A stretch of 64,000 nucleotides of DNA. Origin: a virus (Duplodnaviria; Caudoviricetes). The stretch is taken from positions 1-64,000 of the IMG/VR virus record IMGVR_UViG_3300044656_000252; one strand, given 5' to 3'. Both the position numbers and the translations under genes were made by a program. The notes below the pieces were generated by a model. It made no database searches and was not told where the DNA came from. It was given only the letters and a program-made list of their open reading frames with translations. This document shows, piece after piece, positions 1 to 64,000 of the stretch; within the stretch, counting starts at the first letter, position 1; each line of letters opens with the position of its first letter.

Positions 1-169
1 GTCATGAACGTCGAGTTCTAGCCATACCCGCAGGTCAAGACGGTTTCATGGGTTTGGGTAAGGTCGAGCAGCCATGATCCACAGTGTGGCCCCGCGTGAC
101 TCCGGATCGATCAGCAACCGGACGGCCTCATAAACGTGGGTAATCTGCGGTGCCGATCATGGTCGGAAC

Positions 170-520
170 TTGCCGGCGGGGGCTCACTGCCGCCACTCTG
201 TCCGCGTGGACGAGGGCTGGTTCGTGAACCTCCCCTTCGCCTGCAACGTGATCATCGAATGCCAGCACCACCTCACCCCACGAGGAGCGGGGCGCCGCGC
301 CTACGTGCCGACGGCGCTGTGCGGAGTGCGACGCCGTGCGTGGGTGCCGGTATCCCGCAATCCAGACCTCGACCGGATCCCGCGCTGCCGCCGCTGCGGC
401 GAGCTGGCCAAGGCGCAGGCGGCGGAGTCGAGCACAGATCAGCGCGAACAGCCCGCACCGACTCCGCCGCCGGAGCATCGTAGTCCGCGGTGCCCCCGCT
501 ATCAGCGGGTGGTGATCTAG
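170..520 (+). CDS. Hypothetical Cys/His-rich protein (H...LCG...CxxC)
   Basis: ORF track; plausible composition; start uncertain. Confidence 0.4.
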   Translation: MPAGAHCRHSVRVDEGWFVNLPFACNVIIECQHHLTPRGAGRRAYVPTALCGVRRRAWVPVSRNPDLDRIPRCRRCGELAKAQAAESSTDQREQPAPTPPPEHRSPRCPRYQRVVI

Positions 521-879
521 GCGGTCGCGTCCACGAGCAGGCCGTCCCGGACTGCCGCCCACGCGCGCATCTCGGCCACGGTCTCCGGATGCAGCCAGCA
601 CCGCAGCTCGGTGACCGCCCGGCCATGGCGGATCGCGTCGGCAACGTCCTGCTCGGCGTGCTCGAGCATGCTCAGTCGCACGTTCTCGGTCGAGTCGTAC
701 AGCTCGACGATCGCACGGCCGGTGCGGGTGGTGGAGAGCAGGCCGACGGCGGCGAGGACACGTCCGTCGGCCTGCGGCTCGGCGGTCACGACCGGGTGGT
801 CCGTGAGAACGACGGCGATGCCGGCAGCGTGCAGCGCGTCGATGGCGTTGTCGATCTCGCGCTGGACGTTGCTGCTCAT
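517..879 (-). CDS. Hypothetical protein
   Basis: ATG at 879 with GGAGG upstream; protein-like sequence. Confidence 0.6.
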   Translation of the reverse strand: MSSNVQREIDNAIDALHAAGIAVVLTDHPVVTAEPQADGRVLAAVGLLSTTRTGRAIVELYDSTENVRLSMLEHAEQDVADAIRHGRAVTELRCWLHPETVAEMRAWAAVRDGLLVDATA

Positions 880-1042
880 CGCGGCCTCCGGGGTCGGTGA
901 CACCATAACCGTATAGCGATTCGCGAACAGTGGCAATGCTGTGACCGGGTGAGCGCGACCTGTAGCTGTACCGCCTTTCGGTTACAGTTGCAATCACGGG
1001 CGGTGCGGACCACACCCCCCGCGACCAGAGGAGCCCCACACC

Positions 1043-1600
1043 GTGACCAGCACAGATACGTGGGTCAGCGTCTCGACGCCCTACGTCAAACCACGCCAAC
1101 CCGGCCAGCCCGATGCCTGGGCGCAAGAGGCCGCCGAGCACGGCCATACCGGCACCCATCGACTGCGCGAAGTCGCCGAGGTGCAGCCGCCGGCACAGGT
1201 CGCCGCTGCCCTCCAGCAATCGCCGCATGAACCCGCCGTCGTCCGCCGCCGGGTGGTACTCCTCGACGGCCAGCCGGTCGAGCTCGCCGACTCCTACTAC
1301 CCGGCGGCGATCGCCCGCGGCACCCGACTTGCCGAGCAGCGGAAGATCCCCGGCGGCGCGCCCACCCTGCTGGCCAGCCTCGGCCACGATTTTCGGCCGC
1401 CGTGCGAGGACATCGCAGCCCGGTTCGCCACGGCCGCCGAGCGGGAGCTACTGAACCTCACCGAACCGACGCCCGTGCTCGAGCTCACCCGGACCATCAC
1501 CAACCAGGATGGCGTCCCGGTCGAAGTCAGCGTGATGACCATGCTCCCGGGCCGTCGCCTCCGGTACCAGCTCGGAGGCGACGATGCCGCGACCGCGTGA
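1043..1600 (+). CDS. Stand-alone UTRA-domain protein (HutC/GntR effector domain, no HTH)
   Basis: VVRRRVVLLDGQPVELADSYYP...VLELTR...PVEVS pattern typical of UTRA; SD GAGGAG. Confidence 0.8.
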   Translation: MTSTDTWVSVSTPYVKPRQPGQPDAWAQEAAEHGHTGTHRLREVAEVQPPAQVAAALQQSPHEPAVVRRRVVLLDGQPVELADSYYPAAIARGTRLAEQRKIPGGAPTLLASLGHDFRPPCEDIAARFATAAERELLNLTEPTPVLELTRTITNQDGVPVEVSVMTMLPGRRLRYQLGGDDAATA

Positions 1601-2312
1601 CACCCGGCCCCTGCACCAGCAGGTCGCGGCCGACCTCCGCGCCAAGATCATGGCCGGTGATCTCGCGCCGGGGGACCAACTGCCGTCCACCACCCAGCTC
1701 GTCGACCGCTACGGCGCCGCCAACCCCACCATCCAGAAGGTGACCACCGCCCTGCGCGAGGAGGGCTACCTGCACAGCAGGCCCGGCGCCGGCGTGTACG
1801 TGCGGGACCGGCGCCCGTTCGTGGTCGACATCGCCGCCTACTTCGAACCGATGCCGAATGGCTACGCCTACCAGCTGCTCGACGTCGCTGAGACGCGTCC
1901 GCCGGCGGACGCCGCGCAAGCGCTCGGCCTCGGCGAGGACGGCACGGCGATCCTCCGTCACCGGCTGCTGTTACACGACGGTGAGCCGGTCGAGATCAGC
2001 TGGTCGTACTACCCGCTCGAGCTGGCCGCCGGCACCCCGCTGGCCCGGCGGCTCCGGATCCGCGGCGGCGCACCCCGCGTGCTGGCCGACCAGGGATGGC
2101 CGCAGCAGCGGTTGACCGACCGCATCTCCGCGCGCCAGCCGACGACCGCGGAGCTGGAGACCCTCGACCTGCCCTCTGATGTACCGGTGATCCGGCAGTT
2201 GCGGACGATCTACTCGGGGGAGCGGCCGGTCGAGGCCAGCGTGCTTGTGAAAGGCGCGCACCTGTACGAACTCCAGTACTGGCAGGAGATCCCCAACGAA
2301 TCTGCGTCATGA
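1584..2312 (+). CDS. GntR (HutC subfamily) regulator, wHTH + UTRA; KorSA/TraR-like
   Basis: QQVAADLRAKIMAGDLAPGDQLPS...LREEGYL...PGAGVYV N-terminal GntR HTH; C-terminal UTRA. Confidence 0.92.
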   Translation: MPRPRDTRPLHQQVAADLRAKIMAGDLAPGDQLPSTTQLVDRYGAANPTIQKVTTALREEGYLHSRPGAGVYVRDRRPFVVDIAAYFEPMPNGYAYQLLDVAETRPPADAAQALGLGEDGTAILRHRLLLHDGEPVEISWSYYPLELAAGTPLARRLRIRGGAPRVLADQGWPQQRLTDRISARQPTTAELETLDLPSDVPVIRQLRTIYSGERPVEASVLVKGAHLYELQYWQEIPNESAS

Positions 2313-2315
2313 CGC

Positions 2316-2341
2316 GAAGGCCCCGCTTCGGTGGGGCCTTC
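2316..2341. terminator. Stem-loop between convergent genes (probable bidirectional terminator)
   Basis: GAAGGCCCCGC-TTCG-GTGGGGCCTTC. Confidence 0.75.
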
Positions 2342-2347
2342 CGCTCA

Positions 2348-3058
2348 TCAGGCCGCGTCGCCCTGGGTGGTGCGGCCGCTCGTGTTGCCGCCGTGCAGGT
2401 GCCACCGCCAGGTCCGCTCGGGCAGGTGCACGATCCGCGCGCCAGCGTCGATGAGGGCGAGCCACGCTCCCCAGTCCTCGCAGGTGGCCCGCTCGCTGCC
2501 GTCGTGGAGGTTGACGAACCCGCCGACCGAGCGCAGGAGCTCGGTCCGGACCAGCACGGTGACGGGCACGTAGTTCGCTGACCGGATGGCCACCGGGTCG
2601 AAGTCGCGGCCGAACCAGCCGAGCGGGTCGGACCAGCCCGGCGTCTCGAACCACGGGTACACCATGTCCGCGCCGGTCTCGACCGCGCACGCCGCAAGCC
2701 GCTCGAGGTGGTGCGGCAGGAACTCGTCGTCGCTGTCGAGGAACGCCACCCACTCCGAGCGCACCGCGGCGAGCCCGCGGTTCCGTGTCGCCGCCGCGCC
2801 CTCGCGCCGCCGATCGACCGGGATATGCAGCTCGGCCGCCGGCAGGGTCTGCGCCCACACCGAGGCGACCGCCCGGTCGAGCAGGCCGGCGCGGATCCGC
2901 GCGGGATGGACCGGGATGACCACGCCGATGTCGAGGCTCACGAGCGCTTCCTCCACTTCGAACCACCAGTAAGCCAGCAGGCCGACGCCAACAGCGACAG
3001 CGACGACAACGGGCGGCACGATTGCGCCACAGACGGTGCCAACCTCGCAGCCGGTCAC
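2348..3058 (-). CDS. Glycosyltransferase family 2 (alternative start GTG 2941; the longer form has an N-terminal TM helix)
   Basis: VVIP, GAAATRNRGL, VAFLDSDD (DxD), CEDW motifs. Confidence 0.9.
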   Translation of the reverse strand: MTGCEVGTVCGAIVPPVVVAVAVGVGLLAYWWFEVEEALVSLDIGVVIPVHPARIRAGLLDRAVASVWAQTLPAAELHIPVDRRREGAAATRNRGLAAVRSEWVAFLDSDDEFLPHHLERLAACAVETGADMVYPWFETPGWSDPLGWFGRDFDPVAIRSANYVPVTVLVRTELLRSVGGFVNLHDGSERATCEDWGAWLALIDAGARIVHLPERTWRWHLHGGNTSGRTTQGDAA

Positions 3059-3447
3059 GACGGCTTCACCACCATCGCGAGGTATAGGTGGTCGATGCCC
3101 TCGACCGCGCGGATTCGGATGCCGTACAGCTGGTGGCCCTCCTGGCCCGGCTCAACCCACCCGTACTCGGCCGGGACAATCCACTCCAGCTCGTCGTCGC
3201 GGATCATGGCCGAGTGCAGCCGATCCCGCACCATAAGCCCGGCCATTACCTCCGGCATCCGCACCTCGACCGCGAGGTGCGCGCGAAGCGCCTTCTTGGC
3301 GGCCTCGTCGAGCTCCTCCTGGAACGGCGACGGGCTCGCGTACGCCGGGTTGTTGGCGCGCAGCCGCGTGGCTTCAGCGCGCACCTCGGCGAGCGGAGCG
3401 CCGGACGCGGCGGCCATGTCCGGTGGCTCCGCGCCGGGCCAGGTCAC
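3055..3447 (-). CDS. Hypothetical protein
   Basis: GTGA-overlap coupling with neighbours. Confidence 0.6.
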   Translation of the reverse strand: MTWPGAEPPDMAAASGAPLAEVRAEATRLRANNPAYASPSPFQEELDEAAKKALRAHLAVEVRMPEVMAGLMVRDRLHSAMIRDDELEWIVPAEYGWVEPGQEGHQLYGIRIRAVEGIDHLYLAMVVKPS

Positions 3448-4181
3448 TTCGTCCTCGTCGGGTCGAAGGTGCGCTCCTTCGCTGGGTCCTCGTCTCCGAA
3501 CGTCCGCTCCCGCCACCACCAGAACTTCGGGCTGAGGATCGAGTCCTTGATCTCCAACCGCTCGGCTGGGTCGTCGAGACTGTCCTCGGGCTTGTCGGTG
3601 TCGTAGACCGCCGGCGGGAACCGGTCGACGCCAACCGGTTTGATCATTACGCAACCCTGGTCCAGCACCGTCACCGCGCTGATGTAGGCCGGCGTCCGGT
3701 CGTAGTAGACGCGCCGCCCCAGCAGTTGGTCGGCCGCTGACACCGATGACGTCCAGTCGATCGCGTCGTGCCGCAGCAACTCGTCGACGACTTGTGGGAT
3801 GCGTCGGAGTGCCGCCAGTGGATCGGAGGCGATCTGCCCTTCCCAGCACTGCTGCCGGGCCAGGGACACAGTCCATTCGCCGCCCGCTCGGATCTCGTCG
3901 CGGCCCTTCCAGTCGTTGACGTCCCGCCGGTTCTCGGTGTGGAACGCGACATCGACCTGGACGCGGTGCCCGTTGAACCATGCCCAGTGGCTGCCATCGC
4001 CGGACACGTCGGCCCACCACCAGAGCTCTGGTCGGCGGTTCAGCTCGTCGGCGTCAGCCAGGACGACCGAGCCCCGGTGGTCGCGGCCGAACTCGGCGAT
4101 GCTGGGCCGTCGGGGCACGGAGAGCCCGGTCGGCACGTAGTTGTTGCAGCGGTCGCGGTACTGCGGCTCAGGCGAGGGCAC
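3444..4181 (-). CDS. Hypothetical Trp-rich phage protein
   Basis: Coupled ORF in operon; start uncertain. Confidence 0.65.
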   Translation of the reverse strand: MPSPEPQYRDRCNNYVPTGLSVPRRPSIAEFGRDHRGSVVLADADELNRRPELWWWADVSGDGSHWAWFNGHRVQVDVAFHTENRRDVNDWKGRDEIRAGGEWTVSLARQQCWEGQIASDPLAALRRIPQVVDELLRHDAIDWTSSVSAADQLLGRRVYYDRTPAYISAVTVLDQGCVMIKPVGVDRFPPAVYDTDKPEDSLDDPAERLEIKDSILSPKFWWWRERTFGDEDPAKERTFDPTRTK

Positions 4182-5121
4182 GACGGATCCCTTCCTCCAG
4201 CGTGACTTTGGGCGTGTAGAACGACAGCAGCTTGGTCGGGTCGCCGACCCGGTAATGCACCCCGGACGGCTTGCTCGGCAGGTGCCGAAACGCGGGGGAG
4301 TAGCCCGCCTCGGCACACACCAGCTTGGCCAGCTCGTTGAACGACGTCGCCCGGCCGGTGCACAGGTTCACGGGCCCGGCCACCTCCTGCTCGACAGCGG
4401 CCAGCGTCGCGCCGACCACGTCGTCGATGTGGATCCAGTCCCTGGTTTGCTCGCCGTCGCCCCAGATCTCGAACGGGTCCGCCTTCCGCTTGGCCCGGTC
4501 GATGAAGCTGGGGAACGGGTAGTCCGCGCTCTGGTCCTCGCCGTAGCCGGAGAACGGCCGCACGATCGTCACCCGCGTGTCCTCGGCGTACTGCGCCAGG
4601 AACTCTCCGGCCAGCTTCGCGAACCCGTACGTCTGGTCCGGCCGCTGCATCACGTTCAGGCTGATGTCCGACTCGCTGAGCCGGCTACCGAGGGTCAATC
4701 GCCTGACCCTATCCCGCGAGGTGGCACCGTACCGGTCGTGGTACTCGCTGTCCTGCAACACCGTGGGGTAGGCGGCGCTGCTGGAAAAGTACACGGCCCG
4801 CGGCGTGCCCGTGCGGGCCAGCCACCGGAAATACCAGCAGTCCAACGCCAGGTTCGTCGCCACCGACAGCGGTGTCCCGTCGATCGACGCTCGGCCGCCG
4901 ATCACCGCCGCACAGTGGATCGCGAGGTCGTACCGAGTCGTGTTGGTGCGGAAGAAGTCCAGGGCATCCCGTCTTTCCTCCGTCGCGATGTCGGCCAGCT
5001 CGGGCTGGTGGTTGCGGTAGCCCAGCAGGTCGATGCCCGTCAGCGAGTGCCCTCGGTCGGCGAGGGCGCGCCAGAGATGCCTGCCGACGAAGCCACGGTG
5101 GCCGGTGATGAGGATCTTCAC
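4168..5121 (-). CDS. NAD-dependent nucleotide-sugar epimerase/dehydratase (extended SDR)
   Basis: ILITGHRGFVG Rossmann motif, YFSSSAAY, YGFAK (YxxxK), WGDGEQTRDWIHIDD. Confidence 0.93.
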   Translation of the reverse strand: MKILITGHRGFVGRHLWRALADRGHSLTGIDLLGYRNHQPELADIATEERRDALDFFRTNTTRYDLAIHCAAVIGGRASIDGTPLSVATNLALDCWYFRWLARTGTPRAVYFSSSAAYPTVLQDSEYHDRYGATSRDRVRRLTLGSRLSESDISLNVMQRPDQTYGFAKLAGEFLAQYAEDTRVTIVRPFSGYGEDQSADYPFPSFIDRAKRKADPFEIWGDGEQTRDWIHIDDVVGATLAAVEQEVAGPVNLCTGRATSFNELAKLVCAEAGYSPAFRHLPSKPSGVHYRVGDPTKLLSFYTPKVTLEEGIRRALA

Positions 5122-5255
5122 GACTGCTTCCTTCCGCACACCGCCGCGACCACCGTGGTCACTAGCAGCGCGCCGACCCCGGTGACGGCCCACCGCCACT
5201 CACCCAGCCCGCCGAGCGCGACCAGCGGGTGCAGCGGCCTCGTCTCCCGGCTCAC
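5118..5255 (-). CDS. Small membrane protein (45 aa, MSRETRPLHPLVALGG...)
   Basis: Read by eye; GTGA overlaps at both ends; hydrophobic segment. Confidence 0.5.
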   Translation of the reverse strand: MSRETRPLHPLVALGGLGEWRWAVTGVGALLVTTVVAAVCGRKQS

Positions 5256-5581
5256 TCCGACACCTCCGTCGTGATCTCCACCCGCAGGCACCCGTCATCG
5301 TCGGTCGTGATCTGGATGCTCCGGCGCTCGTCCGCGCGACGCTCCGAATCGGACAGTTCGAGGACGTTCGAGCCGGTGCGCCGGATCAGCGCCGCCACGA
5401 TGTCGCTGAGCACGTCCACGAAACCGGTCGGCGCGACGATGTGGCCGCGCTCGCGCAGCCAGTCCAGGAACCAGGCCGGTTCGGGCACGCCAAGCACGCC
5501 GTGGGCGCGGTGGTTGTATTCGGCCAGCGTGTCGTACACGGCCTGCTCGACGGCGGTCCGCTCGGGCTGCTGCTCGCTCAT
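5252..5581 (-). CDS. Hypothetical protein
   Basis: ATGA coupling, SD GGAGG. Confidence 0.6.
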   Translation of the reverse strand: MSEQQPERTAVEQAVYDTLAEYNHRAHGVLGVPEPAWFLDWLRERGHIVAPTGFVDVLSDIVAALIRRTGSNVLELSDSERRADERRSIQITTDDDGCLRVEITTEVSE

Positions 5582-5736
5582 CGGTCCTCCCATACGTGCC
5601 GCCGTCGCGTCCGCCCGTCGCCGCGGAGCACGGCGACCGCGAACCACAGCCACCACACCCGGAAGCGTGTGACGTTCGATCGGTAGATCCCCGGCCGGGC
5701 CTGGAACGGCCGCGACACCTCGAACTCGACGATCAC
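5578..5736 (-). CDS. Small hypothetical protein
   Basis: Coupled overlaps on both sides. Confidence 0.45.
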   Translation of the reverse strand: MIVEFEVSRPFQARPGIYRSNVTRFRVWWLWFAVAVLRGDGRTRRRHVWEDR

Positions 5737-6335
5737 GGTGCCACCGCCTGAATCACCTGGAACATCGACGTCGTTTCGTGCCGGACCACCTCGAACCCGG
5801 CGTGCTCGACCAGCGCCCGATAGCCGGGCATGTCCCACGCCCACGTGTGGAACTCGTAGTGCGACTGGCCGGTCTCCGTGAACGGCGAGCTGGCCACGAT
5901 CACCCTCGCGTGCGACCGCACCCAGGCCAGGAACTCGTGAGGCGTGACGAGGTGCTCCAGGAACTCAGTGCACACCGCCAACTCGCCCCACTCGACCTGC
6001 CCGTGCACGGCGTCCCCGTACCGGACGTCGACACCGCGCTCCAGCACGGCCGGGTTCACGTTGGAGCGCTGGAGGTCGTAGCCCCACATCGGCACGTCGT
6101 GCTCGAACGAGTACGGCTGGAGCAGCGAAAGGAGACCGCCGTCGCCGCACCCGAGGTCCACAACGGACCGCACCCCGTACTGGTCGATCGCGTCCCGCAC
6201 CATGTCGGCGGCGAGCACGAGCCGGCCGCGGTGCGCCTCCTGGTCGACGTGCGGCGCCCGCTCGCGACCCTCGTACCAGGCCGACGTCGTGCACTCCGGC
6301 ACGGTGCCCGGCTCGAACAGCTGCCACTCGGTCAT
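5733..6335 (-). CDS. Class I SAM-dependent methyltransferase
   Basis: VVDLGCGDG motif I; CTEFLEHL post-II motif. Confidence 0.9.
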   Translation of the reverse strand: MTEWQLFEPGTVPECTTSAWYEGRERAPHVDQEAHRGRLVLAADMVRDAIDQYGVRSVVDLGCGDGGLLSLLQPYSFEHDVPMWGYDLQRSNVNPAVLERGVDVRYGDAVHGQVEWGELAVCTEFLEHLVTPHEFLAWVRSHARVIVASSPFTETGQSHYEFHTWAWDMPGYRALVEHAGFEVVRHETTSMFQVIQAVAP

Positions 6336-7021
6336 CGGATCAGCTCCCGGAGACACGCCACGTCCGCGTCCGCCTGAAGCTGGAGCCAGTCCTCGTACCG
6401 ATGCCGGTCCTCGTCGAACTGCTGCTGCGAGTTCGTCTCGCGGTACGAGTCGTCCAGCTCCGCCTTGCCGGCCGACGGGTGCAGGTGCTCGATCACCACG
6501 TCCGGCAGGTACCGCAGCCGTCCGATCCGCTCGCCGAGCACCTTCCACGCGTTGTCCACGTACAGGTGCACCAGACCTCCCGGCACCATGTAGCCCAACG
6601 CCCGCACGATGTCCGAGGTCATCGCGATCTGCGTCGGCAGGTTCTGCCGCTGGAACAGGTCGTCCCCGTACACCAGGCCGGTGCCCATCTCGTCGAGCAC
6701 GTCGACCATGCGCCGGTCCCAGCCGGCGGTGCGCGGCCGGTGGTCGTCACCGAGGAAGCCGACCATGCGGTAGCTGCGGCCATAGTTCAGCGCCACCTCG
6801 TTCAGCGTGCCGCCAAGCCGCAACCGATCGGTCATCAGCACCCATTGCGTGAACTCGGGTGCGCCGATCTCGCCGTACCCGGGTCGCTGCGGATCGTCGG
6901 CGTCGAGCGCAACCACGATGTCGGCCGCGCCCGTGGCGGTCTCGGCCCACGCCTTCAGCAGCTCGCGCACGTTCTCTGGCCTGCCACGGCTCGGCACGAT
7001 CATCAACAGGTCAGCTGCCAC
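6332..7021 (-). CDS. Glycosyltransferase family 2
   Basis: IVPSRGRP, VGFLGDDH, HLYVD, VIEHLHP motifs typical of phage GT-A enzymes. Confidence 0.85.
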   Translation of the reverse strand: MAADLLMIVPSRGRPENVRELLKAWAETATGAADIVVALDADDPQRPGYGEIGAPEFTQWVLMTDRLRLGGTLNEVALNYGRSYRMVGFLGDDHRPRTAGWDRRMVDVLDEMGTGLVYGDDLFQRQNLPTQIAMTSDIVRALGYMVPGGLVHLYVDNAWKVLGERIGRLRYLPDVVIEHLHPSAGKAELDDSYRETNSQQQFDEDRHRYEDWLQLQADADVACLRELIR

Positions 7022-7352
7022 TGTCGGACTCCTTCTTGCCTTCGATCTCGTCGGCGACCTGCCGCAGCAATGCGACAACGTCCGAACCATCCCCGCGCCC
7101 GAGCACCATCGGCGCGCCGACACCGACGGACACTGCCACCGTCGCCAGCAGCTCCTGCCGGACACACCGAAGCTCAACCGTGTCCCGGTCGGGATGCGTC
7201 AACCTCATGAGGTCCCACCGCCGGTCGGCCATCTCCGCCAACTCGGCGCTGCTCAACTCAACCCGGCCACCCAACCTGAGCACGAGCACGCCCACCAGCC
7301 GCATCGCGTCAGTCAGCTCCCGCTCAAGGTCCTGCGCACGCCGCCCGATCAC
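7011..7352 (-). CDS. Hypothetical protein
   Basis: Coupled ORF. Confidence 0.55.
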   Translation of the reverse strand: MIGRRAQDLERELTDAMRLVGVLVLRLGGRVELSSAELAEMADRRWDLMRLTHPDRDTVELRCVRQELLATVAVSVGVGAPMVLGRGDGSDVVALLRQVADEIEGKKESDSGS

Positions 7353-7591
7353 AACTGGTCCTTCGGCACAAACACCTGGACCCTCGCCAGAGCCTTCGCG
7401 GCGGCAGCGAAGGTCCTGCCTAGACGGATGAACGCGGCAGCCGAATCGGGGACCGTCGATGACGGCTGCAGGTTGGCGGCGACGTCGTCGCACGCCTTCG
7501 CCACGTCGCCGAGGATGTCGCCGAGATTGACGATCGTGCCGTCGGGCTGCTCGATTGGTGCTACAACCCACCGCTGCTCGTCGTTGCTCAC
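7349..7591 (-). CDS. Hypothetical protein (MSNDEQRW...)
   Basis: GTG start overlapping the TGA of the +1-frame tail of the upstream gene. Confidence 0.6.
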   Translation of the reverse strand: MSNDEQRWVVAPIEQPDGTIVNLGDILGDVAKACDDVAANLQPSSTVPDSAAAFIRLGRTFAAAAKALARVQVFVPKDQL

Positions 7592-8134
7592 GGCTGCTCC
7601 CCGTGGCCTCGGTGCGGCCGGGCACTCGCGAGCATCACAGCCTGCGCCCACCCGTCCTCCGCGTCGCCGATCAGTTCGCCATCGGGACAGTCCGGCACCA
7701 CCGCGACGTTCGACGTCAGCTTCAGCAGCGACTCGACGTAACGCAGGGCTCGGGACTGTCACCAGGTCAGCGGCCCGGATGCACCGCTCCAGCACCGCGA
7801 TCCGGTCGCCCTCGCACCACCAGTCCACGTCGCCGGCCAGCTCCGCACGCGGGTGCCAGAAGTCGGCATGCACGTCCACGATGGACCGGCACGAGCACGG
7901 CAGGGCGGCAACGTGCTCCAGCCGCTCCGCGATCCCCACCGAGCAGGGCATCAGCACTACGTACAGCCCGCAGCGGTCGGTCTCCAACTGGAGACTCTGG
8001 CTGACCACCACCAGATCCGGGATCAGGCGTCCTTGCTCCTCGAAGACCCGCCGCCCGCGCACCGGGTCGGTGACATCGTTCGCGCCGACGAAGTTGATGC
8101 GCCGCGTCGGCTGCGGCATCCCAGGCGTCGTCAT
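7588..8134 (-). pseudogene. GT-B N-terminal-like protein split by a +1 frameshift at ~7740 (or a recoded gene)
   Basis: 547 nt = 182 codons + 1; removing one T of GCG TTA CGT gives VTVPSPAYVESLLKLTSNVAVVPD, resembling the neighbouring GT4 (VTVTTEPLAEVMREFNRDVRIVPN); ends in a GTGA overlap. Confidence 0.65.
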
Positions 8135-9105
8135 GGCTTCAGCGCCTCCTCCCAAAGCCCAGCGTTCGCCTCGATCGTGTGCTTCGCCGCCAACGCCTTG
8201 GCCGCCGCGCCCATCGACTCCCGCAGTTCCGTGTCTCGCACCAGGTCCCGCACGTACCGCACCCAGTCACCGGGCTTCCGCACCAAGAAGCCCGTCTCGC
8301 CGTGTCGCACGAACGCCGCGTACGGGCCGACGTCGCTGGCCACCACCGGGATCCCCAGCGCCGCATACACCAGCGCGGTGACCCAGCTCTTGGACCGGTT
8401 GAACACGTGGTCCCGCAACGGCAACAGCCCCACGTGAAAGTCGATCGCCATCAGGAACGGGACCACGCCCTGCACCCACGGCGTCCACCGGTACCGATCC
8501 GCCGGCAGGCGCATGAACGGCCCGTAGTCCCCGCCCATCGTGTGCACCTCGAAGCCGCGCTCCTTCCGCAGCAGGCGCCGCAGCTCGTCCTCCATCACGC
8601 TGAGGTCCATGTCGTGCGTCGGCGAACCACCCCACCCGACCGTGACGATGTCGGACCGGCGCGGCGGCTCGTGCTCCAACAGCCACGAGGGGAGCAGGTT
8701 CGGCACGATCCGCACGTCCCGGTTGAACTCGCGCATCACCTCGGCCAGCGGCTCTGTCGTCACCGTCACCCGGGACGCCGCTGCCGCGTTCGCCCGGATG
8801 TTGTCCAGCACGCCCTGCTGCTTGTACCAGCGGTGCGCGACCGCATTCCGGGCGTCCACACGGAACAGATCGTCGTCGATCTCGTACACCAGGTGCCGGC
8901 CCTCGCGCGCCCACTTCTGCCACGTCCCCGTCGGGCCCGGCAGGTGCACCCGCTGTCCCACGATCACGTCCGCCTCCGGCGCGTCCCGGGTCAGAAGTGG
9001 ATGCACCGAAGTCGTGTGCCCGCGCGCAGCCAGCTCGGCCATGGGCAGCTCCATGCGCCAGTAGCCGCAGCCCTGGATGTCCGCCGACCAGCCAAAGATC
9101 CTCAC
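8131..9105 (-). CDS. Glycosyltransferase, GT-B fold (GT4-like)
   Basis: GCGYWRMELP, VYEIDDDL, VGWGGSPTH, FNRSKS..ALGIPVVASDVGPY..VRHGETGFLV. Confidence 0.9.
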   Translation of the reverse strand: MRIFGWSADIQGCGYWRMELPMAELAARGHTTSVHPLLTRDAPEADVIVGQRVHLPGPTGTWQKWAREGRHLVYEIDDDLFRVDARNAVAHRWYKQQGVLDNIRANAAAASRVTVTTEPLAEVMREFNRDVRIVPNLLPSWLLEHEPPRRSDIVTVGWGGSPTHDMDLSVMEDELRRLLRKERGFEVHTMGGDYGPFMRLPADRYRWTPWVQGVVPFLMAIDFHVGLLPLRDHVFNRSKSWVTALVYAALGIPVVASDVGPYAAFVRHGETGFLVRKPGDWVRYVRDLVRDTELRESMGAAAKALAAKHTIEANAGLWEEALKP

Positions 9106-9950
9106 GCGCTGGTCCTCCGCTCCACGGCCGCGCAACAGCACCGCTCGGGATCGGGCTCGTCGTAGCCCTCCTCGATGTCGGCGAGGCACGACGAGCAGCA
9201 CCGGCCCTTGTGCAGCTCACTGTCGATGTAGAACCGCTCCCAGTAGGTGGGCCACTGCCACCGCAACTGGCCGCGGTACTCGGCGAACCACCGCAGTTGG
9301 CTCTGCGGTCCCCATGAGGCCACAACCTCGGGCACGACGCCGTCGACCGGCGGCACGTACCGCTGCTCGTCCAACAGCGACGGTGCCGCATCCTCCGCCG
9401 GCTTCCCGCCGAACTGCGGCACCACCGTCGCCCTGATCGTGCACGTCGTCGTGAAGTCGTCGCCCGGCGGGGACTCCCACCGCGGACCGTCGACCAGCAC
9501 CACCATGCAGCCCCGCTCAGCAGCCTCGCGGTGCATCCGCGTGAGCATCGAGGACTCCATGAACTGATCGAACCCATCGGCCAAGCGCCGCTCGGCCACG
9601 CACACCTCGCGGCCGGTGAGCACCTGCCGTGCTGGCCATTCCCGCCGCACGTGCGCGACGAACGCCTCCAGCAGCGGATCGGTCACCACCGGCAGCTGCG
9701 ACTCGTCCGAGCCGTACAGCACGTACGCCCACGCCCCGCCGCGGTGCTCCCTCCGGTAGGCCAGGTCCGGCGGCCGACTCAACACCTCGCCCGGATCACG
9801 CGGCACCAGCGAGAACTGCGGCGGGACAGCGCGGTAGACCGTGTGCAGGACCGGGTAGTCACCGATCAGCGCATCCTCAACGGCCGCCACCCTCTCGGTC
9901 TGGCCGTCGTACGCGCCACCGACGAACCGCACCGCGATCGTCGCGCTCAC
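9102..9950 (-). CDS. Hypothetical protein with C-terminal Cys cluster
   Basis: Coupled ORF; CCSSC...CCC. Confidence 0.65.
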   Translation of the reverse strand: MSATIAVRFVGGAYDGQTERVAAVEDALIGDYPVLHTVYRAVPPQFSLVPRDPGEVLSRPPDLAYRREHRGGAWAYVLYGSDESQLPVVTDPLLEAFVAHVRREWPARQVLTGREVCVAERRLADGFDQFMESSMLTRMHREAAERGCMVVLVDGPRWESPPGDDFTTTCTIRATVVPQFGGKPAEDAAPSLLDEQRYVPPVDGVVPEVVASWGPQSQLRWFAEYRGQLRWQWPTYWERFYIDSELHKGRCCSSCLADIEEGYDEPDPERCCCAAVERRTSA

Positions 9951-10444
9951 GGCGTGTCCCCGACGTTCCACTCGGCCGCCAGGACCTCCACCATCCGAGT
10001 CGGCTTGCCCAAGCCGGACAGCCGCGGCAGACGGTCCTGCCATGGGTACGCGGCCATCTCCTGCCAAGCCTCCCGGAAGTCCACGACCTGCTGCTGCATT
10101 CGCACCGGCCACCGCTGCACGAACCACCGCAGCCACCACGACTCGCTGTGGCGCTGCTTCCAGTGCTGCCACGGCGTCGCCGGCCACTCGACCGCCTTCG
10201 TCCGGGTCACCTCGTGCTCGGCAAGCGGATGCGTCAGCACGAACGCCTTCAGCTTCAGCAAGATCAGCTCGGAGCAGAAGCCGAGCGCGTCGTCGATGGA
10301 CAGCTCGACACCCGTGACGCCGGGCGGGATGGCCACCTCGCGCGACAGCGGCTGGTAGAACCCCAGCTTCTTCCACTCCAGCACGTACTTCTGCGGCGCC
10401 GGCCCCTGCGGCTCCGGGCTCTCGGGCGTAAACCAGTCAGGCAC
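9947..10444 (-). CDS. Hypothetical phage protein
   Basis: ORF track; SD GGAGG; coupling. Confidence 0.65.
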   Translation of the reverse strand: MPDWFTPESPEPQGPAPQKYVLEWKKLGFYQPLSREVAIPPGVTGVELSIDDALGFCSELILLKLKAFVLTHPLAEHEVTRTKAVEWPATPWQHWKQRHSESWWLRWFVQRWPVRMQQQVVDFREAWQEMAAYPWQDRLPRLSGLGKPTRMVEVLAAEWNVGDTP

Positions 10445-10676
10445 TCTGCGCCTCCTGCTCCGGTCGCCGCGCCTGCCAGATCCGCTGGGCGTGCGGCCGG
10501 TACATCGCCGCCACCCGGTCCGCCTCCGCCACGGGGATCAGCACGTCCCGGCCGCCGGGCCGCTCGGCCGCGATGTGCTTCTGCCTCACGTGGTAGAGCA
10601 CGTTCTGCGGGGTGACGCCAAGACGCTCCGCCAACTGCCTGGGAGTGACGTACCCCGTCTCGTTCTGCGGATCCAT
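10437..10676 (-). CDS. Excisionase/MerR-like HTH DNA-binding protein
   Basis: YVTPRQLAERLGVTPQNVLYHVRQKHIAAERPGGRDVLIP. Confidence 0.8.
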   Translation of the reverse strand: MDPQNETGYVTPRQLAERLGVTPQNVLYHVRQKHIAAERPGGRDVLIPVAEADRVAAMYRPHAQRIWQARRPEQEAQSA

Positions 10677-10863
10677 GGCACCGCCTTTCATGCGCGAAAA
10701 CAATCGGTGCCACGCACAACGAAACGGTGTCAACAGTCGCGGCGGCCGACGGCTCTCGGCCTACGCTAACCCACAGACAAACGCCGCCAGCACGCTGACA
10801 CGCCACGGTTTGGTAACACGAACACGGTGGCGATAACGCGTAGCGAATGGATAGGAGCGCACC

Positions 10864-11112
10864 GTGAGCGAAGTTGAAAACACGGACAAAGACATCACGC
10901 AGGCAGTGCTCTGCGTACTCGTCGCCCGCGCCGGAGGAACCGCCAGCATCCGCCCCAACGAATTCCTCCCCGACAACCACCAGGTCCGCGCCACCCAACT
11001 CCCCACGGGCACGCTGCATCTCGAACTCGTCGCCCTCCAGCCCGCCACCAGCACAGACGCGCCCACTCCGTCCACGGCGGACGCCGACGCCCTCATGCAC
11101 CTCGGCGGGTGA
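10864..11112 (+). CDS. Hypothetical protein
   Basis: SD AGGAG; ORF track. Confidence 0.6.
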   Translation: MSEVENTDKDITQAVLCVLVARAGGTASIRPNEFLPDNHQVRATQLPTGTLHLELVALQPATSTDAPTPSTADADALMHLGG

Positions 11113-11146
11113 TACTGGCCAGGGAAACAACGACGGGGAGGCGTGA

Positions 11147-11377
11147 ATGCCCAAGGAACACGGACACCGCAAATCGCCAGGTCCAGCCCACTCGCAAGCT
11201 CAGTGGCGATGGATGTTCGCCACGAAGAAGCCCTTCGCGCACCGCTGGGCCGAGCAGATCGTCGCCGAGCGCGGAAAGAAGACTGGTTACCGCTCACTCC
11301 CCAAGAACAAGGCCGGGCACGGAACCACAAGGACACGCGCCGCGCGAATCCGGGCCGCACTCACACGTAACAAATAG
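11147..11377 (+). CDS. Small basic phage protein (SQAQWRWMFATKKPFAHRW type)
   Basis: SD GGGAGG; resembles small basic phage proteins (recalled, not searched). Confidence 0.7.
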   Translation: MPKEHGHRKSPGPAHSQAQWRWMFATKKPFAHRWAEQIVAERGKKTGYRSLPKNKAGHGTTRTRAARIRAALTRNK

Positions 11378-11412
11378 CACGCCGGCAAACGGAACGTAGG
11401 AGGTGGAACGCG

Positions 11413-11952
11413 ATGGCCGGGGGAATCCAGCCCTACCGCAAGCCCCGCTACACCAACGCACACTTCGCCGAAGAACAACGCATCTGCTACGAGCTGTACC
11501 TCGCCGGCCACAACCTCCGCGAGATCGCCGAGCTCACCGGCCTGTCCAAGACCACCGTCAGCCGGCGCCTGGAGTGCGAGATCCGGGAGACCGTCGACCC
11601 GCTTCGCGAGCAGTACCGCCGCGTCCAGCACGACCGCCTGGAGCGGCTGTTCAACCGGGCCGTCGAGATCATCCGCACACCGCACCCGCTCGTGTCGGAC
11701 GGCCGCGTCGTGCGTGGCCCGGACGGTGCACCGCTGGAGGACCCCGGCGTGACGCTCGCGGCGATCGGCCGGGCCGAGTCGTTGGTGGGTCGCATGATGC
11801 GCCTCCACGGCACGGAGGGCGCGCTGAAGGTCGACGCGACGCTGACGGAGACGACGCAGCAGGACCTCGAACTGATCGACATGGTGAACAAGGCCAAGGC
11901 CGACGCCGCGCTGGCCGAGGCCCGGTTGAAGGGCGGCGTCGATGGCAGCTGA
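11413..11952 (+). CDS. Probable terminase small subunit
   Basis: N-terminal HTH (LREIAELTGLSKTTVSRRL), helical body, position upstream of TerL. Confidence 0.75.
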   Translation: MAGGIQPYRKPRYTNAHFAEEQRICYELYLAGHNLREIAELTGLSKTTVSRRLECEIRETVDPLREQYRRVQHDRLERLFNRAVEIIRTPHPLVSDGRVVRGPDGAPLEDPGVTLAAIGRAESLVGRMMRLHGTEGALKVDATLTETTQQDLELIDMVNKAKADAALAEARLKGGVDGS

Positions 11953-12241
11953 CTGGGACCGCGTGGTGGAACTGGCCCGCGTGTCGAGTGCGAACCCTGT
12001 CGCGGCGGCGGTGCTGCGGCTGCATCACGAGGAGTACGGCAGCTGCGCGGAGTGCGCTGGCGAGAACCCGCAGCCGTGGCCGTGCCGGACGGTGCAGGCC
12101 ATCGAGGAAGCCGTGAAGGCGGCGGCCACGGCCGAGCTCGACTTCCAGATGGCGATAGCCCAGGCGCAGGCGGAGTTCTGGGGCCGGTGGGCGGACGCGG
12201 AGTTGAAGGACGCCAAGCCGAAGGAGCCGACTGATGGCTGA
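11942..12241 (+). CDS. Hypothetical protein with H..CxxC..WPC motif
   Basis: LHHEEYGSCAECAGENPQPWPC. Confidence 0.65.
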   Translation: MAADWDRVVELARVSSANPVAAAVLRLHHEEYGSCAECAGENPQPWPCRTVQAIEEAVKAAATAELDFQMAIAQAQAEFWGRWADAELKDAKPKEPTDG

Positions 12242-12701
12242 CCACCCGACGCCGGCGCACGAGCAGCGACTAACGCTGCACATCCTCGCCCACGTCCCGG
12301 AGCACCAACCCCGCGAGTCCGACCCGCACTACCACCTGTTCATGCAGGCCAAGGCTCGGCTCCATCGGCAGGGCCTGTGGAAGTGCGTCATCGGCGACGA
12401 CCTGTGCGGCGGCCCGATCGAGCTGCACCACTCCCACATCGAGTTCTCCGAGGTCAACAACATGGACCCGGACAAGGTGGCCGAGGCGTTCGGGCTGCAC
12501 TTCGAGTCCGACGCCGACTTCCAGGCGTGGATTGAGGGACCGGGAAACCTGGAGCCGCTGTGCGCGACGCACCACCGAACGCACCTCGGCGTGCACGTGC
12601 TGCCGGGCCCGTTCTGGGAGCCGCTGCGGTATCGGCGCGCGGGTGCGCCGCCGCCGGCCGAGTTCGTGCCGGCCAGCGAGTGGGGCAAGACCCATGGGTG
12701 A
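12234..12701 (+). CDS. HNH-like endonuclease (packaging-associated candidate)
   Basis: C..C...ELHH...GNLEPLCATHHR...GVH; lies between TerS and TerL. Confidence 0.65.
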   Translation: MADHPTPAHEQRLTLHILAHVPEHQPRESDPHYHLFMQAKARLHRQGLWKCVIGDDLCGGPIELHHSHIEFSEVNNMDPDKVAEAFGLHFESDADFQAWIEGPGNLEPLCATHHRTHLGVHVLPGPFWEPLRYRRAGAPPPAEFVPASEWGKTHG

Positions 12702-13212
12702 GGCGGGGAAGCCCCCGCTGCGGCCGGCGACCGCCGAGGACGTGGCGGCGTACCGCCAGGCGCACGGCGTCCGCTCTCGCGCGGTGTGGATACGGCCGGC
12801 TGTGTTCGGCTCGTTCGACGGTCTCGTCAGCGTGCTCGGCGTCCTGTTCACCCTCGGAGGCCACCAGCAGCTCGTGTTCTGGATCGCCCTCGGCCTCGGC
12901 GCCGCCGAATGCGTCGGCATGACCGCGGGCGAATGGTTGTCGGACTCCCGCAACGGGTTCGGCGCCGCCGCGGTGATCGGCGGGGCGACCATGGCAGGCT
13001 CGGTCGCGCCGGCGGTGCCGTACCTGCTGCTCTCCGGGCGCCCGGCGGTACTCGCCTCCGTCGCCGTGCTCGTCCTCGTCGGGCTGGCCATCACCGCGCT
13101 CCGTGCCGCCGAGCGCGGCTGGAAGCGGGCGGTGCTGGAGACCTACGGCATCCTCGCCGTCGCCATCGGCGCAGTCGTCGCCATCCAACTCCTCACCCCG
13201 GCAGGTGCCTGA
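12694..13212 (+). CDS. Minimal VIT1/CCC1-family metal transporter
   Basis: RPAVFGSFDGLVS and GMTAGEWLS motifs; about 5 TM helices. Confidence 0.8.
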   Translation: MGEAGKPPLRPATAEDVAAYRQAHGVRSRAVWIRPAVFGSFDGLVSVLGVLFTLGGHQQLVFWIALGLGAAECVGMTAGEWLSDSRNGFGAAAVIGGATMAGSVAPAVPYLLLSGRPAVLASVAVLVLVGLAITALRAAERGWKRAVLETYGILAVAIGAVVAIQLLTPAGA

Positions 13213-13427
13213 TGGTCCTCGTCATGCACATGCGCAACGGCGACGCAGTCACGTACAGCCCGAGTGACGCCCAGGCAGCTCGGCTGATCAGCGGTCTCCA
13301 GCAGTACGGCTTCAGCTACAGCAACCTCACGATCGACGACGGCTCGGACGGCCAGCGCCTGGTCAACCTCGCCGCCGTCGACTGGATCGAGGTCAAGGGG
13401 GTGCCCAGTGCTGCGCCTACGCCGTGA
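13212..13427 (+). CDS. Hypothetical protein (71 aa)
   Basis: TGATG coupling. Confidence 0.55.
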   Translation: MVLVMHMRNGDAVTYSPSDAQAARLISGLQQYGFSYSNLTIDDGSDGQRLVNLAAVDWIEVKGVPSAAPTP

Positions 13428-14046
13428 CCTCCTGGACGCCGTGGTCGCCCACTGTCGCGCCGAAGCACCCCTCGAAGCGTGCGGCGTGCTCGCCGGCCGC
13501 GACGGCGTGCCCGAGCGGCACATCCCGATGCGGAACGCCGAAGCCTCTCGCACTCGCTACGCCATGGACCCCGACCAGCAGCTCGCGGTGTGGCGGGAGA
13601 TGGACGAGCGCGGCGAGCAGCCGGTGGTCATCTACCACTCCCACCCAGCCACCGAGGCCAAGCCGTCGGCGCCGGACGTGCGGTTCATGGCCGAGCCACG
13701 CAGCCACTACGTCATCGTCTCGCTCCGCGGCGAGTTGCCGGAGGTTCGGTCGTGGCGCATGGCCGCTGGCGCCGGCGTGGTGTGCGCCGGCGCGGTGACC
13801 GAGGAACCGATCGACGTCATCCACAGAGGGGAGTGGAAGACCGAGTACTTCCACGTCGGCTACATGGACGGCTCCCTGTGGGTCACCGACATTGACGGCG
13901 GCCCAGACGACGGGTGGCTCATCGTCCCGCACGGCGGCCTCGACGACCTAATAGCCGCCCTCAAATCGGCACGGAGAGTGACCGTCGACCGCCGGTTCTC
14001 GCTGTCGAGTGTCTCGGCGCACGGGGCTGAGACCCGTACCCACTAG
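13408..14046 (+). CDS. JAMM/MPN+ (M67, Mec/CysO-cysteine peptidase-like) metalloprotease with C-terminal extension
   Basis: EACGVLAG...MRN...YAMDP...IYHSHPATEAKPSAPD: intact E/HxH/S/D JAMM motif. Confidence 0.9.
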   Translation: MLRLRRDLLDAVVAHCRAEAPLEACGVLAGRDGVPERHIPMRNAEASRTRYAMDPDQQLAVWREMDERGEQPVVIYHSHPATEAKPSAPDVRFMAEPRSHYVIVSLRGELPEVRSWRMAAGAGVVCAGAVTEEPIDVIHRGEWKTEYFHVGYMDGSLWVTDIDGGPDDGWLIVPHGGLDDLIAALKSARRVTVDRRFSLSSVSAHGAETRTH

Positions 14047-14070
14047 TAACAAGTGAACGGAGCGTAACGA

Positions 14071-14352
14071 GTGGCCGGCGCACTGATCGATCACTTCACC
14101 GACCTCATGCGGGCGGTCTGGCACGGACAAGCAGAGCGCCCCGAGGTCATCAAGCTCACCGCCGAGCAGCGCGAGGAACTCCGCGCCGCTGGGCCGCCGC
14201 CCGCGCCGGAACCCTACGGCCAGCCCGGCGGATCCGGCTGGGCCGCGCTGACGGGCGTGCCGGTCGTGCTCGTCGACACCGTCGAGGAGTCCACGCCCTA
14301 CGAACGCGGGTGGCTCACCGCCCACCGCGAGGAACAGGAGATCGCCCAGTGA
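14071..14352 (+). CDS. Hypothetical protein
   Basis: ORF track; GGAG upstream. Confidence 0.6.
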   Translation: MAGALIDHFTDLMRAVWHGQAERPEVIKLTAEQREELRAAGPPPAPEPYGQPGGSGWAALTGVPVVLVDTVEESTPYERGWLTAHREEQEIAQ

Positions 14353-14621
14353 CCAGCCCAGTCGTCCGCCTCGGCGCGGACGTCCTCTACACCCTCACCG
14401 CCGCCGACGCCGCCGCCATCGACGAGCGCTACCCGATGCCGCCGCCGTTCGCCACGCAGACCCGCAGCGAGGTCACAGCCGGCGAGGTGCTGCCCGCCGT
14501 CGTGACCAAGATCGGCGCGACCACACAGAACCTCAAGGTGCTGCTCGACGGTGCCGGCGCGTACTGGGCGCAGAACGTCGCCGAAGGCACCGGGCCCGGC
14601 ACCTGGGCATGGCCAGCGTGA
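14349..14621 (+). CDS. Hypothetical phage protein
   Basis: GTGA coupling. Confidence 0.6.
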   Translation: MTSPVVRLGADVLYTLTAADAAAIDERYPMPPPFATQTRSEVTAGEVLPAVVTKIGATTQNLKVLLDGAGAYWAQNVAEGTGPGTWAWPA

Positions 14622-15037
14622 CGCGCGCCAGCTACCTCAGCCCGCCCGACTTCCACCGGCTCAACTGGGCGTGCCGTCCGATCACGGAAGCGTTCGGGGA
14701 ATGCCCATACCTTGTCGGGTCGGCGCTGACCCGACCGGACTTCCGGGACATCGACATCAGGCTGATCTTGGACGACGAGGTCGTGGAGCGCATGTTCTGC
14801 GCGGAGTCGTTCGGCGTCCACCAGGGCGGCGACCCGGGCGCGGTGCGGCTTCTGCTGAACATCGCCCTGTCCGACCTCATCGCCCGCGCGGCTGGCTTGC
14901 CGTGGCCGATCGACTTCCAGATCCAGTCCATGTCGGAGGCCAACGTCCCCGAACACGACGGTGTCCGGAACCCGATGGGCGTGCGGCGAACACCGCCCGC
15001 ACCGAAGGTTGGCCAGACCGAGGGGGAGGCAGGATGA
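14618..15037 (+). CDS. Minimal nucleotidyltransferase (Pol-beta superfamily)
   Basis: YLVGSAL..PDFRDIDIRLIL (GS + DxD) and downstream IDFQ third acid. Confidence 0.75.
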   Translation: MTRASYLSPPDFHRLNWACRPITEAFGECPYLVGSALTRPDFRDIDIRLILDDEVVERMFCAESFGVHQGGDPGAVRLLLNIALSDLIARAAGLPWPIDFQIQSMSEANVPEHDGVRNPMGVRRTPPAPKVGQTEGEAG

Positions 15038-15378
15038 GCGAGCCCGAGATCGACACGCTGAAGAAGGCCATCCGCGAGGAACTCGGCTGCCTCTGGAGCG
15101 ACCTCCACGACGCGCAGCAGAGCGGCATCCGCACCGACTGGTCCATCAAGTGCATCAACCTCGCCGAGCGGATCACCGACCTGACCAAGCTCGTCGGACC
15201 CACGCCATGGGACGAGGTGCCCCTGCCGGTGCTGGAGAACGGCGTCTACCAACGCGTCCTGGCCTCGATCGGCATCACCGCCGACGTCGACATGGCGAAG
15301 GTGGCCGAGGTGCGGGCCAGCATCGACGAACGTAACCGCCGCACGCTGGCTCATGTCGAGCGGATCAGACAGCGGTGA
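15034..15378 (+). CDS. Helical hypothetical protein with C-terminal RNRRTLAH
   Basis: SD GGAGG; ATGA coupling. Confidence 0.65.
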   Translation: MSEPEIDTLKKAIREELGCLWSDLHDAQQSGIRTDWSIKCINLAERITDLTKLVGPTPWDEVPLPVLENGVYQRVLASIGITADVDMAKVAEVRASIDERNRRTLAHVERIRQR

Positions 15379-16979
15379 CTGCGGTCCAGGATCCCGAGCC
15401 GACCCTCGATCCGGCAGACCCGGCGTCGGGGGTCGGCTTCAACCTGGACGCGTACCTCGCGCAGTTCGACCCGCGGATGCTGGAGATCGCCGAGTGCCGG
15501 CGGCTCCTCACCAAGTACGACCCGCTCTTGTTCGCCTTGCTGTATCTGCCGCACCACCTGCGGGGTAAGGAGACCGGCGAGCGCATCACGTTCAGCGAGT
15601 TCCACCTGGACGTCGTCGTCGAGGCGAAGAAGTGGGCGCTCCCATCCGACAACCCGGCGGAGGACCGGGATACCTACGTCGGCCCCCGCGGCGTCGGTAA
15701 GAGCACCTGGTTCTTCCTCGTGCTGCCCCTCTGGTCCGCGGCGCATGGGCACCGCCGGTTCTGCGCCGCCTTTGCACACTCCGCCACGCAGGCCGAGTTG
15801 CACCTCCAGACGTTCAAGCGCGAGCTCGACCAGAACGCGTTGCTGGCGCTGGACTTCCCCCAGCTGTGCACGCCGGCCCGCCGGCCGCGCGGAAGCACCG
15901 AGTCCGACAACCGCGGCATGCTGATCACCAAGTCCGGGTTCGTGTTCGCCGCCCGCGGTGTCGACGGCGCCGCCCTCGGCATGAAGGTCGCCGAGCGGCG
16001 GCCAGACCTGATCGTGCTGGACGACGTCGAGCCCGACGAGTCGAACTACTCGCCATATCTCAAGGAGAAGCGGCTCTCCACACTGCTCGACGCGATCCTG
16101 CCGCTCAACGTCTATGCCCGCGTGGTCCTGGTCGGCACCGTCACCATGCCGGGCTCCATCGTGCACGACTTGGTCAAGACCGTCACCAAGCCCGGCGAGG
16201 AACACCCGCCGTGGATTGCCGACGAGCACTGGCGAGTCCACTACTACCCGGCGATCGTCCGCGACGACGAGACTGGCGTCGAGCGGAGCCTGTGGCCGGC
16301 GAAGTGGCCACTGGCCTACCTCGAATCGATCCGGCACACCCGCGCCTACAAGAAGAACTACGCCAACGACCCCATGGGTCGGGACGGTGAGTACTGGCGC
16401 GAAGAGGACTTCGTCCACGCCACCGTGCCTGCACTCACGCACCAGCTGCTGTCGATTGACCCGGCGGTCACCGACAAGGGCAAGAGCGACTTCACCGCGC
16501 TGGCCGTCGTTGCCTACTCGGCGCACCACCGGCGGGTCGTCGTCCGCTACGCCCACGCCCGGCGCGTCCAGCCCGGCGAGCCGCTCCGCAAGTGGGTGCT
16601 GGAGGTGCTGGAGGAGTTCCCGGAGACGCGCGGCGTGGTGGTCGAGACGAACCAGGGCGGCCAAGTCTGGCGGGACAGCGTCCTCAAGGGACTCCCGCTG
16701 CCGATCAAACCGGTGCACCAGGGCGAGGCCAAGGAGGTCCGGGCCGCCCGCGCCCTGAACTGGTACCAGCGCCGCCGGCCGGACGGGCTGCCGTACGTCG
16801 TACACGAGCGTCCGCTGACGCAGGCCGAGGAGCAGATGGTCGGCTTCCCCAAGGGCGCGCATGACGACCTGGTGGATGCGATTGGCACCGGCATCGACAT
16901 GTTCCTCAAGCCGGGCAAGAAGTCGAAGGTCACCGTGCTGCCGCCGGCTGGGTTCGATGCCGATGACATCGCCTCTTGA
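15375..16979 (+). CDS. terL: Terminase large subunit
   Basis: Walker A GPRGVGKST, Walker B LIVLDD, nuclease SIDPA..SDFTA..HDDLVDA. Confidence 0.95.
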   Translation: MTAVQDPEPTLDPADPASGVGFNLDAYLAQFDPRMLEIAECRRLLTKYDPLLFALLYLPHHLRGKETGERITFSEFHLDVVVEAKKWALPSDNPAEDRDTYVGPRGVGKSTWFFLVLPLWSAAHGHRRFCAAFAHSATQAELHLQTFKRELDQNALLALDFPQLCTPARRPRGSTESDNRGMLITKSGFVFAARGVDGAALGMKVAERRPDLIVLDDVEPDESNYSPYLKEKRLSTLLDAILPLNVYARVVLVGTVTMPGSIVHDLVKTVTKPGEEHPPWIADEHWRVHYYPAIVRDDETGVERSLWPAKWPLAYLESIRHTRAYKKNYANDPMGRDGEYWREEDFVHATVPALTHQLLSIDPAVTDKGKSDFTALAVVAYSAHHRRVVVRYAHARRVQPGEPLRKWVLEVLEEFPETRGVVVETNQGGQVWRDSVLKGLPLPIKPVHQGEAKEVRAARALNWYQRRRPDGLPYVVHERPLTQAEEQMVGFPKGAHDDLVDAIGTGIDMFLKPGKKSKVTVLPPAGFDADDIAS

Positions 16980-17098
16980 ATCGTGCGCAAACAATTCTCG
17001 ACAGCATTGTTTTCACACACTGCTAATGTTGCGGTCCGTTACCGGAATAGCCGCACAGCGCGTTTACCCTGTGCATATCCGCGCACAGGAGGACGCCC

Positions 17099-18757
17099 GT
17101 GGACAAGAACCTCGCGCTCACCGATCAGGCCACCATGGGCGTCGCGGCCACCCCTACCCTCATGTCGGATTCCGCCTACGGCGTATGGCGCCCATCATCG
17201 CCCTCGGACCTGCAGAACGCGATCGAATCCCTCACCACCTCCGCGGTGCTCTACCAGCGCGCCGAGAACTACTACGAGGGCACCGTCCCCGAGTTCTTCG
17301 CCTCGATCCGGCTCCGCCGCGCCATGGCCCGCACCGGTGTGGGGTTCCGGTTCAACTTCGCCAAGACCCCCGTGGACGCTGTCGTCGACCGCCTGGAGAT
17401 CAACGCCGTCTCCGCGACCGACGAGAACAGCAACGCCCGCATCGAGGACATGTGGCGCGACAACCAGCTCGACCTCGAGGCCCCGCACATCATGCTCAAG
17501 GCGTGCGAGTACGGCGACGCCTACGTCATCGTCTGGCCCACCGCCCCGGACGGCGCCGACGACTTCGAGGGCGACGGGTCACCGCAGCTGCTCGACACCG
17601 ACGCCGACGGGTTCCTCAACGTCGACATCTTCTACAACAGCCCGCACTGCTGCCGGGTCTTCTACGACCCCGAGCGCCCACTGCGGAAGCGGTACGCGGT
17701 CAAGAAATGGATCTTGAACAACACCCAGCAGGTCCGCATCGACCTGTACTACCCGGACCGCATCGAGCGGTTCATCTCCAAGGAGGGCGTCACCAACGTC
17801 GAGGCCACCGACATGCACCCGTACCGGGACAACCCGGGTGACGAGTGGCCGCTCGTAAATCCGTTCAACGAGGTCCCCGTCTTTCACTTCCGCGCGGCCA
17901 GCCGGCCGTACGGCAAGCCGGAGCACCTGTCCGCGTTCGGCCCGCAGGACGCGATCCACAAGCTGATCCTCAGCCACATGGCTGGCGTCGACTACCAAGC
18001 CTTCCCCCAGCGGTACGCGCTCACCGCGCCGGACACCGACACCGCCGACGCCGTCAACTCCGACGAGGACGAGTTCAGCTTCGCCCTCGACACCGGCGCC
18101 ACCAGCCGGCCATCCGACCCGCAGTCCCAGCTGACCAGCGACCCCGGCTCGCTCTGGTACATGCAGGGCGTCACCGAGGTCGGCCAGTTCGCCGAGGCCA
18201 ACCCCGAGACGTTCATGGGCCCGCTCCAGGTCTACCTGCGGGCCATGGCCCAGCTGTGCGTCACCCCGTTCCACTACTTCGACCCCAGTGGCGACGCCCC
18301 GTCCGGCGAGTCCCTGCGCACCGCCGAGGGGCCGTTCGTCAAGAAGATCGTGAACCGCCAGCTGTCCTTCGGCGCGACCTGGCGGGAGATCTTCGAGTTC
18401 GCCCTGCGCATCACCGGCGTCCCCGACCCCAAGGTCACCGTGCACTGGAAGTCCCCGGCCAGCGTGGACGACCTCACCGGCTGGCAGACCGTCCAGGCCA
18501 AGCTCGACGCCGGTGTCCCGCCGGCGCAGGCGTTCCAGGAGGCCGGCTACACCAAGGACCAGACCGACGAGTGGTTCGGCGACAACGACGACGACCTGCC
18601 GTTCCGCGTGCACCTGCTCTCGGAGATCGCCGTCGCGTTGCAGGGCCTCTCGGCCGCGGCCTCGACCGGCATCGTCGACGAGGGCCAGGTGCAGGAGCTG
18701 ATCAGCTCGATCATCGGCGAGCCCGAGCTCATGGGTCCCGACACGGGCACAGCGTGA
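17099..18757 (+). CDS. Portal protein (SPP1 gp6-like)
   Basis: 552 aa after TerL; AENYYEG, NFAKTPVDAVVDRL, VPVFHF, PSGESLR motifs. Confidence 0.92.
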   Translation: MDKNLALTDQATMGVAATPTLMSDSAYGVWRPSSPSDLQNAIESLTTSAVLYQRAENYYEGTVPEFFASIRLRRAMARTGVGFRFNFAKTPVDAVVDRLEINAVSATDENSNARIEDMWRDNQLDLEAPHIMLKACEYGDAYVIVWPTAPDGADDFEGDGSPQLLDTDADGFLNVDIFYNSPHCCRVFYDPERPLRKRYAVKKWILNNTQQVRIDLYYPDRIERFISKEGVTNVEATDMHPYRDNPGDEWPLVNPFNEVPVFHFRAASRPYGKPEHLSAFGPQDAIHKLILSHMAGVDYQAFPQRYALTAPDTDTADAVNSDEDEFSFALDTGATSRPSDPQSQLTSDPGSLWYMQGVTEVGQFAEANPETFMGPLQVYLRAMAQLCVTPFHYFDPSGDAPSGESLRTAEGPFVKKIVNRQLSFGATWREIFEFALRITGVPDPKVTVHWKSPASVDDLTGWQTVQAKLDAGVPPAQAFQEAGYTKDQTDEWFGDNDDDLPFRVHLLSEIAVALQGLSAAASTGIVDEGQVQELISSIIGEPELMGPDTGTA

Positions 18758-19833
18758 CCGCCCCGCAGCCGCCGCAGACCCCGAACCAGCCGACGCTGCA
18801 GCTGGTGCTGGAGCACGCCGCCGAGGCGCTGGCCCTCGAGCGGGCGGCCCGCGGTGTCGCGGCGCCACTACGCGCCAAGCTGAAGGCGCTCACGCGCACG
18901 CTCTCCGCCTTGTGGGTGCGGAAGGTTGGCCGGGTCGACGAGCCGGCCGACCCGATCACGCTGCACGACATCGCCACCGAGACACGCAACCGCCTCGCCG
19001 ACATCCGGTTCACCCCGGCCGACGAACTGACTCGGTACGCGGAGCAGGCCATCGACCTCGGTGTGCGGCAGGCCGTGGACGAACTGCACCTCCACGCCAC
19101 CGAAGGAGCCGTCGAGCACGTCCTGCCGGCGACCGGCCGCCGCGCGGCTCGTTTCGAGTGGCCAGCGGCCGACCTCGACCAGGCCACCGTGGACGCGATC
19201 CGCGCCGTGGACGCCACCGTCGCCGGCAAGCTCGCCGACGCCGAAACCGCCGTCACGCGCATCGCCGGCAACAACTTCGCCGAGCTGGCCACCGCACTGT
19301 CGCCGGCGCAGCAGGCAGCGACCGCGACCGAGGCGACCGCAACATGGGCCACGAACAAGGCCGTCAACGACGGCGTCGCCGCGGTCGCTGACCAGCTCGA
19401 CGCCGAGCGGCTGTGGGTCGCGGAGCGGGACGCGTGCGTGCACTGCCTCGCCTACTCCGGGCACGTCGCGAGAGCTGGCCAGGGCTTCCCGGTCGGGCTG
19501 ACGTTCGGCGACAAGCCGCTGGTGCCGTGGCCGGACCCGATGTTCCTGCCCGGATGCCCGCTGCACCCGCACTGCCGGTGCCGGATCACGGTGTGGCTGG
19601 GCAGCGTGCCCGGCTACACCGGCCCCGACCTGCCGGCCGCGCTTCGCCGGGAGGCCGAGCGCAGCATCCTCACCGGCTGGCGCATGGCGTCCGAGTCCCA
19701 GCCGGCCAGGCTCCGCGCCGCGTCTCGGCTGCTCGCCCGCGGCACGACCCTGCCGAAGTCCGTGCAGGCCCGTGCCCGCACCGCGGTCCGCCGCGGCCGG
19801 TTCAACGACTTCCCCCGCAAGGCCCGATCATGA
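18754..19833 (+). CDS. Head morphogenesis / minor capsid protein (MuF/SPP1 gp7-like)
   Basis: WVAERDACVHC...PLHPHCRC; follows portal. Confidence 0.85.
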   Translation: MTAPQPPQTPNQPTLQLVLEHAAEALALERAARGVAAPLRAKLKALTRTLSALWVRKVGRVDEPADPITLHDIATETRNRLADIRFTPADELTRYAEQAIDLGVRQAVDELHLHATEGAVEHVLPATGRRAARFEWPAADLDQATVDAIRAVDATVAGKLADAETAVTRIAGNNFAELATALSPAQQAATATEATATWATNKAVNDGVAAVADQLDAERLWVAERDACVHCLAYSGHVARAGQGFPVGLTFGDKPLVPWPDPMFLPGCPLHPHCRCRITVWLGSVPGYTGPDLPAALRREAERSILTGWRMASESQPARLRAASRLLARGTTLPKSVQARARTAVRRGRFNDFPRKARS

Positions 19834-19850
19834 TCGAAAGGAACGCCGCC

Positions 19851-20633
19851 ATGCTGCTCGACCTGCCCATCCACCCGGACACGCTCCTGCCCGCCATCGG
19901 GCTGCTCTCCGACGGCACGCCCGTCTGGCCGGCGCTCGGCGGCGCCAACGATGACGACGACGGCCCCGAGATCGACCTGGAGGGCGGCGGCTCGCAGGGC
20001 AGCGGCGGCGGCCGGGACATCCTCGACGACGAAGACGACGAAGACGAGGAGGACGAGCACGACGACGGCGCCGACAAGGCCAAGGGCGACGAGTGGAAGC
20101 CGCCCACCCGCGAGGAGTGGGAGAAGACCCAGAAGGCCCTCACCGAGGCGAACGCCGAGGCCAAGAAGCACCGGCTCCGCGTCCGCGAGCTCCGCAAGTC
20201 CACTCGCGCCGCCGAGCAGGGCGGCGGCCAGGCCGGCGACGAGGACGCCGCGGCGCGGGAGCAGGCCGCACTGGAGGCCGCCGAGCAGAAGTTCAAGCCG
20301 GTTGCCATCCGGTCGGCCGCGATCGCCGCGCTGATGAAGGCGGACTTCCGCAACCCCACCGAGCAGCGCCTGAACCGCATGATCCGGCGCCTGGACATGG
20401 ACGAGCTCGACGTCGACACCGAGACCGGGAAGGTCGACGGCCTCGAGGACCAGATCGACGACCTGGTCGACGAGTTCCCCGAGCTGTTCGGCAAGGACGC
20501 CGAGCCGGAGCCGGCCAAGCCGGAGCGCCGCCGCGCGCCGCGGATCGACGCCGGGAACAAGCAGCCCGCGCCCGCGCAGTTCAAGACGACGGGGGAACGG
20601 ATCGCCGCGCAGATCCACAACTCGATGCGGTAG
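19851..20633 (+). CDS. Capsid scaffolding protein with N-terminal leader
   Basis: Acidic N-terminus, coiled coil EAKKHRLR, DEFPELF, position before MCP; alternative ATG at 19830. Confidence 0.85.
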   Translation: MLLDLPIHPDTLLPAIGLLSDGTPVWPALGGANDDDDGPEIDLEGGGSQGSGGGRDILDDEDDEDEEDEHDDGADKAKGDEWKPPTREEWEKTQKALTEANAEAKKHRLRVRELRKSTRAAEQGGGQAGDEDAAAREQAALEAAEQKFKPVAIRSAAIAALMKADFRNPTEQRLNRMIRRLDMDELDVDTETGKVDGLEDQIDDLVDEFPELFGKDAEPEPAKPERRRAPRIDAGNKQPAPAQFKTTGERIAAQIHNSMR

Positions 20634-20680
20634 ACGCAATTCCCTAAACCGTGTGAAAACGAATAGGGGAAACGCGCCTA

Positions 20681-20850
20681 GAAAGCGCCCACACTATCCG
20701 TGTCGGGCGCTTTCGCGTGTATTCTCCGAGACAGCAGGCCACCCGGATGGGACGGCCCGCTAGGACCGGCGATCGGGCAATTCAAATGCCCTGACGTGCC
20801 CGTGATGGGGCGCAGGACACCACCGCACCCATCACTCGGAAGGGCACGCG
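20681..20850 (+). promoter_or_regulatory. Structured 5' leader of the capsid gene (three stem-loops; the last one covers the SD)
   Basis: GAAAGCGCCC/GGGCGCTTTC; GGGCA/TGCCC; CGTGCCC+GTGATGGG paired with CCCATCAC+GGGCACG. Confidence 0.55.
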
Positions 20851-20852
20851 CC

Positions 20853-21911
20853 GTGTCTGCATCCCAGTTCGACCTCGACCTGTTCGACGAGTCCGTTCCG
20901 GCGCACGACGTCGGCGACATCCTCGGCTACCGCCGCAACGGCGAGCCGATCCGCGCCCTCGGTGGCAGCGCCCGCAACAACTTCGACGCCTGGGTCTGGG
21001 AGGAGTTCGGCTCCGACGTCATCCAGAAGGTCAAGCAGGTCTCGGCGATCGAGTCCTACGGCCAGCGGGTCCCGATGAAGACCGCCACGCGCTCGACCCC
21101 GCGGTCTGGCGGTGTCGGCATCGACATCGTGGCCAAGGGCGGGACGTACGGCGAGGACCAGTCGACCAACGACCAGGTCATCCTGAGCGTCCAGAAGTTC
21201 GGCAAGGCCGTGCGGATCGCCGAGGAGGACATCGACGACAGCCTGGCGGACGTGGTCAACACCAAGCTGTCCGACTGGGCCACGGCTTACGCCAAGGGCC
21301 TCGACAACGCCTGCTTGGGCGTCACCGCGGCGAAGGCGACCTCTGGCTGCGCGTTCGACTCGCTGTACTACACGCTCACCCAGACCGACTCGGCGACCGG
21401 CTACCAGGCCAACACGAACCTGACCAAGACCGGTTCGGGTGGCACCACCTACGACCTGCTGTCCACCACGGTCGGCCTGGTCGAGACCGGCGACTACTGG
21501 GACGAGGAGCAGGCCCTCGTGCTCGCGCACCCGACGTTCAAGAGGAAGTTGCGCGGCATCAAGGACCTCAACGGCCGGCCGATCTTCCAGGAGTCCAGCG
21601 GCGGCTTCCCCGGTGGCGGCCAGGCGTCCACCCCGGACATGCTGTTCGGCTACCCGGTCAAGTGGACGCTGGGTGCCCGCACCTCGGCAGCGCCGACGGC
21701 GACGCCGACCGGCAACCCGCTGCTGGTCATCTGCTCGAAGGAGTTCCTGCTGCTCGGTGTCCGCAGTGGACCCGAGTCCGTCTTCATTGACGGGAGGAAT
21801 GGATTGGCCGCCTTGACCGACGAGTCGATCCTCAAGATGCGTGCTCGGCGCGCGTTCGCCGTCGGCCACGAGAACGCCTTCTCCGTGCTGGAAGACAACT
21901 CCGGCAGCTGA
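20853..21911 (+). CDS. Major capsid protein (HK97 fold)
   Basis: EEFGSDVIQKV, KFGKAVRIAEEDIDDS, LRGIKDLNGRPIF, MLFGYPV, ILKMRARRAFAV. Confidence 0.92.
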   Translation: MSASQFDLDLFDESVPAHDVGDILGYRRNGEPIRALGGSARNNFDAWVWEEFGSDVIQKVKQVSAIESYGQRVPMKTATRSTPRSGGVGIDIVAKGGTYGEDQSTNDQVILSVQKFGKAVRIAEEDIDDSLADVVNTKLSDWATAYAKGLDNACLGVTAAKATSGCAFDSLYYTLTQTDSATGYQANTNLTKTGSGGTTYDLLSTTVGLVETGDYWDEEQALVLAHPTFKRKLRGIKDLNGRPIFQESSGGFPGGGQASTPDMLFGYPVKWTLGARTSAAPTATPTGNPLLVICSKEFLLLGVRSGPESVFIDGRNGLAALTDESILKMRARRAFAVGHENAFSVLEDNSGS

Positions 21912-21983
21912 TCCAACCCAGTCCGGTGGGCGTGGCTGTGGCGGCTGCCACGCCCACCATCTGTCGCACGCAGGGAGAACGCC

Positions 21984-22475
21984 GTGGACGACGACACCCT
22001 CGCTGAGGACGTGTTCGACGACGAATCACCGGCCTACGAGCACAGCGACGAGGTGGACGAGTCGGGCCCGGAGGAACCGCAGTTGCCGGTCTCCGACGTG
22101 ACAGAGCAGTTCCCCGCAGTCGACGGCACCGAAGAGGGCCTGCACACCGAAGTCGCGCAGCGCGCGGTCGACGGTGCCGACGAGGACATGTGGCACAAGG
22201 TGTTCCGCGTCGGCCGGATCGGTGTCACGGAGGACGACCCGATCCACCGACAGAACGCCGTCGCCGTCGTGCAGGAAGCGGTGCAGCGCGGCCTCCACCC
22301 GCGGGGCGACGTGTACCTCGTCGCCATCGAGGAGACCGACGAGCCGCTCAACGCCTCGGGTTCCCGCCGGATGCGGCACACCGACCTGCGGTACGCGGTG
22401 CAGGTCGTGCCGGCCTCCATCGACACCGAGCCGGGCGAAACCACCACGGCGCAGGACATCCACGCCGCCGAGTAG
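21984..22475 (+). CDS. Acidic hypothetical head-region protein
   Basis: SD GGGAG; position after MCP. Confidence 0.7.
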   Translation: MDDDTLAEDVFDDESPAYEHSDEVDESGPEEPQLPVSDVTEQFPAVDGTEEGLHTEVAQRAVDGADEDMWHKVFRVGRIGVTEDDPIHRQNAVAVVQEAVQRGLHPRGDVYLVAIEETDEPLNASGSRRMRHTDLRYAVQVVPASIDTEPGETTTAQDIHAAE

Positions 22476-22512
22476 CGGCAGCACGACCTGCGAGTCGGAG
22501 GGGAGGGACAGT

Positions 22513-23787
22513 ATGGCAGCGACCGGGTACGTCGGCGGAGACCCGACCAAGGTCTCGAAGGCCGGGGACACGATGACCGGCGCGCTCGTGCTGCCCGGCG
22601 ACCCCACCGCTGCGTTGCAGGCCGCCGACAAGAACTACGTCGACAGCGTCACCTCGGCCGGCGTGGCCGACGCGACGACCACCACCAAGGGCAAGGTGCA
22701 GCTGGCCGGCGACCTGAGCGGCACGGCGGCTGCGCCGACCGTCCCTGCGCTCACCAGCAAGGTCGGTACCTCCCGCCAGATCCTCACCGGCGCCGGTCTG
22801 TCCGGCGGCGGGGACCTCACCGCCGACCGCACCCTCTCGGCGACTGACGCCACCACGCTGGCCAAGGGCATCGTGCAGCTCGCCGGGGACCTCGGAGGCA
22901 CTGCGGCGTCCCCGACTGTGCCTGGCCTCGCCAGCAAGGCGCCCACGACCCGGCTAATCACCGCCGGCACTGGCCTGTCCGGCGGCGGTGACCTGAGCGT
23001 GGACCGGACTCTGGCGGTCGTCTACGGCACCGCGAGCGGGACTGCGGCGCAGGGCAACGACAGCAGGATCACCGGCGCCGTGCAGGCATCGACGGCCACG
23101 ACGAAGGGTGATCTGCTCGTCGCCACGGCGGCGGCCGCCATCGGCCGGCTCGGCGTCGGCTCGGACGGCCAGGTGCTCACCGCCGACTCCACGCAGACCA
23201 CTGGGGTCAAGTGGGCTATGGCGTCCGGCGGCGGCTCGGTCGGGATGGACGAGGTGTTCCCGCTGTCCGCCTACGGACTGCTCGCGGCATCTGGCGACCC
23301 GAACGAGTTCCAGAACCAGTCCGGGGTGAGTGCCAACACGGTGTTCATGGCGCGCGTCTGGATCCCGGCCAACACCGCGATCTCCAAGCTGTGCGCCGCC
23401 GTCCGGACCGGCGGCACCTACGCGTCGAGCGCCACGCCAAACCAGCTCGCCATCTACGACGACACCGGCGTCCAGAAGGGCATCACCACCGACGACAGCA
23501 CCCTGTGGACCACCGCCGGGTGGGCCGCCCGCACGATCACCACCATCGCCGCGCAGGGCACCGGCCGGTGGATGTACATCGGGTACATCGTCGGTGGCTT
23601 CACGGGCGTCTCGATGCCGTTCCCCATGGGAGCCAACGACAACAACGCGCCGTGGCTCGGTCAGACGATCAACAACTCGGGCAATCGCAGGGCGTTCTAC
23701 CTGACCGCGACCTCCCTGCCCGCCTCGTTCAACCCGACCAGCGCCGGCACGAACACTGGCTACGTCCCGCTGGTGGGTGCGGCATGA
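22513..23787 (+). CDS. Fibre-like structural protein (head fibre/decoration candidate)
   Basis: Two DATTxxKGxVQLAGDL..T.GAGLSGGGDL repeats typical of phage fibre shafts; C-terminal beta-rich domain. Confidence 0.75.
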   Translation: MAATGYVGGDPTKVSKAGDTMTGALVLPGDPTAALQAADKNYVDSVTSAGVADATTTTKGKVQLAGDLSGTAAAPTVPALTSKVGTSRQILTGAGLSGGGDLTADRTLSATDATTLAKGIVQLAGDLGGTAASPTVPGLASKAPTTRLITAGTGLSGGGDLSVDRTLAVVYGTASGTAAQGNDSRITGAVQASTATTKGDLLVATAAAAIGRLGVGSDGQVLTADSTQTTGVKWAMASGGGSVGMDEVFPLSAYGLLAASGDPNEFQNQSGVSANTVFMARVWIPANTAISKLCAAVRTGGTYASSATPNQLAIYDDTGVQKGITTDDSTLWTTAGWAARTITTIAAQGTGRWMYIGYIVGGFTGVSMPFPMGANDNNAPWLGQTINNSGNRRAFYLTATSLPASFNPTSAGTNTGYVPLVGAA

Positions 23788-24539
23788 CCCAGGTAGCGCA
23801 GGGCCAGTCGATCACCCTCACCGCACAGTGGTACGCCTACGCCGGCGGCCCGGCCGTGGACGTGTCCGGGCTGACGATCGGCATCACCGCGCCGGACAGC
23901 ACGGTCGACGTGGCCACCACCTCGATCGGCATCGTGCACGTCACCACCGGCGTCTACCAGTACACGTGGGCGGTTCCGGCCTCCGCGGTGCTCGGCGACC
24001 ACGTCGCGGTGTGGAACGCCACCTACAACAGCAACCCTGTCACGGCGTCGGAGGTCGTGACAGTGCTGGCCGCGAGCACCGGAACGTGGGCGCAGATCGG
24101 CGACGTCCTCGCACTTACCGGCATCACGGTCACGCCGCAGGCGCTGGCGGAGGCCAACGCGATCATCGAGATGTTCGCGCGCCGCACCTATGCCCTGGCC
24201 CACGCCAACACCGGGTCGCGGGACGCCGAGTGGATGAAGCGGGCGGTCGCGTACGAGGCCGTGTGGCTCGCCGGGCAGCCGGACCTGTTCACACGGCTCG
24301 ACGTCACCATGATCTCCGAGGGCCGGAAGTCCATCGGCCTCAAGGAAGAGACGCTGCTCATCGCGCCCCTCGCGCGGAAGGCACTGTCCCGCGTGTCGTG
24401 GCTGCGGACCCGCTCGGTGCACATCCGGTCGCCGTTCCAGGACGGCATGACCCCGATCTCGCCCGACCCCGATTCGGCAGGCAACGACTTCTACGAGGTG
24501 TGGTCGCCCGCGGGCTACGGATCGTGGGGGAGTGGCTGA
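23784..24539 (+). CDS. Head-tail adaptor with N-terminal Ig/BppU-like domain
   Basis: TTGVYQYTWAVP beta domain followed by helical adaptor (EANAIIE..KRAVAYEAVW). Confidence 0.7.
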   Translation: MTQVAQGQSITLTAQWYAYAGGPAVDVSGLTIGITAPDSTVDVATTSIGIVHVTTGVYQYTWAVPASAVLGDHVAVWNATYNSNPVTASEVVTVLAASTGTWAQIGDVLALTGITVTPQALAEANAIIEMFARRTYALAHANTGSRDAEWMKRAVAYEAVWLAGQPDLFTRLDVTMISEGRKSIGLKEETLLIAPLARKALSRVSWLRTRSVHIRSPFQDGMTPISPDPDSAGNDFYEVWSPAGYGSWGSG

Positions 24540-24877
24540 TGTACGCCCTCGCCTCGTGCACCGCGAGCATCCTCCGCGGCACCACCACCGACCAGTTCGG
24601 CGACACCGTCGACACCGGCACGGTCATCGCCACCGGCGTGCCGTTCCTCATCGAGGACGTCAACCAGCGCGTGTTCGACCCGGCCACGCAACAGCCGCGG
24701 ATCGTCCGCGCGATCGAAGCCGTGTGCCAGTCCAACGTGGACGTCAAGCCCGGAGACCAGGTGCGGGACGACACCAACAACGTGCTCTACCTGGTCAACG
24801 ACGTGACCCAGAAGTACGGCGCCGCCTGGACACCGGACCTCGACGTCGACCTGACCCGGATCACGCCAACCCAGTAG
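24539..24877 (+). CDS. Head closure (stopper) protein
   Basis: 112 aa beta-rich; DVKPGDQVRD; synteny. Confidence 0.75.
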   Translation: MYALASCTASILRGTTTDQFGDTVDTGTVIATGVPFLIEDVNQRVFDPATQQPRIVRAIEAVCQSNVDVKPGDQVRDDTNNVLYLVNDVTQKYGAAWTPDLDVDLTRITPTQ

Positions 24878-24947
24878 ATGGGCGCGTGCTCCGCACAACC
24901 GCATACGAGAGACCGACCGCTGTAGAGGCGTTGGGAGGTGAGGGAAC

Positions 24948-25280
24948 GTGGCCGAGTTCCGCGTAGCGCAGGGCTGGCACGAGCACGTGGCCGAGGCCAG
25001 CACGAAGCTGCTCGACGAGAAGATCGGGCCGCAGATCCTCTCGGACATGCAGGCCGGTTGCCCTGTCGACACGGGCCGGCTGGTCGCCTCCCTGGACTAC
25101 GGCCTGACCGACGACAGCACAGTGCGGATCGGGTCGAAGGACGTCGACTACTCGGTGTACGTCAACGAGGGCCACCGGATCGTCTACCGCAACCGCCAGG
25201 GCAAGAAGGTTGACACCGGCCGCGTCCAGCCGCCGCAGGACTTCATGCGCCCGGCGCTCTACCGCGAGCGGGGTGAGTGA
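24948..25280 (+). CDS. HK97 gp10-like tail completion protein
   Basis: CPVDTGRLVASL..YSVYVNEGH..QDFMRPAL. Confidence 0.85.
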   Translation: MAEFRVAQGWHEHVAEASTKLLDEKIGPQILSDMQAGCPVDTGRLVASLDYGLTDDSTVRIGSKDVDYSVYVNEGHRIVYRNRQGKKVDTGRVQPPQDFMRPALYRERGE

Positions 25281-25744
25281 TGCGCCGCGCATGGGTTGCC
25301 CTTGTCCGCGAGTACTTCGCGATGACCGACCACTGGCGTCACCACCCGGTGGTGCCGTCGCACGACCAGCTGAGCCTCGGCGAGCGGGCCGCGGACCGGA
25401 TGCGCAACGGCATGGGCTCATGGGGCTTCGTGTTCGCGGCCATCGCGTTCCTCGCTGTGTGGATGCTGTTCAACCGCGACAGCGGCTTCGACCCGTACCC
25501 GTTCATCCTCCTCAACCTCGTGCTGTCCTGCGTGGCCGCGCTCCAGGGCGCGATCCTGCTGATCGCGGCCAAGCGCAGTGACCAGGTGTCGGCCATAGCG
25601 GCGGCGTCGGACTACCAGGTCAACCGGGACACCAAGCAGCTCGTGGTGCAGCAGGGCCAGATCATCGCCGAGATGCGCGCCGACCACGCGGCACTCCTGG
25701 CCGAGGTGAAGGCGCTCCGTGCGCAGGTCGGCGGTGCGTCGTGA
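25280..25744 (+). CDS. DUF1003-family membrane protein
   Basis: LGERAAD..MGSWGF..FDPYPFILLNLVLS.AALQ. Confidence 0.85.
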   Translation: MRRAWVALVREYFAMTDHWRHHPVVPSHDQLSLGERAADRMRNGMGSWGFVFAAIAFLAVWMLFNRDSGFDPYPFILLNLVLSCVAALQGAILLIAAKRSDQVSAIAAASDYQVNRDTKQLVVQQGQIIAEMRADHAALLAEVKALRAQVGGAS

Positions 25745-26211
25745 CGTCCCCGGTGCTGCGCGCGAACACGGACCTGGTGGCGGTCGCCTGGCTCGGCGGC
25801 GTGACCGGGCTGACGCCGGCCATGGTCGCCAGCCAGCTGCCGTCCGACAACAGCACGTGGGCGGCCAGCGGCTTCGTGACGGTCCGCACCTCGGGCGGCC
25901 GGCCGGTGCTGGACAACGCTCTGCGGCAGCCGGTGGTCACCGTGGACACCTGGGCGTGCAAGCCCCAGTCCACCAAGCCGCCGTGGAACAAGGCGAACTA
26001 CCTCGCCGAGTGCATCGTCCGCGCCTGCTACCCGCGCACCGACGCGGAACTCCGCAACGTGCCGCGGCTCCTCACGCTGCCAGCCGGCTACCCGAACGCC
26101 CGCGTGCTGTCCGCGTACGTGGTGACCGAGCCGCGCCGGTCCTACGGCGACATCGGCCTCTACGCCAGCTTCACCTTCGACCTCGCGCTGAATTGGGTGG
26201 ACCAGTCATGA
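25741..26211 (+). CDS. Tail terminator protein
   Basis: GFVTVRTSGG..PVVTVDTW..FDLAL; synteny. Confidence 0.75.
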   Translation: MTSPVLRANTDLVAVAWLGGVTGLTPAMVASQLPSDNSTWAASGFVTVRTSGGRPVLDNALRQPVVTVDTWACKPQSTKPPWNKANYLAECIVRACYPRTDAELRNVPRLLTLPAGYPNARVLSAYVVTEPRRSYGDIGLYASFTFDLALNWVDQS

Positions 26212-26456
26212 CGACCGACCGCTTCGCCCTCTACGGCGAGAACTCCCGGCAGATGCTCACCTACAACGGGCTGATCATCACGCACCACAACCGGCGGCAG
26301 ATGGAGTTCATGCACCCCGGCACGCGGGTCGTGGAGGTGCCGGCCGACATCCCCGAGTCGCAGTGCATCCCGCTGGCGATGCACCCCGACTACGCCACGG
26401 TCCAGTTCGACCTGGACGGCGACCTGAACCGGCACCAGTTCCGAGACGCGAGCTGA
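26208..26456 (+). CDS. Hypothetical protein (82 aa)
   Basis: ATGA coupling. Confidence 0.6.
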   Translation: MTTDRFALYGENSRQMLTYNGLIITHHNRRQMEFMHPGTRVVEVPADIPESQCIPLAMHPDYATVQFDLDGDLNRHQFRDAS

Positions 26457-26465
26457 GGAGGAGCG

Positions 26466-26756
26466 ATGGCAACGGGTAAGGGCGGCGGCAAGTCGCGGGC
26501 GTCGAAGCTGCCGGCGAAGGTCAACGCCCGACGCAACACCAAGACCGGGCGCAAGGCGATGTCCGCCAGCAACTTCGGCGTACCGGACAAGCGGAAGTAC
26601 CGCATCGACGACGCGCCGCACGCCAGGGACGCCCTCGGCCGGGTCAGCAAGAACGGCACCCCGGCGGAGAAGGCCCAGGTGCGGCAGCGGGTCGCGAAGA
26701 AGTACCCGTCGATCAACGTGACCGGCCTCCCCAAGAAGTCCGGCAAGGGAAAGTAG
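26466..26756 (+). CDS. Basic protein, DUF6582-like
   Basis: SNFGVPDKRKYRIDDAPHARDALGRV..GTPAEK..V..KYP. Confidence 0.7.
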   Translation: MATGKGGGKSRASKLPAKVNARRNTKTGRKAMSASNFGVPDKRKYRIDDAPHARDALGRVSKNGTPAEKAQVRQRVAKKYPSINVTGLPKKSGKGK

Positions 26757-26766
26757 GAGCAACACC

Positions 26767-27330
26767 ATGTCCGTGACCGCGAGCAACTTGACCATGGGGC
26801 CGGGCACCCTCTACACGGGCCTGTTCGGCGCGACCGAGCCCCTCGACTCCGCCGTCAACTCGGCGCCGGCCGCGTCGGCGTGGACGGACGTGGGCGGCAC
26901 CGACGGTGGCGTGAAGGTGTCCGTCGACCAGAAGTTCGCGATGCTCCAGTGCGACCAGCTCGTTGACGTCGTCGGGCGCCGGCTCACGAGCCGCGAGATC
27001 ACCCTGGAGACCAACCTCGCCGAGCCCACCCTGGTCAACCTGCAGCAGGCGATCAACGGTGGTACCTCGGCGACCGGGGCGAACTACTCCTCGCTGGAGC
27101 CACTGAACGTCACCAGCGCGACGCAGCCGAACTACTTCGCGGCGATCATGGACGGTTACGCGCCCGGCAATGCGTTCCGGCGCAGGGTGATCGCCCGCCG
27201 GGTGCTGAACGTCAGCAAGGTCGAGTCCCAGTACAGCAAGGACAAGCAGACGTTCATCCCTGTCCAGTTCGGCGCGCACTACGTGTCCCCGTCGATCGCG
27301 ATCGTGCACGTCGTCGACCAGACCGCCTGA
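26767..27330 (+). CDS. Major tail (tube) protein
   Basis: WTDVGGTDGGV..ITLETNLAEPT; synteny. Confidence 0.85.
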   Translation: MSVTASNLTMGPGTLYTGLFGATEPLDSAVNSAPAASAWTDVGGTDGGVKVSVDQKFAMLQCDQLVDVVGRRLTSREITLETNLAEPTLVNLQQAINGGTSATGANYSSLEPLNVTSATQPNYFAAIMDGYAPGNAFRRRVIARRVLNVSKVESQYSKDKQTFIPVQFGAHYVSPSIAIVHVVDQTA

Positions 27331-27392
27331 TCCTGCGCGGCCGGGAACCGAGCGCCCGGCCGCGCAACCCCCGCCACAGCAAGGAGCCCGCC

Positions 27393-27785
27393 ATGGCCAG
27401 CAACGCCCGCACCGTCAAGCGCAAGACCCCAGTGCGCGTCGTCGACAACGGCGACTTCGAGCCGCTGCACCTCACCACCAAGCGGCCGGAGGACCGGGCG
27501 CCGGAGGAGCGTGCCGTCCTGTTCACCCTGGATGGCCGCGAGTTCACCATCCCCCGACGGTTCCCGCCCAATCTGGGCCTGCGGGTGATCCGCACCATGC
27601 GTCGGCAGGGCCTCGACGTCGCCTCCGCCGAGCTGCTCGAGGAGGTCATCGGCGAGGAAGCGTACGACGCGCTCGTCAACTACCCCGATCTCGAACCCGA
27701 GCATCTGGAGCAGCTCATGCAGATCGTGGTCAAGCAGGCCATGGGCGCGCTAGACGTCCCAAAAGGACGCTCGGCGAGCGCCTAG
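27393..27785 (+). CDS. Tail assembly chaperone (gpG-like)
   Basis: Between tube and TMP genes; slippery site near the 3' end. Confidence 0.85.
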   Translation: MASNARTVKRKTPVRVVDNGDFEPLHLTTKRPEDRAPEERAVLFTLDGREFTIPRRFPPNLGLRVIRTMRRQGLDVASAELLEEVIGEEAYDALVNYPDLEPEHLEQLMQIVVKQAMGALDVPKGRSASA

Positions 27786-28072
27786 AAGAGATCGCCTGGA
27801 TACCGGACTACCTCGATGACCTCGACGCCGACTTCCTTGCCTGCTACGGCATCGACCTGGACGCCGCCGACATCGACGGGCCGCGGTTCTTCAACCTGGC
27901 CCGCAGGGTGTTCGCCTACGACGGGGTCATGGCCGCCCGGTACCGGCATCTACAGGACGAGGAAGAGACCTACCAGCCACCAACGCGCGAGCCACAGCAG
28001 CAGCGAGCGGGCGGCGCGGACGTGATCCCGCTCGACCAGTTCAAGGCCCAGTTCCCCGGAATCGTCGACTGA
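27393..28072 (+). CDS. Tail assembly chaperone gpGT via -1 frameshift at CCCAAAA (27758-27764)
   Basis: C CCA AAA heptamer; the -1 frame stays open (KRTLGERLEEIAWIPDYLDDLDADF...) to TGA at 28072. Confidence 0.8.
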
Positions 28073-28091
28073 CGGAGGGAGGTGACAGCGA

Positions 28092-31000
28092 ATGGCCGGT
28101 GACGGCTTCAAGATCGCCGAGGCGTACGTCGAGGTCAAACTGAAGGACTCGACGGAGGACGACCTGGCCAAGATCGAGGCGAAGGTGCGCGGCGAGGCAC
28201 CCGCCGAGATGAAGGTCGACGCCGACGTCGCACCGGCCGAGGCGAAGGCCGACGAGGTGCGCACACGCATCGACGGGAAGCGCGCCACGGCGACGATCGA
28301 CGCGAACATCGCTGCCGCCACCGCGCAGATCGATCAGGTCAAGGCACGGCTGGACGACCTGAAGGCCCGCAAGACCGACCCGAAGATCGACGTCGAGATC
28401 GCCGCCGCGGAGCTCAAGGCTCAGCAGATCACGTCGAAGCTGGAGGAGCTGAACGAGGAGCGGCCGTCGCCGAAGGTGGACGCGGACATCGCGGCCGCGA
28501 ACATCAACCTGGAACGCGTCCAGCTGAAGATCCAGGAGCTCGACGCCAAGCGGGCCTCACCGAAGGTGGACGCCGACATCGCGGCCGCCGAGGCGAAGCT
28601 GGATCAGCTCAACGCGCGCGTCGACACCTTGAAGGCCAAGCGGGTCGCCATCCAGGGCGACGGCTCCGGCTTGGACGACGTCAAGACGAAGGCCGAGCAG
28701 GCATCGTCGTCGGTGGACAAGGCGGGCTTCTCGGCATCCAGCCTGTCCGGGCCGCTCGCGGGGATCGGCGGGTTCGCGGCGATGGGACTCGGCGCCATCC
28801 CGGCGCTCGCGGCTGTTGCGGCTGCGGCCATCGCCGCGATCGGACCAGCCGCAGCCGGGGCTGGCGCGGCGCTCGCTGGGATCGGGTTCGCGTTCCACGG
28901 TGTATCGGAGGCGTTGAAGGGCTACTCGGCGGACCAGAAGGCCGCGGCATCGGCGTCGAACTCTGCGGCCTCAACCCAGCTCAGCAACGCGATCGCGATC
29001 CGCAACGCGCAGCAGGCGATCGCGGACGCCCAGAAGCAACAGGCCCGCGTGTACGAGGATGCCGCGCTGTCCATCGCACAGGCCGAGCAGCGGGTCACGG
29101 ATGCGCAGCGGCAGGACCAGATCGCGACGCAGAACCTCACCGACGCGCGGAAGGCCGCCGAGCAGCAGATCGAGTCGCTCAACCAGCAGGTGAGCGACAT
29201 GGCGGTGAACGAGGAGGGCGCGAGCCTCGCGGTCGAGCAGGCCCAGCAGCGGTTGAAGCAGGTCCTGGCCAACCCCCTGTCCACGGACCTGGAGAAGCGC
29301 CAGGCGGAGTACGACGTCAAGAACGCCCAGCAGCAGCTCGACGACCTGAAGCAGCGCGACGAGCAGGTCCGACAGCAGGCCGCCGACGCCAACGCCAAGG
29401 GCGTCGAGGGCGACAAGCAGGTCGTTGACGCGAAGAACTCCCTGATCTCCGCGAACGAGGGCGTGCAGAACGCGCAGGAAGCTCTGACCAAGGCTCAGGT
29501 CGACGCCTCCCGGCAGGAAGCTGACGCTGCGGAGGCAGTGGCCAAGGCGCAGCAGCAGTTGGCGGACACCGAAGCGCAGCAGGCGGCGCAGGCCGCCCAG
29601 TCCGCCGGCGCCGCCAGCCAGTTCGCGGCGGCTATGGCGAAGCTGACCCCGGCCGGCCGAGACTTCGTCAACCAGCTGCTGTCGATGAAACCGTTGGTGG
29701 ACGGGCTGAAGGCCACCTCGGAGAACAGCTTCCTGCCGGGCATGACCACCATGCTCAAGGACTCCGTGGGCTTGTTCCCCATCTTCAACGCTGGCATCGC
29801 GTCCATGGGGCACGTGTTCTCGGACGCTGCGGTGCAGGCGGGGAACCTGTTCAAGACGCCGCTGTTCCAGGGCCAGTTGCAGGCGCTGTTCGCCAACGCC
29901 GTCCCGCTGTTTCAGGGGCTGCTCGGCGGCTTGGGCCAGGTGTTCACCGGGCTCGTGCAGCTCGGCTCGGTCGCCGGGCCGGTGACGTCCGGCCTGGGTG
30001 CCGGGCTGAACGCGATCGGTGGCGGCCTCAACCAGATGATGGCCGCGCTGGCGCCGGCGATGGCCCCGCTGGGGTCGATGTTGCAGTCGCTGGGGCAGGC
30101 CATCGGCAGTCTCGGCGCGCCGCTCGGCCAGCTGGTGACGCTGATCGCGCAGGCGTTCGCGCCGGTGTTCGCCGCGCTGGTTCCGGTGATCTCCGACCTG
30201 GCCAACATGATCGTCGCCCTGCTGAAGCCGGTTCTGGCCGCGCTCGGCCCGGTGCTGACCGTGGTGGCCCAGCAGCTCGACTCCGTGCTCAAGGCGCTCG
30301 CCCCGGCGATGCCGGCGTTCGGTCAGCTGGTCGGCGCGATCCTGCAGCTGATCCCACCCATCACCGACTTCGTCGCGAAGCTACTGGTTGGGTTGCTGCC
30401 GATCCTGCCGCCGATCATCAACGTGGTGACCCAGCTGGCGCACGTCGTCGGCCAGGCACTATCGACCGCGTTCAGCGCGGTGTGGACGGCGATCTCGCCG
30501 CTGCTGCCGATCCTTGTCCAGCTGATCACTACCGTCGCGAACGCGGTGTCCGGCGTGTTCCCCGCGCTGATGCCGATCCTGGACGCCTGGGGCCAGCTGA
30601 TGCAGGGCGTGTTCCAGGCAGCGGCGCCGCTGTTCCCGGCGTTGATGCAGATCGTGCAGGCCGCGATCCCGCCGCTGCTGGACATCCTCCAGGCTCTGAT
30701 GCCGATCCTGCGGCTCGTGGCTCAGCTGATCTCGGATCTGGTGCCAGTGATCCAGCCGCTGATACAGATCATCGTGGACATCCTGGTCCCGGTGATCAAG
30801 GCGCTGTTGCCCGTCGTGAAGGACGTGTTCGGGTCGATCGCCGACATCGTCAAGGACGTCATGCAGGTGATCAAGGGCGTGATCGAGGTCGTCACCGGCA
30901 TCATCTCCGGCAACTGGGGCCAGGTGTGGCAGGGCATCAAGGACGTGTTCGGCGGCATCTGGAACGCGATCGTCGACATCGTCAAGGGCGCTGTGCGCGC

Positions 31001-31514
31001 GGTGTGGGACGCGATCTCCGGCATCTTTGACATCGGCAAGAACATCGTCGAGGGCATCTGGCACGGCATCGAGGGCATGGGCCAGTGGCTCTATGACCAC
31101 GTGTGGGGCTGGATCAAGAGCGTGATCCCGGGCCCAATCAAGGACGCCCTGGGGATCTCGTCGCCGTCGCGGGTGATGGCCGAAGAGGTGGGCCAACACA
31201 TCCCGACCGGCCTCGTGGTGGGTATGCAGCAGACGCAGGGTCAGGCCGTCGCCGCGTCGCGGACCATGGCGGCTGGTGTGCTCGCCGCGGCGCGGGGCGT
31301 GATGGTGTCCGGCGGCGCGCCGCTCGTGTCCGCTCAGGGCCTGGCCGGCGCGACTTCGTCGACCACGGCCGGGCAGGGCGGCATCACGATCGAGAACGTC
31401 AACGTGACCGGGATCGTCGACCTCACCGACCCGAACGCGATGACCGCCAACGCCCGAAAGATGGTCTTCGAGCTCCGCAACGCCCTGCGAGTCGTGGAGG
31501 GCCAGTACTCATGA
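28092..31514 (+). CDS. Tape measure protein (1140 aa)
   Basis: FKIAEAYVEV start, Ala/Gln coiled coils, amphipathic repeats, SSPSRVM motif. Confidence 0.93.
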   Translation: MAGDGFKIAEAYVEVKLKDSTEDDLAKIEAKVRGEAPAEMKVDADVAPAEAKADEVRTRIDGKRATATIDANIAAATAQIDQVKARLDDLKARKTDPKIDVEIAAAELKAQQITSKLEELNEERPSPKVDADIAAANINLERVQLKIQELDAKRASPKVDADIAAAEAKLDQLNARVDTLKAKRVAIQGDGSGLDDVKTKAEQASSSVDKAGFSASSLSGPLAGIGGFAAMGLGAIPALAAVAAAAIAAIGPAAAGAGAALAGIGFAFHGVSEALKGYSADQKAAASASNSAASTQLSNAIAIRNAQQAIADAQKQQARVYEDAALSIAQAEQRVTDAQRQDQIATQNLTDARKAAEQQIESLNQQVSDMAVNEEGASLAVEQAQQRLKQVLANPLSTDLEKRQAEYDVKNAQQQLDDLKQRDEQVRQQAADANAKGVEGDKQVVDAKNSLISANEGVQNAQEALTKAQVDASRQEADAAEAVAKAQQQLADTEAQQAAQAAQSAGAASQFAAAMAKLTPAGRDFVNQLLSMKPLVDGLKATSENSFLPGMTTMLKDSVGLFPIFNAGIASMGHVFSDAAVQAGNLFKTPLFQGQLQALFANAVPLFQGLLGGLGQVFTGLVQLGSVAGPVTSGLGAGLNAIGGGLNQMMAALAPAMAPLGSMLQSLGQAIGSLGAPLGQLVTLIAQAFAPVFAALVPVISDLANMIVALLKPVLAALGPVLTVVAQQLDSVLKALAPAMPAFGQLVGAILQLIPPITDFVAKLLVGLLPILPPIINVVTQLAHVVGQALSTAFSAVWTAISPLLPILVQLITTVANAVSGVFPALMPILDAWGQLMQGVFQAAAPLFPALMQIVQAAIPPLLDILQALMPILRLVAQLISDLVPVIQPLIQIIVDILVPVIKALLPVVKDVFGSIADIVKDVMQVIKGVIEVVTGIISGNWGQVWQGIKDVFGGIWNAIVDIVKGAVRAVWDAISGIFDIGKNIVEGIWHGIEGMGQWLYDHVWGWIKSVIPGPIKDALGISSPSRVMAEEVGQHIPTGLVVGMQQTQGQAVAASRTMAAGVLAAARGVMVSGGAPLVSAQGLAGATSSTTAGQGGITIENVNVTGIVDLTDPNAMTANARKMVFELRNALRVVEGQYS

Positions 31515-32746
31515 CCACGAACTTCGGGACCACGCAGATCGGCCGATTGTCGTTGCGGGAGGCCATCACGACGGCCACGGACGCGGTCGACTCGACCAAC
31601 GCCACCGGCCGCACCCTCGCGTTGACCGGGCAGGAGGTGAACGCCTCCACCGCGCCGTCGGCTGGCCTGTCGGTGGCGGCGCTGGCGCAGGTCGAGGACG
31701 ACCTGACCGGTATGGCCGGCAGTTCGATCCAGCCGGTGACGTTCACGAACAAGCAGGACCGGAACGGCTACTACCGGCTCACCGCGGCGCAGGCCGCGTT
31801 GATGAACTGGACGGGCGAGCTCATCACGTGCGACTGGTCGGCGAACCTCATCCGGGTCGGCACGGACACCGAGGTCGACCTGGAGTCCAGGTTGACCGGT
31901 GCGACCGCCCGCAACAACAGCTTCAGCGCGACGGGGGAGCGGTGGCACTGCCCGCCGATAGGGCACTACGCGTACTGGGCCGGACCGTCCCAGCCGTCCA
32001 CAGTGACCCGAACCGGCAGCGACGGGGCAATGACCGTCTACCGGCGACTCCAGACCGGCTACAACCCGCGGTGGGGCTGCCCGGTCGGCTCCTACCTCAA
32101 CGGCCGGGTGCGGTTCATTGACCAGAACTCGCTGGAGCGGGCTGGCATCAACTACAGCGTGGCGGCGACCGGGTGGACGCTGCACAACTCCCTCGTCCGT
32201 GTTACCCCGTTGACGAGCAACGGTGTGCTCCAGGTGTCGGCGTACACCGGGGGCGGCTGGCAGACGAAGAACTGGGACATCCAGTCCGCCGCCAGTTCGC
32301 TCGGCGCGCCGACGTCGTGCACCGTGCTGCGCAACGAGGTCGAGATCGCCGTGGTGCGTCTGCTGTGGACGCAGGCACCTGGGCGGATCACCGTCGACCT
32401 CACGCTGCGCCGCGGCAGCAGGTTCGTCGAGGTGTACGTGCAGGGCGAGTTCTCGGCGACGCTGACGATCCAGTGCGTCACTGCAGAGGCCGGCACCGCC
32501 GGCACCGGCTACGTGTCCGCCACCGCGAACGACGCTGCGGGCAACCGGTACATCATCGGCTCGGCGAAGACGTTCACCGCGTTGACCACGCAGGGCGGGA
32601 TCCAGCTCGCCAGCACCGTCACCCTCGACGCGTTCATCGGCGTCGTCGCCGGCGGATCCGGCGCGGTGGCCGGCGACGTGGCGGGCGACCTCTATGCCCA
32701 GTACCTCGGCGCGCCCAGCGAGCTCGTGCAGGCGGTGCGCAGATGA
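31511..32746 (+). CDS. Minor tail protein (distal-tail-like)
   Basis: Directly after TMP; beta-rich. Confidence 0.75.
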   Translation: MTTNFGTTQIGRLSLREAITTATDAVDSTNATGRTLALTGQEVNASTAPSAGLSVAALAQVEDDLTGMAGSSIQPVTFTNKQDRNGYYRLTAAQAALMNWTGELITCDWSANLIRVGTDTEVDLESRLTGATARNNSFSATGERWHCPPIGHYAYWAGPSQPSTVTRTGSDGAMTVYRRLQTGYNPRWGCPVGSYLNGRVRFIDQNSLERAGINYSVAATGWTLHNSLVRVTPLTSNGVLQVSAYTGGGWQTKNWDIQSAASSLGAPTSCTVLRNEVEIAVVRLLWTQAPGRITVDLTLRRGSRFVEVYVQGEFSATLTIQCVTAEAGTAGTGYVSATANDAAGNRYIIGSAKTFTALTTQGGIQLASTVTLDAFIGVVAGGSGAVAGDVAGDLYAQYLGAPSELVQAVRR

Positions 32747-35571
32747 GCATCACCGAGACCAAGGGCGCGCTGGGCAGTTGGTCGCTGAAGCTGCGGCCGG
32801 ACACACCGCGCGCCGTCATCGACGCCATCCAGTACTTCGGGCACATCGTCGTCAGCACCGGACGCCCCGATCCGCGCGTTGCCGGCGACACCCTGCTCCG
32901 CTCGGGCAGGTACACGGGCGTGCTGAGGGGCAAGACGTTCGCGAGCGACGACAGCGGATACAACCTGTCCGGCAGCGGCATGGCGTACTGGTTGGGCGAC
33001 GAGAACAACAACGGGCCCGTCATCACCACCGCGCTCACGTTCACCAACGCCTCGTTCACCTCCGCCGTGAACGCGATGCTGCCGGCGTCCGGTGCGGTCA
33101 CCGCCGGCACGATCCACTCGGTCACCGGGGCCTACACCGGCCTGCACCAGTGGCAGACCTCCCGCAAGGCGTTGGACTACCTGTGCTCGACCATGACCAG
33201 CGACTACACCAACCCGGTTGAGTACAGGGTGAACGGCGACGCCACTTTGGACGCCGGGCTCGTCAGCGATCTGTACGTCACCAACCCGGTCGCCGCGGTG
33301 GTGCGGCGTGACATCGGCGCCGACATGGGCGTCCGGGCGCTGCCGGGGAAGGGCGTCACCACGGAGGACGTGCAGTCGTTCATCACCGAGGTGATCCTGC
33401 TCGCGCAGGGCCAGGGCACGGCGATCGCGACCGGCGCGGCCACGATCTCCCCGGCGCTCAACCCGTACCTGGACCTGCACGGCAACCCGGTCAGCATCAT
33501 CAGCGCGGTGTCGCAGTCCTCGACGGACCCGAACAACGCCAACGCCCAGGCCGCCGTCACGTTGAACACGTACAGCACGCCGCGGCAGCAGATCAAGCTG
33601 ACCAGCGACCAGTTCGACATCCGCGGCGACGTCGCGCTCGGGGACTGGGTGTGGGTGCACGACCCGGACGCCGGCCTGGTCGACACCTCGGCGACGCCGA
33701 ACGAGATCGTGTTCCGCGGGCAGCGGATCAACCCGACCAAGCTGCGCGTGATGGAGATGACCTACCCGATCACCGCCGGCATGTCCGTGGCCTACCGGGA
33801 CTACAACGGCAACTGGTACGACCTGACGGACTACGTCATCTGGGAGTCCGGCTCGACGACCCTCACCGTCGGCGGGTTCGATCGGTCGTTGACGAACCCG
33901 AACGGGGAGAGCATCGGCACGCGGCCGATGCCGAACACCAGCATCCCCAACGCGCCCGCGTTCGTTCTGCCCTTCACGCAGTCCGTCTACCAGTCCACCA
34001 ACAGCGGCATCACCAAGGCCCAGGTGCAGGTCGCGTGGACGAGGCCAACCAACACGGACGGTTCGGCGATCATCGACGGCGACCACTATGAGATCCAGTA
34101 CCGCACCGGCGCGACACCGATCTTCCCAGCCACGCACGCCCAGATGGCCAGTTACACCCACGCCCAGTTGCACGCCGGTACGAACGCCGAGCCGATCACC
34201 TACACGCCGGGCCCGTGGCAGACCGCATACGTGGGATTCGACGCCACCTCCTACCTGATCCAGGAGCTCACTCCTGGTGTGCCGTACGACATCCAGATCC
34301 GGGCGGTGGACAACGGAAACCCACCGAACAGCTCGGTGTGGTCGGCGACGACGACGATCCAGACGGTGGGGGACACGATCGCCCCGTCCGTACCGGCGCC
34401 CCCTTCCGTTGCCGCGTCGCGGATCGCGATCCAGGTGACCCACACGCTCGGCAAGTCGAGCGGTGGCACGTACAACCTGGAAGCCGACCTGCACCATCTC
34501 GAGGTGCACGCGCAGTACGAGCCCACGTTCACCCCGGACAACACGACGCTGCTGGGCAAACTGATCGCCAACAACGGCATGATCATTGCTCAGATCCCCG
34601 CCGTTGGTACGTTCAATGTCGAGTCCACGGGTGCGCTCTACTTCAAGGTGCTCGCCGTGGACGAGGCGGGCAACAAGTCCAATCCGAGCACGGCAGTGCA
34701 GGCGACCGCGCTGCTCATCGACAACGCGCACATCTCCGACCTGACAGTGACTAAGGTGACCGCGGGCACGATCACCGCGGACTGGTTCATCGGCGCCCGC
34801 ATCAAGACAGCGGATAGTGGTGCCCGGGTCGAGCTCAACTCCAGCGGATTGCAGGCCTACAACGGCAACGGCACACAGACGGTAGCGATCAACTCGGCCG
34901 ACGGGTCCGCCACCCTCACCGGAACCGTGCAGTCCGGTGTCGGAACGGGAAGCCGCGTCATCCTGAACCCGGCTGGCCCGACCGGCGGCGGCGACGGCTG
35001 GCCCACCATCGACTTCTACCCGTCGAACAGCTCCAACGTCGCGTTCATCAACGCACCCGACGGCGGCAACGCCGGCACCACCATGGGCATGAACTCTGGC
35101 ACGTTCACCAACGTCACGTCCGGAAACACAAACCGGACACGCCTGATCGCGACCGACTCGATCACCATGCAGCTGATCAAGACGACCGACCAGAGCAACG
35201 ACGGGGGCTTCTTCCAGGCGTGGTCGAACATCACACGGAACGGGGTCAGCAACGCCTCAGTAGACGCCTGGTACGAGATCGACAACTCGGCGAACCACTT
35301 CCAGAAGGGCGTGTGGGCAGAGGCGCAAAACATCGGCGGTCTGTCAGCCACCTACTGCGAGGAAACCAGCGTGGGAGCAGGGTTCGGCAGCCTCATCCTG
35401 TCCTATGGGGCAACGTTCGCCGGCCGGATCAACCCCGTCGCGAGCGTGATCGACAGTGGCAGCCCTAACACGTACGCGGCAATCAGCGCCTCGTCGGCGA
35501 CAGGCGTCACAGTCGCATACCCCAACGCCCACGCGGTGATCGTCAACACCTGGTGCTTCCGACTCTCCTAG
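32743..35571 (+). CDS. Minor tail hub/central fibre with FN3-like domains
   Basis: QVAWTRP..YEIQY..LTPGVPYDIQIRAVD.GN.S and second FKVLAVDEAGNKSNPS FN3 signatures. Confidence 0.85.
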   Translation: MSITETKGALGSWSLKLRPDTPRAVIDAIQYFGHIVVSTGRPDPRVAGDTLLRSGRYTGVLRGKTFASDDSGYNLSGSGMAYWLGDENNNGPVITTALTFTNASFTSAVNAMLPASGAVTAGTIHSVTGAYTGLHQWQTSRKALDYLCSTMTSDYTNPVEYRVNGDATLDAGLVSDLYVTNPVAAVVRRDIGADMGVRALPGKGVTTEDVQSFITEVILLAQGQGTAIATGAATISPALNPYLDLHGNPVSIISAVSQSSTDPNNANAQAAVTLNTYSTPRQQIKLTSDQFDIRGDVALGDWVWVHDPDAGLVDTSATPNEIVFRGQRINPTKLRVMEMTYPITAGMSVAYRDYNGNWYDLTDYVIWESGSTTLTVGGFDRSLTNPNGESIGTRPMPNTSIPNAPAFVLPFTQSVYQSTNSGITKAQVQVAWTRPTNTDGSAIIDGDHYEIQYRTGATPIFPATHAQMASYTHAQLHAGTNAEPITYTPGPWQTAYVGFDATSYLIQELTPGVPYDIQIRAVDNGNPPNSSVWSATTTIQTVGDTIAPSVPAPPSVAASRIAIQVTHTLGKSSGGTYNLEADLHHLEVHAQYEPTFTPDNTTLLGKLIANNGMIIAQIPAVGTFNVESTGALYFKVLAVDEAGNKSNPSTAVQATALLIDNAHISDLTVTKVTAGTITADWFIGARIKTADSGARVELNSSGLQAYNGNGTQTVAINSADGSATLTGTVQSGVGTGSRVILNPAGPTGGGDGWPTIDFYPSNSSNVAFINAPDGGNAGTTMGMNSGTFTNVTSGNTNRTRLIATDSITMQLIKTTDQSNDGGFFQAWSNITRNGVSNASVDAWYEIDNSANHFQKGVWAEAQNIGGLSATYCEETSVGAGFGSLILSYGATFAGRINPVASVIDSGSPNTYAAISASSATGVTVAYPNAHAVIVNTWCFRLS

Positions 35572-35585
35572 AAAGGCGGTGAACG

Positions 35586-36131
35586 ATGAAGATCGTGTTC
35601 GATAGCGTCGAACTGGTCCGGGATCGCTGGCGCGTGGCGAAAACCCTCACAGCTGACGACGGCTCATCGGAACGGCAGCTGCACGTGTTCCCAACAGACA
35701 CAATGGAGTGGAGGGCCGCCGAGTACGGCATCGACCCGTCGGACACCGCCTCCCTCTTGGATGTGGTTCTCACCGAGCCCCACCTCACGTCGGAGGACTG
35801 GGCAAACGGCAGCGCACTGCACACCGCCCCCGACATCGCCACCGCCCGCCGCGACCATCTCGCCCGCTGCGCGGCGGTGAAGCTGCGGCACCGCATGTCC
35901 ACGAGGGCGAAGGGGACGCCACTGGACCGGGTGCGCGCGGAGTCGGTAATGGACCTGGAGGTGGTGGCGGTGAAGACCGCTCATGTGTCCCAGGTGCGTG
36001 AGCAGCAACTCGCGCACCGACGCCGTTTGTCGCTCGCTCCGGTGCCGCGGGCCGAGGTTCTTCGGCGACAACTGCTCGGCCCTGAGCCGATCATTTCCGC
36101 CGCGTACCCCGACGCCTCCGAGGAGTCCTGA
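35586..36131 (+). CDS. Hypothetical tail-region protein
   Basis: SD AAGG; between tail genes. Confidence 0.7.
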   Translation: MKIVFDSVELVRDRWRVAKTLTADDGSSERQLHVFPTDTMEWRAAEYGIDPSDTASLLDVVLTEPHLTSEDWANGSALHTAPDIATARRDHLARCAAVKLRHRMSTRAKGTPLDRVRAESVMDLEVVAVKTAHVSQVREQQLAHRRRLSLAPVPRAEVLRRQLLGPEPIISAAYPDASEES

Positions 36132-37111
36132 TGTCGACGACCACGACCCGCGCAGCGCTGGTCAAGCCGGCGACGAGCGAGTTTTACGACGTCACGATCT
36201 TCAACGCGAACGCCGACAAGATCGACAACCTGGTGGGGTTCACGCCGGCCACCAGCACCACCAGGCCGTCCACACCCATCGCCGGACAGGGGGTGCTGGA
36301 GTCAGACACTGGCGCTGCGGTGGTGTCCAACGGATCAAGCCCGGCGTCAGCGTCCTGGAGCTACCTGCACGGCACCGGTGGCCCTGCAACGCTCGGTGCG
36401 ACCGGGGCACAGGCAGCGCTGCGGATCCAGACCACCGCCACGATCTCTGGTAATCGGGTCGTCGACTTCCGCAAGTCCGGCGACACCAACGCCAGCTTCA
36501 TCCAGGACTTCGACGGACGGATGCAGTGGGGCCCCGGCGGGTCAACCAATGTGGACGTCAACTTGTACCGTGCCAGCGCCGGCGTCCTGAAAACGGACAA
36601 CACGATCAACGCCGTCACGGATGTCCAGGTCAACGGGAGCAGTCTGTCGCGGGGAGTCGTTGGCGGCCGGCAGATCACCGGCACCAACAACCTCGGCCCC
36701 ACGATCACCACGACCGAGACCGAACCGACCAACATGGACAGTGGATCGGTCGCGCTGAGCTCGAACCGCCGATACCGGATCACGGTCCGGTTCAAAGCGC
36801 TCGGCTCTGTCGCCAACGACATCTACTCCCTGAAGATCAGGGTCGGCGCGACGGCGGGCACAGGCGGAAACCAACTTCGGGAGAACGTGTTCACCATCCT
36901 GGCCAACGGGATCGGGTACACGGACGAGTTCTCCACAGACTACGAGACCGGCAGCAGTCCCGGATCGCTGGTGTTCACGATGACCGCGGTTCGCGTGTCT
37001 GGCAGCGGCAACATCCAGTTCCAGGGTGGTGCGGCCGGGCTCGCCAACCCTGTTGGCGTGGTCGTCAAGGACGAAGGCCCTGCCAACGTGCTCACTACCA
37101 CCGCCAGCTGA
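36131..37111 (+). CDS. Minor tail/fibre protein
   Basis: LVKP..E.YDV..FNANADKID N-terminus; DVNLYRASAGVLKTD motif. Confidence 0.75.
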   Translation: MSTTTTRAALVKPATSEFYDVTIFNANADKIDNLVGFTPATSTTRPSTPIAGQGVLESDTGAAVVSNGSSPASASWSYLHGTGGPATLGATGAQAALRIQTTATISGNRVVDFRKSGDTNASFIQDFDGRMQWGPGGSTNVDVNLYRASAGVLKTDNTINAVTDVQVNGSSLSRGVVGGRQITGTNNLGPTITTTETEPTNMDSGSVALSSNRRYRITVRFKALGSVANDIYSLKIRVGATAGTGGNQLRENVFTILANGIGYTDEFSTDYETGSSPGSLVFTMTAVRVSGSGNIQFQGGAAGLANPVGVVVKDEGPANVLTTTAS

Positions 37112-37124
37112 CAAGGAGACGAAC

Positions 37125-38096
37125 ATGCTCGGTCTGGACTACTCGGGAGGGCGACCGTCCGGCGCGGCCATCTACGCCGCCAGCTATCGGTTCGTCGTGC
37201 GGTACCTGGAGAACGGCCTCGGTGGCGGCCGATACAACCTAACTGCAGCCGAGTTCGCCGACCTACGCGCCAACGGCGTCGCGGTCGCGCTCGTCTGGGA
37301 GTCACAGGCCAACCGCGCAGCAGCTGGCCATGACGCCGGCGTCGCCGATGCGCGAGCGGCGCTCGCCGCGGCCGATGCTGTCGGCGCGTCAGGCTGGCCG
37401 ATCTACTTCGCGGTGGACTTCGACATCCCCGACTATGCGCCGGCCGCCATGTCGGCGCTCGCCAAGCTCGGCCCCGTCGGGGACTACCTCGCGGGCGCCG
37501 CCAGCGTGCTCGGGCACAGTCGCACCGGCGTGTACGGCGGCTACTACGCGGTTTCCCGGGCGCTGGACGCCGGGCTGGCCAGTCTCGCCTGGCAGACAGA
37601 GGCCTGGTCCGGCGGCCAGGTCGACCCGCGCATCCACCTCCTTCAACGCCTCGGCACCGTCGTGGTCGACGGCGTCGAGTGCGACACCAACGAGGCCCGG
37701 CAGGCCAGCTTCGGGCAGCAACCCCCGGGAGCGGTTCGCTCCCCGAACAGTGAGGACGACGACATGTGGAAGTTTCTGGTCGACGAGGGAACCGTGCAGA
37801 CGGACGGTTCCTACACCCGGTGCGCCGAACTCCTGCCCACCGCCGAGCTCATCGGCACCAGCTGGGCCGACATCAGCGCCAAGCTGGCCGAGGCCAAGGC
37901 CGGCGGTGCGCCGGCAAGCGTGCGCGGCGTCGACACCGCCGTGTTCGACGACTACGAGAAGAACTCCGATGCACACAAGGCCGCCACCGCCGCCCTCGCC
38001 AAGCTGACGAGCGGCGGCGGCGGAGTGACGGCCGCGCCGACGTCGCTCGCTTTCGATCTCGCCGTGACCGGCACGGCCACCCCTAAGACCTCGTGA
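37125..38096 (+). CDS. Endolysin, DUF1906 (GH25-like) glycoside hydrolase
   Basis: GLDYS..FVVRYL..VALVWE..PIYFAVDFD..GVYGG..WQTEAWS..CDTN. Confidence 0.85.
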   Translation: MLGLDYSGGRPSGAAIYAASYRFVVRYLENGLGGGRYNLTAAEFADLRANGVAVALVWESQANRAAAGHDAGVADARAALAAADAVGASGWPIYFAVDFDIPDYAPAAMSALAKLGPVGDYLAGAASVLGHSRTGVYGGYYAVSRALDAGLASLAWQTEAWSGGQVDPRIHLLQRLGTVVVDGVECDTNEARQASFGQQPPGAVRSPNSEDDDMWKFLVDEGTVQTDGSYTRCAELLPTAELIGTSWADISAKLAEAKAGGAPASVRGVDTAVFDDYEKNSDAHKAATAALAKLTSGGGGVTAAPTSLAFDLAVTGTATPKTS

Positions 38097-38122
38097 TCAC
38101 GACCACGGAAGGGAAACCCGCC

Positions 38123-38461
38123 ATGTCCAAGTACGCCAAGGCGATCGCCGCGATCGTGATGGCCGTCCTCACCGCACTCCAGACCGTCGCCACCGCGCCG
38201 TTCACCATGCAGACCGGTGCCACCATCGCCGTCGCGGCGCTGACCGCAGTCGGCGTGTACCTGGTGCCGGTGCTACCTGGCATCTACGAGTGGCCGAAGA
38301 CCATCGTCGCCGTGCTCCTGGCCGGTGCGCAGGCCGCCGTGCAGGTCGCCGGCAGCAGCGCGATCACCACGCAGGGCTGGATCACCATCGTCATCGCCGC
38401 GCTCGGCGTGGTGGCGGTGCAGGTGGTGCCGAACAAGGTTACGGCACGCCCGACGCCTTGA
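38123..38461 (+). CDS. Holin
   Basis: KYAKAIAA.., four short TM segments, VPN ending; follows lysin. Confidence 0.8.
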   Translation: MSKYAKAIAAIVMAVLTALQTVATAPFTMQTGATIAVAALTAVGVYLVPVLPGIYEWPKTIVAVLLAGAQAAVQVAGSSAITTQGWITIVIAALGVVAVQVVPNKVTARPTP

Positions 38462-38579
38462 CCCGGACCGCTGCCAGCCGCCCCGACACGGCTGGCGGCA
38501 TCTCCACCACGGAAGGCGGAAGGCGCACCGTGATCACCAATCGGCGCGCAACAGCACGCCACGCAACAAGGGGGTGCTG

Positions 38580-38849
38580 GTGAGTGAATGGGCGAGCCTG
38601 CTCACAGGTATCGGCGGGATCCTTGCTGCCCTCGGCGGGATCGCGACCGCCCTCATCACGTGGCTCCGAACGTCCCCGCAGGAACGGGAAGACGCCGCGC
38701 GACGCGCGATCGACCAGGTCCTCGACGACGACGTCCTCAACGCGGCCGCCGACGGGAAGATCACGCCCGAGGAGGCGGCCGACTTGATCCGCAGACGCAA
38801 GGCCGCAAAGCGTCTCACCGAGAAGCGGAAAGAGGTGGAGGAGGCATGA
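38580..38849 (+). CDS. Membrane protein (N-terminal TM, charged C-terminus), lysis accessory candidate
   Basis: Hydrophobic N-terminus; coupled to the next gene. Confidence 0.6.
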   Translation: MSEWASLLTGIGGILAALGGIATALITWLRTSPQEREDAARRAIDQVLDDDVLNAAADGKITPEEAADLIRRRKAAKRLTEKRKEVEEA

Positions 38850-39658
38850 CGGATGACATCAAGGCGACGGTCGTAGCCCCGGCAGCCCGCGGTGCGCTCC
38901 ACCGCCGCGGGCATCGGGTGATCTGGGCCGGCGTGATCATCACCGTGCTAGGGCTCGTCCTGGTGGGCTTCGTCCTGGCCGGGTTCGATTCCAAGGTGGA
39001 CGAGCTGACCACCCAGGTGCAGCAGGCCCAGTCGTCGGCGCAGGAGAACCACGTGGTGGCGCAGCAGCTGCACGACCAGGTGCAGCGGCTCGGCGGTACA
39101 CCGGCGGCTGTGCCGCCAGGCCCAAGTGGGGCGCAGGGGCTCCCGGGCCGCGGTATCACAGGCACCGCCATCATCGGCGGCCACATGTTCGTCACCTACA
39201 CGGACAACAAGACCGAGGACAAGGGACAGGTCGTCGGGAAGGACGGCGCACCGGGAGCGAACGGCCGGGGCATCACTGGCTCCGTTCTGTCCGGTGGCCA
39301 CCTGTTCTTTTCGTACACCGACAACACGACCCAGGACATCGGGCAGGTGGTCGGGCCGCCCGGCGCGAAGGGCGACCCAGGCCGAAGCGTGCGGTCGATG
39401 GACGGGTCAACCGGTCACCTGATCGTCACCTACGACGACAACACCACGCAGGACGTCGGCCCTCTCCCGACGGGCCCTCCCGGACCGAAGGGCGACAAGG
39501 GCGACCCCGGGCCGACGTGTCCCTCGGGCTACGAGCAGCACGAGGCGGTCATCACCGCGAACGACGGCACCAAGTACGACGGGATCGCCTGCGTGAACCC
39601 GAGCACGGCGACCACCACCACGACACCACCGCCGTTGCTCGGCGGCGGAAAGCGCTAG
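38846..39658 (+). CDS. Membrane-anchored collagen-like repeat protein
   Basis: TM + coiled coil + three GRG...GHL.V.Y.DNTTQD.G repeats separated by Gly-X-Y. Confidence 0.8.
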   Translation: MTDDIKATVVAPAARGALHRRGHRVIWAGVIITVLGLVLVGFVLAGFDSKVDELTTQVQQAQSSAQENHVVAQQLHDQVQRLGGTPAAVPPGPSGAQGLPGRGITGTAIIGGHMFVTYTDNKTEDKGQVVGKDGAPGANGRGITGSVLSGGHLFFSYTDNTTQDIGQVVGPPGAKGDPGRSVRSMDGSTGHLIVTYDDNTTQDVGPLPTGPPGPKGDKGDPGPTCPSGYEQHEAVITANDGTKYDGIACVNPSTATTTTTPPPLLGGGKR

Positions 39659-39667
39659 GAGCGAACG

Positions 39668-40633
39668 ATGACGGCGATGGAACCGCAGCGGGCCGGGCGA
39701 CTCGGCCGGCTCCCGAACGACCCGAGCAAGCCGCGGCTCAAGCTCGCGCCGCACCTGAACACGGCGGTGCCCCCGAACCCCGCGGTGGTGGACTGGCTCT
39801 CGCGGGTCGGGTCGTGGCCGATGTACGGCAACGACCAGTACGGCGACTGCGTGTGGGCGATGATCGGACACCTGATCGAGGCGTTCTCCACGTACGGCGG
39901 CGGCAGCACCGTCACCGTGCCGGAGCAGGCGCTGCTCGACGGCTACACGGCGGTCACCGGATTCGACCCGTCCGACCCGAGCACCGACAACGGCACCGTC
40001 ATCCAGGACGCGCTGGCCTACTGGCTGAAGGTGGGCATCGCCGGGCACAAGATCCTGGCCTACGCCGAGGTCGACATCCACAACCAGTCCGAGGTGGACG
40101 CGGCGATCAACGTGTTCGGCGCCCTGTGCCTCGGGGTGAACCTGCCGAACTCCGCGATGGACCAGTTCAACGCCGGCCAGCCCTGGACGGTGGTCGCCCC
40201 GGACGGCGGTATCGACGGCGGCCACGCGGTGCCGGTCGGCTACTACAGCACGCCGGGCGAGACCGTGCGCGTGGTGACGTGGGCGCGGACGCAGGACGTG
40301 GCCGACGCGTGGTGGTCGCAGTACGTCGAGGAGGCGTGGATCGTCGTCGCGCCGGAGTGGCTGGACGCAACCGGTCACAACCCGGAGGGGATCGACCTAC
40401 ACGGGTTGGGTGAGGACTTCGCCGCGCTGACCGGGAGGCCCAACCCGTTTCCCGTCCAGCCCACCCCCGGTCCTACTCCCGTCCCTGCTCCGCCGGTTGC
40501 GGACGCTGCTGACCAGGCTCTGGTCGCTGCTCTCCGGCCGTGGCTGAGCGAGCACCACGTCGGAGACAACCGGCACGCGGTGCACGCCGTGGAGACGTGG
40601 ATGGCGGCGAAGGGACTGTCGCTGGCCTCGTGA
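39668..40633 (+). CDS. Papain-fold (C1-like) cysteine peptidase
   Basis: VDW..GNDQYGDC (catalytic Cys), DNGT, GGHAVPVGY (His), VVTW. Confidence 0.8.
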   Translation: MTAMEPQRAGRLGRLPNDPSKPRLKLAPHLNTAVPPNPAVVDWLSRVGSWPMYGNDQYGDCVWAMIGHLIEAFSTYGGGSTVTVPEQALLDGYTAVTGFDPSDPSTDNGTVIQDALAYWLKVGIAGHKILAYAEVDIHNQSEVDAAINVFGALCLGVNLPNSAMDQFNAGQPWTVVAPDGGIDGGHAVPVGYYSTPGETVRVVTWARTQDVADAWWSQYVEEAWIVVAPEWLDATGHNPEGIDLHGLGEDFAALTGRPNPFPVQPTPGPTPVPAPPVADAADQALVAALRPWLSEHHVGDNRHAVHAVETWMAAKGLSLAS

Positions 40634-40822
40634 GCTGCCGACGGCTGGCTGTGGCGGGCAGTCTGGCTGCTGGCGACCGGCCCCGCGCGCTCGCCTGTGG
40701 GCATGGTGAACGCGCGGGGTCCTCCAACTGGACAGAAAATGGACAGTCGAGCTGAACTGCTTGTTGTAACACCAAACCGTCGGCAGCGATGAGAACGGGT
40801 TGAGCACCGAAGGAGCCCCGCC

Positions 40823-41080
40823 GTGACATGGCCTACGCCGACCCAGCTGATTCGACAGCGCCGTAGACCGAGGCGCGTCTACTACGGCCGACCGTACTGG
40901 TCACGCGCCTGGTTCTGGTGGACTGGCGCGTTCATGTTCGTGCTGATGTTCTGGTTCGTCGCCTTCTCGGTGTGGCTCGTGTACGCAATGGTGTGGGCGA
41001 TGGTCGAGGGTGTCCGCTGGATCGCGACACGGCCGGGCAGCAACTCGCGGGGGCGGCAGGTGGAGGGGGAGAGCCAGTGA
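40823..41080 (+). CDS. Small membrane protein
   Basis: SD AAGGAG; aromatic TM segment. Confidence 0.6.
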   Translation: MTWPTPTQLIRQRRRPRRVYYGRPYWSRAWFWWTGAFMFVLMFWFVAFSVWLVYAMVWAMVEGVRWIATRPGSNSRGRQVEGESQ

Positions 41081-41502
41081 AGAGGATCATCCCGGTGGCC
41101 GCGGTGGTGTTCGCGGTGGCGAGCACGGGCGTGGCGTTCGCGGTAGCGGCGAGCGTGCCGGCACCGCAGCAGGTGTCGCGGCCGACGCCGGCCGGGCTCG
41201 TGCCGCAGACCTACGTTACGACCACGACCGCGCCGACGACGACCACACGTCCGGCGGCGCCGAGCAGCACGACGAGCACGAGCCGCGCCGGCGCGGTGCA
41301 GCCCAACGCAGTCCCGGCCGCACCAACGGACCCCACCACGACCACCACGCAGCTGCCGGTGGCGTGCGCGTACCCGCCGGCCGCTCCCGAGCCGCCGGAC
41401 CCGCAGCATCCGTCCGCGCCGCGGCGGACGCCCGCGCCGACGCCGACGGTGACTGCCGTGTTCCCGCCGGACACGTGCCCGCCGTACGTGGCTTTCCCGT
41501 GA
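41077..41502 (+). CDS. Secreted Pro/Thr-rich protein
   Basis: Signal peptide MKRIIPVAAVVFAVA; PT-rich. Confidence 0.6.
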   Translation: MKRIIPVAAVVFAVASTGVAFAVAASVPAPQQVSRPTPAGLVPQTYVTTTTAPTTTTRPAAPSSTTSTSRAGAVQPNAVPAAPTDPTTTTTQLPVACAYPPAAPEPPDPQHPSAPRRTPAPTPTVTAVFPPDTCPPYVAFP

Positions 41503-41598
41503 GGTAGCTTGATCGGGCCGGGCTCTGGAACGCACAGTGGGCGCACTGCCATCCCGGCTCCACTTCCCTGGGCCGTTACGCCTCAGCCGAGCACAGGG

Positions 41599-41630
41599 CG
41601 AAGCCCCACCGTTCCAGCGGTGGGGCTTCG
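41599..41630. terminator. Stem-loop between convergent genes
   Basis: CGAAGCCCCACCG-TTCCAG-CGGTGGGGCTTCG followed by TTGT. Confidence 0.8.
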
Positions 41631-41642
41631 TTGTATCTGGGG

Positions 41643-41846
41643 TCAGTTGTCGGCTGGCCGGAGGCCGTCCGCCGCTGTCAGGCCGAGCATGGCGAGCAAC
41701 TCGCGGCACTCGTCGGCGTCGTCCGCTTCGGTGGCGATCCGCCGCGCCGCTGCCCGCCGTTGCTCCGCCGTCAGGTCCGGCTCGTCGCTGCCGCTGTGCC
41801 GGATGTGGGTGAGCATCCGGCCCCGTTCGTGGCTGTCCGGGCTCAC
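41643..41846 (-). CDS. Hypothetical protein (ECRELLAMLGL motif)
   Basis: GTGA coupling. Confidence 0.55.
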   Translation of the reverse strand: MSPDSHERGRMLTHIRHSGSDEPDLTAEQRRAAARRIATEADDADECRELLAMLGLTAADGLRPADN

Positions 41847-42079
41847 CGTCGCCTCCGGGGTCCTTGCCGGCCGGGCATCTGCGCCTCGATCTCGGCGGTG
41901 CGCTTCCGGAGCCAGCGCGCGGCGGATTCCCATCCGGCGGCTTCCAGTTCGCGCGCCACGTCCTTGCGCGTCTGGATGGCGGCCTCGCTGAAGTAGCGGG
42001 CGGCGATCGCGGTGACGGCGGCCTGGAACCGGGGGTCGGAGGGGTCGACTCTGTCGTCCTCGGATGGTGACGCGCTCAT
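41843..42079 (-). CDS. Hypothetical protein
   Basis: SD AGGAG. Confidence 0.6.
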   Translation of the reverse strand: MSASPSEDDRVDPSDPRFQAAVTAIAARYFSEAAIQTRKDVARELEAAGWESAARWLRKRTAEIEAQMPGRQGPRRRR

Positions 42080-42346
42080 GCACTCTCCTGGCGTAGCGGC
42101 GGTTGGCGGGGAGAGTACGTGTGGTTGGCGCGGTCGGGTGATTTTCGTCTCGGGCGTGTCGGCGTGCCGGGTGATCGTTTCTCACATTCGGCGGCTGCCG
42201 CTCCGGCCTATTCCGAATGCGTTCGCTTTCACGCGGAATCATACGGTCATAATGCGGCCGCCAAGGTCAACATTGCGATCAGGTCACTGCCTTTGCATCG
42301 TGATATCACTCTTGTATCAAAGTGAAACAAGCTGCTCTACTACCCC

Positions 42347-42724
42347 ATGCCGCACGACCAGCAACACCTCGCCCGCATCGTCGACCAGCTCGCCGGAGGA
42401 GACATGGCCCCGACACAGCTCGCCGAGCTGCCCGACGACCAGCTCGCCGCCGTCGGACGGATAGCGGCGCAACGACGCGAAACCGATCAGGACGTGGTCG
42501 GACAGGTCGCCGCCGAGTTCAACCAGAACCGCGGCCGGCCGTGGCGGGAAATCGCCGCCCTGCTCGAGCAGGAATCGCACGCGACCATCTACCGCTGGGC
42601 GCGCCCGTTCCTTGCGTCCCCAGACTCAGTGTCAACGGCAGGTTCACAACCAGTGAACCCCACGGCATCTCAGCCCCATCTACTCGAACCCAAGATCGAG
42701 CACCTACCGCTGGGGAGCGACTGA
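42347..42724 (+). CDS. Putative HTH regulator heading the transfer operon
   Basis: RPWREIAALLEQESHATIYRWA. Confidence 0.55.
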   Translation: MPHDQQHLARIVDQLAGGDMAPTQLAELPDDQLAAVGRIAAQRRETDQDVVGQVAAEFNQNRGRPWREIAALLEQESHATIYRWARPFLASPDSVSTAGSQPVNPTASQPHLLEPKIEHLPLGSD

Positions 42725-42726
42725 CC

Positions 42727-43533
42727 ATGAAAATCACTGGTGACGCCGAGCGCACCCTCGCCGTCATCTCGATCGGCGTGTGGGGTGTCGCGCTCGTCGT
42801 CATGGCCGTATCCGCCACGACGGCGGCCGACCTGTTCCGGCTGCACAGCGCGAACTGGACGCAGGGCCTGGCGCTCGGGCTGGCCATCGACGCGGCGCTC
42901 GCGGTGGCGCTGGTCGGCGACAAGGCGCTCGCCCAGCTCGGCCTCTCGTCGCGCTGGGGCACCGCGCTGCGGTGGGCGGCGACGGTGATGTCGTTGGTGC
43001 TGAACTGCTCGGCCGCGTGGCTGGCCGGCGACGCATTGGGCGTGACGCTGCACGCGATCCCGCCAGCACTGTTGATCGTCCTCACCGAGGCCGCGCAGTC
43101 GTACCGGACCGCGCTGGCCGAGCATCACATGAAGATCGCCGCCGAGCAGGAGCGGCTCGCCGCCGCTGCACGCCAGAAGGCGGAGCAGGAGGCACAGGCC
43201 CAGCGCGAGCAGGAGAAGCGGCAGCGGGACGAGGCTGCTGCAGCGCGCCGGCGGGAGCGCGAGGCCACTGCGGCGCCGTCGAAGCCGCTGGTGCTGGTGA
43301 AACCGACTGTCGGGCTCGACGTGCCGGAGGACGCGTCACTGAAGGACAAGGCCCGCGCATGGTTCATGCGAGAGGCGTTCAAGACCGACCGACACTGGGA
43401 GTCCATCTCGGCCGTCGAGTGCGACCGGGCGGTCGGCGCTTCCGAGGGCATGAGCAAGAAGCACATCAAGGGCTGGCGTGCCGAAGTCGCCGCTGCCATG
43501 GGCAACTCCGGCACCGCCGCGGCCGGGAACTGA
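42727..43533 (+). CDS. DUF2637/SpdA-SpdB-like plasmid-spread membrane protein
   Basis: Four TM helices (LAIDAALAVAL, SLVLN, LHAIPP.LL..L.E), then coiled coil and C-terminal helical domain. Confidence 0.75.
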   Translation: MKITGDAERTLAVISIGVWGVALVVMAVSATTAADLFRLHSANWTQGLALGLAIDAALAVALVGDKALAQLGLSSRWGTALRWAATVMSLVLNCSAAWLAGDALGVTLHAIPPALLIVLTEAAQSYRTALAEHHMKIAAEQERLAAAARQKAEQEAQAQREQEKRQRDEAAAARRREREATAAPSKPLVLVKPTVGLDVPEDASLKDKARAWFMREAFKTDRHWESISAVECDRAVGASEGMSKKHIKGWRAEVAAAMGNSGTAAAGN

Positions 43534-43544
43534 AGGGAAAGAAC

Positions 43545-43745
43545 ATGAACGTCTACCTGGTGTGCGCGATCCTCGGCGTGCTCGCCGTCGTCGCCTTCGG
43601 CCGCGGCTGGACCAAGTCCGGCTTCGCCGCGCTCGTCCTGTTCGGCGTGATGCTCGCGACCACCGCCATCGGCCCGAACCTCCAACACGGCGTGTCCACC
43701 GGCGTGGACAGCGCCATCGCCACCGTCAAGTCGTTCTTCAGCTGA
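43545..43745 (+). CDS. Small two-TM membrane protein (Spd-like)
   Basis: SD AAGGG; hydrophobic. Confidence 0.7.
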   Translation: MNVYLVCAILGVLAVVAFGRGWTKSGFAALVLFGVMLATTAIGPNLQHGVSTGVDSAIATVKSFFS

Positions 43746-43764
43746 CCATCCGAGGAGTCCCGCC

Positions 43765-44034
43765 ATGATCACCACCACCGAGCAGGCCGTCGCGTTCTGG
43801 GCGGCCGAGGCCGCCAAGGTCGACCGACTCATCACCGACCTCGACGACCTGATGCCCGCCACCCACAACGGCGAGACGCCGTTCACCGAGCAGACCCGCG
43901 AGGACGTCGAGGGCGCGCTGTTCCAGGCCCGCCTCGCCGCGGACACCGTGCTCGGTGCCTACACGCGCGTGCTGCACCAGGAGCGGGCGAACCCGCCGCA
44001 GCCGTCCGGCCCGTACAGCCAGCCGCGTTACTGA
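43765..44034 (+). CDS. Hypothetical protein
   Basis: SD GAGGAG. Confidence 0.65.
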   Translation: MITTTEQAVAFWAAEAAKVDRLITDLDDLMPATHNGETPFTEQTREDVEGALFQARLAADTVLGAYTRVLHQERANPPQPSGPYSQPRY

Positions 44035-44058
44035 TCCGGTGAAGGAAGGAGTCCCCCG

Positions 44059-45396
44059 GTGGTTACCGTCGCGCCCGAGCAGCCGCAGCGGGAGAGGTGG
44101 ATCTCTCCCCATGCGCTGCTGGGCGCTACCAGCGCGGGGAGCGCCGGCATGACGACGGCTGGGCTGATCGCGGGACCGACAGGTGTCGTGGTGGTGACGG
44201 CGGCGGGCGCGTTGACCGCTGGCGGGATCGCGGCGGTGCGCAGGTTCGCGCCGGGCGCGGCGGAGAAGCTGGGGCTGCGGAAGCCGGACAAGAAGGCCGA
44301 CAAGAAGTCGGACGGCAAGTCCAAGGCGAACGGCCCCGGCAAGGGCCTCGGGGGCAGGGGCGGTCTCGGTCGTCTCGGCCTGCTGGGTGCCGGCGGTCGC
44401 AAGAAGGGCGCCGGTGACGGTGGCGGCCGGAAGCGTGGCGGCGGCCTGCTGGGGATGGCCCGCAACATCGCCGGCAAGGGAGCCGGCCTGGCCAAGCGGG
44501 GCGCGAACGCCGCAGCGAAGAAGGGCGCTGGCCTGCTTGGCGGCAAGGACCCGACTCGCAGGAATGCCCGCGGCCGTAACGGGTCTGGGCCGGCCGGCGG
44601 GAAGCAGCGTGGTGTCGGTGGCCCGACCGGTCGTGGTCGTGGGGCCGGTAGCGGCCCGGGGCGCGGCAAAGGCCCCGGCGGCAAGAGCAACAGCGGCAAG
44701 GATCGGAGCAGCGGCCGCGGCTTGGGGGGCCGGCTCGGCCGCACCGCCGCAAGCCTTGTCGGCTGGGGCGCGCGCCGCTTGTTCGGCCTGAAGCGTCCCT
44801 CCGACACCAACTCCGCATCGACGGGGCATGGCGGAGGGAAGCCGAAGGACAGGAAGAAGCGCACCAAGGGCTCGGGGCTGCTCGGTGGCCGGGGCGCGGA
44901 GCGCATGCCGGACAGCGCGAGGCCCAAGGACCGCAAGGGCAAGAAGGACAAGAGCCGCACGAAGAACGTTCCGCCGGGCCGCGGGCCGCGGCGGGAGGTC
45001 ACAGCAGGACAGCCGGACCGGAGTGGCCGGCGCGCACATGGAGGAACGACGATGCCCGATCCGTTCGCGAGTCGCCGCGAGGCGATCTCGGGGGCCGCAC
45101 CGCTGGAGATCAACAAGGCTGGTGACGTCGCCGACTACGTCAAGCACGCCCCCGACTACGCCGAAGCGCAGGCCCGCGGGTGGCTGCGTGACGCCGACAC
45201 GATCGTCGAGAAGGTGAACCTGAACCCGGACTTCACCGACGCCCTGAAGGGGTTCGCGAACACGCAGCTGGCCGCCGTCCAGGCGGTGCGTGAGTACGGG
45301 GCCGTGTTCGAGCGCAGCCACGCCGAGAAGCTGCGGCGGACGCGCGACCGGGACCCGCGTGAGGCCATGTGGGACGTCGACCGTCACCGCGACTGA
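44059..45396 (+). CDS. Plasmid-transfer accessory protein (TraA-like): TM + Gly/Lys-rich linker + C-terminal domain
   Basis: SD AAGGAG; C-terminal ..AVFERSHAEKLRR..DPREAMWDV; directly upstream of the FtsK-like gene. Confidence 0.65.
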   Translation: MVTVAPEQPQRERWISPHALLGATSAGSAGMTTAGLIAGPTGVVVVTAAGALTAGGIAAVRRFAPGAAEKLGLRKPDKKADKKSDGKSKANGPGKGLGGRGGLGRLGLLGAGGRKKGAGDGGGRKRGGGLLGMARNIAGKGAGLAKRGANAAAKKGAGLLGGKDPTRRNARGRNGSGPAGGKQRGVGGPTGRGRGAGSGPGRGKGPGGKSNSGKDRSSGRGLGGRLGRTAASLVGWGARRLFGLKRPSDTNSASTGHGGGKPKDRKKRTKGSGLLGGRGAERMPDSARPKDRKGKKDKSRTKNVPPGRGPRREVTAGQPDRSGRRAHGGTTMPDPFASRREAISGAAPLEINKAGDVADYVKHAPDYAEAQARGWLRDADTIVEKVNLNPDFTDALKGFANTQLAAVQAVREYGAVFERSHAEKLRRTRDRDPREAMWDVDRHRD

Positions 45397-45418
45397 CCGA
45401 TCCGAGACGAGGACGACC

Positions 45419-47905
45419 ATGACCGCGCCAGCCACCCAGGATGCGCCGCCGACTGACGAGAAGCCGGCCAAGGCCAAGAAGCAGAAGCCCGAGGCGACCC
45501 CGCCGAAGCGCGGTCTCGGTGACGCGCTGCGCGAGTTCGAGCCGGACTTGCGCTGGTTCCTGCCGGCGGTCGCCGCCTGCCAGGCGTACACGCTGGCGGC
45601 GATTCCGGTGTGGACCGGGCTGCCGTCCTGGGTGCTCGTCGCGCCCGGCGTGGCATCGACGGCGGCGGGTGTGTGGCTGGCCCGGCACTTCTACAAGGCC
45701 GTCGAGTACGGGCACGAGCAGCGGCGCGCGGCGCAGGCCATCGCGGTCGGCGCCGGCGTGCTGATGACCGCGTGGATGGTGTTCGCCGGCAGCGGGAACC
45801 CGCTGCGGCCGGTGGCGCTTGGCGCGCTGCTGCTGGTGGCGTTGGTGTGCGGGGCAGCGTTCGGCGCCCTGCACACCCGGGCCCCGTCGGTGAAGGCCGA
45901 GGTCGAGGCCAAGCGCACCGAGGTCATCGAGGCCAACTCGGAGCGCGTGGCCGAGGTCGAGCTGGCCAAGACCCGGGACGAGTGGCAGGAGATCGCCGAC
46001 CAGGCCCGACCCGGGTGCGGCATCACCGTCGTCGGCCGGGCGGACCAGCCGGGTGGCTTCTACGTCGACTTCGCTGACAACCCCACCAAGCCGATCAAGT
46101 GGGTGGGATTCTGCGACATGGTCGGCTCGATGCTGTCGATCGCCTCGGCGCGACTGGCGCCGTCCGGGATCGTCCTGTCTGAAGGCGACCTGAGCCCGGA
46201 GCAGCCGGAGGGTATGCCGGCGCACCTGTTTCGGCTGCACGTGTTCACGTCGAACGAGTTCGCCCAGAGCCTGCCGTACCCGATGGACCGGCCGGTCGGC
46301 ACGATCGTCGAGCCGCGGATCATCGGCCGCTACAAGGACATGTCGCCGCTGGGGGTGTGCCTGTGCGGCAACCACGGCGTGATGTGCGCCGGCACCGGCG
46401 GCGGGAAGACGGTGTGCGCGAACTGCCTGATCGCCGGGGTGCTCGAGTGTGGCGACGCCGAGGTGTGGATGGGTGGCACGTCGAAGCTGACGCCGTTGGC
46501 CTACCCGTGGCTGCTGCCGTGGCTGCTGGGTCGCACCACCCGACCGGTGATCCAGTACGTGTCGGGTGAGGACCCGCGCAGCGTCACCGAGATGCTCGCT
46601 GAGCTGTACCGGGAGGCGAAGCGCCGCAACTCGAAGCTGGGCCGCCGGTCGAAGCACGCGCCGTCGAAGGACGAGCCCGCGCTGGTGTGCTTCATCGAGG
46701 AAGCGTCCGACCTGCTGATGAACCACAGCGAGGTGCGGGTCCCCACGTTCGACGGGCACAGTTGGAACGCCTCGCAGATCTTGAACGCGATCGCGCAGAT
46801 CGCCCGCGCCGCGAGCATCTCGATCTTCCTGCTGACCCAGTTCGGGATCATGGACGCGCTGGGCACCCACGGGTCGCTGATGCGCCGCAACCTGACGATC
46901 CGAATCTGCGGCCGCACCTACACCTACAGCGATGGCCGGGACATCCTGACCGCGATCAGCGCACCTGACACGACCAAGCTGAAGGACAACACGCTGCTGG
47001 TGCAGCCCGCGATGGAGGAGCCGCGGGTGATGGCGGCGAAGGCGTACTTCCTGGACGGGGCGGAGACGATCGGCCCGGTCGCCGAGAAGTACACAGCACG
47101 CCGCACGGAATGGGAACCGCCGCTGGCTGGTGACGCTTTCCGCGAGCGGTGGAGCGCGCTGCGGCTGCCCGAGTTGGCCGCTATCGCAGCGGATGAGGGT
47201 CTATCGTGGCCCGGAAGTGTGCACACAGGGTCACGAGCCGCGGAGGTAATTGATCAGCCGGCGCTGCCGGTCGCGGCTCCCGATAAGGGGAGCGACACCA
47301 TGTCGGATGATGTGAAGGCGATGCTGAGCGATGCGCAGGCCCAGATGGATGTGGCGATCGAGTCGGCCCGCAAATACGGCCCGCTCGGCCCGCTGATGGG
47401 CGAAGTCTTCAACAAGGTGAATGCCGAGAACGCTCCCGAGTTCATTCCCGCCGGACAGCTCGCGTACGGCCTGGGGCGTGTCCTCAAGGACGGGGACTGG
47501 GACACGGCGGGGGACACCCTGGCCGGGGAGCTGGCGGGGAAGCCGTGGTACCTGTCCCCGACCCGTCAGGAGGGGACGTTGGGGTGGCCGCGGGACCTGA
47601 TCCTGGGGACGATCCGCGCGTTCCTCGAGGGACGCCCTGTCCCCGGCGAGGGGACGACCGAGGGGACGGACCTGTCGGCTGGGGAGACCTTGGGGGTCTT
47701 GGTGCGGGAGCTGGCCGGGGACGACCGCGAGTTCGTCACCGCGGTCGACGCCGCCGCCATGGTCGGGATGAGCGCGGCGGCGTTGCAGCGGATGCTCGAG
47801 GGCGAGCCGTTCAGGCTGCCGATGCAGCGACCCCGCACGGTCACGGATGGTGAGCGGCCGCGTGGCTGGTTCGTGGCGGATCTGCGCCGCGCTGCTGGCA
47901 TGTGA
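45419..47905 (+). CDS. traB: FtsK/SpoIIIE-family conjugative DNA translocase (TraB/TraSA-like)
   Basis: N-terminal TM helices; Walker A HGVMCAGTGGGKT; Walker B VCFIEEA; LTQ; RRNLTIRI; C-terminal wHTH-like ..RPRGWFVADL. Confidence 0.8.
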   Translation: MTAPATQDAPPTDEKPAKAKKQKPEATPPKRGLGDALREFEPDLRWFLPAVAACQAYTLAAIPVWTGLPSWVLVAPGVASTAAGVWLARHFYKAVEYGHEQRRAAQAIAVGAGVLMTAWMVFAGSGNPLRPVALGALLLVALVCGAAFGALHTRAPSVKAEVEAKRTEVIEANSERVAEVELAKTRDEWQEIADQARPGCGITVVGRADQPGGFYVDFADNPTKPIKWVGFCDMVGSMLSIASARLAPSGIVLSEGDLSPEQPEGMPAHLFRLHVFTSNEFAQSLPYPMDRPVGTIVEPRIIGRYKDMSPLGVCLCGNHGVMCAGTGGGKTVCANCLIAGVLECGDAEVWMGGTSKLTPLAYPWLLPWLLGRTTRPVIQYVSGEDPRSVTEMLAELYREAKRRNSKLGRRSKHAPSKDEPALVCFIEEASDLLMNHSEVRVPTFDGHSWNASQILNAIAQIARAASISIFLLTQFGIMDALGTHGSLMRRNLTIRICGRTYTYSDGRDILTAISAPDTTKLKDNTLLVQPAMEEPRVMAAKAYFLDGAETIGPVAEKYTARRTEWEPPLAGDAFRERWSALRLPELAAIAADEGLSWPGSVHTGSRAAEVIDQPALPVAAPDKGSDTMSDDVKAMLSDAQAQMDVAIESARKYGPLGPLMGEVFNKVNAENAPEFIPAGQLAYGLGRVLKDGDWDTAGDTLAGELAGKPWYLSPTRQEGTLGWPRDLILGTIRAFLEGRPVPGEGTTEGTDLSAGETLGVLVRELAGDDREFVTAVDAAAMVGMSAAALQRMLEGEPFRLPMQRPRTVTDGERPRGWFVADLRRAAGM

Positions 47906-47955
47906 GTCGTGCCGCGGGTGCCCTCCGGTCGTGCTCGGCTGGAGGGCATCGCTGT

Positions 47956-48203
47956 GTGGACCACCGCGTGGACCGGGCGTGGGCCGGCGTGGTCGTCGGC
48001 GTGGACCGGGTGTGGACCACCGGTCGGTGTGGACCAGCCGGTCCATGGCCGGTGACCTGGGATGGTCCACGTTGTCAACGATGTCACGCGAGTGGTCCAC
48101 GTGGACCAGCAGGACAGGTGCCGCAAATACCTGACCTGCGGAAACAGTCGCAACACCCCCTGTGTCGGGTGGTCCACGCAAACAGGCGTGGACCGTGTGG
48201 ACC
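47956..48203. repeat. GTGGACC/GGTCCAC repeat array (clt-like locus)
   Basis: 8 forward copies (47956, 47968, 48001, 48012, 48029, 48101, 48188, 48197) and 3 inverted (48064, 48094, 48171), plus degenerate copies. Confidence 0.85.
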
Positions 48204-48224
48204 ACAAGCGAGGAGCACACGCTG

Positions 48225-48980
48225 ATGATGGGCCGAACGCACGCGTTGTCCGGGTGGTGCGCGGGGCTACTGGTGGCTCCGTTGCTCGGCGCGGCCAGCC
48301 CGGCGCAGTCACTGTTAGTGGCGGCGACGGTGGCCGGCTGGAGTCTGGCGCCGGACCTGGATCACCCGGGCGCGGTGGCGACGCGGTGGGGCGGCTGGGT
48401 GACGGGCTGGTTGTCGCTGGCGCTGCGGGAGCTGTCGGCAGTGGCGTTCGAGGCGACGCGGACTCCCCGGGATCGGGACAGCGAGGGGACGCACCGGCAC
48501 CTCAGCCACACCTTCGTGTTCGCCGCGGTGGTCGGCGGGGTCACCGCGCTGGGGACTGCCCTGTCCCCTTGGTGGGGAGTGCTGCTCCCCGTGACGGTGG
48601 GGACTCTGCTGGCCGGGAGGTCCCTGGGGAGGTGGGTGCTGGGGGCGGGGGCTGTCCCCGTGGTGTGGGGACTCCTGGCGGGTGGGGACGAGCTGTCCCC
48701 CGTGCGCGGCTGGATCGGCGTGGCGGTCGCTCTTGGGTGTGTGGTGCACATCTTGGGGGATGCTCTGACGCGTGCGGGTGTGCCGTTCTTGTGGCCGCTG
48801 CCTATTCGTGGCCAGCGGTGGTTCCGGATAGCCACTCCGTATGGCCTGCGCTTTCGTGCTGGTGGTGGTGCTGAGCGTCTGCTGGTCTTTCCGTTGTTCG
48901 TTGTCTTGGGTGTTGCTCTCTTTCCGGGTGTTCTGTCGGTCGCTGTCGGTGTGGTGACCGGTGCGATAGGGGCTCGTTAG
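48225..48980 (+). CDS. YdjM-like membrane metal-dependent hydrolase
   Basis: MMGRTH..LAPDLDHP..HRHLSHT..HILGDALT..GVP.LWP. Confidence 0.88.
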   Translation: MMGRTHALSGWCAGLLVAPLLGAASPAQSLLVAATVAGWSLAPDLDHPGAVATRWGGWVTGWLSLALRELSAVAFEATRTPRDRDSEGTHRHLSHTFVFAAVVGGVTALGTALSPWWGVLLPVTVGTLLAGRSLGRWVLGAGAVPVVWGLLAGGDELSPVRGWIGVAVALGCVVHILGDALTRAGVPFLWPLPIRGQRWFRIATPYGLRFRAGGGAERLLVFPLFVVLGVALFPGVLSVAVGVVTGAIGAR

Positions 48981-49035
48981 CCGCGCACCGTCAAAGCCTT
49001 TTGTTGCTCCATTCGTGTGGCGTCGGACTCAGGTC

Positions 49036-49065
49036 TTGCGCTAGGCACCCATGGGTGCCTAGAGT
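49036..49065 (+). promoter_or_regulatory. Sigma70-type promoter with a perfect 22-bp palindrome in the spacer
   Basis: TTGCGC-18-TAGAGT; CTAGGCACCCATGGGTGCCTAG at 49041-49062. Confidence 0.65.
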
Positions 49066-49109
49066 AGTTCGTGTCAGGCCACAGAGAACCAGCCACCAAG
49101 GAGACCGAG

Positions 49110-49460
49110 ATGAGCAAGTTCCGGGGCGACTACCAGGACACCGACAACGGCGAGCTGGCCGACCTGATCGGCGACGAGCCGGGACAGCCCGGAATGGTGC
49201 GAGTCCGCTTCTTCGACGGCAGCGAGGACATCATGCCGAAGGCCATGTTCGAGTGGCAGTTCGAGTACTCGCCGGTCGAGGATGACGACGACGAGTGGAC
49301 CGACGAGGACGAGGCGCGTGTGCAGGCGTGGCGCGACCGGGAGGCCCGGAAGGCGGCCGAGGTCCAGGAGCGCATCCACCGCGAGTGGTTCGCCCGCTAC
49401 GGCAAGCACTACCCCTGCTGCGACTGCACCTGGATGCCTGCGGAGCTGGCGGCGGCCTGA
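49110..49460 (+). CDS. Hypothetical protein
   Basis: SD AAGGAG. Confidence 0.7.
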   Translation: MSKFRGDYQDTDNGELADLIGDEPGQPGMVRVRFFDGSEDIMPKAMFEWQFEYSPVEDDDDEWTDEDEARVQAWRDREARKAAEVQERIHREWFARYGKHYPCCDCTWMPAELAAA

Positions 49461-49511
49461 CGGCGAGGGGCCCGGTATCGGGCCCCTTCCCTCCCAGCAG
49501 GAGAGACGATC

Positions 49512-49859
49512 ATGACCGACAAGCACGAGCCGACCGCCTTCGACGAGGTGCTGGCCTGGTTGGACACGCTGCCGCCGATCCAGCGTGCCAGGTGGCTGGG
49601 CGCGCTGCTGGACACCCGGAACGCGAGGGGGCTCACCGCTGTCCGCGTGGACGCCATCTACGAGGAGACCAGGAGGCGCACGTACGACGAGGTTGCGGCT
49701 GAGCTGGGCGTGTCGCGGTCGGCGGTGCGGAATGCCGTGAAGGCTCACAACGAGCGGCTGACGGTGGCCGGCGAGCATGGGCTGGCGTCTTGGCCTGACG
49801 CTACTGAATCGACACAGAACATCGCGGCGCGAGGCGCCCAACGTGAGGAGCAGCAGTGA
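49512..49859 (+). CDS. HTH DNA-binding protein
   Basis: RTYDEVAAELGVSRSAVRNAV. Confidence 0.75.
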   Translation: MTDKHEPTAFDEVLAWLDTLPPIQRARWLGALLDTRNARGLTAVRVDAIYEETRRRTYDEVAAELGVSRSAVRNAVKAHNERLTVAGEHGLASWPDATESTQNIAARGAQREEQQ

Positions 49860-50062
49860 AGGTGCCGACTGACGAGGAGCTGGCCAGCGCGCGGGTGTTC
49901 GTGCAGCGGGAGGGCGTGCAGGTGCCGATCGACGCCGACTGGTACGTGCTCACCGACGGCCGGGTGCTGGTCCGGCATCGGGCGACGGGCGGCTGGGAGC
50001 CGTCACTGTTCGACGCCGCCGCGGTCACGGCAGACGGCGGGGACTGGGTACTGAAGCCGTAG
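49856..50062 (+). CDS. Hypothetical protein
   Basis: GTGA coupling. Confidence 0.6.
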   Translation: MKVPTDEELASARVFVQREGVQVPIDADWYVLTDGRVLVRHRATGGWEPSLFDAAAVTADGGDWVLKP

Positions 50063-50113
50063 ACAACTGGTGCGCTGCGCCCCTGACCTTGCGGGTCGGG
50101 GGCGTTACCGTAT

Positions 50114-50386
50114 TCAGCGCTTGATCGCGGCCAGCGCCTGCCCTGGCGTCCAGCAGGGGTGTTCGGTGCGGCGGAACTCGACGGGCTTCAGCGGCGGCCT
50201 GACCGGCTGCGCTCGGCTGGCGGTGAGGGCGTCGGCGGCGTGCTGGTGCACGTCGCGTCCGTGAATGGTCTCGGGCAGGTGCTGGGCGTCCCAGCGGGCG
50301 CAGGCGAGCTCGTGGTCGCGCTCCTCGTCGGGTACATCGAGCTCGGCGGCGAGGCGGTGGTATTCGGCGGCGTCCATGCAGGTCAT
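50114..50386 (-). CDS. Hypothetical protein
   Basis: ORF track; divergent from GntR. Confidence 0.55.
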   Translation of the reverse strand: MTCMDAAEYHRLAAELDVPDEERDHELACARWDAQHLPETIHGRDVHQHAADALTASRAQPVRPPLKPVEFRRTEHPCWTPGQALAAIKR

Positions 50387-50452
50387 CCTGCGCCGACGGG
50401 TGGCTGCGCATCAAGGTTTGAGTTACGCAACTATCCTAGCTAACCTAGTGGA

Positions 50453-50878
50453 ATGAGGACAATCGACCCTAACGACCCCACCCCGGCGAGCCGGCAAATC
50501 GCCGACGCCATCCGCGACGCGATCCGCACCGGCGAGATCGCCGAGGGCGAGCGCATCCCCGGCCAGGCGGCGCTCATGGCCCACTTCGGCGTCGCCAAGG
50601 GCACCGTCGACACCGCCCTCACCGCCCTCAAGACGGAGGGCCTGCTGATCGGTCGGCAAGGCGCGGGCGTGTATGTCCGGACGAGCACGAAGGACGGCAC
50701 CGCCGAGGTTGAGCGATCCGCCACGGTGCTCTACGACGCCAGCCTCGGTGCCCTGACGGTGCGGCTCGATATGACTGACGACGAGCCGCCCGGCGACTTC
50801 TGGATCCGCTCGGTCAGAGTGAAGCTCGTATATCCGGAGGGCTCGTCCAACTGGGGCGAGCGGTACCTCTCTCGCTAG
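50453..50878 (+). CDS. GntR-family wHTH regulator without UTRA domain
   Basis: QIADAIRDAIRTGEIAEGERIPG..FGVAKGTV..L.TEGL..GRQGAGVYV. Confidence 0.88.
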   Translation: MRTIDPNDPTPASRQIADAIRDAIRTGEIAEGERIPGQAALMAHFGVAKGTVDTALTALKTEGLLIGRQGAGVYVRTSTKDGTAEVERSATVLYDASLGALTVRLDMTDDEPPGDFWIRSVRVKLVYPEGSSNWGERYLSR

Positions 50879-50894
50879 CGCGCGTCGAATACAG

Positions 50895-50929
50895 AGCGGC
50901 CCCGCTCCGGGGGAGAGAGCGGGGCCGCT
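50895..50929. terminator. Stem-loop between convergent transcription units
   Basis: AGCGGCCCCGCTC...GAGCGGGGCCGCT 13-bp stem. Confidence 0.75.
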
Positions 50930-50941
50930 GGCGGGGTCCTG

Positions 50942-51067
50942 TTATCGGGGTGTCGCGGTCCCGCCGATCACCCGGCCGTCGGCCGAGCGGGTGGTGGTGA
51001 CGTCGTAGACCACGCCGCCGCTCGTCTGCGTGCTGGCGGTGGTGTGCGTGCCGTCGTTCTCGGCCAT
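50942..51067 (-). CDS. Small Thr-rich hypothetical protein
   Basis: Read by eye; GAGGAG upstream. Confidence 0.35.
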   Translation of the reverse strand: MAENDGTHTTASTQTSGGVVYDVTTTRSADGRVIGGTATPR

Positions 51068-51069
51068 GG

Positions 51070-51585
51070 TCAGCACTCCTCAGTGGATGGTTGGTGCTCG
51101 GTGGCGTGGATGAGGTTGATGGCGGCGGAAACGGTCTGCGGGAGCGTGGTGCAGACCGGGACGGCGTGGAGCTGAGCCACCCGTATGAGGTAGCGGTTGC
51201 GCTCCGGGTTCGGACAGTCCGGCGGGCAGCCCAGCACGACCTGCCGGCGGGCGGCGACGTCGTAGCCGAACTCGACGTTGGTCGTGAAGCCGGGCATCAG
51301 GCGCACGTCCCGCGGGATCCAGAACAGGACCACGGCCGTCCGGTAACGGGCCGCCATCTCCCAGTCCGTCTGGTCCTCGTAGCGGGCCGCCCGCACGCCA
51401 CCGCGGCTCTCCGGCGACAGCACCGCCAGCGGCTCGTCCCCGAGCCACGTGGCGGCGAGGGCTGCGGCTGCGTCCGGCCGCCACGACGGCACACCCGAGC
51501 CGCGTTCCGGGCTGGGGCCAGCGAGAAACACACTGGGCCCGTCAGGGATGGGCTCGCGGGCCATGACGAGTTGGATCTCACCCAC
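51070..51585 (-). CDS. Nucleoside 2-deoxyribosyltransferase-like protein
   Basis: SVFLAGP..SWR..YEDQTDWE..VVLFWIPR..GFTTNVEFG. Confidence 0.82.
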   Translation of the reverse strand: MGEIQLVMAREPIPDGPSVFLAGPSPERGSGVPSWRPDAAAALAATWLGDEPLAVLSPESRGGVRAARYEDQTDWEMAARYRTAVVLFWIPRDVRLMPGFTTNVEFGYDVAARRQVVLGCPPDCPNPERNRYLIRVAQLHAVPVCTTLPQTVSAAINLIHATEHQPSTEEC

Positions 51586-51952
51586 GGCGGGTCTCCTCCT
51601 TGGTCTGCTGGGGTGTCCACGGCAGCGGCAGCCCGTCGCCGTCGGTGCGGGTGATGACGTGCACGTGGAGATGGAACACACTCTGGGTGGCGGCCACGCC
51701 CTTGCTGGTGATGATGTTGGCGGCTTGCCGCTCGGAGACGAGTTCGGCGGCCCGGGCCATGACGGCAGCCGTCACCGCGGGGTCCTCGCCAGCGTCGGCG
51801 ACGTGCACACGCGGGATGACGAGGACGTGACTGGGGTTGACGCCGCCGCCGCGGGGCCGGATGGCGACAGCGTCGACCCACTGACGATGGAAGGTGGCGG
51901 GCGCACGGCCGGCGACGATCTCGCAGAACGCGCACACGGTGCTGGCGGTCAT
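51578..51952 (-). CDS. HIT-family nucleotide hydrolase
   Basis: CAFCEIV..HVLVIPRVH..ATQSVFHLHVHVI. Confidence 0.92.
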   Translation of the reverse strand: MTASTVCAFCEIVAGRAPATFHRQWVDAVAIRPRGGGVNPSHVLVIPRVHVADAGEDPAVTAAVMARAAELVSERQAANIITSKGVAATQSVFHLHVHVITRTDGDGLPLPWTPQQTKEETRRG

Positions 51953-52021
51953 GGGTTGCACCTCAGTGTCGGGTGTGGGCTGGTTGCTGGGGAAGGTGTT
52001 TCCCGTTTCCTAACTGGACAG

Positions 52022-52480
52022 TCAGCCGAGCGGGGCGACCATGAGCAGCCCGGCGCCGAACAGGAACAGGATGTGCGCCATCTGGTCGAGGAACGGTGCG
52101 CCGCCGTCGTCGTAGTAAGCGAGCTTGCCGGGGATGACCTTGTCGAGGGCGGCCATGGCGGCGCGGAGGGTGTACCGGCGGTCGATGACGAGGTGGCTTC
52201 CGGACGACAGCAGGTGCGCGGCGATGAAGGCGGTCAGGGTGATCGGCAGGTGCAGTGCGAGCGCGACGCCACTGGTGGTGGTGACGGTGGCGATGGTGTA
52301 GCTGGCGACGTGGCCTACGGCGGCGCGCCAGCCGGTGAGCGTGTCGCGGTGGTCCGGGTGGTCGTGTCCGGGGTGGTCGCCTTTGTGGTCGGCCTGCCAC
52401 TGGGACTGGAGCAGGTAGTCGCCGAGGTGGTGGCCGACGAGCAGGGCTACGAACAGGGCGGCAAACGCGGCGGCGGTCAC
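52022..52480 (-). CDS. DUF3307-like membrane protein
   Basis: GHHLGDYLLQSQWQADHK..H..SHLVIDR..DQMAH. Confidence 0.78.
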   Translation of the reverse strand: MTAAAFAALFVALLVGHHLGDYLLQSQWQADHKGDHPGHDHPDHRDTLTGWRAAVGHVASYTIATVTTTSGVALALHLPITLTAFIAAHLLSSGSHLVIDRRYTLRAAMAALDKVIPGKLAYYDDGGAPFLDQMAHILFLFGAGLLMVAPLG

Positions 52481-52848
52481 CGGTCGCTCCTGTCGGAGTC
52501 GTCGAACACAATATCCTCGATTTGCCGCAGTACCATCGTGGCGGCCAGGTCGGGGTTGGCCACGATCCACGCGGCGAGCTTCTGGGCGCGGACCAGCTTC
52601 GTCTTGTGGAACTGCGTGCCGCGCCCGGCCGGACCGAGGAACCGGCCCTCGCTGCCCTGCGAGGTGCGCTCGTCGCCTTCGTGGAGGTGCCACTCGTTGG
52701 TGCCGGACCAGCCGGCCTTGCCGAGCCACGCGGAGTGAGCGGCAAGGGTCCAGGGCTTGCCGTTGTGTTCGGTGACGTAGACGCCTTCGCCGATCTGTCG
52801 CCATTCGAGGGCGGCGGGTGGGTTCGCGGGCGTGTCGTTGGCGGTCAC
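52477..52848 (-). CDS. Hypothetical protein
   Basis: Coupled ORF. Confidence 0.6.
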   Translation of the reverse strand: MTANDTPANPPAALEWRQIGEGVYVTEHNGKPWTLAAHSAWLGKAGWSGTNEWHLHEGDERTSQGSEGRFLGPAGRGTQFHKTKLVRAQKLAAWIVANPDLAATMVLRQIEDIVFDDSDRSDR

Positions 52849-53231
52849 GGGTTCCTCCGGAGCTGGCTGCCGTCGGGCAGCGTGGGCGCGGTGCGGGTGA
52901 AGGGCGGGACGTTCGAGCAGGGCGCGTGCTCGGCGAAGAACCCGGCGGGGTTGCCGCACGCCCAGCACGGCCGAACGGTCGTCGGGTCGTGCTGGCGGGG
53001 TGGCCAGAGGCATGGCCACTCGGCGCCGGACCAGCCGCCGTCGATCTGGCGCTCGTCGATGCGCCACAGTTCGACGCCGTCGTGCAGGTGCTCGGCGACC
53101 TCGTCATCGGTGAGCGGGTCGAGGCGCGGCGCGTCTGGCGGTACGACCGGCGGTAGGTCGGGGACGGGTGGTCTCGGTCGGGTCATGACGCCCAGCAACG
53201 CGAGCAGCGCCCGGCCGACGAACGCGATCAC
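52845..53231 (-). CDS. Hypothetical protein
   Basis: Coupled ORF. Confidence 0.55.
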   Translation of the reverse strand: MIAFVGRALLALLGVMTRPRPPVPDLPPVVPPDAPRLDPLTDDEVAEHLHDGVELWRIDERQIDGGWSGAEWPCLWPPRQHDPTTVRPCWACGNPAGFFAEHAPCSNVPPFTRTAPTLPDGSQLRRNP

Positions 53232-53662
53232 GACACGACCTCCACGGTCAGCCAGAGCCGGCGCTTACCCGGTCCCAGGTGGATGACCGGGCCGAGCTTG
53301 GTCATGTACTTGGCGGTGTCGTCGGGCACGAGTTCGAGGCCGACCCAGTCGCGGCGTGGCCCTCGGGCGAGGGCGTCGCAGGCGGCTTTCATGGTGGGCC
53401 ACAGGTTGTCGTCGTCGCGCCGGCGGTTGTCGCCCGGCGCGTAGTGCAGCTGCACGACCAGGTGCTGCGCCTTGGGGATCTTGGCGGCACGCGCGGCGAT
53501 CATGACACCCTCGCGGACGAGGCGCTTCCGCTTGGCCTCGGCCATGTGGTGCAGACGCTGGTTCGCGGTGAGCGGCGGGACGAGCTTGAGCCCGCCGCGC
53601 TCCTGGATCATGGGGACGTCGACCTCGTAGACAGGGTTCTCCGTCTTCGGCGCGGCGGTCAC
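53228..53662 (-). CDS. rusA: RusA-like Holliday junction resolvase
   Basis: RRRDDDNL..TMKAACDAL..VPDD. Confidence 0.85.
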   Translation of the reverse strand: MTAAPKTENPVYEVDVPMIQERGGLKLVPPLTANQRLHHMAEAKRKRLVREGVMIAARAAKIPKAQHLVVQLHYAPGDNRRRDDDNLWPTMKAACDALARGPRRDWVGLELVPDDTAKYMTKLGPVIHLGPGKRRLWLTVEVVS

Positions 53663-53997
53663 GGGCTCACGCTCCAGAGTGCGCGGGCCTGCTCGACGGT
53701 GAGGCCGTTGACCGTGACGTGCGGGGCCTGCTCCTTGGCGAGGCGCAGCGCGGTGTCCAGGTCGAAACGGTGCTCGGCGAGCCACTCGTCGCGGCGCTCG
53801 CTGGGGATCGACTCCCAGCTCCATTCGCCGTCCGAACCGAGGCACCGGGTGCGGTTGTAGACGCCCCACTTGCCGCCGCCGCGCTCGTGGACCTCGATGT
53901 CCCACAGGGACCTGTCCGGGTGGCTCCAGTCGGGTGCGGCGGTCACGACGTAGCTGATCGCACGCACCTCGGGTTCGGGCGTCATCGTCGTGCCCAT
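53659..53997 (-). CDS. Hypothetical phage protein
   Basis: Coupled ORF. Confidence 0.65.
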   Translation of the reverse strand: MGTTMTPEPEVRAISYVVTAAPDWSHPDRSLWDIEVHERGGGKWGVYNRTRCLGSDGEWSWESIPSERRDEWLAEHRFDLDTALRLAKEQAPHVTVNGLTVEQARALWSVSP

Positions 53998-54197
53998 CCC
54001 TTCTCGATGGTCAACTCCACAGTGGACATCTCCCTTAGCTCGCCATACGCGGCGACAACGGCTTCCCGGGTCTGGGGCGCGGGGATCGGGCTCTTGTCAC
54101 GGCGCCGGAGCCGGCGGCGCAGCTGGCCGTCGATGGTCTCGTCGAACTCGGTGCCGCAGTCGGCGACGAACCGGCGCATCCGTCGCGGCTCAGACAT
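53982..54197 (-). CDS. Hypothetical protein
   Basis: ORF track. Confidence 0.5.
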   Translation of the reverse strand: MSEPRRMRRFVADCGTEFDETIDGQLRRRLRRRDKSPIPAPQTREAVVAAYGELREMSTVELTIEKGWARR

Positions 54198-54522
54198 CGC
54201 CGGCCTCCTGCATGAGGAGGTGCCGGTGCTCTAGCTCCAGCGCGAGGCCCTCGAACCGCTCCCGGCACTCCGGCGGCAGCCCAGCGCGGGGATCGGCGGC
54301 GAGGACCCGGAGCACGGCGGCCGACACCTTGGCGGCGACGATCTCCGACGGCCCGAACTCGGGCACCCAGTACTCCTCGGGCACAGCCGGATCGACGGCG
54401 TGGTCCTCGCGGGCGTCGAACAGCTTCCAGGCGACGACGGTCTCCGGGTCCTCACGGAAGCTCGGGTCGCTCGGCAGTGCCTGGACGGTGACATGCAGCA
54501 GGAGATCGAACAGGTCAGACAT
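54190..54522 (-). CDS. Hypothetical protein
   Basis: ORF track. Confidence 0.6.
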   Translation of the reverse strand: MSDLFDLLLHVTVQALPSDPSFREDPETVVAWKLFDAREDHAVDPAVPEEYWVPEFGPSEIVAAKVSAAVLRVLAADPRAGLPPECRERFEGLALELEHRHLLMQEAGDV

Positions 54523-54733
54523 GGGTCACCTCGCGCGACCGCTCGTACCAGAACACGAGTTCCTCGTCGCTGGCCTCGACAGTGACGAGGTTGTCCGACG
54601 AGGGAAGGCCGAGTTCCTTCAGCTCCTGGTCGATCGCGGCGTAGATCTTGCCGATCTCCGCCAAGTTCGTAGGCAGCCGCAAGGCGTACTCACACCGGAC
54701 CGTCGTCACATGCCGAGCGGCGTACTCAGCCAC
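54515..54733 (-). CDS. Hypothetical protein
   Basis: ORF track. Confidence 0.55.
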   Translation of the reverse strand: MAEYAARHVTTVRCEYALRLPTNLAEIGKIYAAIDQELKELGLPSSDNLVTVEASDEELVFWYERSREVTHV

Positions 54734-55259
54734 GGGCCACCGCCTCGTCCGCGAGTGCGAACACCCGCCTGCACGCGACCGTCCGGCACCGACGCCACTC
54801 CGCCAGCTCCGTCACTGGCCGCTGGTGCTCCATGTCCAACACCAGCCGGCTGCCGCACGGGGTACGGCCGTTGTCCATCACCGCATGCAACCGCTGCCCG
54901 ATCGGCGGCCGCCGATCCTGGTACAGCCGATCTGCGGTTGTTGCGGGCGCGGCCATCGGGATGCCGTCGACAAGCACCGGCTCGGGCTCAGGGGCCGTCT
55001 CCTCGACGATCGTGGCCTTCGCACGGGTGCGGGCGTTGCGGCGCTTCAGGGCTCGCCGCTCGTCTTCGCTCAGGCCGCCCCACACCCCGAAGTCCTGTCC
55101 GGTCTCCAGGGCGTAGGACAGGCAGGGCGACACCGAAGGGCAGCGGCGGCACACGGTCTTCGCTTCGGCGATCTGCAAGAGCGCGGGCCCGCTGGAACCG
55201 ATCGGGAAGTGCAGCTCGGGGTCCTCGTCGCGGCAGGCCGCCCTGTGTCGCCAGTCCAT
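54726..55259 (-). CDS. whiB: WhiB1-like Fe-S transcription factor with C-terminal extension
   Basis: MDWRHRAACRDEDPELHFP..CRRCP..C..GVWGGLSEDERRALKRR: four Cys and GVWGG. Confidence 0.95.
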   Translation of the reverse strand: MDWRHRAACRDEDPELHFPIGSSGPALLQIAEAKTVCRRCPSVSPCLSYALETGQDFGVWGGLSEDERRALKRRNARTRAKATIVEETAPEPEPVLVDGIPMAAPATTADRLYQDRRPPIGQRLHAVMDNGRTPCGSRLVLDMEHQRPVTELAEWRRCRTVACRRVFALADEAVARG

Positions 55260-55555
55260 CACCGCTCTCCGTTCTGCTCGGCGCGCTGCGCCATCAATTG
55301 CTTGAGCTCCTCGGTGCAGGCCTGCCGGTGCTGGGCGTCGGCCTCTTGCGCCACGTCCAGCTTCGCCAGCGTGGGGAACTTGTCCGCGTTGCGGGTCGCC
55401 GAGATCAGCACCTGCCTGACCACGTCGGAGTCCTTCGGGTAGTCGTCGTTGCCGCCGAGCTGTCGCGGGTTGGCTTGGCCCCAGCGGGAGCCGTGGACGT
55501 GGGCGAGGACGATGGCCTCGCGGAGCAGTCGCGCCGTGCGCGGGCCGATCTTCAC
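55259..55555 (-). CDS. Hypothetical protein
   Basis: Coupled ORF. Confidence 0.6.
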   Translation of the reverse strand: MKIGPRTARLLREAIVLAHVHGSRWGQANPRQLGGNDDYPKDSDVVRQVLISATRNADKFPTLAKLDVAQEADAQHRQACTEELKQLMAQRAEQNGER

Positions 55556-56484
55556 TCCGCGCCTCCCGTCTCGGCCGGCACGGCGGTGTCCGGGCCGGCG
55601 CTCCAGCCGCTGCGCACCAACGACTGCCAGCCCTCCGGCACCCGCGAGGCGTCCGTCCGCCACGCGGCGAGCTGTTCCCCAACGCGCTGCAGCGTCTCCA
55701 GCGCCTGGTGGTCTTCGGGGTCCAGCCAGAACATGCCGGCGAGGTGGCGAGTGGCCGAGTAGAAGCTGGCCAGTTCCTCCCGCGCCGTGTCCCGCTCGCT
55801 GGTGAGCCGGTCGACCTCGGCGACGAGTTCGGTGATGAGTTCGGACACGCGGTTGCCGCGCCGATGGTGCACGCCCAACGCCCGCCGGTTCTCCAGATCC
55901 ACCTCGCGGAAGTGGTCGCTCCAGAAACGGCTGTTCCGGCCGTTCGCGTCGGCCAGTTTCTGGAGCCGGACGACTTGGTTGATCAGGTCGTCGGTGCTCG
56001 TGCTCGCCGGCAGGCCGAGCGCCTCGGCGACGGCCAGTTCGAGATCGCCGGCCTTCGCCGCCCTCGTCAAGAGGCGCTCGCGTTCGGTCTCCAGCAACGG
56101 CACACGCGCAGCCGCGAGTGCCTGTTCGGTGGTGGCGTACCTGGTCTCCATGTGCGCGCACACGTCGTCGTCGTGGTTGCAGTCGGTGCCGTCGCAGTCG
56201 TCCGGCTGGACGTAGTAGCGGGCTGCTTTCGCGATGTGGTTGAGCAGGTCCAGGTTGGTGATCGGCTTGTCGTCGAGCCAGGTGACGACGGTGCGGCCGT
56301 CGTGCCCGTGGATCGCGACCAGGTCGGCGACGTTGTCGTAGACGACGGTCGACCGAAGCTCGGTCTGCCAGCGGATGACGCAGGTGCCGTCGGGCCACTG
56401 GACGCCGAGCGCGACGCGGCCGGTGCCGGATGCGCCGGTCACGTCCTCGCGGCGATCCAAGGCGAACAGGCGCGGGGCGGTCAT
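55552..56484 (-). CDS. Conserved phage hypothetical (F.L.R.EDVTG.SGTG.VA.GV..PDG domain + coiled coil)
   Basis: Recognisable phage N-terminal motif ending IHGHDGRT. Confidence 0.7.
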   Translation of the reverse strand: MTAPRLFALDRREDVTGASGTGRVALGVQWPDGTCVIRWQTELRSTVVYDNVADLVAIHGHDGRTVVTWLDDKPITNLDLLNHIAKAARYYVQPDDCDGTDCNHDDDVCAHMETRYATTEQALAAARVPLLETERERLLTRAAKAGDLELAVAEALGLPASTSTDDLINQVVRLQKLADANGRNSRFWSDHFREVDLENRRALGVHHRRGNRVSELITELVAEVDRLTSERDTAREELASFYSATRHLAGMFWLDPEDHQALETLQRVGEQLAAWRTDASRVPEGWQSLVRSGWSAGPDTAVPAETGGAE

Positions 56485-56759
56485 CCCTTGCACCGCGGGT
56501 CGTTCGCCACCACGAACAGCGACGCGTACGGTCTGTCCCCGTGGTACGCCACGTACACCCGGTTCGGGCCGTCGGACTTGGACGCCAGGTTGGAGAAGCC
56601 GTCGGGCATGGTGATGACCTGGGCGGCCGAGTTGTTGACCTGGCCGGTGCGCGGGGCGTCCTGGAACGGCTCGGTCATCTTGTCGAACGAGCAGCCACTG
56701 ATCGTCAGCGCCGCTGCGGCGGCCACGGCGGTGAAGATGGTGATGCGCTTGCGGTTCAT
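56481..56759 (-). CDS. Lipoprotein
   Basis: Signal peptide with lipobox LTISGC. Confidence 0.75.
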   Translation of the reverse strand: MNRKRITIFTAVAAAAALTISGCSFDKMTEPFQDAPRTGQVNNSAAQVITMPDGFSNLASKSDGPNRVYVAYHGDRPYASLFVVANDPRCKG

Positions 56760-57073
56760 GCTGCACACTCCTGTGCGGTCTGGATTCGGTGGTAGAGGGC
56801 GAGGGCTTGCCGGGCGGCGGCGACGTTGTCACGGGGCGGCTCGGCGTGACGGGCGCGCCAGTGGCACCCGTCCCAGATGGCGGGGATGACGGCGGGGTGG
56901 CCCCGGTGCGGGCCGAGGACGACGGTGATCTTGTTGCCGCCTCGGACGTAGGTGAGGACCCACTGGTGGTTGGCGGGAGCGGGCCACACGTTCTGGACGA
57001 AGCCGCGGCGCAGGAGGGCGTCCCGGCAGCGGGCGAGGCTGACGTGACGTCGGCGCTTGGGGAACTCGGCCAT
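56756..57073 (-). CDS. Hypothetical protein
   Basis: Coupled ORF. Confidence 0.5.
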   Translation of the reverse strand: MAEFPKRRRHVSLARCRDALLRRGFVQNVWPAPANHQWVLTYVRGGNKITVVLGPHRGHPAVIPAIWDGCHWRARHAEPPRDNVAAARQALALYHRIQTAQECAA

Positions 57074-57504
57074 CACGCCACCACATGCCCGTCGGGTCCG
57101 ATGTGGAGCAGGGGGATCTCGTGCACCGGGCAGTTGCCGGCCTCGTCGCGCGGGGTGTCGCAGTCGGGCTTCGGACATGCGTAGAAGTCGCTGTCGGTGC
57201 TGATCCGGCCGTTGCCACCGGGCATGCAGGCCCCGAGGACTGCGTTGATCCGCTCGGGGATGGTGCCGGAGCTGTCGGGTGGCGTCAGGCGCAGGCCGTT
57301 GCGGCGGATCATCGACAGGGCCCCGTTGGGCTCGACGTCGGGTCCGGACAGGAACGCGTACGTCACGGCCCAGCGGTCCCCGTCTGGGATGAAGGCGAGG
57401 TCGGCCTGGTCGACACGGAACTTGCTGCCATCCTTCGCAGTCAGGATGCGGGCACAGGCGATCTGGACGCTGATGTCGATCCTCGTGATGCCGGCGTCAG
57501 CCAT
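57073..57504 (-). CDS. Hypothetical protein with C-terminal Zn ribbon (CPKPDC..CPVH)
   Basis: ORF track. Confidence 0.6.
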   Translation of the reverse strand: MADAGITRIDISVQIACARILTAKDGSKFRVDQADLAFIPDGDRWAVTYAFLSGPDVEPNGALSMIRRNGLRLTPPDSSGTIPERINAVLGACMPGGNGRISTDSDFYACPKPDCDTPRDEAGNCPVHEIPLLHIGPDGHVVA

Positions 57505-58579
57505 CGGTGCTCACCACCTCGACGACCGGGCCCTCGTTGACCATGGCAGTCCAGGCGCCGGTGGAAGCGACGACGATGTGACAATCCGCCGGACAGTCGT
57601 CGTAGTGCCAGCCGCTCGCGCGCCGCGTGCGGATCTTTCCGTCGGCAAACAGCGCGCGGGTGCCGATCTCGGGCTCGGGGTCGCCGGCGACCCAGCGGCG
57701 CGGCTCGGTTGGCGGCTCCGTCAGCGCGTCCACGGCGGCGTTGAAGTCCTCACGGAGTGCGCCGAGTGCGGCGCGCAGCCGCTCCCAGTCGGCGCTGACG
57801 TCGATGAGCTTGGTCTCCAGCTCGTCCCGCTCGGCGCGCAGGCGGTCTCGCTCGTCACGCACCTTCACGTACTCCTGCCAGCCCTCCTCGCAGCGCACGA
57901 TGGCGTCGTGGCGGCTGAGACCGTCCCAGCCGTCGTAGGGGACGTTCTCGTCGCCGACGAGCCGCTTGAGCCGTGTCACCTCGGCCGTCACCGCGTCGTC
58001 GGCTTCGCGCTCACGCTTCAGCGTGCCGATCAGCCGGTTGATAGCGTCGCGCAGCTCGCGGTAGTGGCTCGCGCCGACCGGCGACTTGCCGAACACCTCA
58101 CGGATCGGGTTGAGCAGCTCGGCGTACGCCTCGAACTCGCGCTGCTCGTCGGCGCGGGCGGCCTCGACGAGCCGTGCCACCTCGGCGTCGGCGCGCTTCC
58201 AGTCCGCGCAGGCATTATCGCGCCACCGGCGGAACGTGTCGCGAGCGTTCCGGTTGGCCTCCAACCGCTCCGCAAGGTCGTCGCGCTGCGCCGACAGGTC
58301 GTCCAGTTGGCCGCGCAGTCGCTCGATCTCGGCGTCGCGCGGGTCACGCGCCGCGGGCGTCCCAGGGACCGCGCCGACGATCGGCCGGCTGTCCTGCCGC
58401 CACTGCTCGCCGTCCTCGTACTGGCCGCCGCCCTCGACCGGCCACCAGCGGCGGCCGTAGTCCGGGTTGTGGCCGAGTACGAACACCACGCCGTCGACGG
58501 CTCGGACGGTGCCGATCGGGTCGGGGGCGGCCGCCCCGCCGGCCGTACCCGACGAGACACCGTTCTGCTGCTCGGACAT
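57497..58579 (-). CDS. Coiled-coil hypothetical protein
   Basis: GAGGA upstream; heptad-rich. Confidence 0.65.
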   Translation of the reverse strand: MSEQQNGVSSGTAGGAAAPDPIGTVRAVDGVVFVLGHNPDYGRRWWPVEGGGQYEDGEQWRQDSRPIVGAVPGTPAARDPRDAEIERLRGQLDDLSAQRDDLAERLEANRNARDTFRRWRDNACADWKRADAEVARLVEAARADEQREFEAYAELLNPIREVFGKSPVGASHYRELRDAINRLIGTLKREREADDAVTAEVTRLKRLVGDENVPYDGWDGLSRHDAIVRCEEGWQEYVKVRDERDRLRAERDELETKLIDVSADWERLRAALGALREDFNAAVDALTEPPTEPRRWVAGDPEPEIGTRALFADGKIRTRRASGWHYDDCPADCHIVVASTGAWTAMVNEGPVVEVVSTDG

Positions 58580-58854
58580 CACGCGGTCCTCTCCTGCGTC
58601 TTCAGCTCCATGCCGGCCGCTGGCGAGAACGGGACCGCGCCGACTACGGGCCAGTGGGCGACCTGCTCCGGCTCCTCGTAGCCGACCGACCCCATCGCGT
58701 CGGTGATCCACCAGGCCGACCGGTGCGGCGGGGACGGCCAGCAGATCGCGAGCATGCGGCCGTCCGGCGACTTGCGCACTGTTCCCATCAGGTCGGTGCG
58801 GGCGTCGCCCTGCGGGCAACCGTTGCCGCCGAACTTCGGCTTGCGCGCGGTCAC
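58579..58854 (-). CDS. Hypothetical protein (GAVP..PAA domain)
   Basis: Coupled ORF. Confidence 0.6.
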   Translation of the reverse strand: MTARKPKFGGNGCPQGDARTDLMGTVRKSPDGRMLAICWPSPPHRSAWWITDAMGSVGYEEPEQVAHWPVVGAVPFSPAAGMELKTQERTA

Positions 58855-59270
58855 GACGCCACCGCCGTCTTCTCGCCGTCGGCGGTCATAGCGGCCAACA
58901 GGTCGGGGCCGCTGATGCGGAGGGCGTTCTTGGTGAGCGGCTGGCCGAGCTTGCGGCCGAGCTCGTAGGCGTGGGCACTGTTGACGCTGGCCTTGCACTG
59001 GACTGTCTCGCCGCCGAGGTCGACGTCGACCGTGGCCTCGCCGCCACCGCCGACGGACAGGCTGACGTTGATGAACACGTCGAACTCGGCGGCCCACGCG
59101 CACACGGCGCGCAACTCGGCGTAGGGGTCGCCGCCGATGAGCATGAAGTTCATCCAGTTCCTGCCGCTGGCTCCGATGGACAGCCAGGATGGCGCGGGCA
59201 GGTGGTCGTACTGGGCGAGGTCGCTGGCGATGCGCGCGGCGGCTGCGGCGATCTGGCTGTTGCTGCTCAT
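58851..59270 (-). CDS. Hypothetical protein
   Basis: SD AAGGAG. Confidence 0.65.
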   Translation of the reverse strand: MSSNSQIAAAAARIASDLAQYDHLPAPSWLSIGASGRNWMNFMLIGGDPYAELRAVCAWAAEFDVFINVSLSVGGGGEATVDVDLGGETVQCKASVNSAHAYELGRKLGQPLTKNALRISGPDLLAAMTADGEKTAVAS

Positions 59271-59515
59271 CGGTTCTGCTCCTTGGCGGCGATGACGTTG
59301 AGTGCGAGCCGCGTGTGGCGCTCGCGGGATTCGTCGGCGATGCGCACCAGCTGCTCGGCGGTGCGGGGGTGTTCGGCGTGATTGCGGGCGGCGACGAGGT
59401 CGTGAGCAACGAGCTCGTCGAGGAGCGCGGTGTTCATCGCGCGGAGGTTGTCGTTCTCGCGGCGCAGCCGGTCCAGTTCGGACACGGTGACCGGCTCCGG
59501 CAGGACGGCGGTCAC
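59267..59515 (-). CDS. Hypothetical coiled-coil protein
   Basis: Coupled ORF. Confidence 0.55.
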   Translation of the reverse strand: MTAVLPEPVTVSELDRLRRENDNLRAMNTALLDELVAHDLVAARNHAEHPRTAEQLVRIADESRERHTRLALNVIAAKEQNR

Positions 59516-59883
59516 TGGACCACCGCCATCACGTGCCCAGCGAGGCCGATCGCTTTCCGGTCGACGTAGACCTGGAAGTCCTCGCGGCGTTCCTGGGTGG
59601 CGGCGATCTGGGCGACCTTGCGCAGCCAACCCGAGAGGAACGGGGCGATGGCCGGTGCCGCCAGCGCGATCCACGCGGCGTCGGCGCGGCCCTGCTCGCT
59701 GTCCTCGGTCTCGACGCTGAAGGAGCCTTCGAGGCAGTGGACGGTCCAGCCGAAGTCGCCGATTCCGCACATCTCCCAACGACCCTGGGTGGCCCGCGAA
59801 CCGAGAGCCTCGATGACGGTGGCGGCGTTGTTGAGGAGTGCGACGGCCGCGTCCCGCTCGGCCGGCCACGCCTCGGCGGTCAT
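59512..59883 (-). CDS. Ead/Ea22-like domain protein
   Basis: ATQGRW...ADAAWIALAAP. Confidence 0.6.
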   Translation of the reverse strand: MTAEAWPAERDAAVALLNNAATVIEALGSRATQGRWEMCGIGDFGWTVHCLEGSFSVETEDSEQGRADAAWIALAAPAIAPFLSGWLRKVAQIAATQERREDFQVYVDRKAIGLAGHVMAVVQ

Positions 59884-60392
59884 CGCGCACCGCCAGAGGC
59901 GTCGGCGGTGTCCTTGGCCAGGTCCGCCATCCACCGCAGCGTCAGGCCGTTGAGGCCGCCGTCGTCGCGCTCCTGCTCGGAGTTGACGATGGTGCCCTCG
60001 GCGTCGCGCAGCTCGACGCGGAACGTGTTCGCGTAACCGCCGCGCTCCAGCAGGTGCAGGTGCAACGTCATGCTGCGCTCGCCGAACAGCTTGTGCCCGG
60101 CCTTCACGTCCGGGAACGGGTGCACCTCGACGATGTGCGGCTGCTCCTTGCCGTCCACGTGCAGGGTCGCCTCGACCTCGAGCGGCATTTCCTTCCAGCG
60201 GCCCTGCCCGGCGTCCCACTGCTCGCGGTTCTGCTCGGCGTACGGGCGGTCGGATCCGGGGCACTCGACGGTCATCTGCCAGGAGCCGTAGCCGTTGGTG
60301 CGGTTGTGCCGCTTGATCCGGCCGTTCGTCTTGACGCCCTTGGACTGGGTGCAGCCGGTGCAGGTGCCGTAGTTGGGGTGCTCGGTGGTCAC
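59880..60392 (-). CDS. Hypothetical protein with N-terminal Zn-finger (CTGC..H..C)
   Basis: Coupled ORF. Confidence 0.6.
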   Translation of the reverse strand: MTTEHPNYGTCTGCTQSKGVKTNGRIKRHNRTNGYGSWQMTVECPGSDRPYAEQNREQWDAGQGRWKEMPLEVEATLHVDGKEQPHIVEVHPFPDVKAGHKLFGERSMTLHLHLLERGGYANTFRVELRDAEGTIVNSEQERDDGGLNGLTLRWMADLAKDTADASGGAR

Positions 60393-60526
60393 CTCGACGC
60401 ACCCCGCTTCCGGTTCGGCCGGACCAGCGTGAGCACGGCGGCGAACAGCGTGGCCAGGAACAGCAGCGAGGTGCCGCCCTGCTGGAAGCAGCCCTGCGGG
60501 CCGTAGTCCTTGCGGTAGCTGGGCAT
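60389..60526 (-). CDS. Small membrane protein (45 aa)
   Basis: Read by eye; coupled at both ends. Confidence 0.45.
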   Translation of the reverse strand: MPSYRKDYGPQGCFQQGGTSLLFLATLFAAVLTLVRPNRKRGASR

Positions 60527-60744
60527 CAGTGTCCTCCGGTGTTGCGGAGCTGCCGGGCAAGCCAGCGCTCAACGACTTTGGTGTCTTGGATTTCGCGGGC
60601 CGTCTCCATCAGCTGATGGATTGGCCCGGTCGACTGGTGCAGCTGTTGGCGTTCGAGGAGCTGTCGATGCTTGCGGAGCTGCTCCAGTTCGGTGGCGACG
60701 TCGAGCAGCAGGCGCGGTCTCGCAGGCTCCGCCGGCGTAGTCAC
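60526..60744 (-). CDS. Hypothetical protein
   Basis: ORF track. Confidence 0.55.
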   Translation of the reverse strand: MTTPAEPARPRLLLDVATELEQLRKHRQLLERQQLHQSTGPIHQLMETAREIQDTKVVERWLARQLRNTGGH

Positions 60745-60851
60745 GGCGCGCCGAGTTCGTCTTCGTCGAACTCGGCGTCGCAGCCGGAACAGCGGTACAA
60801 GGTCGTGTCGTCGACCTGTTCCAGTTCGCCGTAGCAGTCAGGGCAGGTCAT
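60741..60851 (-). CDS. Mini Zn-ribbon protein (36 aa, CPDC..CSGC)
   Basis: ATGA coupling; two CxxC. Confidence 0.55.
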   Translation of the reverse strand: MTCPDCYGELEQVDDTTLYRCSGCDAEFDEDELGAP

Positions 60852-61165
60852 CGCGCACCTGCCTGGATGTCGCGGATCTCCTGCCGCAGCCCGAGCTTCG
60901 CGGCGTCGGCCTTCGTCAGGCACAGCACCGGCTCATGCGCCAGGGTGTGCACCCAGCCCTGCTTGCCGTCCGGCTCACGGGTGAACAACCTGCGGTACTG
61001 CTTCCCGGTCTGCTCCCCGGTCAGGTCCTGCCAAGCGGTGACGCGACCCCAGATCTCGGTCTCGTAGTCCCAGGTGCACACCCACCAGCCGACGTCGACA
61101 CGGCTGATGGCGCGCTTCTCGGCGGCCTCTCGCATCTGCTCCAACGGGAGCGCTGGCGCGTTCAT
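60848..61165 (-). CDS. Hypothetical protein
   Basis: SD GGAGG. Confidence 0.6.
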   Translation of the reverse strand: MNAPALPLEQMREAAEKRAISRVDVGWWVCTWDYETEIWGRVTAWQDLTGEQTGKQYRRLFTREPDGKQGWVHTLAHEPVLCLTKADAAKLGLRQEIRDIQAGAR

Positions 61166-61260
61166 CGCTGGCCTCCGAGCGTTGCGCAGACGGGGCAGTC
61201 GGTGAGGTTGTGCTCGCACTCCTCGGGGGCGGCGGGACCCCAGTCGTCACGGGTGTTCAC
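61162..61260 (-). CDS. Mini Cys-rich protein (32 aa)
   Basis: Coupled at both ends; CEH..CPVC. Confidence 0.4.
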   Translation of the reverse strand: MNTRDDWGPAAPEECEHNLTDCPVCATLGGQR

Positions 61261-61805
61261 CGCGTCACCTCCGCGAAGGCCCGTGCGTTGTCGTCGGGGT
61301 CCAAGCAGTCGCCGAGGACATGAGGCGTGAACTCCTCGCCGGGCACCGGGATGTCGGCCTCGGCCAACGCGTCCCGGACCGCAGAGCACGGCCAGCGCGC
61401 GGCGTCGTCTCGGTGGCACCACACGCGCCCGGTTTCGTCGACCGCGATCCGGCTGCAATCCACGCAGACACCGCCGAACCCGGCCGACCACTCGTGCTCG
61501 TCGAACACCTTCCGAAGCTGTGCCATGGCCGACTCGTCGCAGTCCGGCTGCCACACCACCGGCGGGACCGTCAGCAGCGGCGCCGTCACGGTGACGATGT
61601 CGCGGTGTGCGGCTCGGACGGTCGATGGTGAGCGGTCCTGCCCGTAGGTGATCTGGCCGTGCGAAACGGTGACCGGGTGCTGTGCGGTGACGCGGTCGAG
61701 CTGGTTGTCGGCCATCCAGTCGGTGACGGCGGTGAGGTCGTCGTCGGTCAGCCAGTGACCGGCGTAGGCGTTCAGCCGCCACGTGATGGCGTTGAGGTCA
61801 GTCAT
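61257..61805 (-). CDS. Hypothetical protein with H..CxxC..WPC motif
   Basis: EHEW..CVDC..RWPC. Confidence 0.6.
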   Translation of the reverse strand: MTDLNAITWRLNAYAGHWLTDDDLTAVTDWMADNQLDRVTAQHPVTVSHGQITYGQDRSPSTVRAAHRDIVTVTAPLLTVPPVVWQPDCDESAMAQLRKVFDEHEWSAGFGGVCVDCSRIAVDETGRVWCHRDDAARWPCSAVRDALAEADIPVPGEEFTPHVLGDCLDPDDNARAFAEVTR

Positions 61806-61953
61806 CGTCGCCTGCCGAGTTCTGCTGGATCTGGCGGATGAAGTCGGGGAGAGCGGCCCGGATGTGGCTGCTGGCCACGTCGATCTGGTAGCCATTGCGG
61901 CCGATCAGGTCGGCGATGTCGTAGGCGAGCATGTCCAGGTCGATGTCGGCCAT
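61798..61953 (-). CDS. Small hypothetical protein (51 aa)
   Basis: Read by eye; GAGGAG upstream. Confidence 0.5.
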   Translation of the reverse strand: MADIDLDMLAYDIADLIGRNGYQIDVASSHIRAALPDFIRQIQQNSAGDDD

Positions 61954-62096
61954 CACGCACGCTCCTCGTCCTGCTCGCGCTCGCGGTTGGCCGCGTCGAC
62001 GGCGTCCGCGAGGTCCTCGAACGAGGTCTCGCCGGTGCCGATGCCGGAGAACACGCGGGCAACCCGTACGCCGGCGGTCCAGTCGGGGAGGCTCAT
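61953..62096 (-). CDS. Small hypothetical protein (47 aa)
   Basis: Coupled ORF. Confidence 0.45.
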   Translation of the reverse strand: MSLPDWTAGVRVARVFSGIGTGETSFEDLADAVDAANREREQDEERA

Positions 62097-62431
62097 CGGG
62101 CCACCGCCTGCCGGCGCTCGGTGATGACGCGCTTCCACTCGGCGGTCAGGTCCTCGTAGGTGAGGGGATCGCCTTCGAACAGGTCGAATCCGTACTGCTC
62201 CGGGTAGTCGTCCTCGTCGAAGACATCTGTGGCGCGGCTGTAGTCGCCGTACAACTGCCCGAGGACGCACCTGTCGCAGGAGGCCAGGAGCAGCAAGGTG
62301 AGGTCCACCTCGGCGTCCCAGCCGGGCCGCTTCTGGTCGAGGAGGGCGACGCCAGCCGCAACGCGCTCGGCGGCCGACGCAAGGTCGACGGCGCTGGCCG
62401 TGTAGGGCGGGGTGTGGGGCTTGGGGTCCAT
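62093..62431 (-). CDS. Hypothetical phage protein
   Basis: SD GGGAG; first gene after the promoter. Confidence 0.65.
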   Translation of the reverse strand: MDPKPHTPPYTASAVDLASAAERVAAGVALLDQKRPGWDAEVDLTLLLLASCDRCVLGQLYGDYSRATDVFDEDDYPEQYGFDLFEGDPLTYEDLTAEWKRVITERRQAVAR

Positions 62432-62470
62432 CTGTGCTCCCGGTGTTGGGGTGCTGAGCTGTTCGCGACT

Positions 62471-62502
62471 GCCACACTACTGCCACAAGCCGCCACAAAC
62501 AA
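62471..62502 (-). promoter_or_regulatory. Sigma70-type promoter overlapped by three TGTGGC direct repeats
   Basis: TTGTTT-17-TAGTGT on the minus strand; GCCACA at 62471, 62482, 62492. Confidence 0.55.
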
Positions 62503-62664
62503 GCAATCGAGCGGAGATCTTTCCGATGGTTCACACCCCGACCACACCACGAGCCAGTGCGACCGTGGGCAAAATGCTGGCCAATCCGCCGCCCCAGACC
62601 GCCGTCAGCGCGTCAACACCCGCGCCCGCGATAGATCAGACCGGCTACGCCGCCAGCGCGCCTC

Positions 62665-63321
62665 TCATCCCGCCGGACGCAGAGCCCGGCGCCGGTCCTC
62701 ACCCTTCAGCGCCACCTGGCGGGACATTTCCCTCAACCGCGACGCCACCCGCTCGCCGAGCCCGTTGCGGAGCTCCGCGCCGCCGAGGTTGCTGGTGACG
62801 ATCGTGGCCAGGTGGTGTTCGTACCGGTGGTTGATCACCCGGAACGTGATCTCCTCCGTCCACTCCGACGTCTTGGCCGCGCCGAGGTCGTCGAGCAGCA
62901 ACAGCGGGATCTTCTGGTAGCGGGCCATGGCTGCCTCGGGGTTGCCACGCTCCTTCGGCCGCAGTTCGGCGTAGAGGTCGGCGGCGGTGATGGCGGCCCA
63001 GCTGACGGCGACGCCGCTGTGGGCGATCTGCCGGATCGCCCCGAACGACTCGTGTGTCTTGCCCGTGCCAACCGGCCCGAGCAGGAGCAGCGAGGGTCCT
63101 GTCGCGACGATCGGGTTGAACGCCCGTGCCGACTTGGCCGCGCTGTGGCACAGCTCGACGGCCCAGGCGCGCACGCCGGGGTCGGTGACGGTGGCCTCGC
63201 GGTAGTGGACCGGCACGTCGGCGAGGGCCGCGTCGGCGTTGGCCTGGTTGGTCTCGACCCAGTGCGGGTCCAGGCCCGGGTAGGCGTCGATCAGGTCGAG
63301 CAGCGCGAGTTCGTGCATCAC
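62665..63321 (-). CDS. DnaC/IstB-like AAA+ helicase loader
   Basis: LLLGPVGTGKT, LLLLDDLGA, VINHRY..TIVTSNL..GERVASRL. Confidence 0.92.
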   Translation of the reverse strand: MMHELALLDLIDAYPGLDPHWVETNQANADAALADVPVHYREATVTDPGVRAWAVELCHSAAKSARAFNPIVATGPSLLLLGPVGTGKTHESFGAIRQIAHSGVAVSWAAITAADLYAELRPKERGNPEAAMARYQKIPLLLLDDLGAAKTSEWTEEITFRVINHRYEHHLATIVTSNLGGAELRNGLGERVASRLREMSRQVALKGEDRRRALRPAG

Positions 63322-64000
63322 AGGTCCTCGTCGTAGATGGAGTGATCGGTCGGGCTCCGGAAGGGCTGATAGCCGCCGGCGGCGGCGCGCAGCTGGGGCC
63401 GCTGGGGCTCGTCGTCCCAGCAGCCCTTGTTGAGCCAGGTGGCCGGGTGCTTGGTGTAGGTCGGGTCCTGGCCGGCCCGCTCAGCGGCGTAGCGACGCAC
63501 GCCGGCGATGAGCTCGTCCGCGGTGGCCCCGTCCTTGATGGCCTTGTCCCAGGCGCGGCGGGCGTCCTTCTTCCCGACCTTCTTGGGATAGACCCTCCAG
63601 AACTCGTCGAACTGGGCGGTCGTGATCGCCACCGGCGGCGGGGGAGAGAGATCTATTGGCAGTTCAATTGGCAGTTCACTGGCAGTTGTAGCCGGGGTGA
63701 CCTGCGGTTGTAACGGTTGTGGGGCCGTGACAAACGGCGTGCCGCGCCGTGACTCACGCACTGCCGCGCCGTGACTCACGGCCTGCGACGCCGTGACCGT
63801 CACGTCCTCGCGCGCCGTGACTGTCACGCTCTCCGAGACCGTGACATCACGGTCTGGCGCACCGTGACCGGCGGCCTCCTGAGCCCTCCGCTCGCGGTGC
63901 CGCCGCTGCCGCTCGCGGTCGGCCAGGCGCCGCCGCTCCCGGTGCTGGTCGACCACCGACGGCCCGGTGTTGACGACCTCGAGGTGCAGCCGCCACACCA
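63318..64000 (-). CDS. Phage replication initiator (5' end outside the window)
   Basis: C-terminal FDEFWRVYPKKVGK..A..AW..KHPATWLN..CWDDE; upstream of the DnaC-like gene. Confidence 0.85.
   Translation of the reverse strand, partial: VWRLHLEVVNTGPSVVDQHRERRRLADRERQRRHRERRAQEAAGHGAPDRDVTVSESVTVTAREDVTVTASQAVSHGAAVRESRRGTPFVTAPQPLQPQVTPATTASELPIELPIDLSPPPPVAITTAQFDEFWRVYPKKVGKKDARRAWDKAIKDGATADELIAGVRRYAAERAGQDPTYTKHPATWLNKGCWDDEPQRPQLRAAAGGYQPFRSPTDHSIYDEDL
63725..63868. repeat. Iteron-like CCGTGAC repeats inside the initiator gene (probable ori)
   Basis: Copies at 63725, 63747, 63769, 63791, 63815, 63839, 63862; spacing 22-24 bp. Confidence 0.75.

What the first reader, a model, noticed from the sequence alone, without database searches (positions are those of the whole stretch)
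19851..20970. Scaffold and major capsid protein share an N-terminal leader ending in ALGG, and no prohead protease gene is present
Seen: scaffold ...AIGLLSDGTPVWPALGG|ANDDD (GG at 19938-19943) and capsid ...ILGYRRNGEPIRALGG|SARNNF (GG at 20961-20966) align well, while the rest of the two proteins is unrelated. No S14/S49/U9/U35-type protease ORF is visible between portal and capsid. Established: staphylococcal phage 80alpha scaffold and capsid carry a shared leader removed by the host Prp protease. Inference: an analogous actinobacterial system cleaves after a di-glycine, using a host enzyme or a phage enzyme (the JAMM protease at 13408, a class that cuts after Gly-Gly, or the C1-like peptidase at 39668).
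Basis: partly seen in the sequence, partly recalled or inferred. Interest (0 to 1): 0.72.

Follow-up and report, generated by a model that had tools for sequence, protein, structure and literature searches.

The report
Shared leader on phage scaffold and capsid
An actinobacterial phage with no usual head protease starts its scaffold and capsid proteins with the same short peptide ending in Gly-Gly; many related phages carry this undescribed tag on their scaffolds, and it is probably cut off by an unidentified enzyme.

Summary
The scaffold (19830-20633) and major capsid protein (20853-21911) each begin with a 38-residue extension ending in LGG, at the stated coordinates. Alone the pair is only weakly alike (p about 0.03). 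Comparison makes it solid: dozens of relatives share the motif h-[IL]-G-[YHFW]-x-x-[DN]-G-x-P-[IV]-[YWH]-x-h-x-G-[GA], followed by Ala. Most homologous capsids start M-ARN exactly where this leader ends.

Three states occur: leader on both proteins, on the scaffold only, or on neither. Capsid-only was never seen. The same leader heads non-homologous scaffolds (SV1 gp6, Nesbitt gp5, a Nonomuraea prophage) and a delta-domain capsid that sits beside an S78 protease. It is therefore a portable scaffold module, not a substitute for a missing protease.

The complete 76-kb genome has no S78, S49, ClpP, S77 or C39 peptidase. The papain-like ORF at 39668 is rejected.

The JAMM gene at 13408 is an intact homologue of the host Mec (CysO-cysteine hydrolase). 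It was found only in phages with a capsid leader, and often directly upstream of the capsid gene. Several leader-bearing phages lack it, so it is a candidate, not proven. Cleavage itself is inferred.

The parts
19830..19943 (+). Scaffold leader, 38 aa (31 aa if ATG 19851 is the start), ending PALGG
   Evidence: Conserved in 30+ scaffold homologues. AF2 gives residues 9-37 pLDDT about 80 as a small beta unit that ends at the GG.
19944..20633 (+). Scaffold body: disordered acidic linker, then long helices (PF06810 Phage_scaffold)
   Evidence: Pfam E = 1.2e-11; PHROG 4708; AF2 shows a disordered linker at 38-86 and helices at 94-170. Leaderless homologues start M-A-D-D at this point.
20634..20852 (.). 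Scaffold-capsid intergenic region, with a terminator-like hairpin and the capsid ribosome-binding site
   Evidence: Read directly from the sequence. In relatives the same gap holds inserted accessory genes, including the JAMM gene.
20853..20966 (+). Capsid leader, 38 aa, ending RALGG
   Evidence: About 110 of 150 capsid representatives start M-A-R-x at query residue 40. Leader-bearing relatives are shown.
20967..21911 (+). Major capsid protein core (HK97-type, PF05065)
   Evidence: Pfam E = 6.8e-18; PHROG 10.
13408..14046 (+). JAMM/MPN+ metalloprotease, a homologue of host Mec; the candidate leader peptidase, unproven
   Evidence: PF14464 E = 2.3e-29. Motif E23, H77-S-H79, S87, D90 is invariant in 9 phage copies. 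Best NCBIfam hit is desampylase. 50-51% identical to host cysO-adjacent JAMM. Solved relatives include PfJAMM1, 5LDA.
18754..19833 (+). MuF-like minor head protein
   Evidence: PHROG 241; conserved ERDACVHC...HPxCRC motif; no peptidase signature.
17099..18757 (+). SPP1-type portal protein
   Evidence: PF05133 and PHROG 104.
15375..16979 (+). Large terminase
   Evidence: A weak Terminase_6C match; 47% identical to the annotated large terminase of phage Rooney.
39668..40633 (+).
   Evidence: PHROG 19005, function unknown; lies after endolysin and holin-like genes. Matches at E <= 1e-40 in only 2 of 32 related records, neither with a capsid leader, plus one weak partial match in a third.

Best explanation
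The two leaders are copies of one portable N-terminal module: a roughly 20-residue beta-hairpin ending in G-[GA]. Primarily it belongs to actinophage scaffolding proteins. In this lineage it has also been placed on the major capsid protein, exactly in front of that protein's normal N-terminus. It most likely acts early in procapsid assembly, as the 80alpha scaffold leader does. It is then most likely removed by one cut after G-[GA], leaving Ala-Arg-Asn... on the capsid and Ala-Asp-Asp... on the scaffold. These are the same N-termini that leaderless homologues have after Met removal. The cutting enzyme is not a classical prohead protease. My best specific candidate is a Mec-type JAMM metalloprotease, either the host's own or the phage's diverged copy at 13408-14046, with the leader's h-A-G-G tail imitating the C-terminal tail of CysO/ThiS/MoaD carriers. 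Shown: the module, its distribution, the absence of head proteases, and the nature of the JAMM gene. Inferred: cleavage (about 0.65) and JAMM as the enzyme (about 0.5 given cleavage).
For: The module is real and modular: 54 distinct leaders align to one motif. Leaderless capsid homologues start M-ARN and leaderless scaffolds start M-ADD exactly at the junction. The states seen are both, scaffold-only or neither, never capsid-only. Within one phage the two leaders resemble each other more than leaders paired across phages (43.7 against 37.7 +/- 1.4). AF2 folds the scaffold leader as a confident small unit ending at the GG, followed by a disordered linker. The same leader heads non-homologous scaffolds and a delta-domain capsid, which suggests a conserved partner. 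No S78, S49, ClpP, S77 or C39 peptidase is in the genome. For the JAMM: the catalytic motif is intact. It is of the desampylase/Mec type and 35-59% identical to host cysO-linked JAMMs. The phage has no ThiS-like gene. It occurs in 10 of 14 near-complete records with a capsid leader and 0 of 13 without one. It lies directly upstream of the capsid gene in L055-57 and L043, and between scaffold and capsid in L026, L027 and L022. In the 50,697-genome phage collection its only homologue is in Dryad, which also has a capsid leader. Host tails read ...ILPAVAGG...LTAVQGG and ...LPPFAGG, against leader tails ...PIAGG...LFAGG and ...ALGG. A host Mec homologue was found in 105 of 121 sampled Actinomycetes genomes. 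Mec cleaves after CysO's C-terminus (PMC8280819).
Against: No cleavage data exist for any of these phages. Leader-bearing genomes without a phage JAMM include G002, G008, G010, the complete G011, and Rooney. None of the scaffold-only phages, nor SV1 or Nesbitt, has one. On the capsid tree there are only 2-3 independent contrasts, so the JAMM-leader association cannot be separated from shared ancestry. The JAMM gene's position varies: before the terminase, in the scaffold-capsid gap among accessory genes next to an Acb5-named gene, or far away (on the opposite strand in G012 and Dryad). That pattern is typical of accessory or anti-defence genes. The last residue is often Ala or Ser, even in JAMM-positive phages, whereas ubiquitin-like tails are strictly GG. 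The leader on a delta-domain capsid beside an S78 protease shows that it has a role other than being a cleavage signal.
Confidence: 0.35

Rival explanations
1. The leader is an uncleaved assembly module. The scaffold's N-terminal hairpin binds a partner inside the procapsid: another leader, the capsid interior, the portal or the MuF-like protein. The capsid copy joins the same contact, and the G-[GA] is only a hinge. The scaffold leaves intact and the capsid keeps its extension.
For: The leader sits on a delta-domain capsid that already has an S78 protease and on scaffolds next to annotated proteases. Capsid-only carriers were never seen, and same-phage leaders co-vary, as expected if leaders pair with each other. 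AF2 gives a folded unit on a long disordered tether. In 80alpha the scaffold leader is essential while its cleavage is not (PMC5744158).
Against: On capsids the motif abuts the normal first residue with no linker or length variation, and the junction residues are always tiny. Very similar leaders on unrelated scaffolds in different host genera fit a conserved external partner better than a self-contact, which would drift.
Confidence: 0.28
2. The leader is a propeptide cut by some other host protease, not a JAMM, in a literal parallel to 80alpha and Prp. The phage JAMM then serves another purpose: counter-defence against ubiquitin-like conjugation systems, or boosting cysteine supply.
For: Between the window phage and Rooney, both with leaders, only terminase, portal, MuF-like, scaffold, capsid and adaptor are shared, so no common phage enzyme exists. 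Most leader carriers have no JAMM. G-A and G-S endings are unusual for JAMM substrates. In the Lentzea prophage the JAMM gene overlaps a gene of a Pfam family named Acb5, inside an accessory island. Phage JAMMs evolve much faster than host Mec.
Against: No candidate enzyme could be named. Prp was not found in five host genomes. No host protein carries the leader, so there is no L27-like natural substrate.
Confidence: 0.22
3. A phage-encoded protease other than the JAMM does the cutting: the papain-like ORF at 39668, or a hidden activity of the MuF-like or portal protein.
For: ORF 39668 has a Cys/His pair in a papain-like setting. The MuF-like protein is present in all these phages and has a conserved Cys/His cluster.
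Against: Outside this genome, ORF 39668 matches strongly in only 2 of 32 related records, neither with a capsid leader, and it lies beside the lysis genes. MuF-like proteins are equally present in leaderless phages and match no peptidase family.
Confidence: 0.05
4. Chance resemblance or mis-called start codons: the leaders are not translated.
For: The pairwise similarity within the window alone is marginal (p = 0.03).
Against: The peptide is conserved at the protein level across relatives whose capsids are 35-76% identical. No alternative start lies downstream without loss of the conserved N-arm. The junction falls at the same place in two protein families.
Confidence: 0.02

Closest known systems
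Staphylococcus phage 80alpha capsid (CP) and scaffold (SP) leaders, removed by host protease Prp (PMC5744158)
   Same: In both, scaffold and HK97-type capsid carry one short N-terminal motif and the phage has no prohead protease. The gene order also matches: portal, minor head protein, scaffold, capsid. In 80alpha the motif also sits on non-homologous proteins of other phages. The 80alpha scaffold leader is essential while the capsid leader is dispensable, which fits the finding here that scaffold-only carriers are common and capsid-only carriers were not seen.
   Different: The motif differs: 13-14 residues cut between F and A in 80alpha, against a 20-38-residue hairpin ending G-[GA]. In 80alpha the motif copies the N-terminus of host ribosomal protein L27. 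Here no host protein has the motif, and Prp was not found in five hosts. Cleavage is proven there and only inferred here.
Mec / desampylase-type JAMM proteases with ThiS/MoaD/CysO-like carriers (Mec-CysO of actinomycetes, PMC8280819; PfJAMM1-SAMP2, PDB 5LDA)
   Same: The phage enzyme has the full JAMM motif and is 35-59% identical to host Mec homologues. These enzymes cut the bond after a C-terminal ...h-x-G-G tail, and the leader ends ...h-A-G-G.
   Different: The natural substrates are roughly 90-residue beta-grasp proteins, not a 20-residue hairpin. The phage has no such carrier gene. The leader's last residue may be Ala or Ser. No JAMM is known as a capsid maturation protease (my knowledge, plus no paper found).
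T4 capsid-targeting sequence and prohead-protease propeptides (gp21; HK97 gp4, S78)
   Same: Short N-terminal peptides shared by head proteins and removed during maturation.
   Different: Those need a phage-encoded prohead protease, and none is present here. Only two proteins carry the tag, so this is not a cargo-loading system.
GG-X / AG-X maturation sites of adenovirus, ASFV and poxvirus cysteine proteases (from my own knowledge)
   Same: Capsid and scaffold precursors are cut after (I/L/M)-x-G-G, the same four-residue pattern as I-A-G-G here.
   Different: Those enzymes are clan CE cysteine proteases of eukaryotic viruses. No such gene was seen here, though it was not specifically searched for.
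Double-glycine bacteriocin leaders cut by C39 peptidase domains
   Same: An N-terminal leader ending G-G, G-A or G-S.
   Different: Those leaders are amphipathic helices and are cut during export. This one is Gly/Pro-rich and predicted to be beta. No C39 domain is in the phage.

Membership tests
80alpha/Prp-type host-processed capsid and scaffold leader | The same N-terminal motif on scaffold and capsid of one phage | tested here: met
80alpha/Prp-type host-processed capsid and scaffold leader | The motif copies the N-terminus of a host protein (L27) that the protease normally processes | tested here: not met
   In five host genomes the leader profile found only the prophage leaders themselves; the next best hit had E = 0.026 and was partial.
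80alpha/Prp-type host-processed capsid and scaffold leader | The host encodes Prp (PF04327) | tested here: not met
   0 of 5 host genomes matched at E <= 0.01; the controls B. subtilis and L. lactis were positive.
80alpha/Prp-type host-processed capsid and scaffold leader | The leader is absent from mature virion proteins | not testable with these tools
   Needs N-terminal sequencing or MS.
Phage_scaffold PF06810 | Profile match above the curated cut-off | tested here: met
   45.3 bits against a cut-off of 35.
HK97-type major capsid protein PF05065 | Profile match above the curated cut-off | tested here: met
   65.5 bits against a cut-off of 24.2.
JAMM/MPN+ metalloprotease, Mec/desampylase type (ORF 13408) | The E...H-x-H-x7-S-x2-D metal site | tested here: met
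   E23, H77, H79, S87 and D90 are invariant in 9 phage copies.
JAMM/MPN+ metalloprotease, Mec/desampylase type (ORF 13408) | Equivalog-level match to desampylase NF041370 | tested here: not met
   80.4 bits against a cut-off of 130: related, but not an equivalog.
JAMM/MPN+ metalloprotease, Mec/desampylase type (ORF 13408) | A neighbouring ThiS/MoaD/CysO-like substrate gene | tested here: not met
   No PF02597 match at E <= 1 in the whole phage genome. Host copies do sit beside cysO.
Classical prohead protease system (S78, S49, S14, S77) | A protease gene in the phage genome | tested here: not met
   No match at E <= 1 for four families in the complete genome.
Double-glycine leader / C39 system | A C39 peptidase domain and a helical LSxxELxxIxGG leader | tested here: not met
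   No PF03412 match. The leader is Gly/Pro-rich and predicted to be beta.

The most novel reading that the evidence does not exclude
Actinomycete phages mature their heads with a JAMM metalloprotease. Scaffold and capsid leaders mimic the ...A-G-G tail of the host sulfur carrier CysO, so that the host's Mec enzyme, or a captured and fast-evolving phage copy placed next to the capsid gene, trims them. This would be the first JAMM-based capsid maturation and the second known case, with a different enzyme class, of a phage borrowing a host housekeeping protease for head assembly.
Probability: 0.3. Interest if true: 0.8.

Novelty: new variant of a known kind. Interest (0 to 1): 0.62.

Why it matters
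Head maturation without a phage protease is understood in only one system, 80alpha with Prp, and even there the purpose of the leader is unknown. This is a second, unrelated leader. It is widespread on scaffolds of Streptomyces, Pseudonocardiaceae, Nonomuraea and Micromonospora phages and prophages, and it spans at least four capsid families. I found no Pfam model and no paper that describes it.

The natural distribution already suggests some function: the scaffold copy is primary, and the capsid copy occurs only alongside it. Cultivable SEA-PHAGES isolates (Rooney, Dryad, Nesbitt, SV1) make the question directly testable. If the Mec-type JAMM is the enzyme, this links a sulfur-carrier pathway to virus assembly and adds a new protease class to capsid maturation. 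It also has practical value for annotation: start codons of these capsid and scaffold genes, and the meaning of 'metalloprotease' genes in actinophages.

Tried and rejected
- **AF2 of the capsid with leader:** the model was poor (pLDDT 58). The leader showed only a weak hairpin, so it was not used as evidence beyond that.
- **Papain-like ORF 39668:** no Pfam or NCBIfam hit. It matches PHROG 19005 (function unknown), lies next to the lysis genes, and is absent from nearly all leader-bearing relatives. Rejected.
- **MuF-like protein as protease:** no peptidase match. It is equally present in leaderless phages, and its length differences were not informative.
- **Repeated capture of host mec by phages:** the JAMM tree puts all 14 phage copies outside one tight host cluster, on long branches. 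There is no sign of multiple acquisitions.
- **Independent-contrast test of JAMM against capsid leader:** only 2-3 contrasts were available, so it has no power.
- **A host protein with the leader (L27 analogue):** none found in five host genomes.
- **PDB relatives of capsid or scaffold by sequence:** none useful.
- **Leader-only searches of the large protein database:** Region searches gave few candidates but did reveal P0205 and P0206.
- **A wide capsid alignment for locus finding:** too divergent. A narrower one worked.
- **Literature:** no paper describing this motif, or a JAMM in capsid maturation, was found. The phiJoe and ArV2 proteome papers gave nothing on N-termini.
Full report
**What is there.** The window is bases 1-64000 of a complete 76,231-bp phage record with direct terminal repeats and 69% G+C. 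The head module is contiguous on the + strand:
- large terminase, 15375-16979
- SPP1-type portal, 17099-18757
- MuF-like minor head protein, 18754-19833
- scaffold, 19830-20633 (PF06810)
- a 220-nt gap with a terminator-like hairpin
- HK97-type major capsid protein, 20853-21911 (PF05065)

The scaffold could instead start at ATG 19851, which still includes the motif. The capsid cannot start after the motif without losing its conserved N-arm.

**Is it more than chance?** Taken alone, the two leaders are only marginally alike. The local alignment score is 27 against 18.3 +/- 3.6 for shuffles (p = 0.03). Relatives make the case.
- Of 150 capsid representatives clustered at 50% identity, about 110 start M-A-R-x at query residue 40. 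About a dozen carry an N-terminal extension ending G-G or G-A just before that point.
- Scaffold homologues show the same split. About 35 carry a leader such as ...LPVHPxxGxxALAVLxGxPVWPxxG[GA]|A-DDDD, or ...IIGWLRNGTKPVYVQAGG|AEDDDD. About eight start M-A-D....
- Aligned together, capsid and scaffold leaders form one motif: h-[IL]-G-[YHFW]-x-x-[DNS]-G-x-P-[IV]-[YWHR]-x-h-x-G-[GA], then Ala.
- A profile made only from other phages' scaffold leaders picks out the window's capsid leader at the right position (E = 0.029). No third ORF in this phage, in Rooney or in the Lentzea prophage carries the motif.

**Distribution.** I examined 80 IMG/VR loci and 22 loci in bacterial genomes that encode related capsids. 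Three states occur:
- leader on both proteins: this phage, its Pseudonocardiaceae-type relatives, and the BN-cluster Streptomyces phages Rooney and Dryad
- leader on the scaffold only: a large clade of roughly 78-kb Streptomyces proviruses
- leader on neither: Zuko, and L029-L036 among others

A capsid leader without a scaffold leader was not seen. The apparent exceptions have a diverged scaffold leader (L062, L063) or contigs that end before the scaffold gene. Within a phage the two leaders share idiosyncrasies: IIGW-RNGT in L014, IGYL-SGKPVY in L042, and a G-A ending in both L043 and L035. Same-phage pairs score higher than cross-phage pairs (43.7 against 37.7 +/- 1.4, permutation p about 1e-4). 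Phylogeny is not controlled in that test.

**The module is portable.** Leader-only searches found the same peptide on scaffolds that are not homologous to PF06810:
- a Nonomuraea prophage, P0205: ...GEIIGYRKDGRPIRLIAGG|S
- Streptomyces phage SV1 gp6: ...GTVLGYRRDGRPIHVIAGG|N
- Nesbitt gp5: ...ALGLRKDGRPIWPIKGG|S

Each sits next to a leaderless capsid of another family. The leader also heads a 499-residue capsid with a fused coiled-coil delta domain (P0206...RIIGYRKDGRPIREVAGG|A). The gene upstream of that capsid is an S78 prohead protease. So the leader is a scaffold N-terminal module that moves between head-assembly systems. It is not tied to the lack of a protease. AF2 on 33 scaffold sequences models residues 9-37 as a confident small beta unit (pLDDT about 80). 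It ends at the GG and is followed by a disordered acidic linker (38-86) and long helices.

**Proteases.** The complete genome gives no match at E <= 1 to S78, S49, ClpP, S77 or C39. The window phage and Rooney both carry leaders, yet they share only terminase, portal, MuF-like, scaffold, capsid and adaptor genes. No dedicated phage protease is therefore common to the leader carriers. The papain-like ORF at 39668 lies after the endolysin and holin-like genes. Outside this genome it matches strongly in only two of 32 related records, neither with a capsid leader. It is rejected.

**The JAMM gene (13408-14046): evidence for.**
- It has an intact E...HSH-x7-S-x2-D site, conserved in nine phage copies.
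- Its best curated match is the archaeal desampylase model, below the equivalog cut-off. Solved relatives include PfJAMM1.
- Phage copies are 35-59% identical to the host JAMM gene next to cysO in Saccharothrix, Actinosynnema, Pseudonocardia and Streptomyces, that is, the Mec homologue. Mec releases cysteine from the CysO-cysteine adduct (PMC8280819).
- The phage has no ThiS/CysO-like gene. The only ...h-x-G-G modules it encodes are the two leaders.
- Host carrier tails read ...ILPAVAGG...LTAVQGG and ...LPPFAGG, which resemble the leader tails ...PIAGG...LFAGG and ...ALGG.
- Whole-record searches found the JAMM in 10 of 14 near-complete records with a capsid leader and in 0 of 13 without one.
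- In L055-57 and L043 the JAMM gene lies directly upstream of the capsid gene. In L026, L027 and L022 it lies between the scaffold and capsid genes.
- In 50,697 deposited phage genomes its only homologue is in Dryad, another capsid-leader phage.

**The JAMM gene: evidence against.**
- At least five capsid-leader genomes lack it: G002, G008, G010, the complete G011, and Rooney. All scaffold-only phages, SV1 and Nesbitt also lack it.
- The capsid tree offers only 2-3 independent contrasts.
- The gene's location is variable, and in the Lentzea prophage it sits in an accessory island beside a gene of a family named Acb5.
- Leaders often end in G-A or G-S, even in JAMM-positive phages.
- Phage JAMMs sit on long branches outside a tight host cluster. 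That fits a changed function but does not say which one.

A host Mec homologue was found in 105 of 121 sampled Actinomycetes genomes. Six of those 121 are unpublished genomes (G074, G063, G061, G046, G067, G055), so the tally rests partly on them. They were left out of the tree. A host enzyme could thus serve the phages that lack their own copy.

**Comparison with 80alpha.** In 80alpha, host Prp removes 13-14 residues from both capsid and scaffold proteins. The motif copies the N-terminus of ribosomal protein L27. The scaffold leader is essential for assembly although its cleavage is not, and the capsid leader is dispensable (PMC5744158). The present system shares the logic, and also the primacy of the scaffold copy. 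It differs in motif and in the absence of Prp from five hosts. It also lacks any host protein with the same leader.

**Verdict.** I rate cleavage after G-[GA] at about 0.65. My reasons are the linker-less junction on capsids, the identical mature N-termini, and the tiny junction residues. I rate a Mec-type JAMM, host or phage, at about half of that. The main rival is an uncleaved assembly hairpin. I found no Pfam model and no paper describing the motif, so I class it as a new variant of the 80alpha kind.

Noticed in passing
window 20634-20852; also L007 10802-18096, L026 5236-9946, L056 8904-9841: The scaffold-capsid intergenic gap holds a terminator-like hairpin and the capsid RBS in the window. 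In relatives it is an insertion hotspot. The Lentzea/Saccharothrix-type prophages hold about 13 genes there, including a JAMM, a gene on record as Pfam Acb5, DUF6221 and a TROVE (Ro60-like) gene.
   Followed up: partly
window 12532-13212 (+): A VIT1/CCC1-family membrane protein ORF (PF01988, E = 1.3e-8) lies just upstream of the JAMM gene, which is unusual cargo for a phage. A 70-aa ORF (13215-13427) with no family match overlaps the JAMM start.
   Followed up: partly
window 39668-40633 (+): A papain-like Cys/His protein (GDCVWA...GGHAV) with a Pro-rich linker and a C-terminal domain sits downstream of the endolysin (37026-38096) and a holin-like ORF. It matches PHROG 19005 (function unknown) and is probably a second lysis enzyme.
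   Followed up: partly
L059 3991-7591 (also L058, L045): Two large proteins with C-terminal ADP-ribosyltransferase exotoxin domains (PF03496) are inserted between the portal and MuF-like genes. The Nonomuraea prophage L182 fuses the same domain to its minor capsid protein 2.
   Followed up: no
L181 1-2612: An S78 prohead protease with a C-terminal zinc ribbon is followed by a delta-domain capsid that starts with the same leader (IIGYRKDGRPIREVAGG).
   Followed up: partly
window 13408-14046 vs L040 3302-4009: Two phages whose capsids are 99% identical have JAMM proteins only 66% identical overall, with unrelated C-terminal extensions of roughly 80-100 aa. The JAMM evolves much faster than the head genes.
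   Followed up: no
L002 5895-6776, L003 4934-5833: Scaffolds of the BN-cluster phages Rooney and Dryad carry a longer, diverged leader (GVDGYEPGWAHPYATDPFSPVFYADGG in Rooney). In Dryad it ends S-G rather than G-G, although Dryad has a JAMM gene.
   Followed up: no
L004 5184-5888, L005 5143-5850: Scaffolds of the Microbacterium phages Wyvern and OscarSo have a different conserved N-terminus (...FAKSASG, then an acidic run) in front of leaderless capsids. This may be another leader type.
   Followed up: no

Follow-up and report, generated by a model that had tools for sequence, protein, structure and literature searches.

Between its lysis and early genes, the phage genome analysed here carries a co-oriented operon that is built around a TraB-type, FtsK-like DNA translocase and is followed by a clt-like array of short repeats. 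By analogy with pSVH1, pWTY27 and pZL12, we lean with some reserve towards the reading that the phage owns a plasmid-type TraB transfer operon and could spread by two routes, as virions and by mating plus intramycelial spread; this hypothesis stands because the module appears both to be of genuine TraB/clt/Spd type and to be integral to a complete phage. The window (64,000 nt) comprises bases 1–64,000 of a 76,231-bp contig; the two ends of this contig share 127 bp, which makes the genome a circle of 76,104 bp, and the record is classed as having direct terminal repeats and being 100% complete. Features are located in Table 1.

Table 1 Features of the phage genome discussed in the text, with strand and basis of assignment
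Feature	Position	Strand	Basis
GntR-UTRA regulator (TraR/KorA/KorSA-type architecture), far from module	1584..2312	+	Pfam GntR and UTRA; resembles pZL12.80, E 1e-11
Siphovirus virion module: TerL, portal, scaffold, major capsid, neck, major tail, tape measure, minor tail	15375..37111	+	PHROGs and Pfam
Endolysin and probable holin	37125..38461	+	PHROGs endolysin E 3e-26; holin match weak
Small putative HTH regulator heading operon, possibly Kor-like	42347..42724	+	Operon position
SpdB2/DUF2637-like membrane protein, 268 aa, with coiled coil	42727..43533	+	Profile comparison
Two-TM protein, 66 aa, Spd79-like by size and position only	43545..43745	+	Hydropathy
Conserved 89-aa protein	43765..44034	+	Homologues upstream of traB in relatives
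TraA-like partner, 445 aa, start possibly 44149	44059..45396	+	C-terminal HMM
TraB-type FtsK-like DNA translocase, 828 aa	45419..47905	+	Fold, motifs, trees
clt-like array, 11 x GTGGACC(A/G), 8 forward and 3 reverse	47956..48204	.	7-mer cluster scan
YdjM-family membrane protein directly 3′ of array	48225..48980	+	Pfam YdjM E 1e-21
GntR-family regulator, candidate repressor	50453..50878	+	Pfam GntR E 7e-16
Phage replication initiator (extends to 64265); IstB/DnaC-type loader	62665..64000	-	phrog_270 E 4e-34; IstB E 1e-14
Nudix hydrolase (Pif-like)	72,001-72,552
Tyrosine integrase, single copy in genome, beyond window	74,795-75,988		PF00589 at 74,867-75,451, E 3e-12

The transfer operon and its TraB-type motor

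The six reading frames listed in the original prediction, five in the operon and the YdjM gene beyond the array, are all present and co-oriented; its gene list for the operon otherwise missed the conserved 89-aa gene, so that the full order is an HTH-like protein followed by proteins of 268, 66, 89, 445 and 828 aa. Pfam was nearly blank on the module (no match for the HTH, Spd or TraA proteins; FtsK at E 0.025), and profiles and predicted folds were therefore required for labels. For the HTH-like protein, the phage's own copy had no Pfam match and the gene at the same position in one relative matched HTH_23 weakly; homologues head the same operon in relatives L004 and L005 and in prophage G165. 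The 268-aa family aligned to the DUF2637 protein of the conjugative plasmid pWTY27 (hhalign 98.8%, E 6.7e-17), which upholds the Spd-like label, and its HMM matched pWTY27 (2e-24) and the pJV1 protein at 666-1781 (7e-18), with no match to the one pSG5 protein tested. The 66-aa protein keeps its size and position in four relatives, and homologues of the 89-aa protein lie upstream of traB in L004, L005, L006, G003, G073, L012 and L015. The TraA-like protein combines a low-complexity Gly/Lys N-terminus with a conserved C-terminal domain of ~115 aa, whose HMM matches the gene directly upstream of traB in plasmid pSQ10 (1e-9), phage Hiyaa (3e-9), P1312 (1e-3) and pZL12 (pZL12.72c, 2e-3); ESM Atlas gave a weak lead from the same protein to PF28214 (TraA-like). 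Given the homology of spd and traA to plasmid genes, the operon parallels the transfer regions of plasmids gene for gene. Beyond the array, the YdjM gene occupies the same position in L005, L263, the P0008 contig, G019 and G165.

TraB itself consists of N-terminal membrane helices, an FtsK motor and, in the predicted structure, two winged-helix-like domains that make up its C-terminal 200 residues, as had been proposed for a membrane-anchored ATPase with a wHTH-like C-terminus. The motor motifs are intact, with Walker A (AGTGGGKT, aa 324-331), Walker B (FIEE, aa 425-428), the Q motif (Q474) and the arginine-finger position (R490) all conserved. The AF2 model (pLDDT 90) was matched best in Foldseek by the FtsK motor 2ius (E 2e-13), the ranking running from FtsK motor domains to TcpA and then EccC. 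For the C-terminal domain Foldseek returned no match at E<=0.001; in a structure comparison (VIA) most top rows were wHTH proteins, and the last domain aligned to the wHTH of Rex with a modest Z of 7.9 (rmsd 2.2, 66 aligned).

Relatives of TraB were found with a hand-made motif, pattern scans of viral contigs with the TraB protein alone and of genome contigs with alignment A1 having returned none; the tally of 26/301 includes the unpublished genomes G067, G235 and G278, and nothing else reported here depends on these three or on G009. In two quick trees built without bootstrap, TraB belongs to a clade of 26 members (SH-aLRT 95-96), and the group sister to this clade comprises pZL12.71c, pSQ10 TraB, P1312 and Hiyaa, with support below 95 (SH-aLRT 87-94). 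It lies outside the chromosomal FtsK and EccC clades in both trees, as anticipated for an ATPase distinct from chromosomal FtsK and T7SS proteins; the known Tra proteins are not monophyletic, and the deep branches are uncertain. Furthermore, dN/dS values of 0.27-0.32 indicate that TraB is under purifying selection (spd, the two-TM gene and traA were left out owing to poor alignment or few sites against L004/L005).

The clt-like repeat array

The 320-bp gap between traB and the YdjM gene holds the dense repeat array that had been predicted to follow the ATPase gene. No other 7-mer cluster in the genome is as strongly over-represented as GTGGACC, and its 11 copies compare with at most 7 in 2000 Markov simulations of the spacer. 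The same scan recovers TGACACC, the validated pWTY27 repeat that is bound by pWTY27 TraA (PMC3583192), and finds six copies of it in provirus G306, whose TraB C-terminus resembles that of pWTY27.

Across homologues, the repeat motif after traB covaries with the TraB C-terminal domain in a near-diagonal pattern. In G004 (Actinokineospora), TraB is 39% identical overall and 62% identical in its C-terminus, and motif and copy number are the same (GTGGACC x11); G019 and G165, with C-termini 67% alike, have a GGACGG core in common; GTGGCAG is the common motif of L012 and L014 and, at a greater distance downstream, of G003 and G005; and G012, G303, L006 and G128 each have an individual motif. Linked DNA inherited together could account for part of this covariation, whereas the diverged relative L263, which retains nine GTGGACC copies in a diverged spacer, counts the other way. 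The array thus behaves, at the level of sequence, as expected of a predicted cognate clt of the TraB C-terminal domain. Several homologues (PIS136, Hiyaa and pZL12 itself) have no strong array right after traB. A five-copy 7-mer also lies downstream of cF004, a chromosomal FtsK included as control, and weak arrays, meaning those with log10 P above about -9, were therefore not taken as evidence by themselves. Separately, an apparent array in G143 resembles a pentapeptide-type coding repeat, and was rejected and excluded from the counts.

The phage genome and the place of the module within it

As originally predicted, the element is a complete tailed phage, and the window holds most of its circle: head, tail and lysis genes form a full set, as in plasmid-phages of the pZL12/pFP4 type, the translated virion genes are free of stops, and the tape measure protein has 1,140 aa. 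The phage also encodes an ERF recombinase and a divergent HTH gene pair of cI/cro type, and carries CCGTGAC iterons near 63720-63850, at the replication initiator. With integrase, repressor/cro pair, phage replication genes and a long tape measure, the traits of an integrating temperate siphovirus are all present, and the genome is probably that of such a phage, with a cI/cro-type switch and O/DnaC-type replication. RepSA was sought with PF20199, which matched in five host-family genomes and had no match in the phage genome; pZL12 ParA and ParB as queries likewise found no match there, and apart from TerL, TraB and the DnaC-like loader no genuine P-loop protein was called. No tRNA genes were found, and a search for an attP core against 301 family genomes yielded just integrase homologues and chance matches. 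The conserved TraB motif was matched in eight genomes, mainly of Pseudonocardiaceae (six, beside one Pseudonocardiales MAG and one unclassified actinomycete), so that the host, as read from TraB homologues alone, is probably a filamentous soil actinomycete of that family.

The module has lysis genes upstream and early genes downstream, and no integrase, RepSA, ParA-type ATPase or att-like flanking repeat was found around it (longest common flank word, 12 bp); the earlier statements that phage genes continue on both sides with no integrase or second replicon between are therefore borne out, and the att repeats and integrase of its own that would have marked the module as a separate element were not found. 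GC3 of the core module genes (0.86-0.97) is as in virion genes, and the junctions are identical across independent assemblies. The order lysis–operon–YdjM–early recurs in two other phage contigs and its operon–YdjM–early part in a third, in line with the synteny anticipated for related phages. In L005, flanks, spd and array are about 100% identical and traA and traB 72-92% identical, a pattern indicating that the traA-traB core has been replaced and that the recognition end and array have stayed as they were. The same operon stands in a different phage context in L004 and, in the chromosomal prophage G165, accompanies unrelated head and tail genes and a 38% identical integrase; G165 is integrated in its chromosome, and no integrated copy of this exact phage was seen.

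More broadly, an FtsK/TraB-like gene is present in 10 of 19 long phage records chosen only for terminase similarity, 4 of the 10 being proviruses, and these genes represent several TraB lineages at varied positions. The TraB subfamily also occurs on chromosomal contigs in which no virion genes were detected (G003, G004, G073, G013). RepSA was not found near the TraB homologues of G002-G005 or G073, and these contigs are consequently not classed as AICEs. As far as sequence comparison can tell, the module belongs integrally to a complete phage and is under selection there.

Known systems, routes of spread and competing readings

The module resembles the transfer regions of the plasmids pSVH1, pSG5, pJV1, pWTY27, pIJ101 and pSQ10 (Nocardiopsis), which likewise have a membrane-anchored FtsK-like ATPase with a C-terminal wHTH, a short-repeat locus right after traB, SpdB2/DUF2637 and TraA-like genes upstream, and no recognised relaxase or T4SS. 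Its own traits are a virion-encoding carrier, a separate Pseudonocardiaceae TraB subfamily with two wHTH-like domains, and repeats in both orientations; unlike pSG5, pJV1, pWTY27 and pIJ101, it has no divergent GntR/TraR gene directly upstream of the operon. With the AICEs pSAM2, SLP1 and pMEA300 (PMC2440964) the phage has in common a tyrosine integrase, an FtsK-like transfer protein, GntR regulators and a Nudix hydrolase. It differs from them in lacking RepSA, in its 76 kb with virion and lysis modules, and in a TraB of the long plasmid type rather than the short type that G004 has beside RepSA; the original description as a plasmid/AICE-type module thus stands in its plasmid-TraB-like part and not as a pSAM2-type AICE. 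The plasmid-phage pZL12/phage ZL12 (GQ919031) also combines tailed-phage virion genes with an FtsK-like transfer gene and adjacent partners, its pZL12.71c falling in the TraB sister clade and pZL12.72c having the TraA C-terminal domain. In contrast to the phage described here, which has a tyrosine integrase and a cI/cro-type switch and no ParA, pZL12 is an autonomous plasmid with ParAB; its virion genes are unrelated, and the two TraB proteins show no direct similarity that reached the thresholds of the searches.

The TraB hexamers of Streptomyces attach to clt repeats of 8 bp and transfer DNA in double-stranded form, and spread within the mycelium depends on Spd proteins (PMC12857230; PMC4447253). 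By analogy, the phage genome would be available as a free circle once it has excised, or in the interval between infection and lysis or integration. TraB hexamers anchored in the membrane would then use their last winged-helix domain to bind the GTGGACC repeats and would drive the circle, double-stranded and unnicked, into a hypha in contact with the first. The SpdB2-like, small-TM and TraA-like partners may then help the circle to cross septa in the recipient mycelium, where it would integrate or turn lytic. Candidate regulators are the HTH gene of the operon, the two GntR-type proteins (50453 and, with UTRA, 1584) and the Nudix hydrolase, which recall pSAM2's KorSA and Pif (PMC2440964). The weak step of this mating model is non-lytic excision and replication, since the genome is without RepSA and ParA and lambda-like replication is the only kind recognised in it.

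Exactly this step is not needed if the module moves phage DNA within one mycelium only, across septa or into spore compartments and without mating, which we consider rather unlikely and which is nevertheless the main rival; sequence cannot separate it from mating. TraB and Spd also drive intramycelial spreading, SpdB2 homologues on actinophages have been proposed to aid the spread of phage DNA (PMC4447253), the genome shows no non-lytic excision pathway, and the plaque-isolated phages Hiyaa, P1312 and PIS136 retain such genes. Against confinement to one mycelium, TraB and clt are the core of primary inter-mycelial transfer, and the homologous FtsK-like locus of pZL12 is, as reported second-hand in PMC3583192 (citing Zhong et al. 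2010), its conjugation locus.

Other roles fit worse than mating plus spread or spread within one mycelium. That the pump serves segregation of the circle, mobilisation of the host chromosome from an integrated clt, or exclusion of competitors (with YdjM and Spd) we regard as improbable: the FtsK-like gene of P1312 was read by its authors as a segregation gene, with conjugation not proposed (PMC4569894), no partition system was found in the present genome, and TraB is known to mobilise chromosomes (PMC12857230), yet it is not obvious why a motor for segregation should require SpdB2-like and TraA-like partners arranged as on plasmids, and the repeats are clustered, clt-like, right after traB. 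Worse still fits passive cargo, be it an AICE or piece of a plasmid nested in the phage or a chimera of the assembly, which is suggested by the subfamily members on contigs without detected virion genes and by the exchange seen in the 72-92% identical traA-traB between near-identical flanks, and which is already largely refuted and highly improbable given the single integrase, the lack of RepSA and att repeats, the virion-like GC3, the same junctions in independent assemblies, the purifying selection on TraB and the recurrence of TraB-like genes at different positions in many related phages.

The original prediction had called the dual life style undescribed for a virion-forming phage. This claim fails, because pZL12 and, according to the summary in PMC4170104 (citing Chen et al. 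2012), pFP4 are plasmid-phages that already combine virions with conjugation (for pZL12, again as summarised in PMC3583192). What is still undescribed is an integrating phage with a TraB conjugation module: our literature search found no report of a TraB-carrying integrating prophage, and a 2025 review states that conjugation is not known for any phage-plasmid or integrated prophage. Conjugative transfer has been reported, in a different system, for the streptococcal prophage Phi1207.3 (PMC4260502). A large phage-plasmid survey screened for conjugation by mating-pair and relaxase genes (PMC7969092), and would have missed TraB elements, which are without such genes. That a widespread, overlooked class of integrating actinophages consists of true conjugative prophages, capable of non-lytic excision and TraB transfer into other mycelia, is a possibility that we hold tentatively, with slightly more doubt than belief; such prophages would spread independently of receptors and virions, possibly dragging host DNA with them, and would contradict the view stated in the review.

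If the module works, temperate phages of filamentous actinomycetes would have a second, non-lethal and receptor-independent route of spread, and mobilisation of host chromosomes, including antibiotic gene clusters, would be possible. The hypothesis is testable now in cultured phages with homologous genes (PIS 136, the Hiyaa group and P1312). The Saccharomonospora phage PIS 136 has a homologous TraB (31% over 85%) with a TraA-like gene about 16 kb away, whereas in Mwe-JY05, Hiyaa and the Thermobifida phage P1312 a TraA-like gene lies directly upstream of the homologous TraB. Homologous FtsK-like genes are also carried by the cultured Streptomyces phages Hiyaa, Galactica, Spocter and Keanu, and in the cultured phages these homologues are annotated just as DNA translocase or segregation proteins.

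Other records with TraB-like genes, and a word in the clt-like array

The phage deposited as "Microcystis phage Mwe-JY05" (PP395638) encodes an actinomycete-type TraB together with a TraA-like gene, its annotation is actinophage-like, and the cyanobacterial host given for it looks doubtful. Saccharomonospora phage PIS 136 carries a truncated extra copy of the TraB motor immediately 3′ of its full traB, and two genome records, G303:C2 (92,539 bp) and G315 (89,998 bp), each contain terminase and TraB-like genes, a gene content from which we consider them probably additional conjugative phage-plasmids. Within the clt-like array that follows traB in the window lies a word of the TGACCTGC type; words resembling it were found 3′ of traB in three TraB-encoding genome records (G004, G012 and G019) and in the diverged relative L263, whatever repeat motif each possesses, and this word is possibly a second binding site common to these loci.

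Integrase, regulators and the switch region

The integrase has K-x-x-R where H-x-x-R is usual, and the rest of its catalytic set (R, K, H, Y) is apparently intact. Close to it are adjoining genes for a Nudix hydrolase, which recalls the immunity factor Pif of the Streptomyces element pSAM2, and a TPR-containing regulator; Nudix genes are also present in the conjugative plasmid-phage pZL12 and in PIS 136. An exact direct repeat has its second copy in the lysis/lysogeny switch region, in the gap separating a cro-like gene from a divergently oriented cI-like gene, with a partial inverted copy after it. The repeat is a probable operator or promoter.

Further genes in the window

A block of genes that look like glycosyltransferase, sugar epimerase and methyltransferase genes precedes the packaging module and may serve glycosylation of DNA or capsid. 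Gln-Cys and His motifs suggest a papain-like protease in the 321-aa protein, which is common across actinophage contigs, and a further open reading frame possibly encodes an anti-CBASS protein.

Positions of the features discussed (window numbering unless marked)
Feature	Position	Remarks
Glycosyltransferase, sugar epimerase and methyltransferase genes	2348-9105	apparent; basis, translation starts only
321-aa protein	39668-40633	phrog_19005; 3′ of lysis genes
TGACCTGC-type word	48130-48145	
Open reading frame	55552-56484	homologue in related contig L005 matches Pfam Acb5 (PF26761; precomputed, on L005 copy)
24-bp direct repeat	62482-62505 and genome 70411-70434	begins GCCACAAGCCGCCACAAAC
Nudix hydrolase and 416-aa regulator	genome 72001-73795 (= L001:12001-13795)	outside window
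Integrase	genome 74795-75988	
Truncated TraB copy, PIS 136	L002:22609-23643

Follow-up and report, generated by a model that had tools for sequence, protein, structure and literature searches.

TraB and clt make up a one-protein conjugation system for double-stranded DNA, found on Streptomyces plasmids and AICEs. FtsK and SpoIIIE also use a C-terminal winged helix to read short words by which they load on double-stranded DNA, and these words (KOPS and SRS) are polar and dispersed along the chromosome. A plasmid-phage that bears on the comparison, pZL12, was reportedly described by Zhong et al. 2010, J Bacteriol 192:3747. In the literature on plasmid transfer, TraB hexamers assemble at clt and recognise 8-bp repeats there, and the direct repeats of clt are plasmid-specific (PMC4170104, PMC4447253). 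Published clt loci consist of multiple direct and inverted repeats of 5-9 bp, and those of pWTY27 and pSVH1 adjoin the tra gene and are bound by Tra (PMC3583192, PMC4447253, PMC4170104). The pWTY27 clt lies at the end of traA and has four 7-bp repeats, inverted repeats and a TraA footprint, and pJV1 has nine 9-bp repeats (PMC3583192). In the plasmids, recognition of the clt word falls to the C-terminal winged helix of an FtsK-like translocase that is anchored in the membrane (PMC3583192, PMC4447253, PMC4170104), and helix 3 of this domain is what the TraB of pSVH1 uses to read its 8-bp words (PMC3583192). Passages that cite pZL12 present it as a Streptomyces plasmid-phage with a tra locus (PMC3583192, PMC7157519, PMC4487206).

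The locus analysed here lies in a 64,000-bp stretch of DNA, hereafter the window, and judged by its sequence it has the anatomy of a plasmid clt: several short direct and inverted repeats (7-9 bp in the plasmids) of a specific word are packed into a short non-coding stretch next to the 3' end of a tra-type gene. The product of that gene, P0002, combines the Walker motifs, the FtsK/SpoIIIE-type motor, the homology to pIJ101 Tra and the predicted winged-helix tail of a Tra translocase. Unlike the plasmid loci, however, the array has 14 sites and a new word, GTGGACC; its architecture is compound, with flanking zones of GGGGAC in coding DNA and a 15-mer core, itself enriched in host genomes as well; its pump has two winged helices in tandem, as predicted from a structural model; and its carrier is an integrative tailed phage. 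With FtsK/KOPS and SpoIIIE/SRS the pair would share an FtsK/SpoIIIE-type motor, recognised by the family profile, and reading by a C-terminal winged helix, but GTGGACC is concentrated in both orientations in one 250-bp array and shows no excess elsewhere in the replicon. pZL12 is likewise an actinomycete temperate phage genome carrying a tra locus, but it replicates as a plasmid with ParAB, whereas the present phage encodes an integrase. Neither the phage nor the plasmid collections yielded a match between pZL12 and the pump, and any relationship of the two pumps is therefore distant at best.

The window belongs to a single contig of 76,231 bp whose ends overlap by 127 bp, which makes it a circular assembly. 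This replicon is a temperate, integrative tailed phage of an actinomycete and neither a plasmid nor an AICE; plasmid identity was rejected because the record is classed as that of a virus and because integrase, initiator, ERF recombinase, DnaC-like and phage structural genes are present. A search of plasmid DNA with the locus returned no match. The features in and around the array are:

44059..45396, plus strand: upstream partner gene with a Gly-rich product, directly 5' of the pump gene
45419..47905, plus strand: TraB/FtsK-like DNA translocase gene (P0002, 828 aa), here called the pump gene
47336..47653, plus strand: coding region of predicted winged helix 1 (residues ~640-745)
47681..47902, plus strand: coding region of predicted winged helix 2 (residues 755-828), with the putative recognition helix SAAALQRMLEG
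47919..47948, plus strand: strong stem-loop, an inverted repeat directly after the pump stop codon
47954..48037, plus strand: array block 1, five exact and two degenerate forward words
48040..48107: array block 2, GGTCCAT at 48040, GGTCCAC at 48064 and 48094, head-to-head palindrome
48169..48205: array block 3, one inverted word (48171) and two forward words (48188, 48197)
48225..48980, plus strand: YdjM-like membrane metal-hydrolase gene (PF04307, E 9e-22; phrog_20744, E 6e-48), downstream of the array

Over 252 bp (47954-48205) the array contains 11 exact copies of GTGGACC and three degenerate ones: GTGGGCC (47979), GTGGTCG (47989) and GGTCCAT (48040). Exact copies stand at 47956, 47968, 48001, 48012, 48029, 48101, 48188 and 48197 on the plus strand and at 48064, 48094 and 48171 on the minus strand; the original prediction had named these eight forward and three inverted heptamers, the degenerate copies and the palindrome at 48094-48107, and all were found where it placed them. 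The array holds 11 of the 21 copies of GTGGACC in the window. Counted over the whole replicon, as the prediction had proposed, the word occurs 23 times, and the 12 copies outside the array, spread through the rest of the 76,231 bp, are at or below the level expected by chance (18.5 +/- 4.5 per 64 kb in shuffles). A genome-wide, stoperator-like use of GTGGACC was rejected on that ground. No other 7-mer of the replicon is as clustered: a Poisson model expects 0.04 copies in 248 bp, where 11 are observed (P about 8e-24). The extended word approximates G-Y-GTGGACC-R (9-10 bp); in the motif first put forward, (G/T)GTGGACC, the 5' base needs correction, since it is C or T at every site.

In block 1 the first six (four exact, two degenerate) follow one another at 10-12 bp and the last comes after 17 bp. 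The palindrome of block 2, GGTCCACGTGGACC (GGTCCAC-GTGGACC), is also present in a related locus, L009, and the final word pair of block 3, CGTGGACCGYGTGGACC, which ends 20 bp before the start of the next gene, aligns with L009 as well. The array begins 49 bp past the pump stop codon, in keeping with the claim that it lies directly downstream of that gene, and behind the stem-loop, whose RNA fold of -34.5 kcal/mol (z -4.1) was equalled by none of 200 shuffles. This hairpin is terminator-like but has no U-tract, and analogous hairpins occur in the related loci L009, L013 and L015. The intergenic stretch measures 319 bp (47906-48224). GC3 in the frames of the array is 0.59-0.81, against 0.91 in the pump gene; a hidden gene was rejected because no frame carries the coding GC3 pattern of the genome and because indels relative to L009 are not multiples of three, and the array is thus non-coding, as had been claimed. 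A structured RNA was rejected for want of any Rfam match at E 1.

P0002 carries a Walker A motif (AGTGGGKT), a Walker B motif (VCFIEE) and, in a Kyte-Doolittle scan, three hydrophobic N-terminal segments between residues ~70 and 156, as in a protein anchored in the membrane by its N-terminus. It matches the FtsK/SpoIIIE-like family phrog_31069 (E 2e-12), while as a single sequence it has no match in Pfam (E 0.01) or NCBIfam. Homologues with 60-84% identity exist (P0003-P0011), and these have helix 3 in common with P0002; scans of viral and metagenome contigs yielded no contig that encodes them. The family comprises 538 cluster representatives. Searched against the PDB, the family profile finds FtsK (1e-11) and EccC (4e-13), and an 88-sequence family alignment compared with pIJ101 Tra (KilA) by hhalign gives a probability of 98.3% (E 1.9e-14) over 290 columns, among them the part N-terminal to the P-loop, the C-terminal domains remaining unaligned. 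These profile comparisons show the motor to be a homologue of both FtsK and pIJ101 Tra. The assignment of the gene as traB-like is accordingly based on the profile searches (FtsK, pIJ101 Tra, PHROG) and not on the single-sequence Pfam search.

The last 201 residues of P0002 are modelled by AlphaFold (pLDDT 85.5) as two H-b-H-H-wing units. In VIA-align comparisons the first resembles the winged helices of Rex and MarR (Z 5-6.7) and the second also matches winged helices (Z 4.4-5.3); the structural neighbours of the tail are all winged helices (ScpB, Rex, MarR, BldC, TcpK), at modest Z scores of 4.4-6.7 that lie in the range of a common arrangement. Foldseek returned nothing from the PDB for the tail at E 0.001. 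FtsK-gamma is absent from the top VIA-align rows, which indicates neither likeness nor difference. Winged helix 1 is 41-53% identical in the related loci L001, L009, L010 and L013, and winged helix 2 is our candidate reader of GTGGACC. The gene upstream of the pump gene had no family match in family and PHROG profile searches. The C-terminal domain of its product (~120 aa; residues ~300-445) is 35-40% identical in L002, L009, L010, L011 and L013 (tblastn), where it sits directly upstream of the pump gene and, in L013, is duplicated. The Gly-rich protein is likely a partner of the pump.

Distant relatives of the pump were drawn from GTDB genomes, from the phage-plasmids pAmyja1 and pGBA129-24a and from Saccharomonospora phage PIS 136. 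Among them, L002, like L014 and L023, belongs to a genome that is flagged as unpublished, and statements that rely on it need the depositors' permission before publication; the argument holds without this genome, by way of L001, L003 and L009. The genes common to the window and its relatives are only the pump gene, the part encoding the C-terminal domain of the upstream partner and, in two loci, the YdjM-like gene, which has homologues at the matching position in L019 and L022 and none there in L009. At the DNA level L001 and L002 are homologous over precisely the pump gene and the array, and no further; besides the pump gene, they share with the window only part of the upstream partner gene. 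At least eight related lineages have an array of short repeats after the pump stop codon, with a lineage-specific word of 6-15 bp:

Window: GTGGACC
L009: GTGGACC
L001, L002 and L003: GTGGCAKG
pGBA129-24a: CGGTAG
pAmyja1 (= L021): CCCGTNACG, within GGGGAC fields
L018: a 15-mer, five times
L019: CCCGTCCA
L020: CGCAGA
L022: CACCGTCC

In addition, L015 has a weak array 3' of the pump stop codon, and in PIS 136 and G144 arrays of GTGGAAC lie 2.3-2.8 kb upstream of the pump gene. Within the flanking DNA examined, L010, L013 and L016 show no array right after the pump stop codon. The pump gene (7917-10431) of L001, a MAG lineage, is split by a frameshift, which could reflect decay of this copy or, alternatively, an error in the long reads. 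A DDE transposase gene (6890-7732) stands directly upstream of it, and the array is kept. In L003 the pump region is rearranged and the array is likewise kept.

Two of the relatives were deposited as plasmids. pAmyja1 of Amycolatopsis japonica (L005/L007, NZ_CP008954) carries portal, terminase, tape-measure, tail-tube and lysozyme genes, and pGBA129-24a of Actinoalloteichus (L006, NZ_CP016078) carries a portal homologue. Both look like phage-plasmids, and both have the pump-plus-array cassette. PIS 136 (JX006077) is a phage isolate with a host of the same family; its gene PIS_041, annotated as FtsK/SpoIIIE, encodes a pump 30% identical to P0002 over residues 37-736, and its array has a similar word. 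It differs from the present phage in the position of the array 2.4-2.8 kb upstream of the pump gene, in a winged helix 2 of another, long type and in a second, ATPase-only pump paralogue, PIS_039 (L008 6678-7631), immediately 3' of the full-length gene. Next to its GTGGAAC array runs a long stretch rich in GGAACC (L008 1720-2560).

The comparison of words with pump proteins amounts to a natural domain swap. L001 is 46% identical to the window protein overall and is closer to it than L009 in every part but the last domain, with 43% identity in the transmembrane and linker region, 50% in the motor and 53% in winged helix 1; its winged helix 2 is of an unrelated type, with no detectable similarity to that of the window protein, and it uses the word GTGGCAKG. 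Overall, L009 is the less similar of the two (38-40%; transmembrane region 30%, motor 44%, winged helix 1 41%), but its winged helix 2 is 62% identical, and its array has 12 copies of GTGGACC in the same order as the window: a direct block, the palindrome, inverted copies, the core CTGCGGAAAC and the final pair. The word columns of the two arrays are 68% identical and the spacers 45%. Similar winged helices 2 also go with a common word (GTGGAAC) in PIS 136 and G144, and L019 and L022, with a similar helix 3, have words that share CCGTCC. These cases support the view that the array word tracks the last winged helix and not the overall relatedness of the protein, a co-variation seen in sequences of few lineages and resting on relatedness. 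Such tracking is what the clt/TraB model predicts, and models based on a host factor or a separate regulator do not predict it.

The array is embedded in a wider pattern of repeats, which comprises:

47492..47722: left GGGGAC zone, seven GGGGAC and two GTCCCC, within the 3' part of the pump gene in several frames
48132..48146, plus strand: conserved core TGACCTGCGGAAACA, unique in the window and placed in a 63-bp gap of the array that is free of repeats
48485..48700: right GGGGAC zone, five GGGGAC and three GTCCCC, within the YdjM-like gene

Together the two zones, which run through several reading frames, hold 17 of the 57 copies in the replicon within 447 bp (P about 5e-26), and such overprinting shows selection at the DNA level on protein-coding sequence. 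The arrays of L019 and L022, whose words differ, are likewise flanked by GGGGAC zones, and such zones fill the non-coding flanks in pAmyja1; they are absent in L009 and L001. The 15-mer core is found identically in PIS 136 (L008 about 1240-1460; one forward copy and two reverse near-copies). Its 13-mer GACCTGCGGAAAC is present twice in L019 and near the pump gene of G144, and L009 has it with one mismatch; L026 also carries the 13-15-mer (T)GACCTGCGGAAAC(A). In five host (Pseudonocardiaceae) genomes the 13-mer is over-represented three- to sixfold relative to its reversed control; of 14 exact copies in hosts, three are no more than 70 bp from a perfect DnaA box, and some lie next to a tRNA gene. 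Readings of the 15-mer as an ECF-sigma or GlnR/MtrA-type site were dropped because its orientation to the downstream gene varies between the window and L019 and because the spacing does not fit. The zones and the core are probably part of the same cis locus of about 1.2 kb as the array, and they suggest additional readers, possibly including a host factor.

Because FtsK and SpoIIIE are the closest solved relatives of the pump, the array could also be conceived as a centromere-like segregation site, with which the pump would retain the prophage, excised or in its plasmid state, in spores and hyphal compartments, or clear it through closing septa in the manner of FtsK and SpoIIIE, without any transfer from cell to cell. 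The circular phage-plasmids pAmyja1 and pGBA129-24a among the relatives would fit, as would the fact that no relaxase or other conjugation gene was seen. Yet the pump is no less strongly homologous to the conjugative Tra of pIJ101 than to FtsK, the partner gene upstream is conserved as in tra/spd operons, and the tyrosine integrase encoded by the phage means that plasmid-type segregation may be unnecessary; we consider this account unlikely. Somewhat harder to credit is an operator or promoter array, at which the pump tail or a nearby regulator (HTH/GntR) would control the YdjM-like operon or read-through from the pump gene. The position between the terminator-like hairpin and the ribosome-binding site of the next gene requires that gene to have its promoter within or close to the array, HTH and GntR genes follow 1.3-2.7 kb downstream (Pfam), and plasmid tra genes are known to be under Kor/TraR control (PMC4447253). 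But no promoter or terminator consensus, a sigma-70-like promoter included, was found at the array; the GntR, HTH and YdjM-like genes are not conserved with it, the arrays of L009, L001 and L002 being without them; 14 sites far exceed typical operators; and the word tracks the winged helix 2 of the pump itself.

Replication would explain the phased direct repeats as iterons, or as a cluster of weak DnaA boxes, serving an origin for the plasmid state. When the sites of the array are scored against TTGTCCACA, which we take to be the actinomycete DnaA-box consensus, the reverse complement TGGTCCACA of four of them is one mismatch away, and the host copies of the 13-mer close to perfect DnaA boxes point in the same direction. 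The other seven sites, however, have three mismatches, so that the array contains no perfect box and does not qualify as a DnaA-box cluster; it has no AT-rich unwinding stretch; and its word differs between relatives of one host family and follows the winged helix 2 of the pump. Moreover, the phage has replication genes of its own, which are listed here with the integrase gene:

62665-63321: DnaC/IstB-like loader gene, adjoining the initiator gene
63318-64265, minus strand: replication-initiator gene (phrog_270, E 4e-34)
74795-76000 of the replicon: tyrosine integrase gene, 27 kb from the array

Inside the initiator gene, seven CCGTGAC iterons lie on one strand at a spacing of 22-24 bp (window 63725-63868, = L004 3725-3868). 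The iterons probably mark the phage origin, with a layout like that of the lambda origin inside gene O, and they lie about 15 kb from the array. A last alternative, arm-type attP sites of the integrase or recognition repeats of the terminase (pac/cos), draws on the resemblance of attP architecture to some 250 bp of short direct and inverted repeats around a repeat-free core; but the integrase gene is not adjacent, the terminase gene is at 15.4 kb, and the array accompanies the pump gene in loci that have neither gene. Given a distance of 15 kb to the initiator and its iterons and of 27 kb to the integrase, these two readings are in effect disposed of, the origin being very improbable and attP or pac sites extremely so.

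We therefore favour, as the probable explanation, that the GTGGACC array is a clt-like cognate docking site of the TraB/FtsK-like translocase encoded immediately upstream, a reading built on comparison of sequences. The membrane-anchored ATPase would assemble on circular double-stranded phage DNA, its last winged-helix domain would read words of the form G-Y-GTGGACC-R, and the motor would then pump the double-stranded genome through a membrane or septum. Because the first six words are phased at one helical turn, several tails of one ring could bind adjacently, side by side on the DNA. Binding, ring loading and translocation are steps that we infer, as is their biological purpose, a conjugation-like or intramycelial spread of the phage genome. 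Several observations weigh against the docking-site reading. With the lineage-invariant GGGGAC flanks (window, L019, L022, pAmyja1), either GGGGAC or GTGGACC may be the word that the pump reads first, and to these are added the Pfam null result, C-terminal domains that do not align with those of pIJ101 Tra, the three relatives without an array right after the stop codon and the four sites near the DnaA-box consensus.

The original prediction had equated the 248 bp of the array with the cis locus read by the C-terminal winged helix of the adjacent TraB-like protein. The conserved pairing of gene and array and the co-variation of word and winged helix 2 speak for its central idea, but its extent was probably drawn too narrowly, the GGGGAC zones and the 15-mer core lying outside or between the words. 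We can therefore also envisage, more tentatively and as something less likely than the docking site itself, a tripartite cis locus of about 1.2 kb, in which an array with a swappable word, lineage-invariant GGGGAC zones and a host-enriched GACCTGCGGAAAC core, possibly recruiting a host factor, would enable virion-free transfer of the double-stranded genome between hyphal compartments or cells. If this were true, the phage would have a second, capsid-independent route of transmission.

What sets the present case apart is that the logic of a pump with its address label would reside inside a complete, integrative tailed phage, and that it recurs in Pseudonocardiaceae phages and phage-plasmids. 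The natural swap of winged helix 2 together with the word offers a directly testable specificity code for such translocases. Should the pair work, a route of spread that requires neither lysis nor receptors would be open to the temperate phages of mycelial actinomycetes, with an effect on the movement of prophages, and of the genes they carry, through soil populations.
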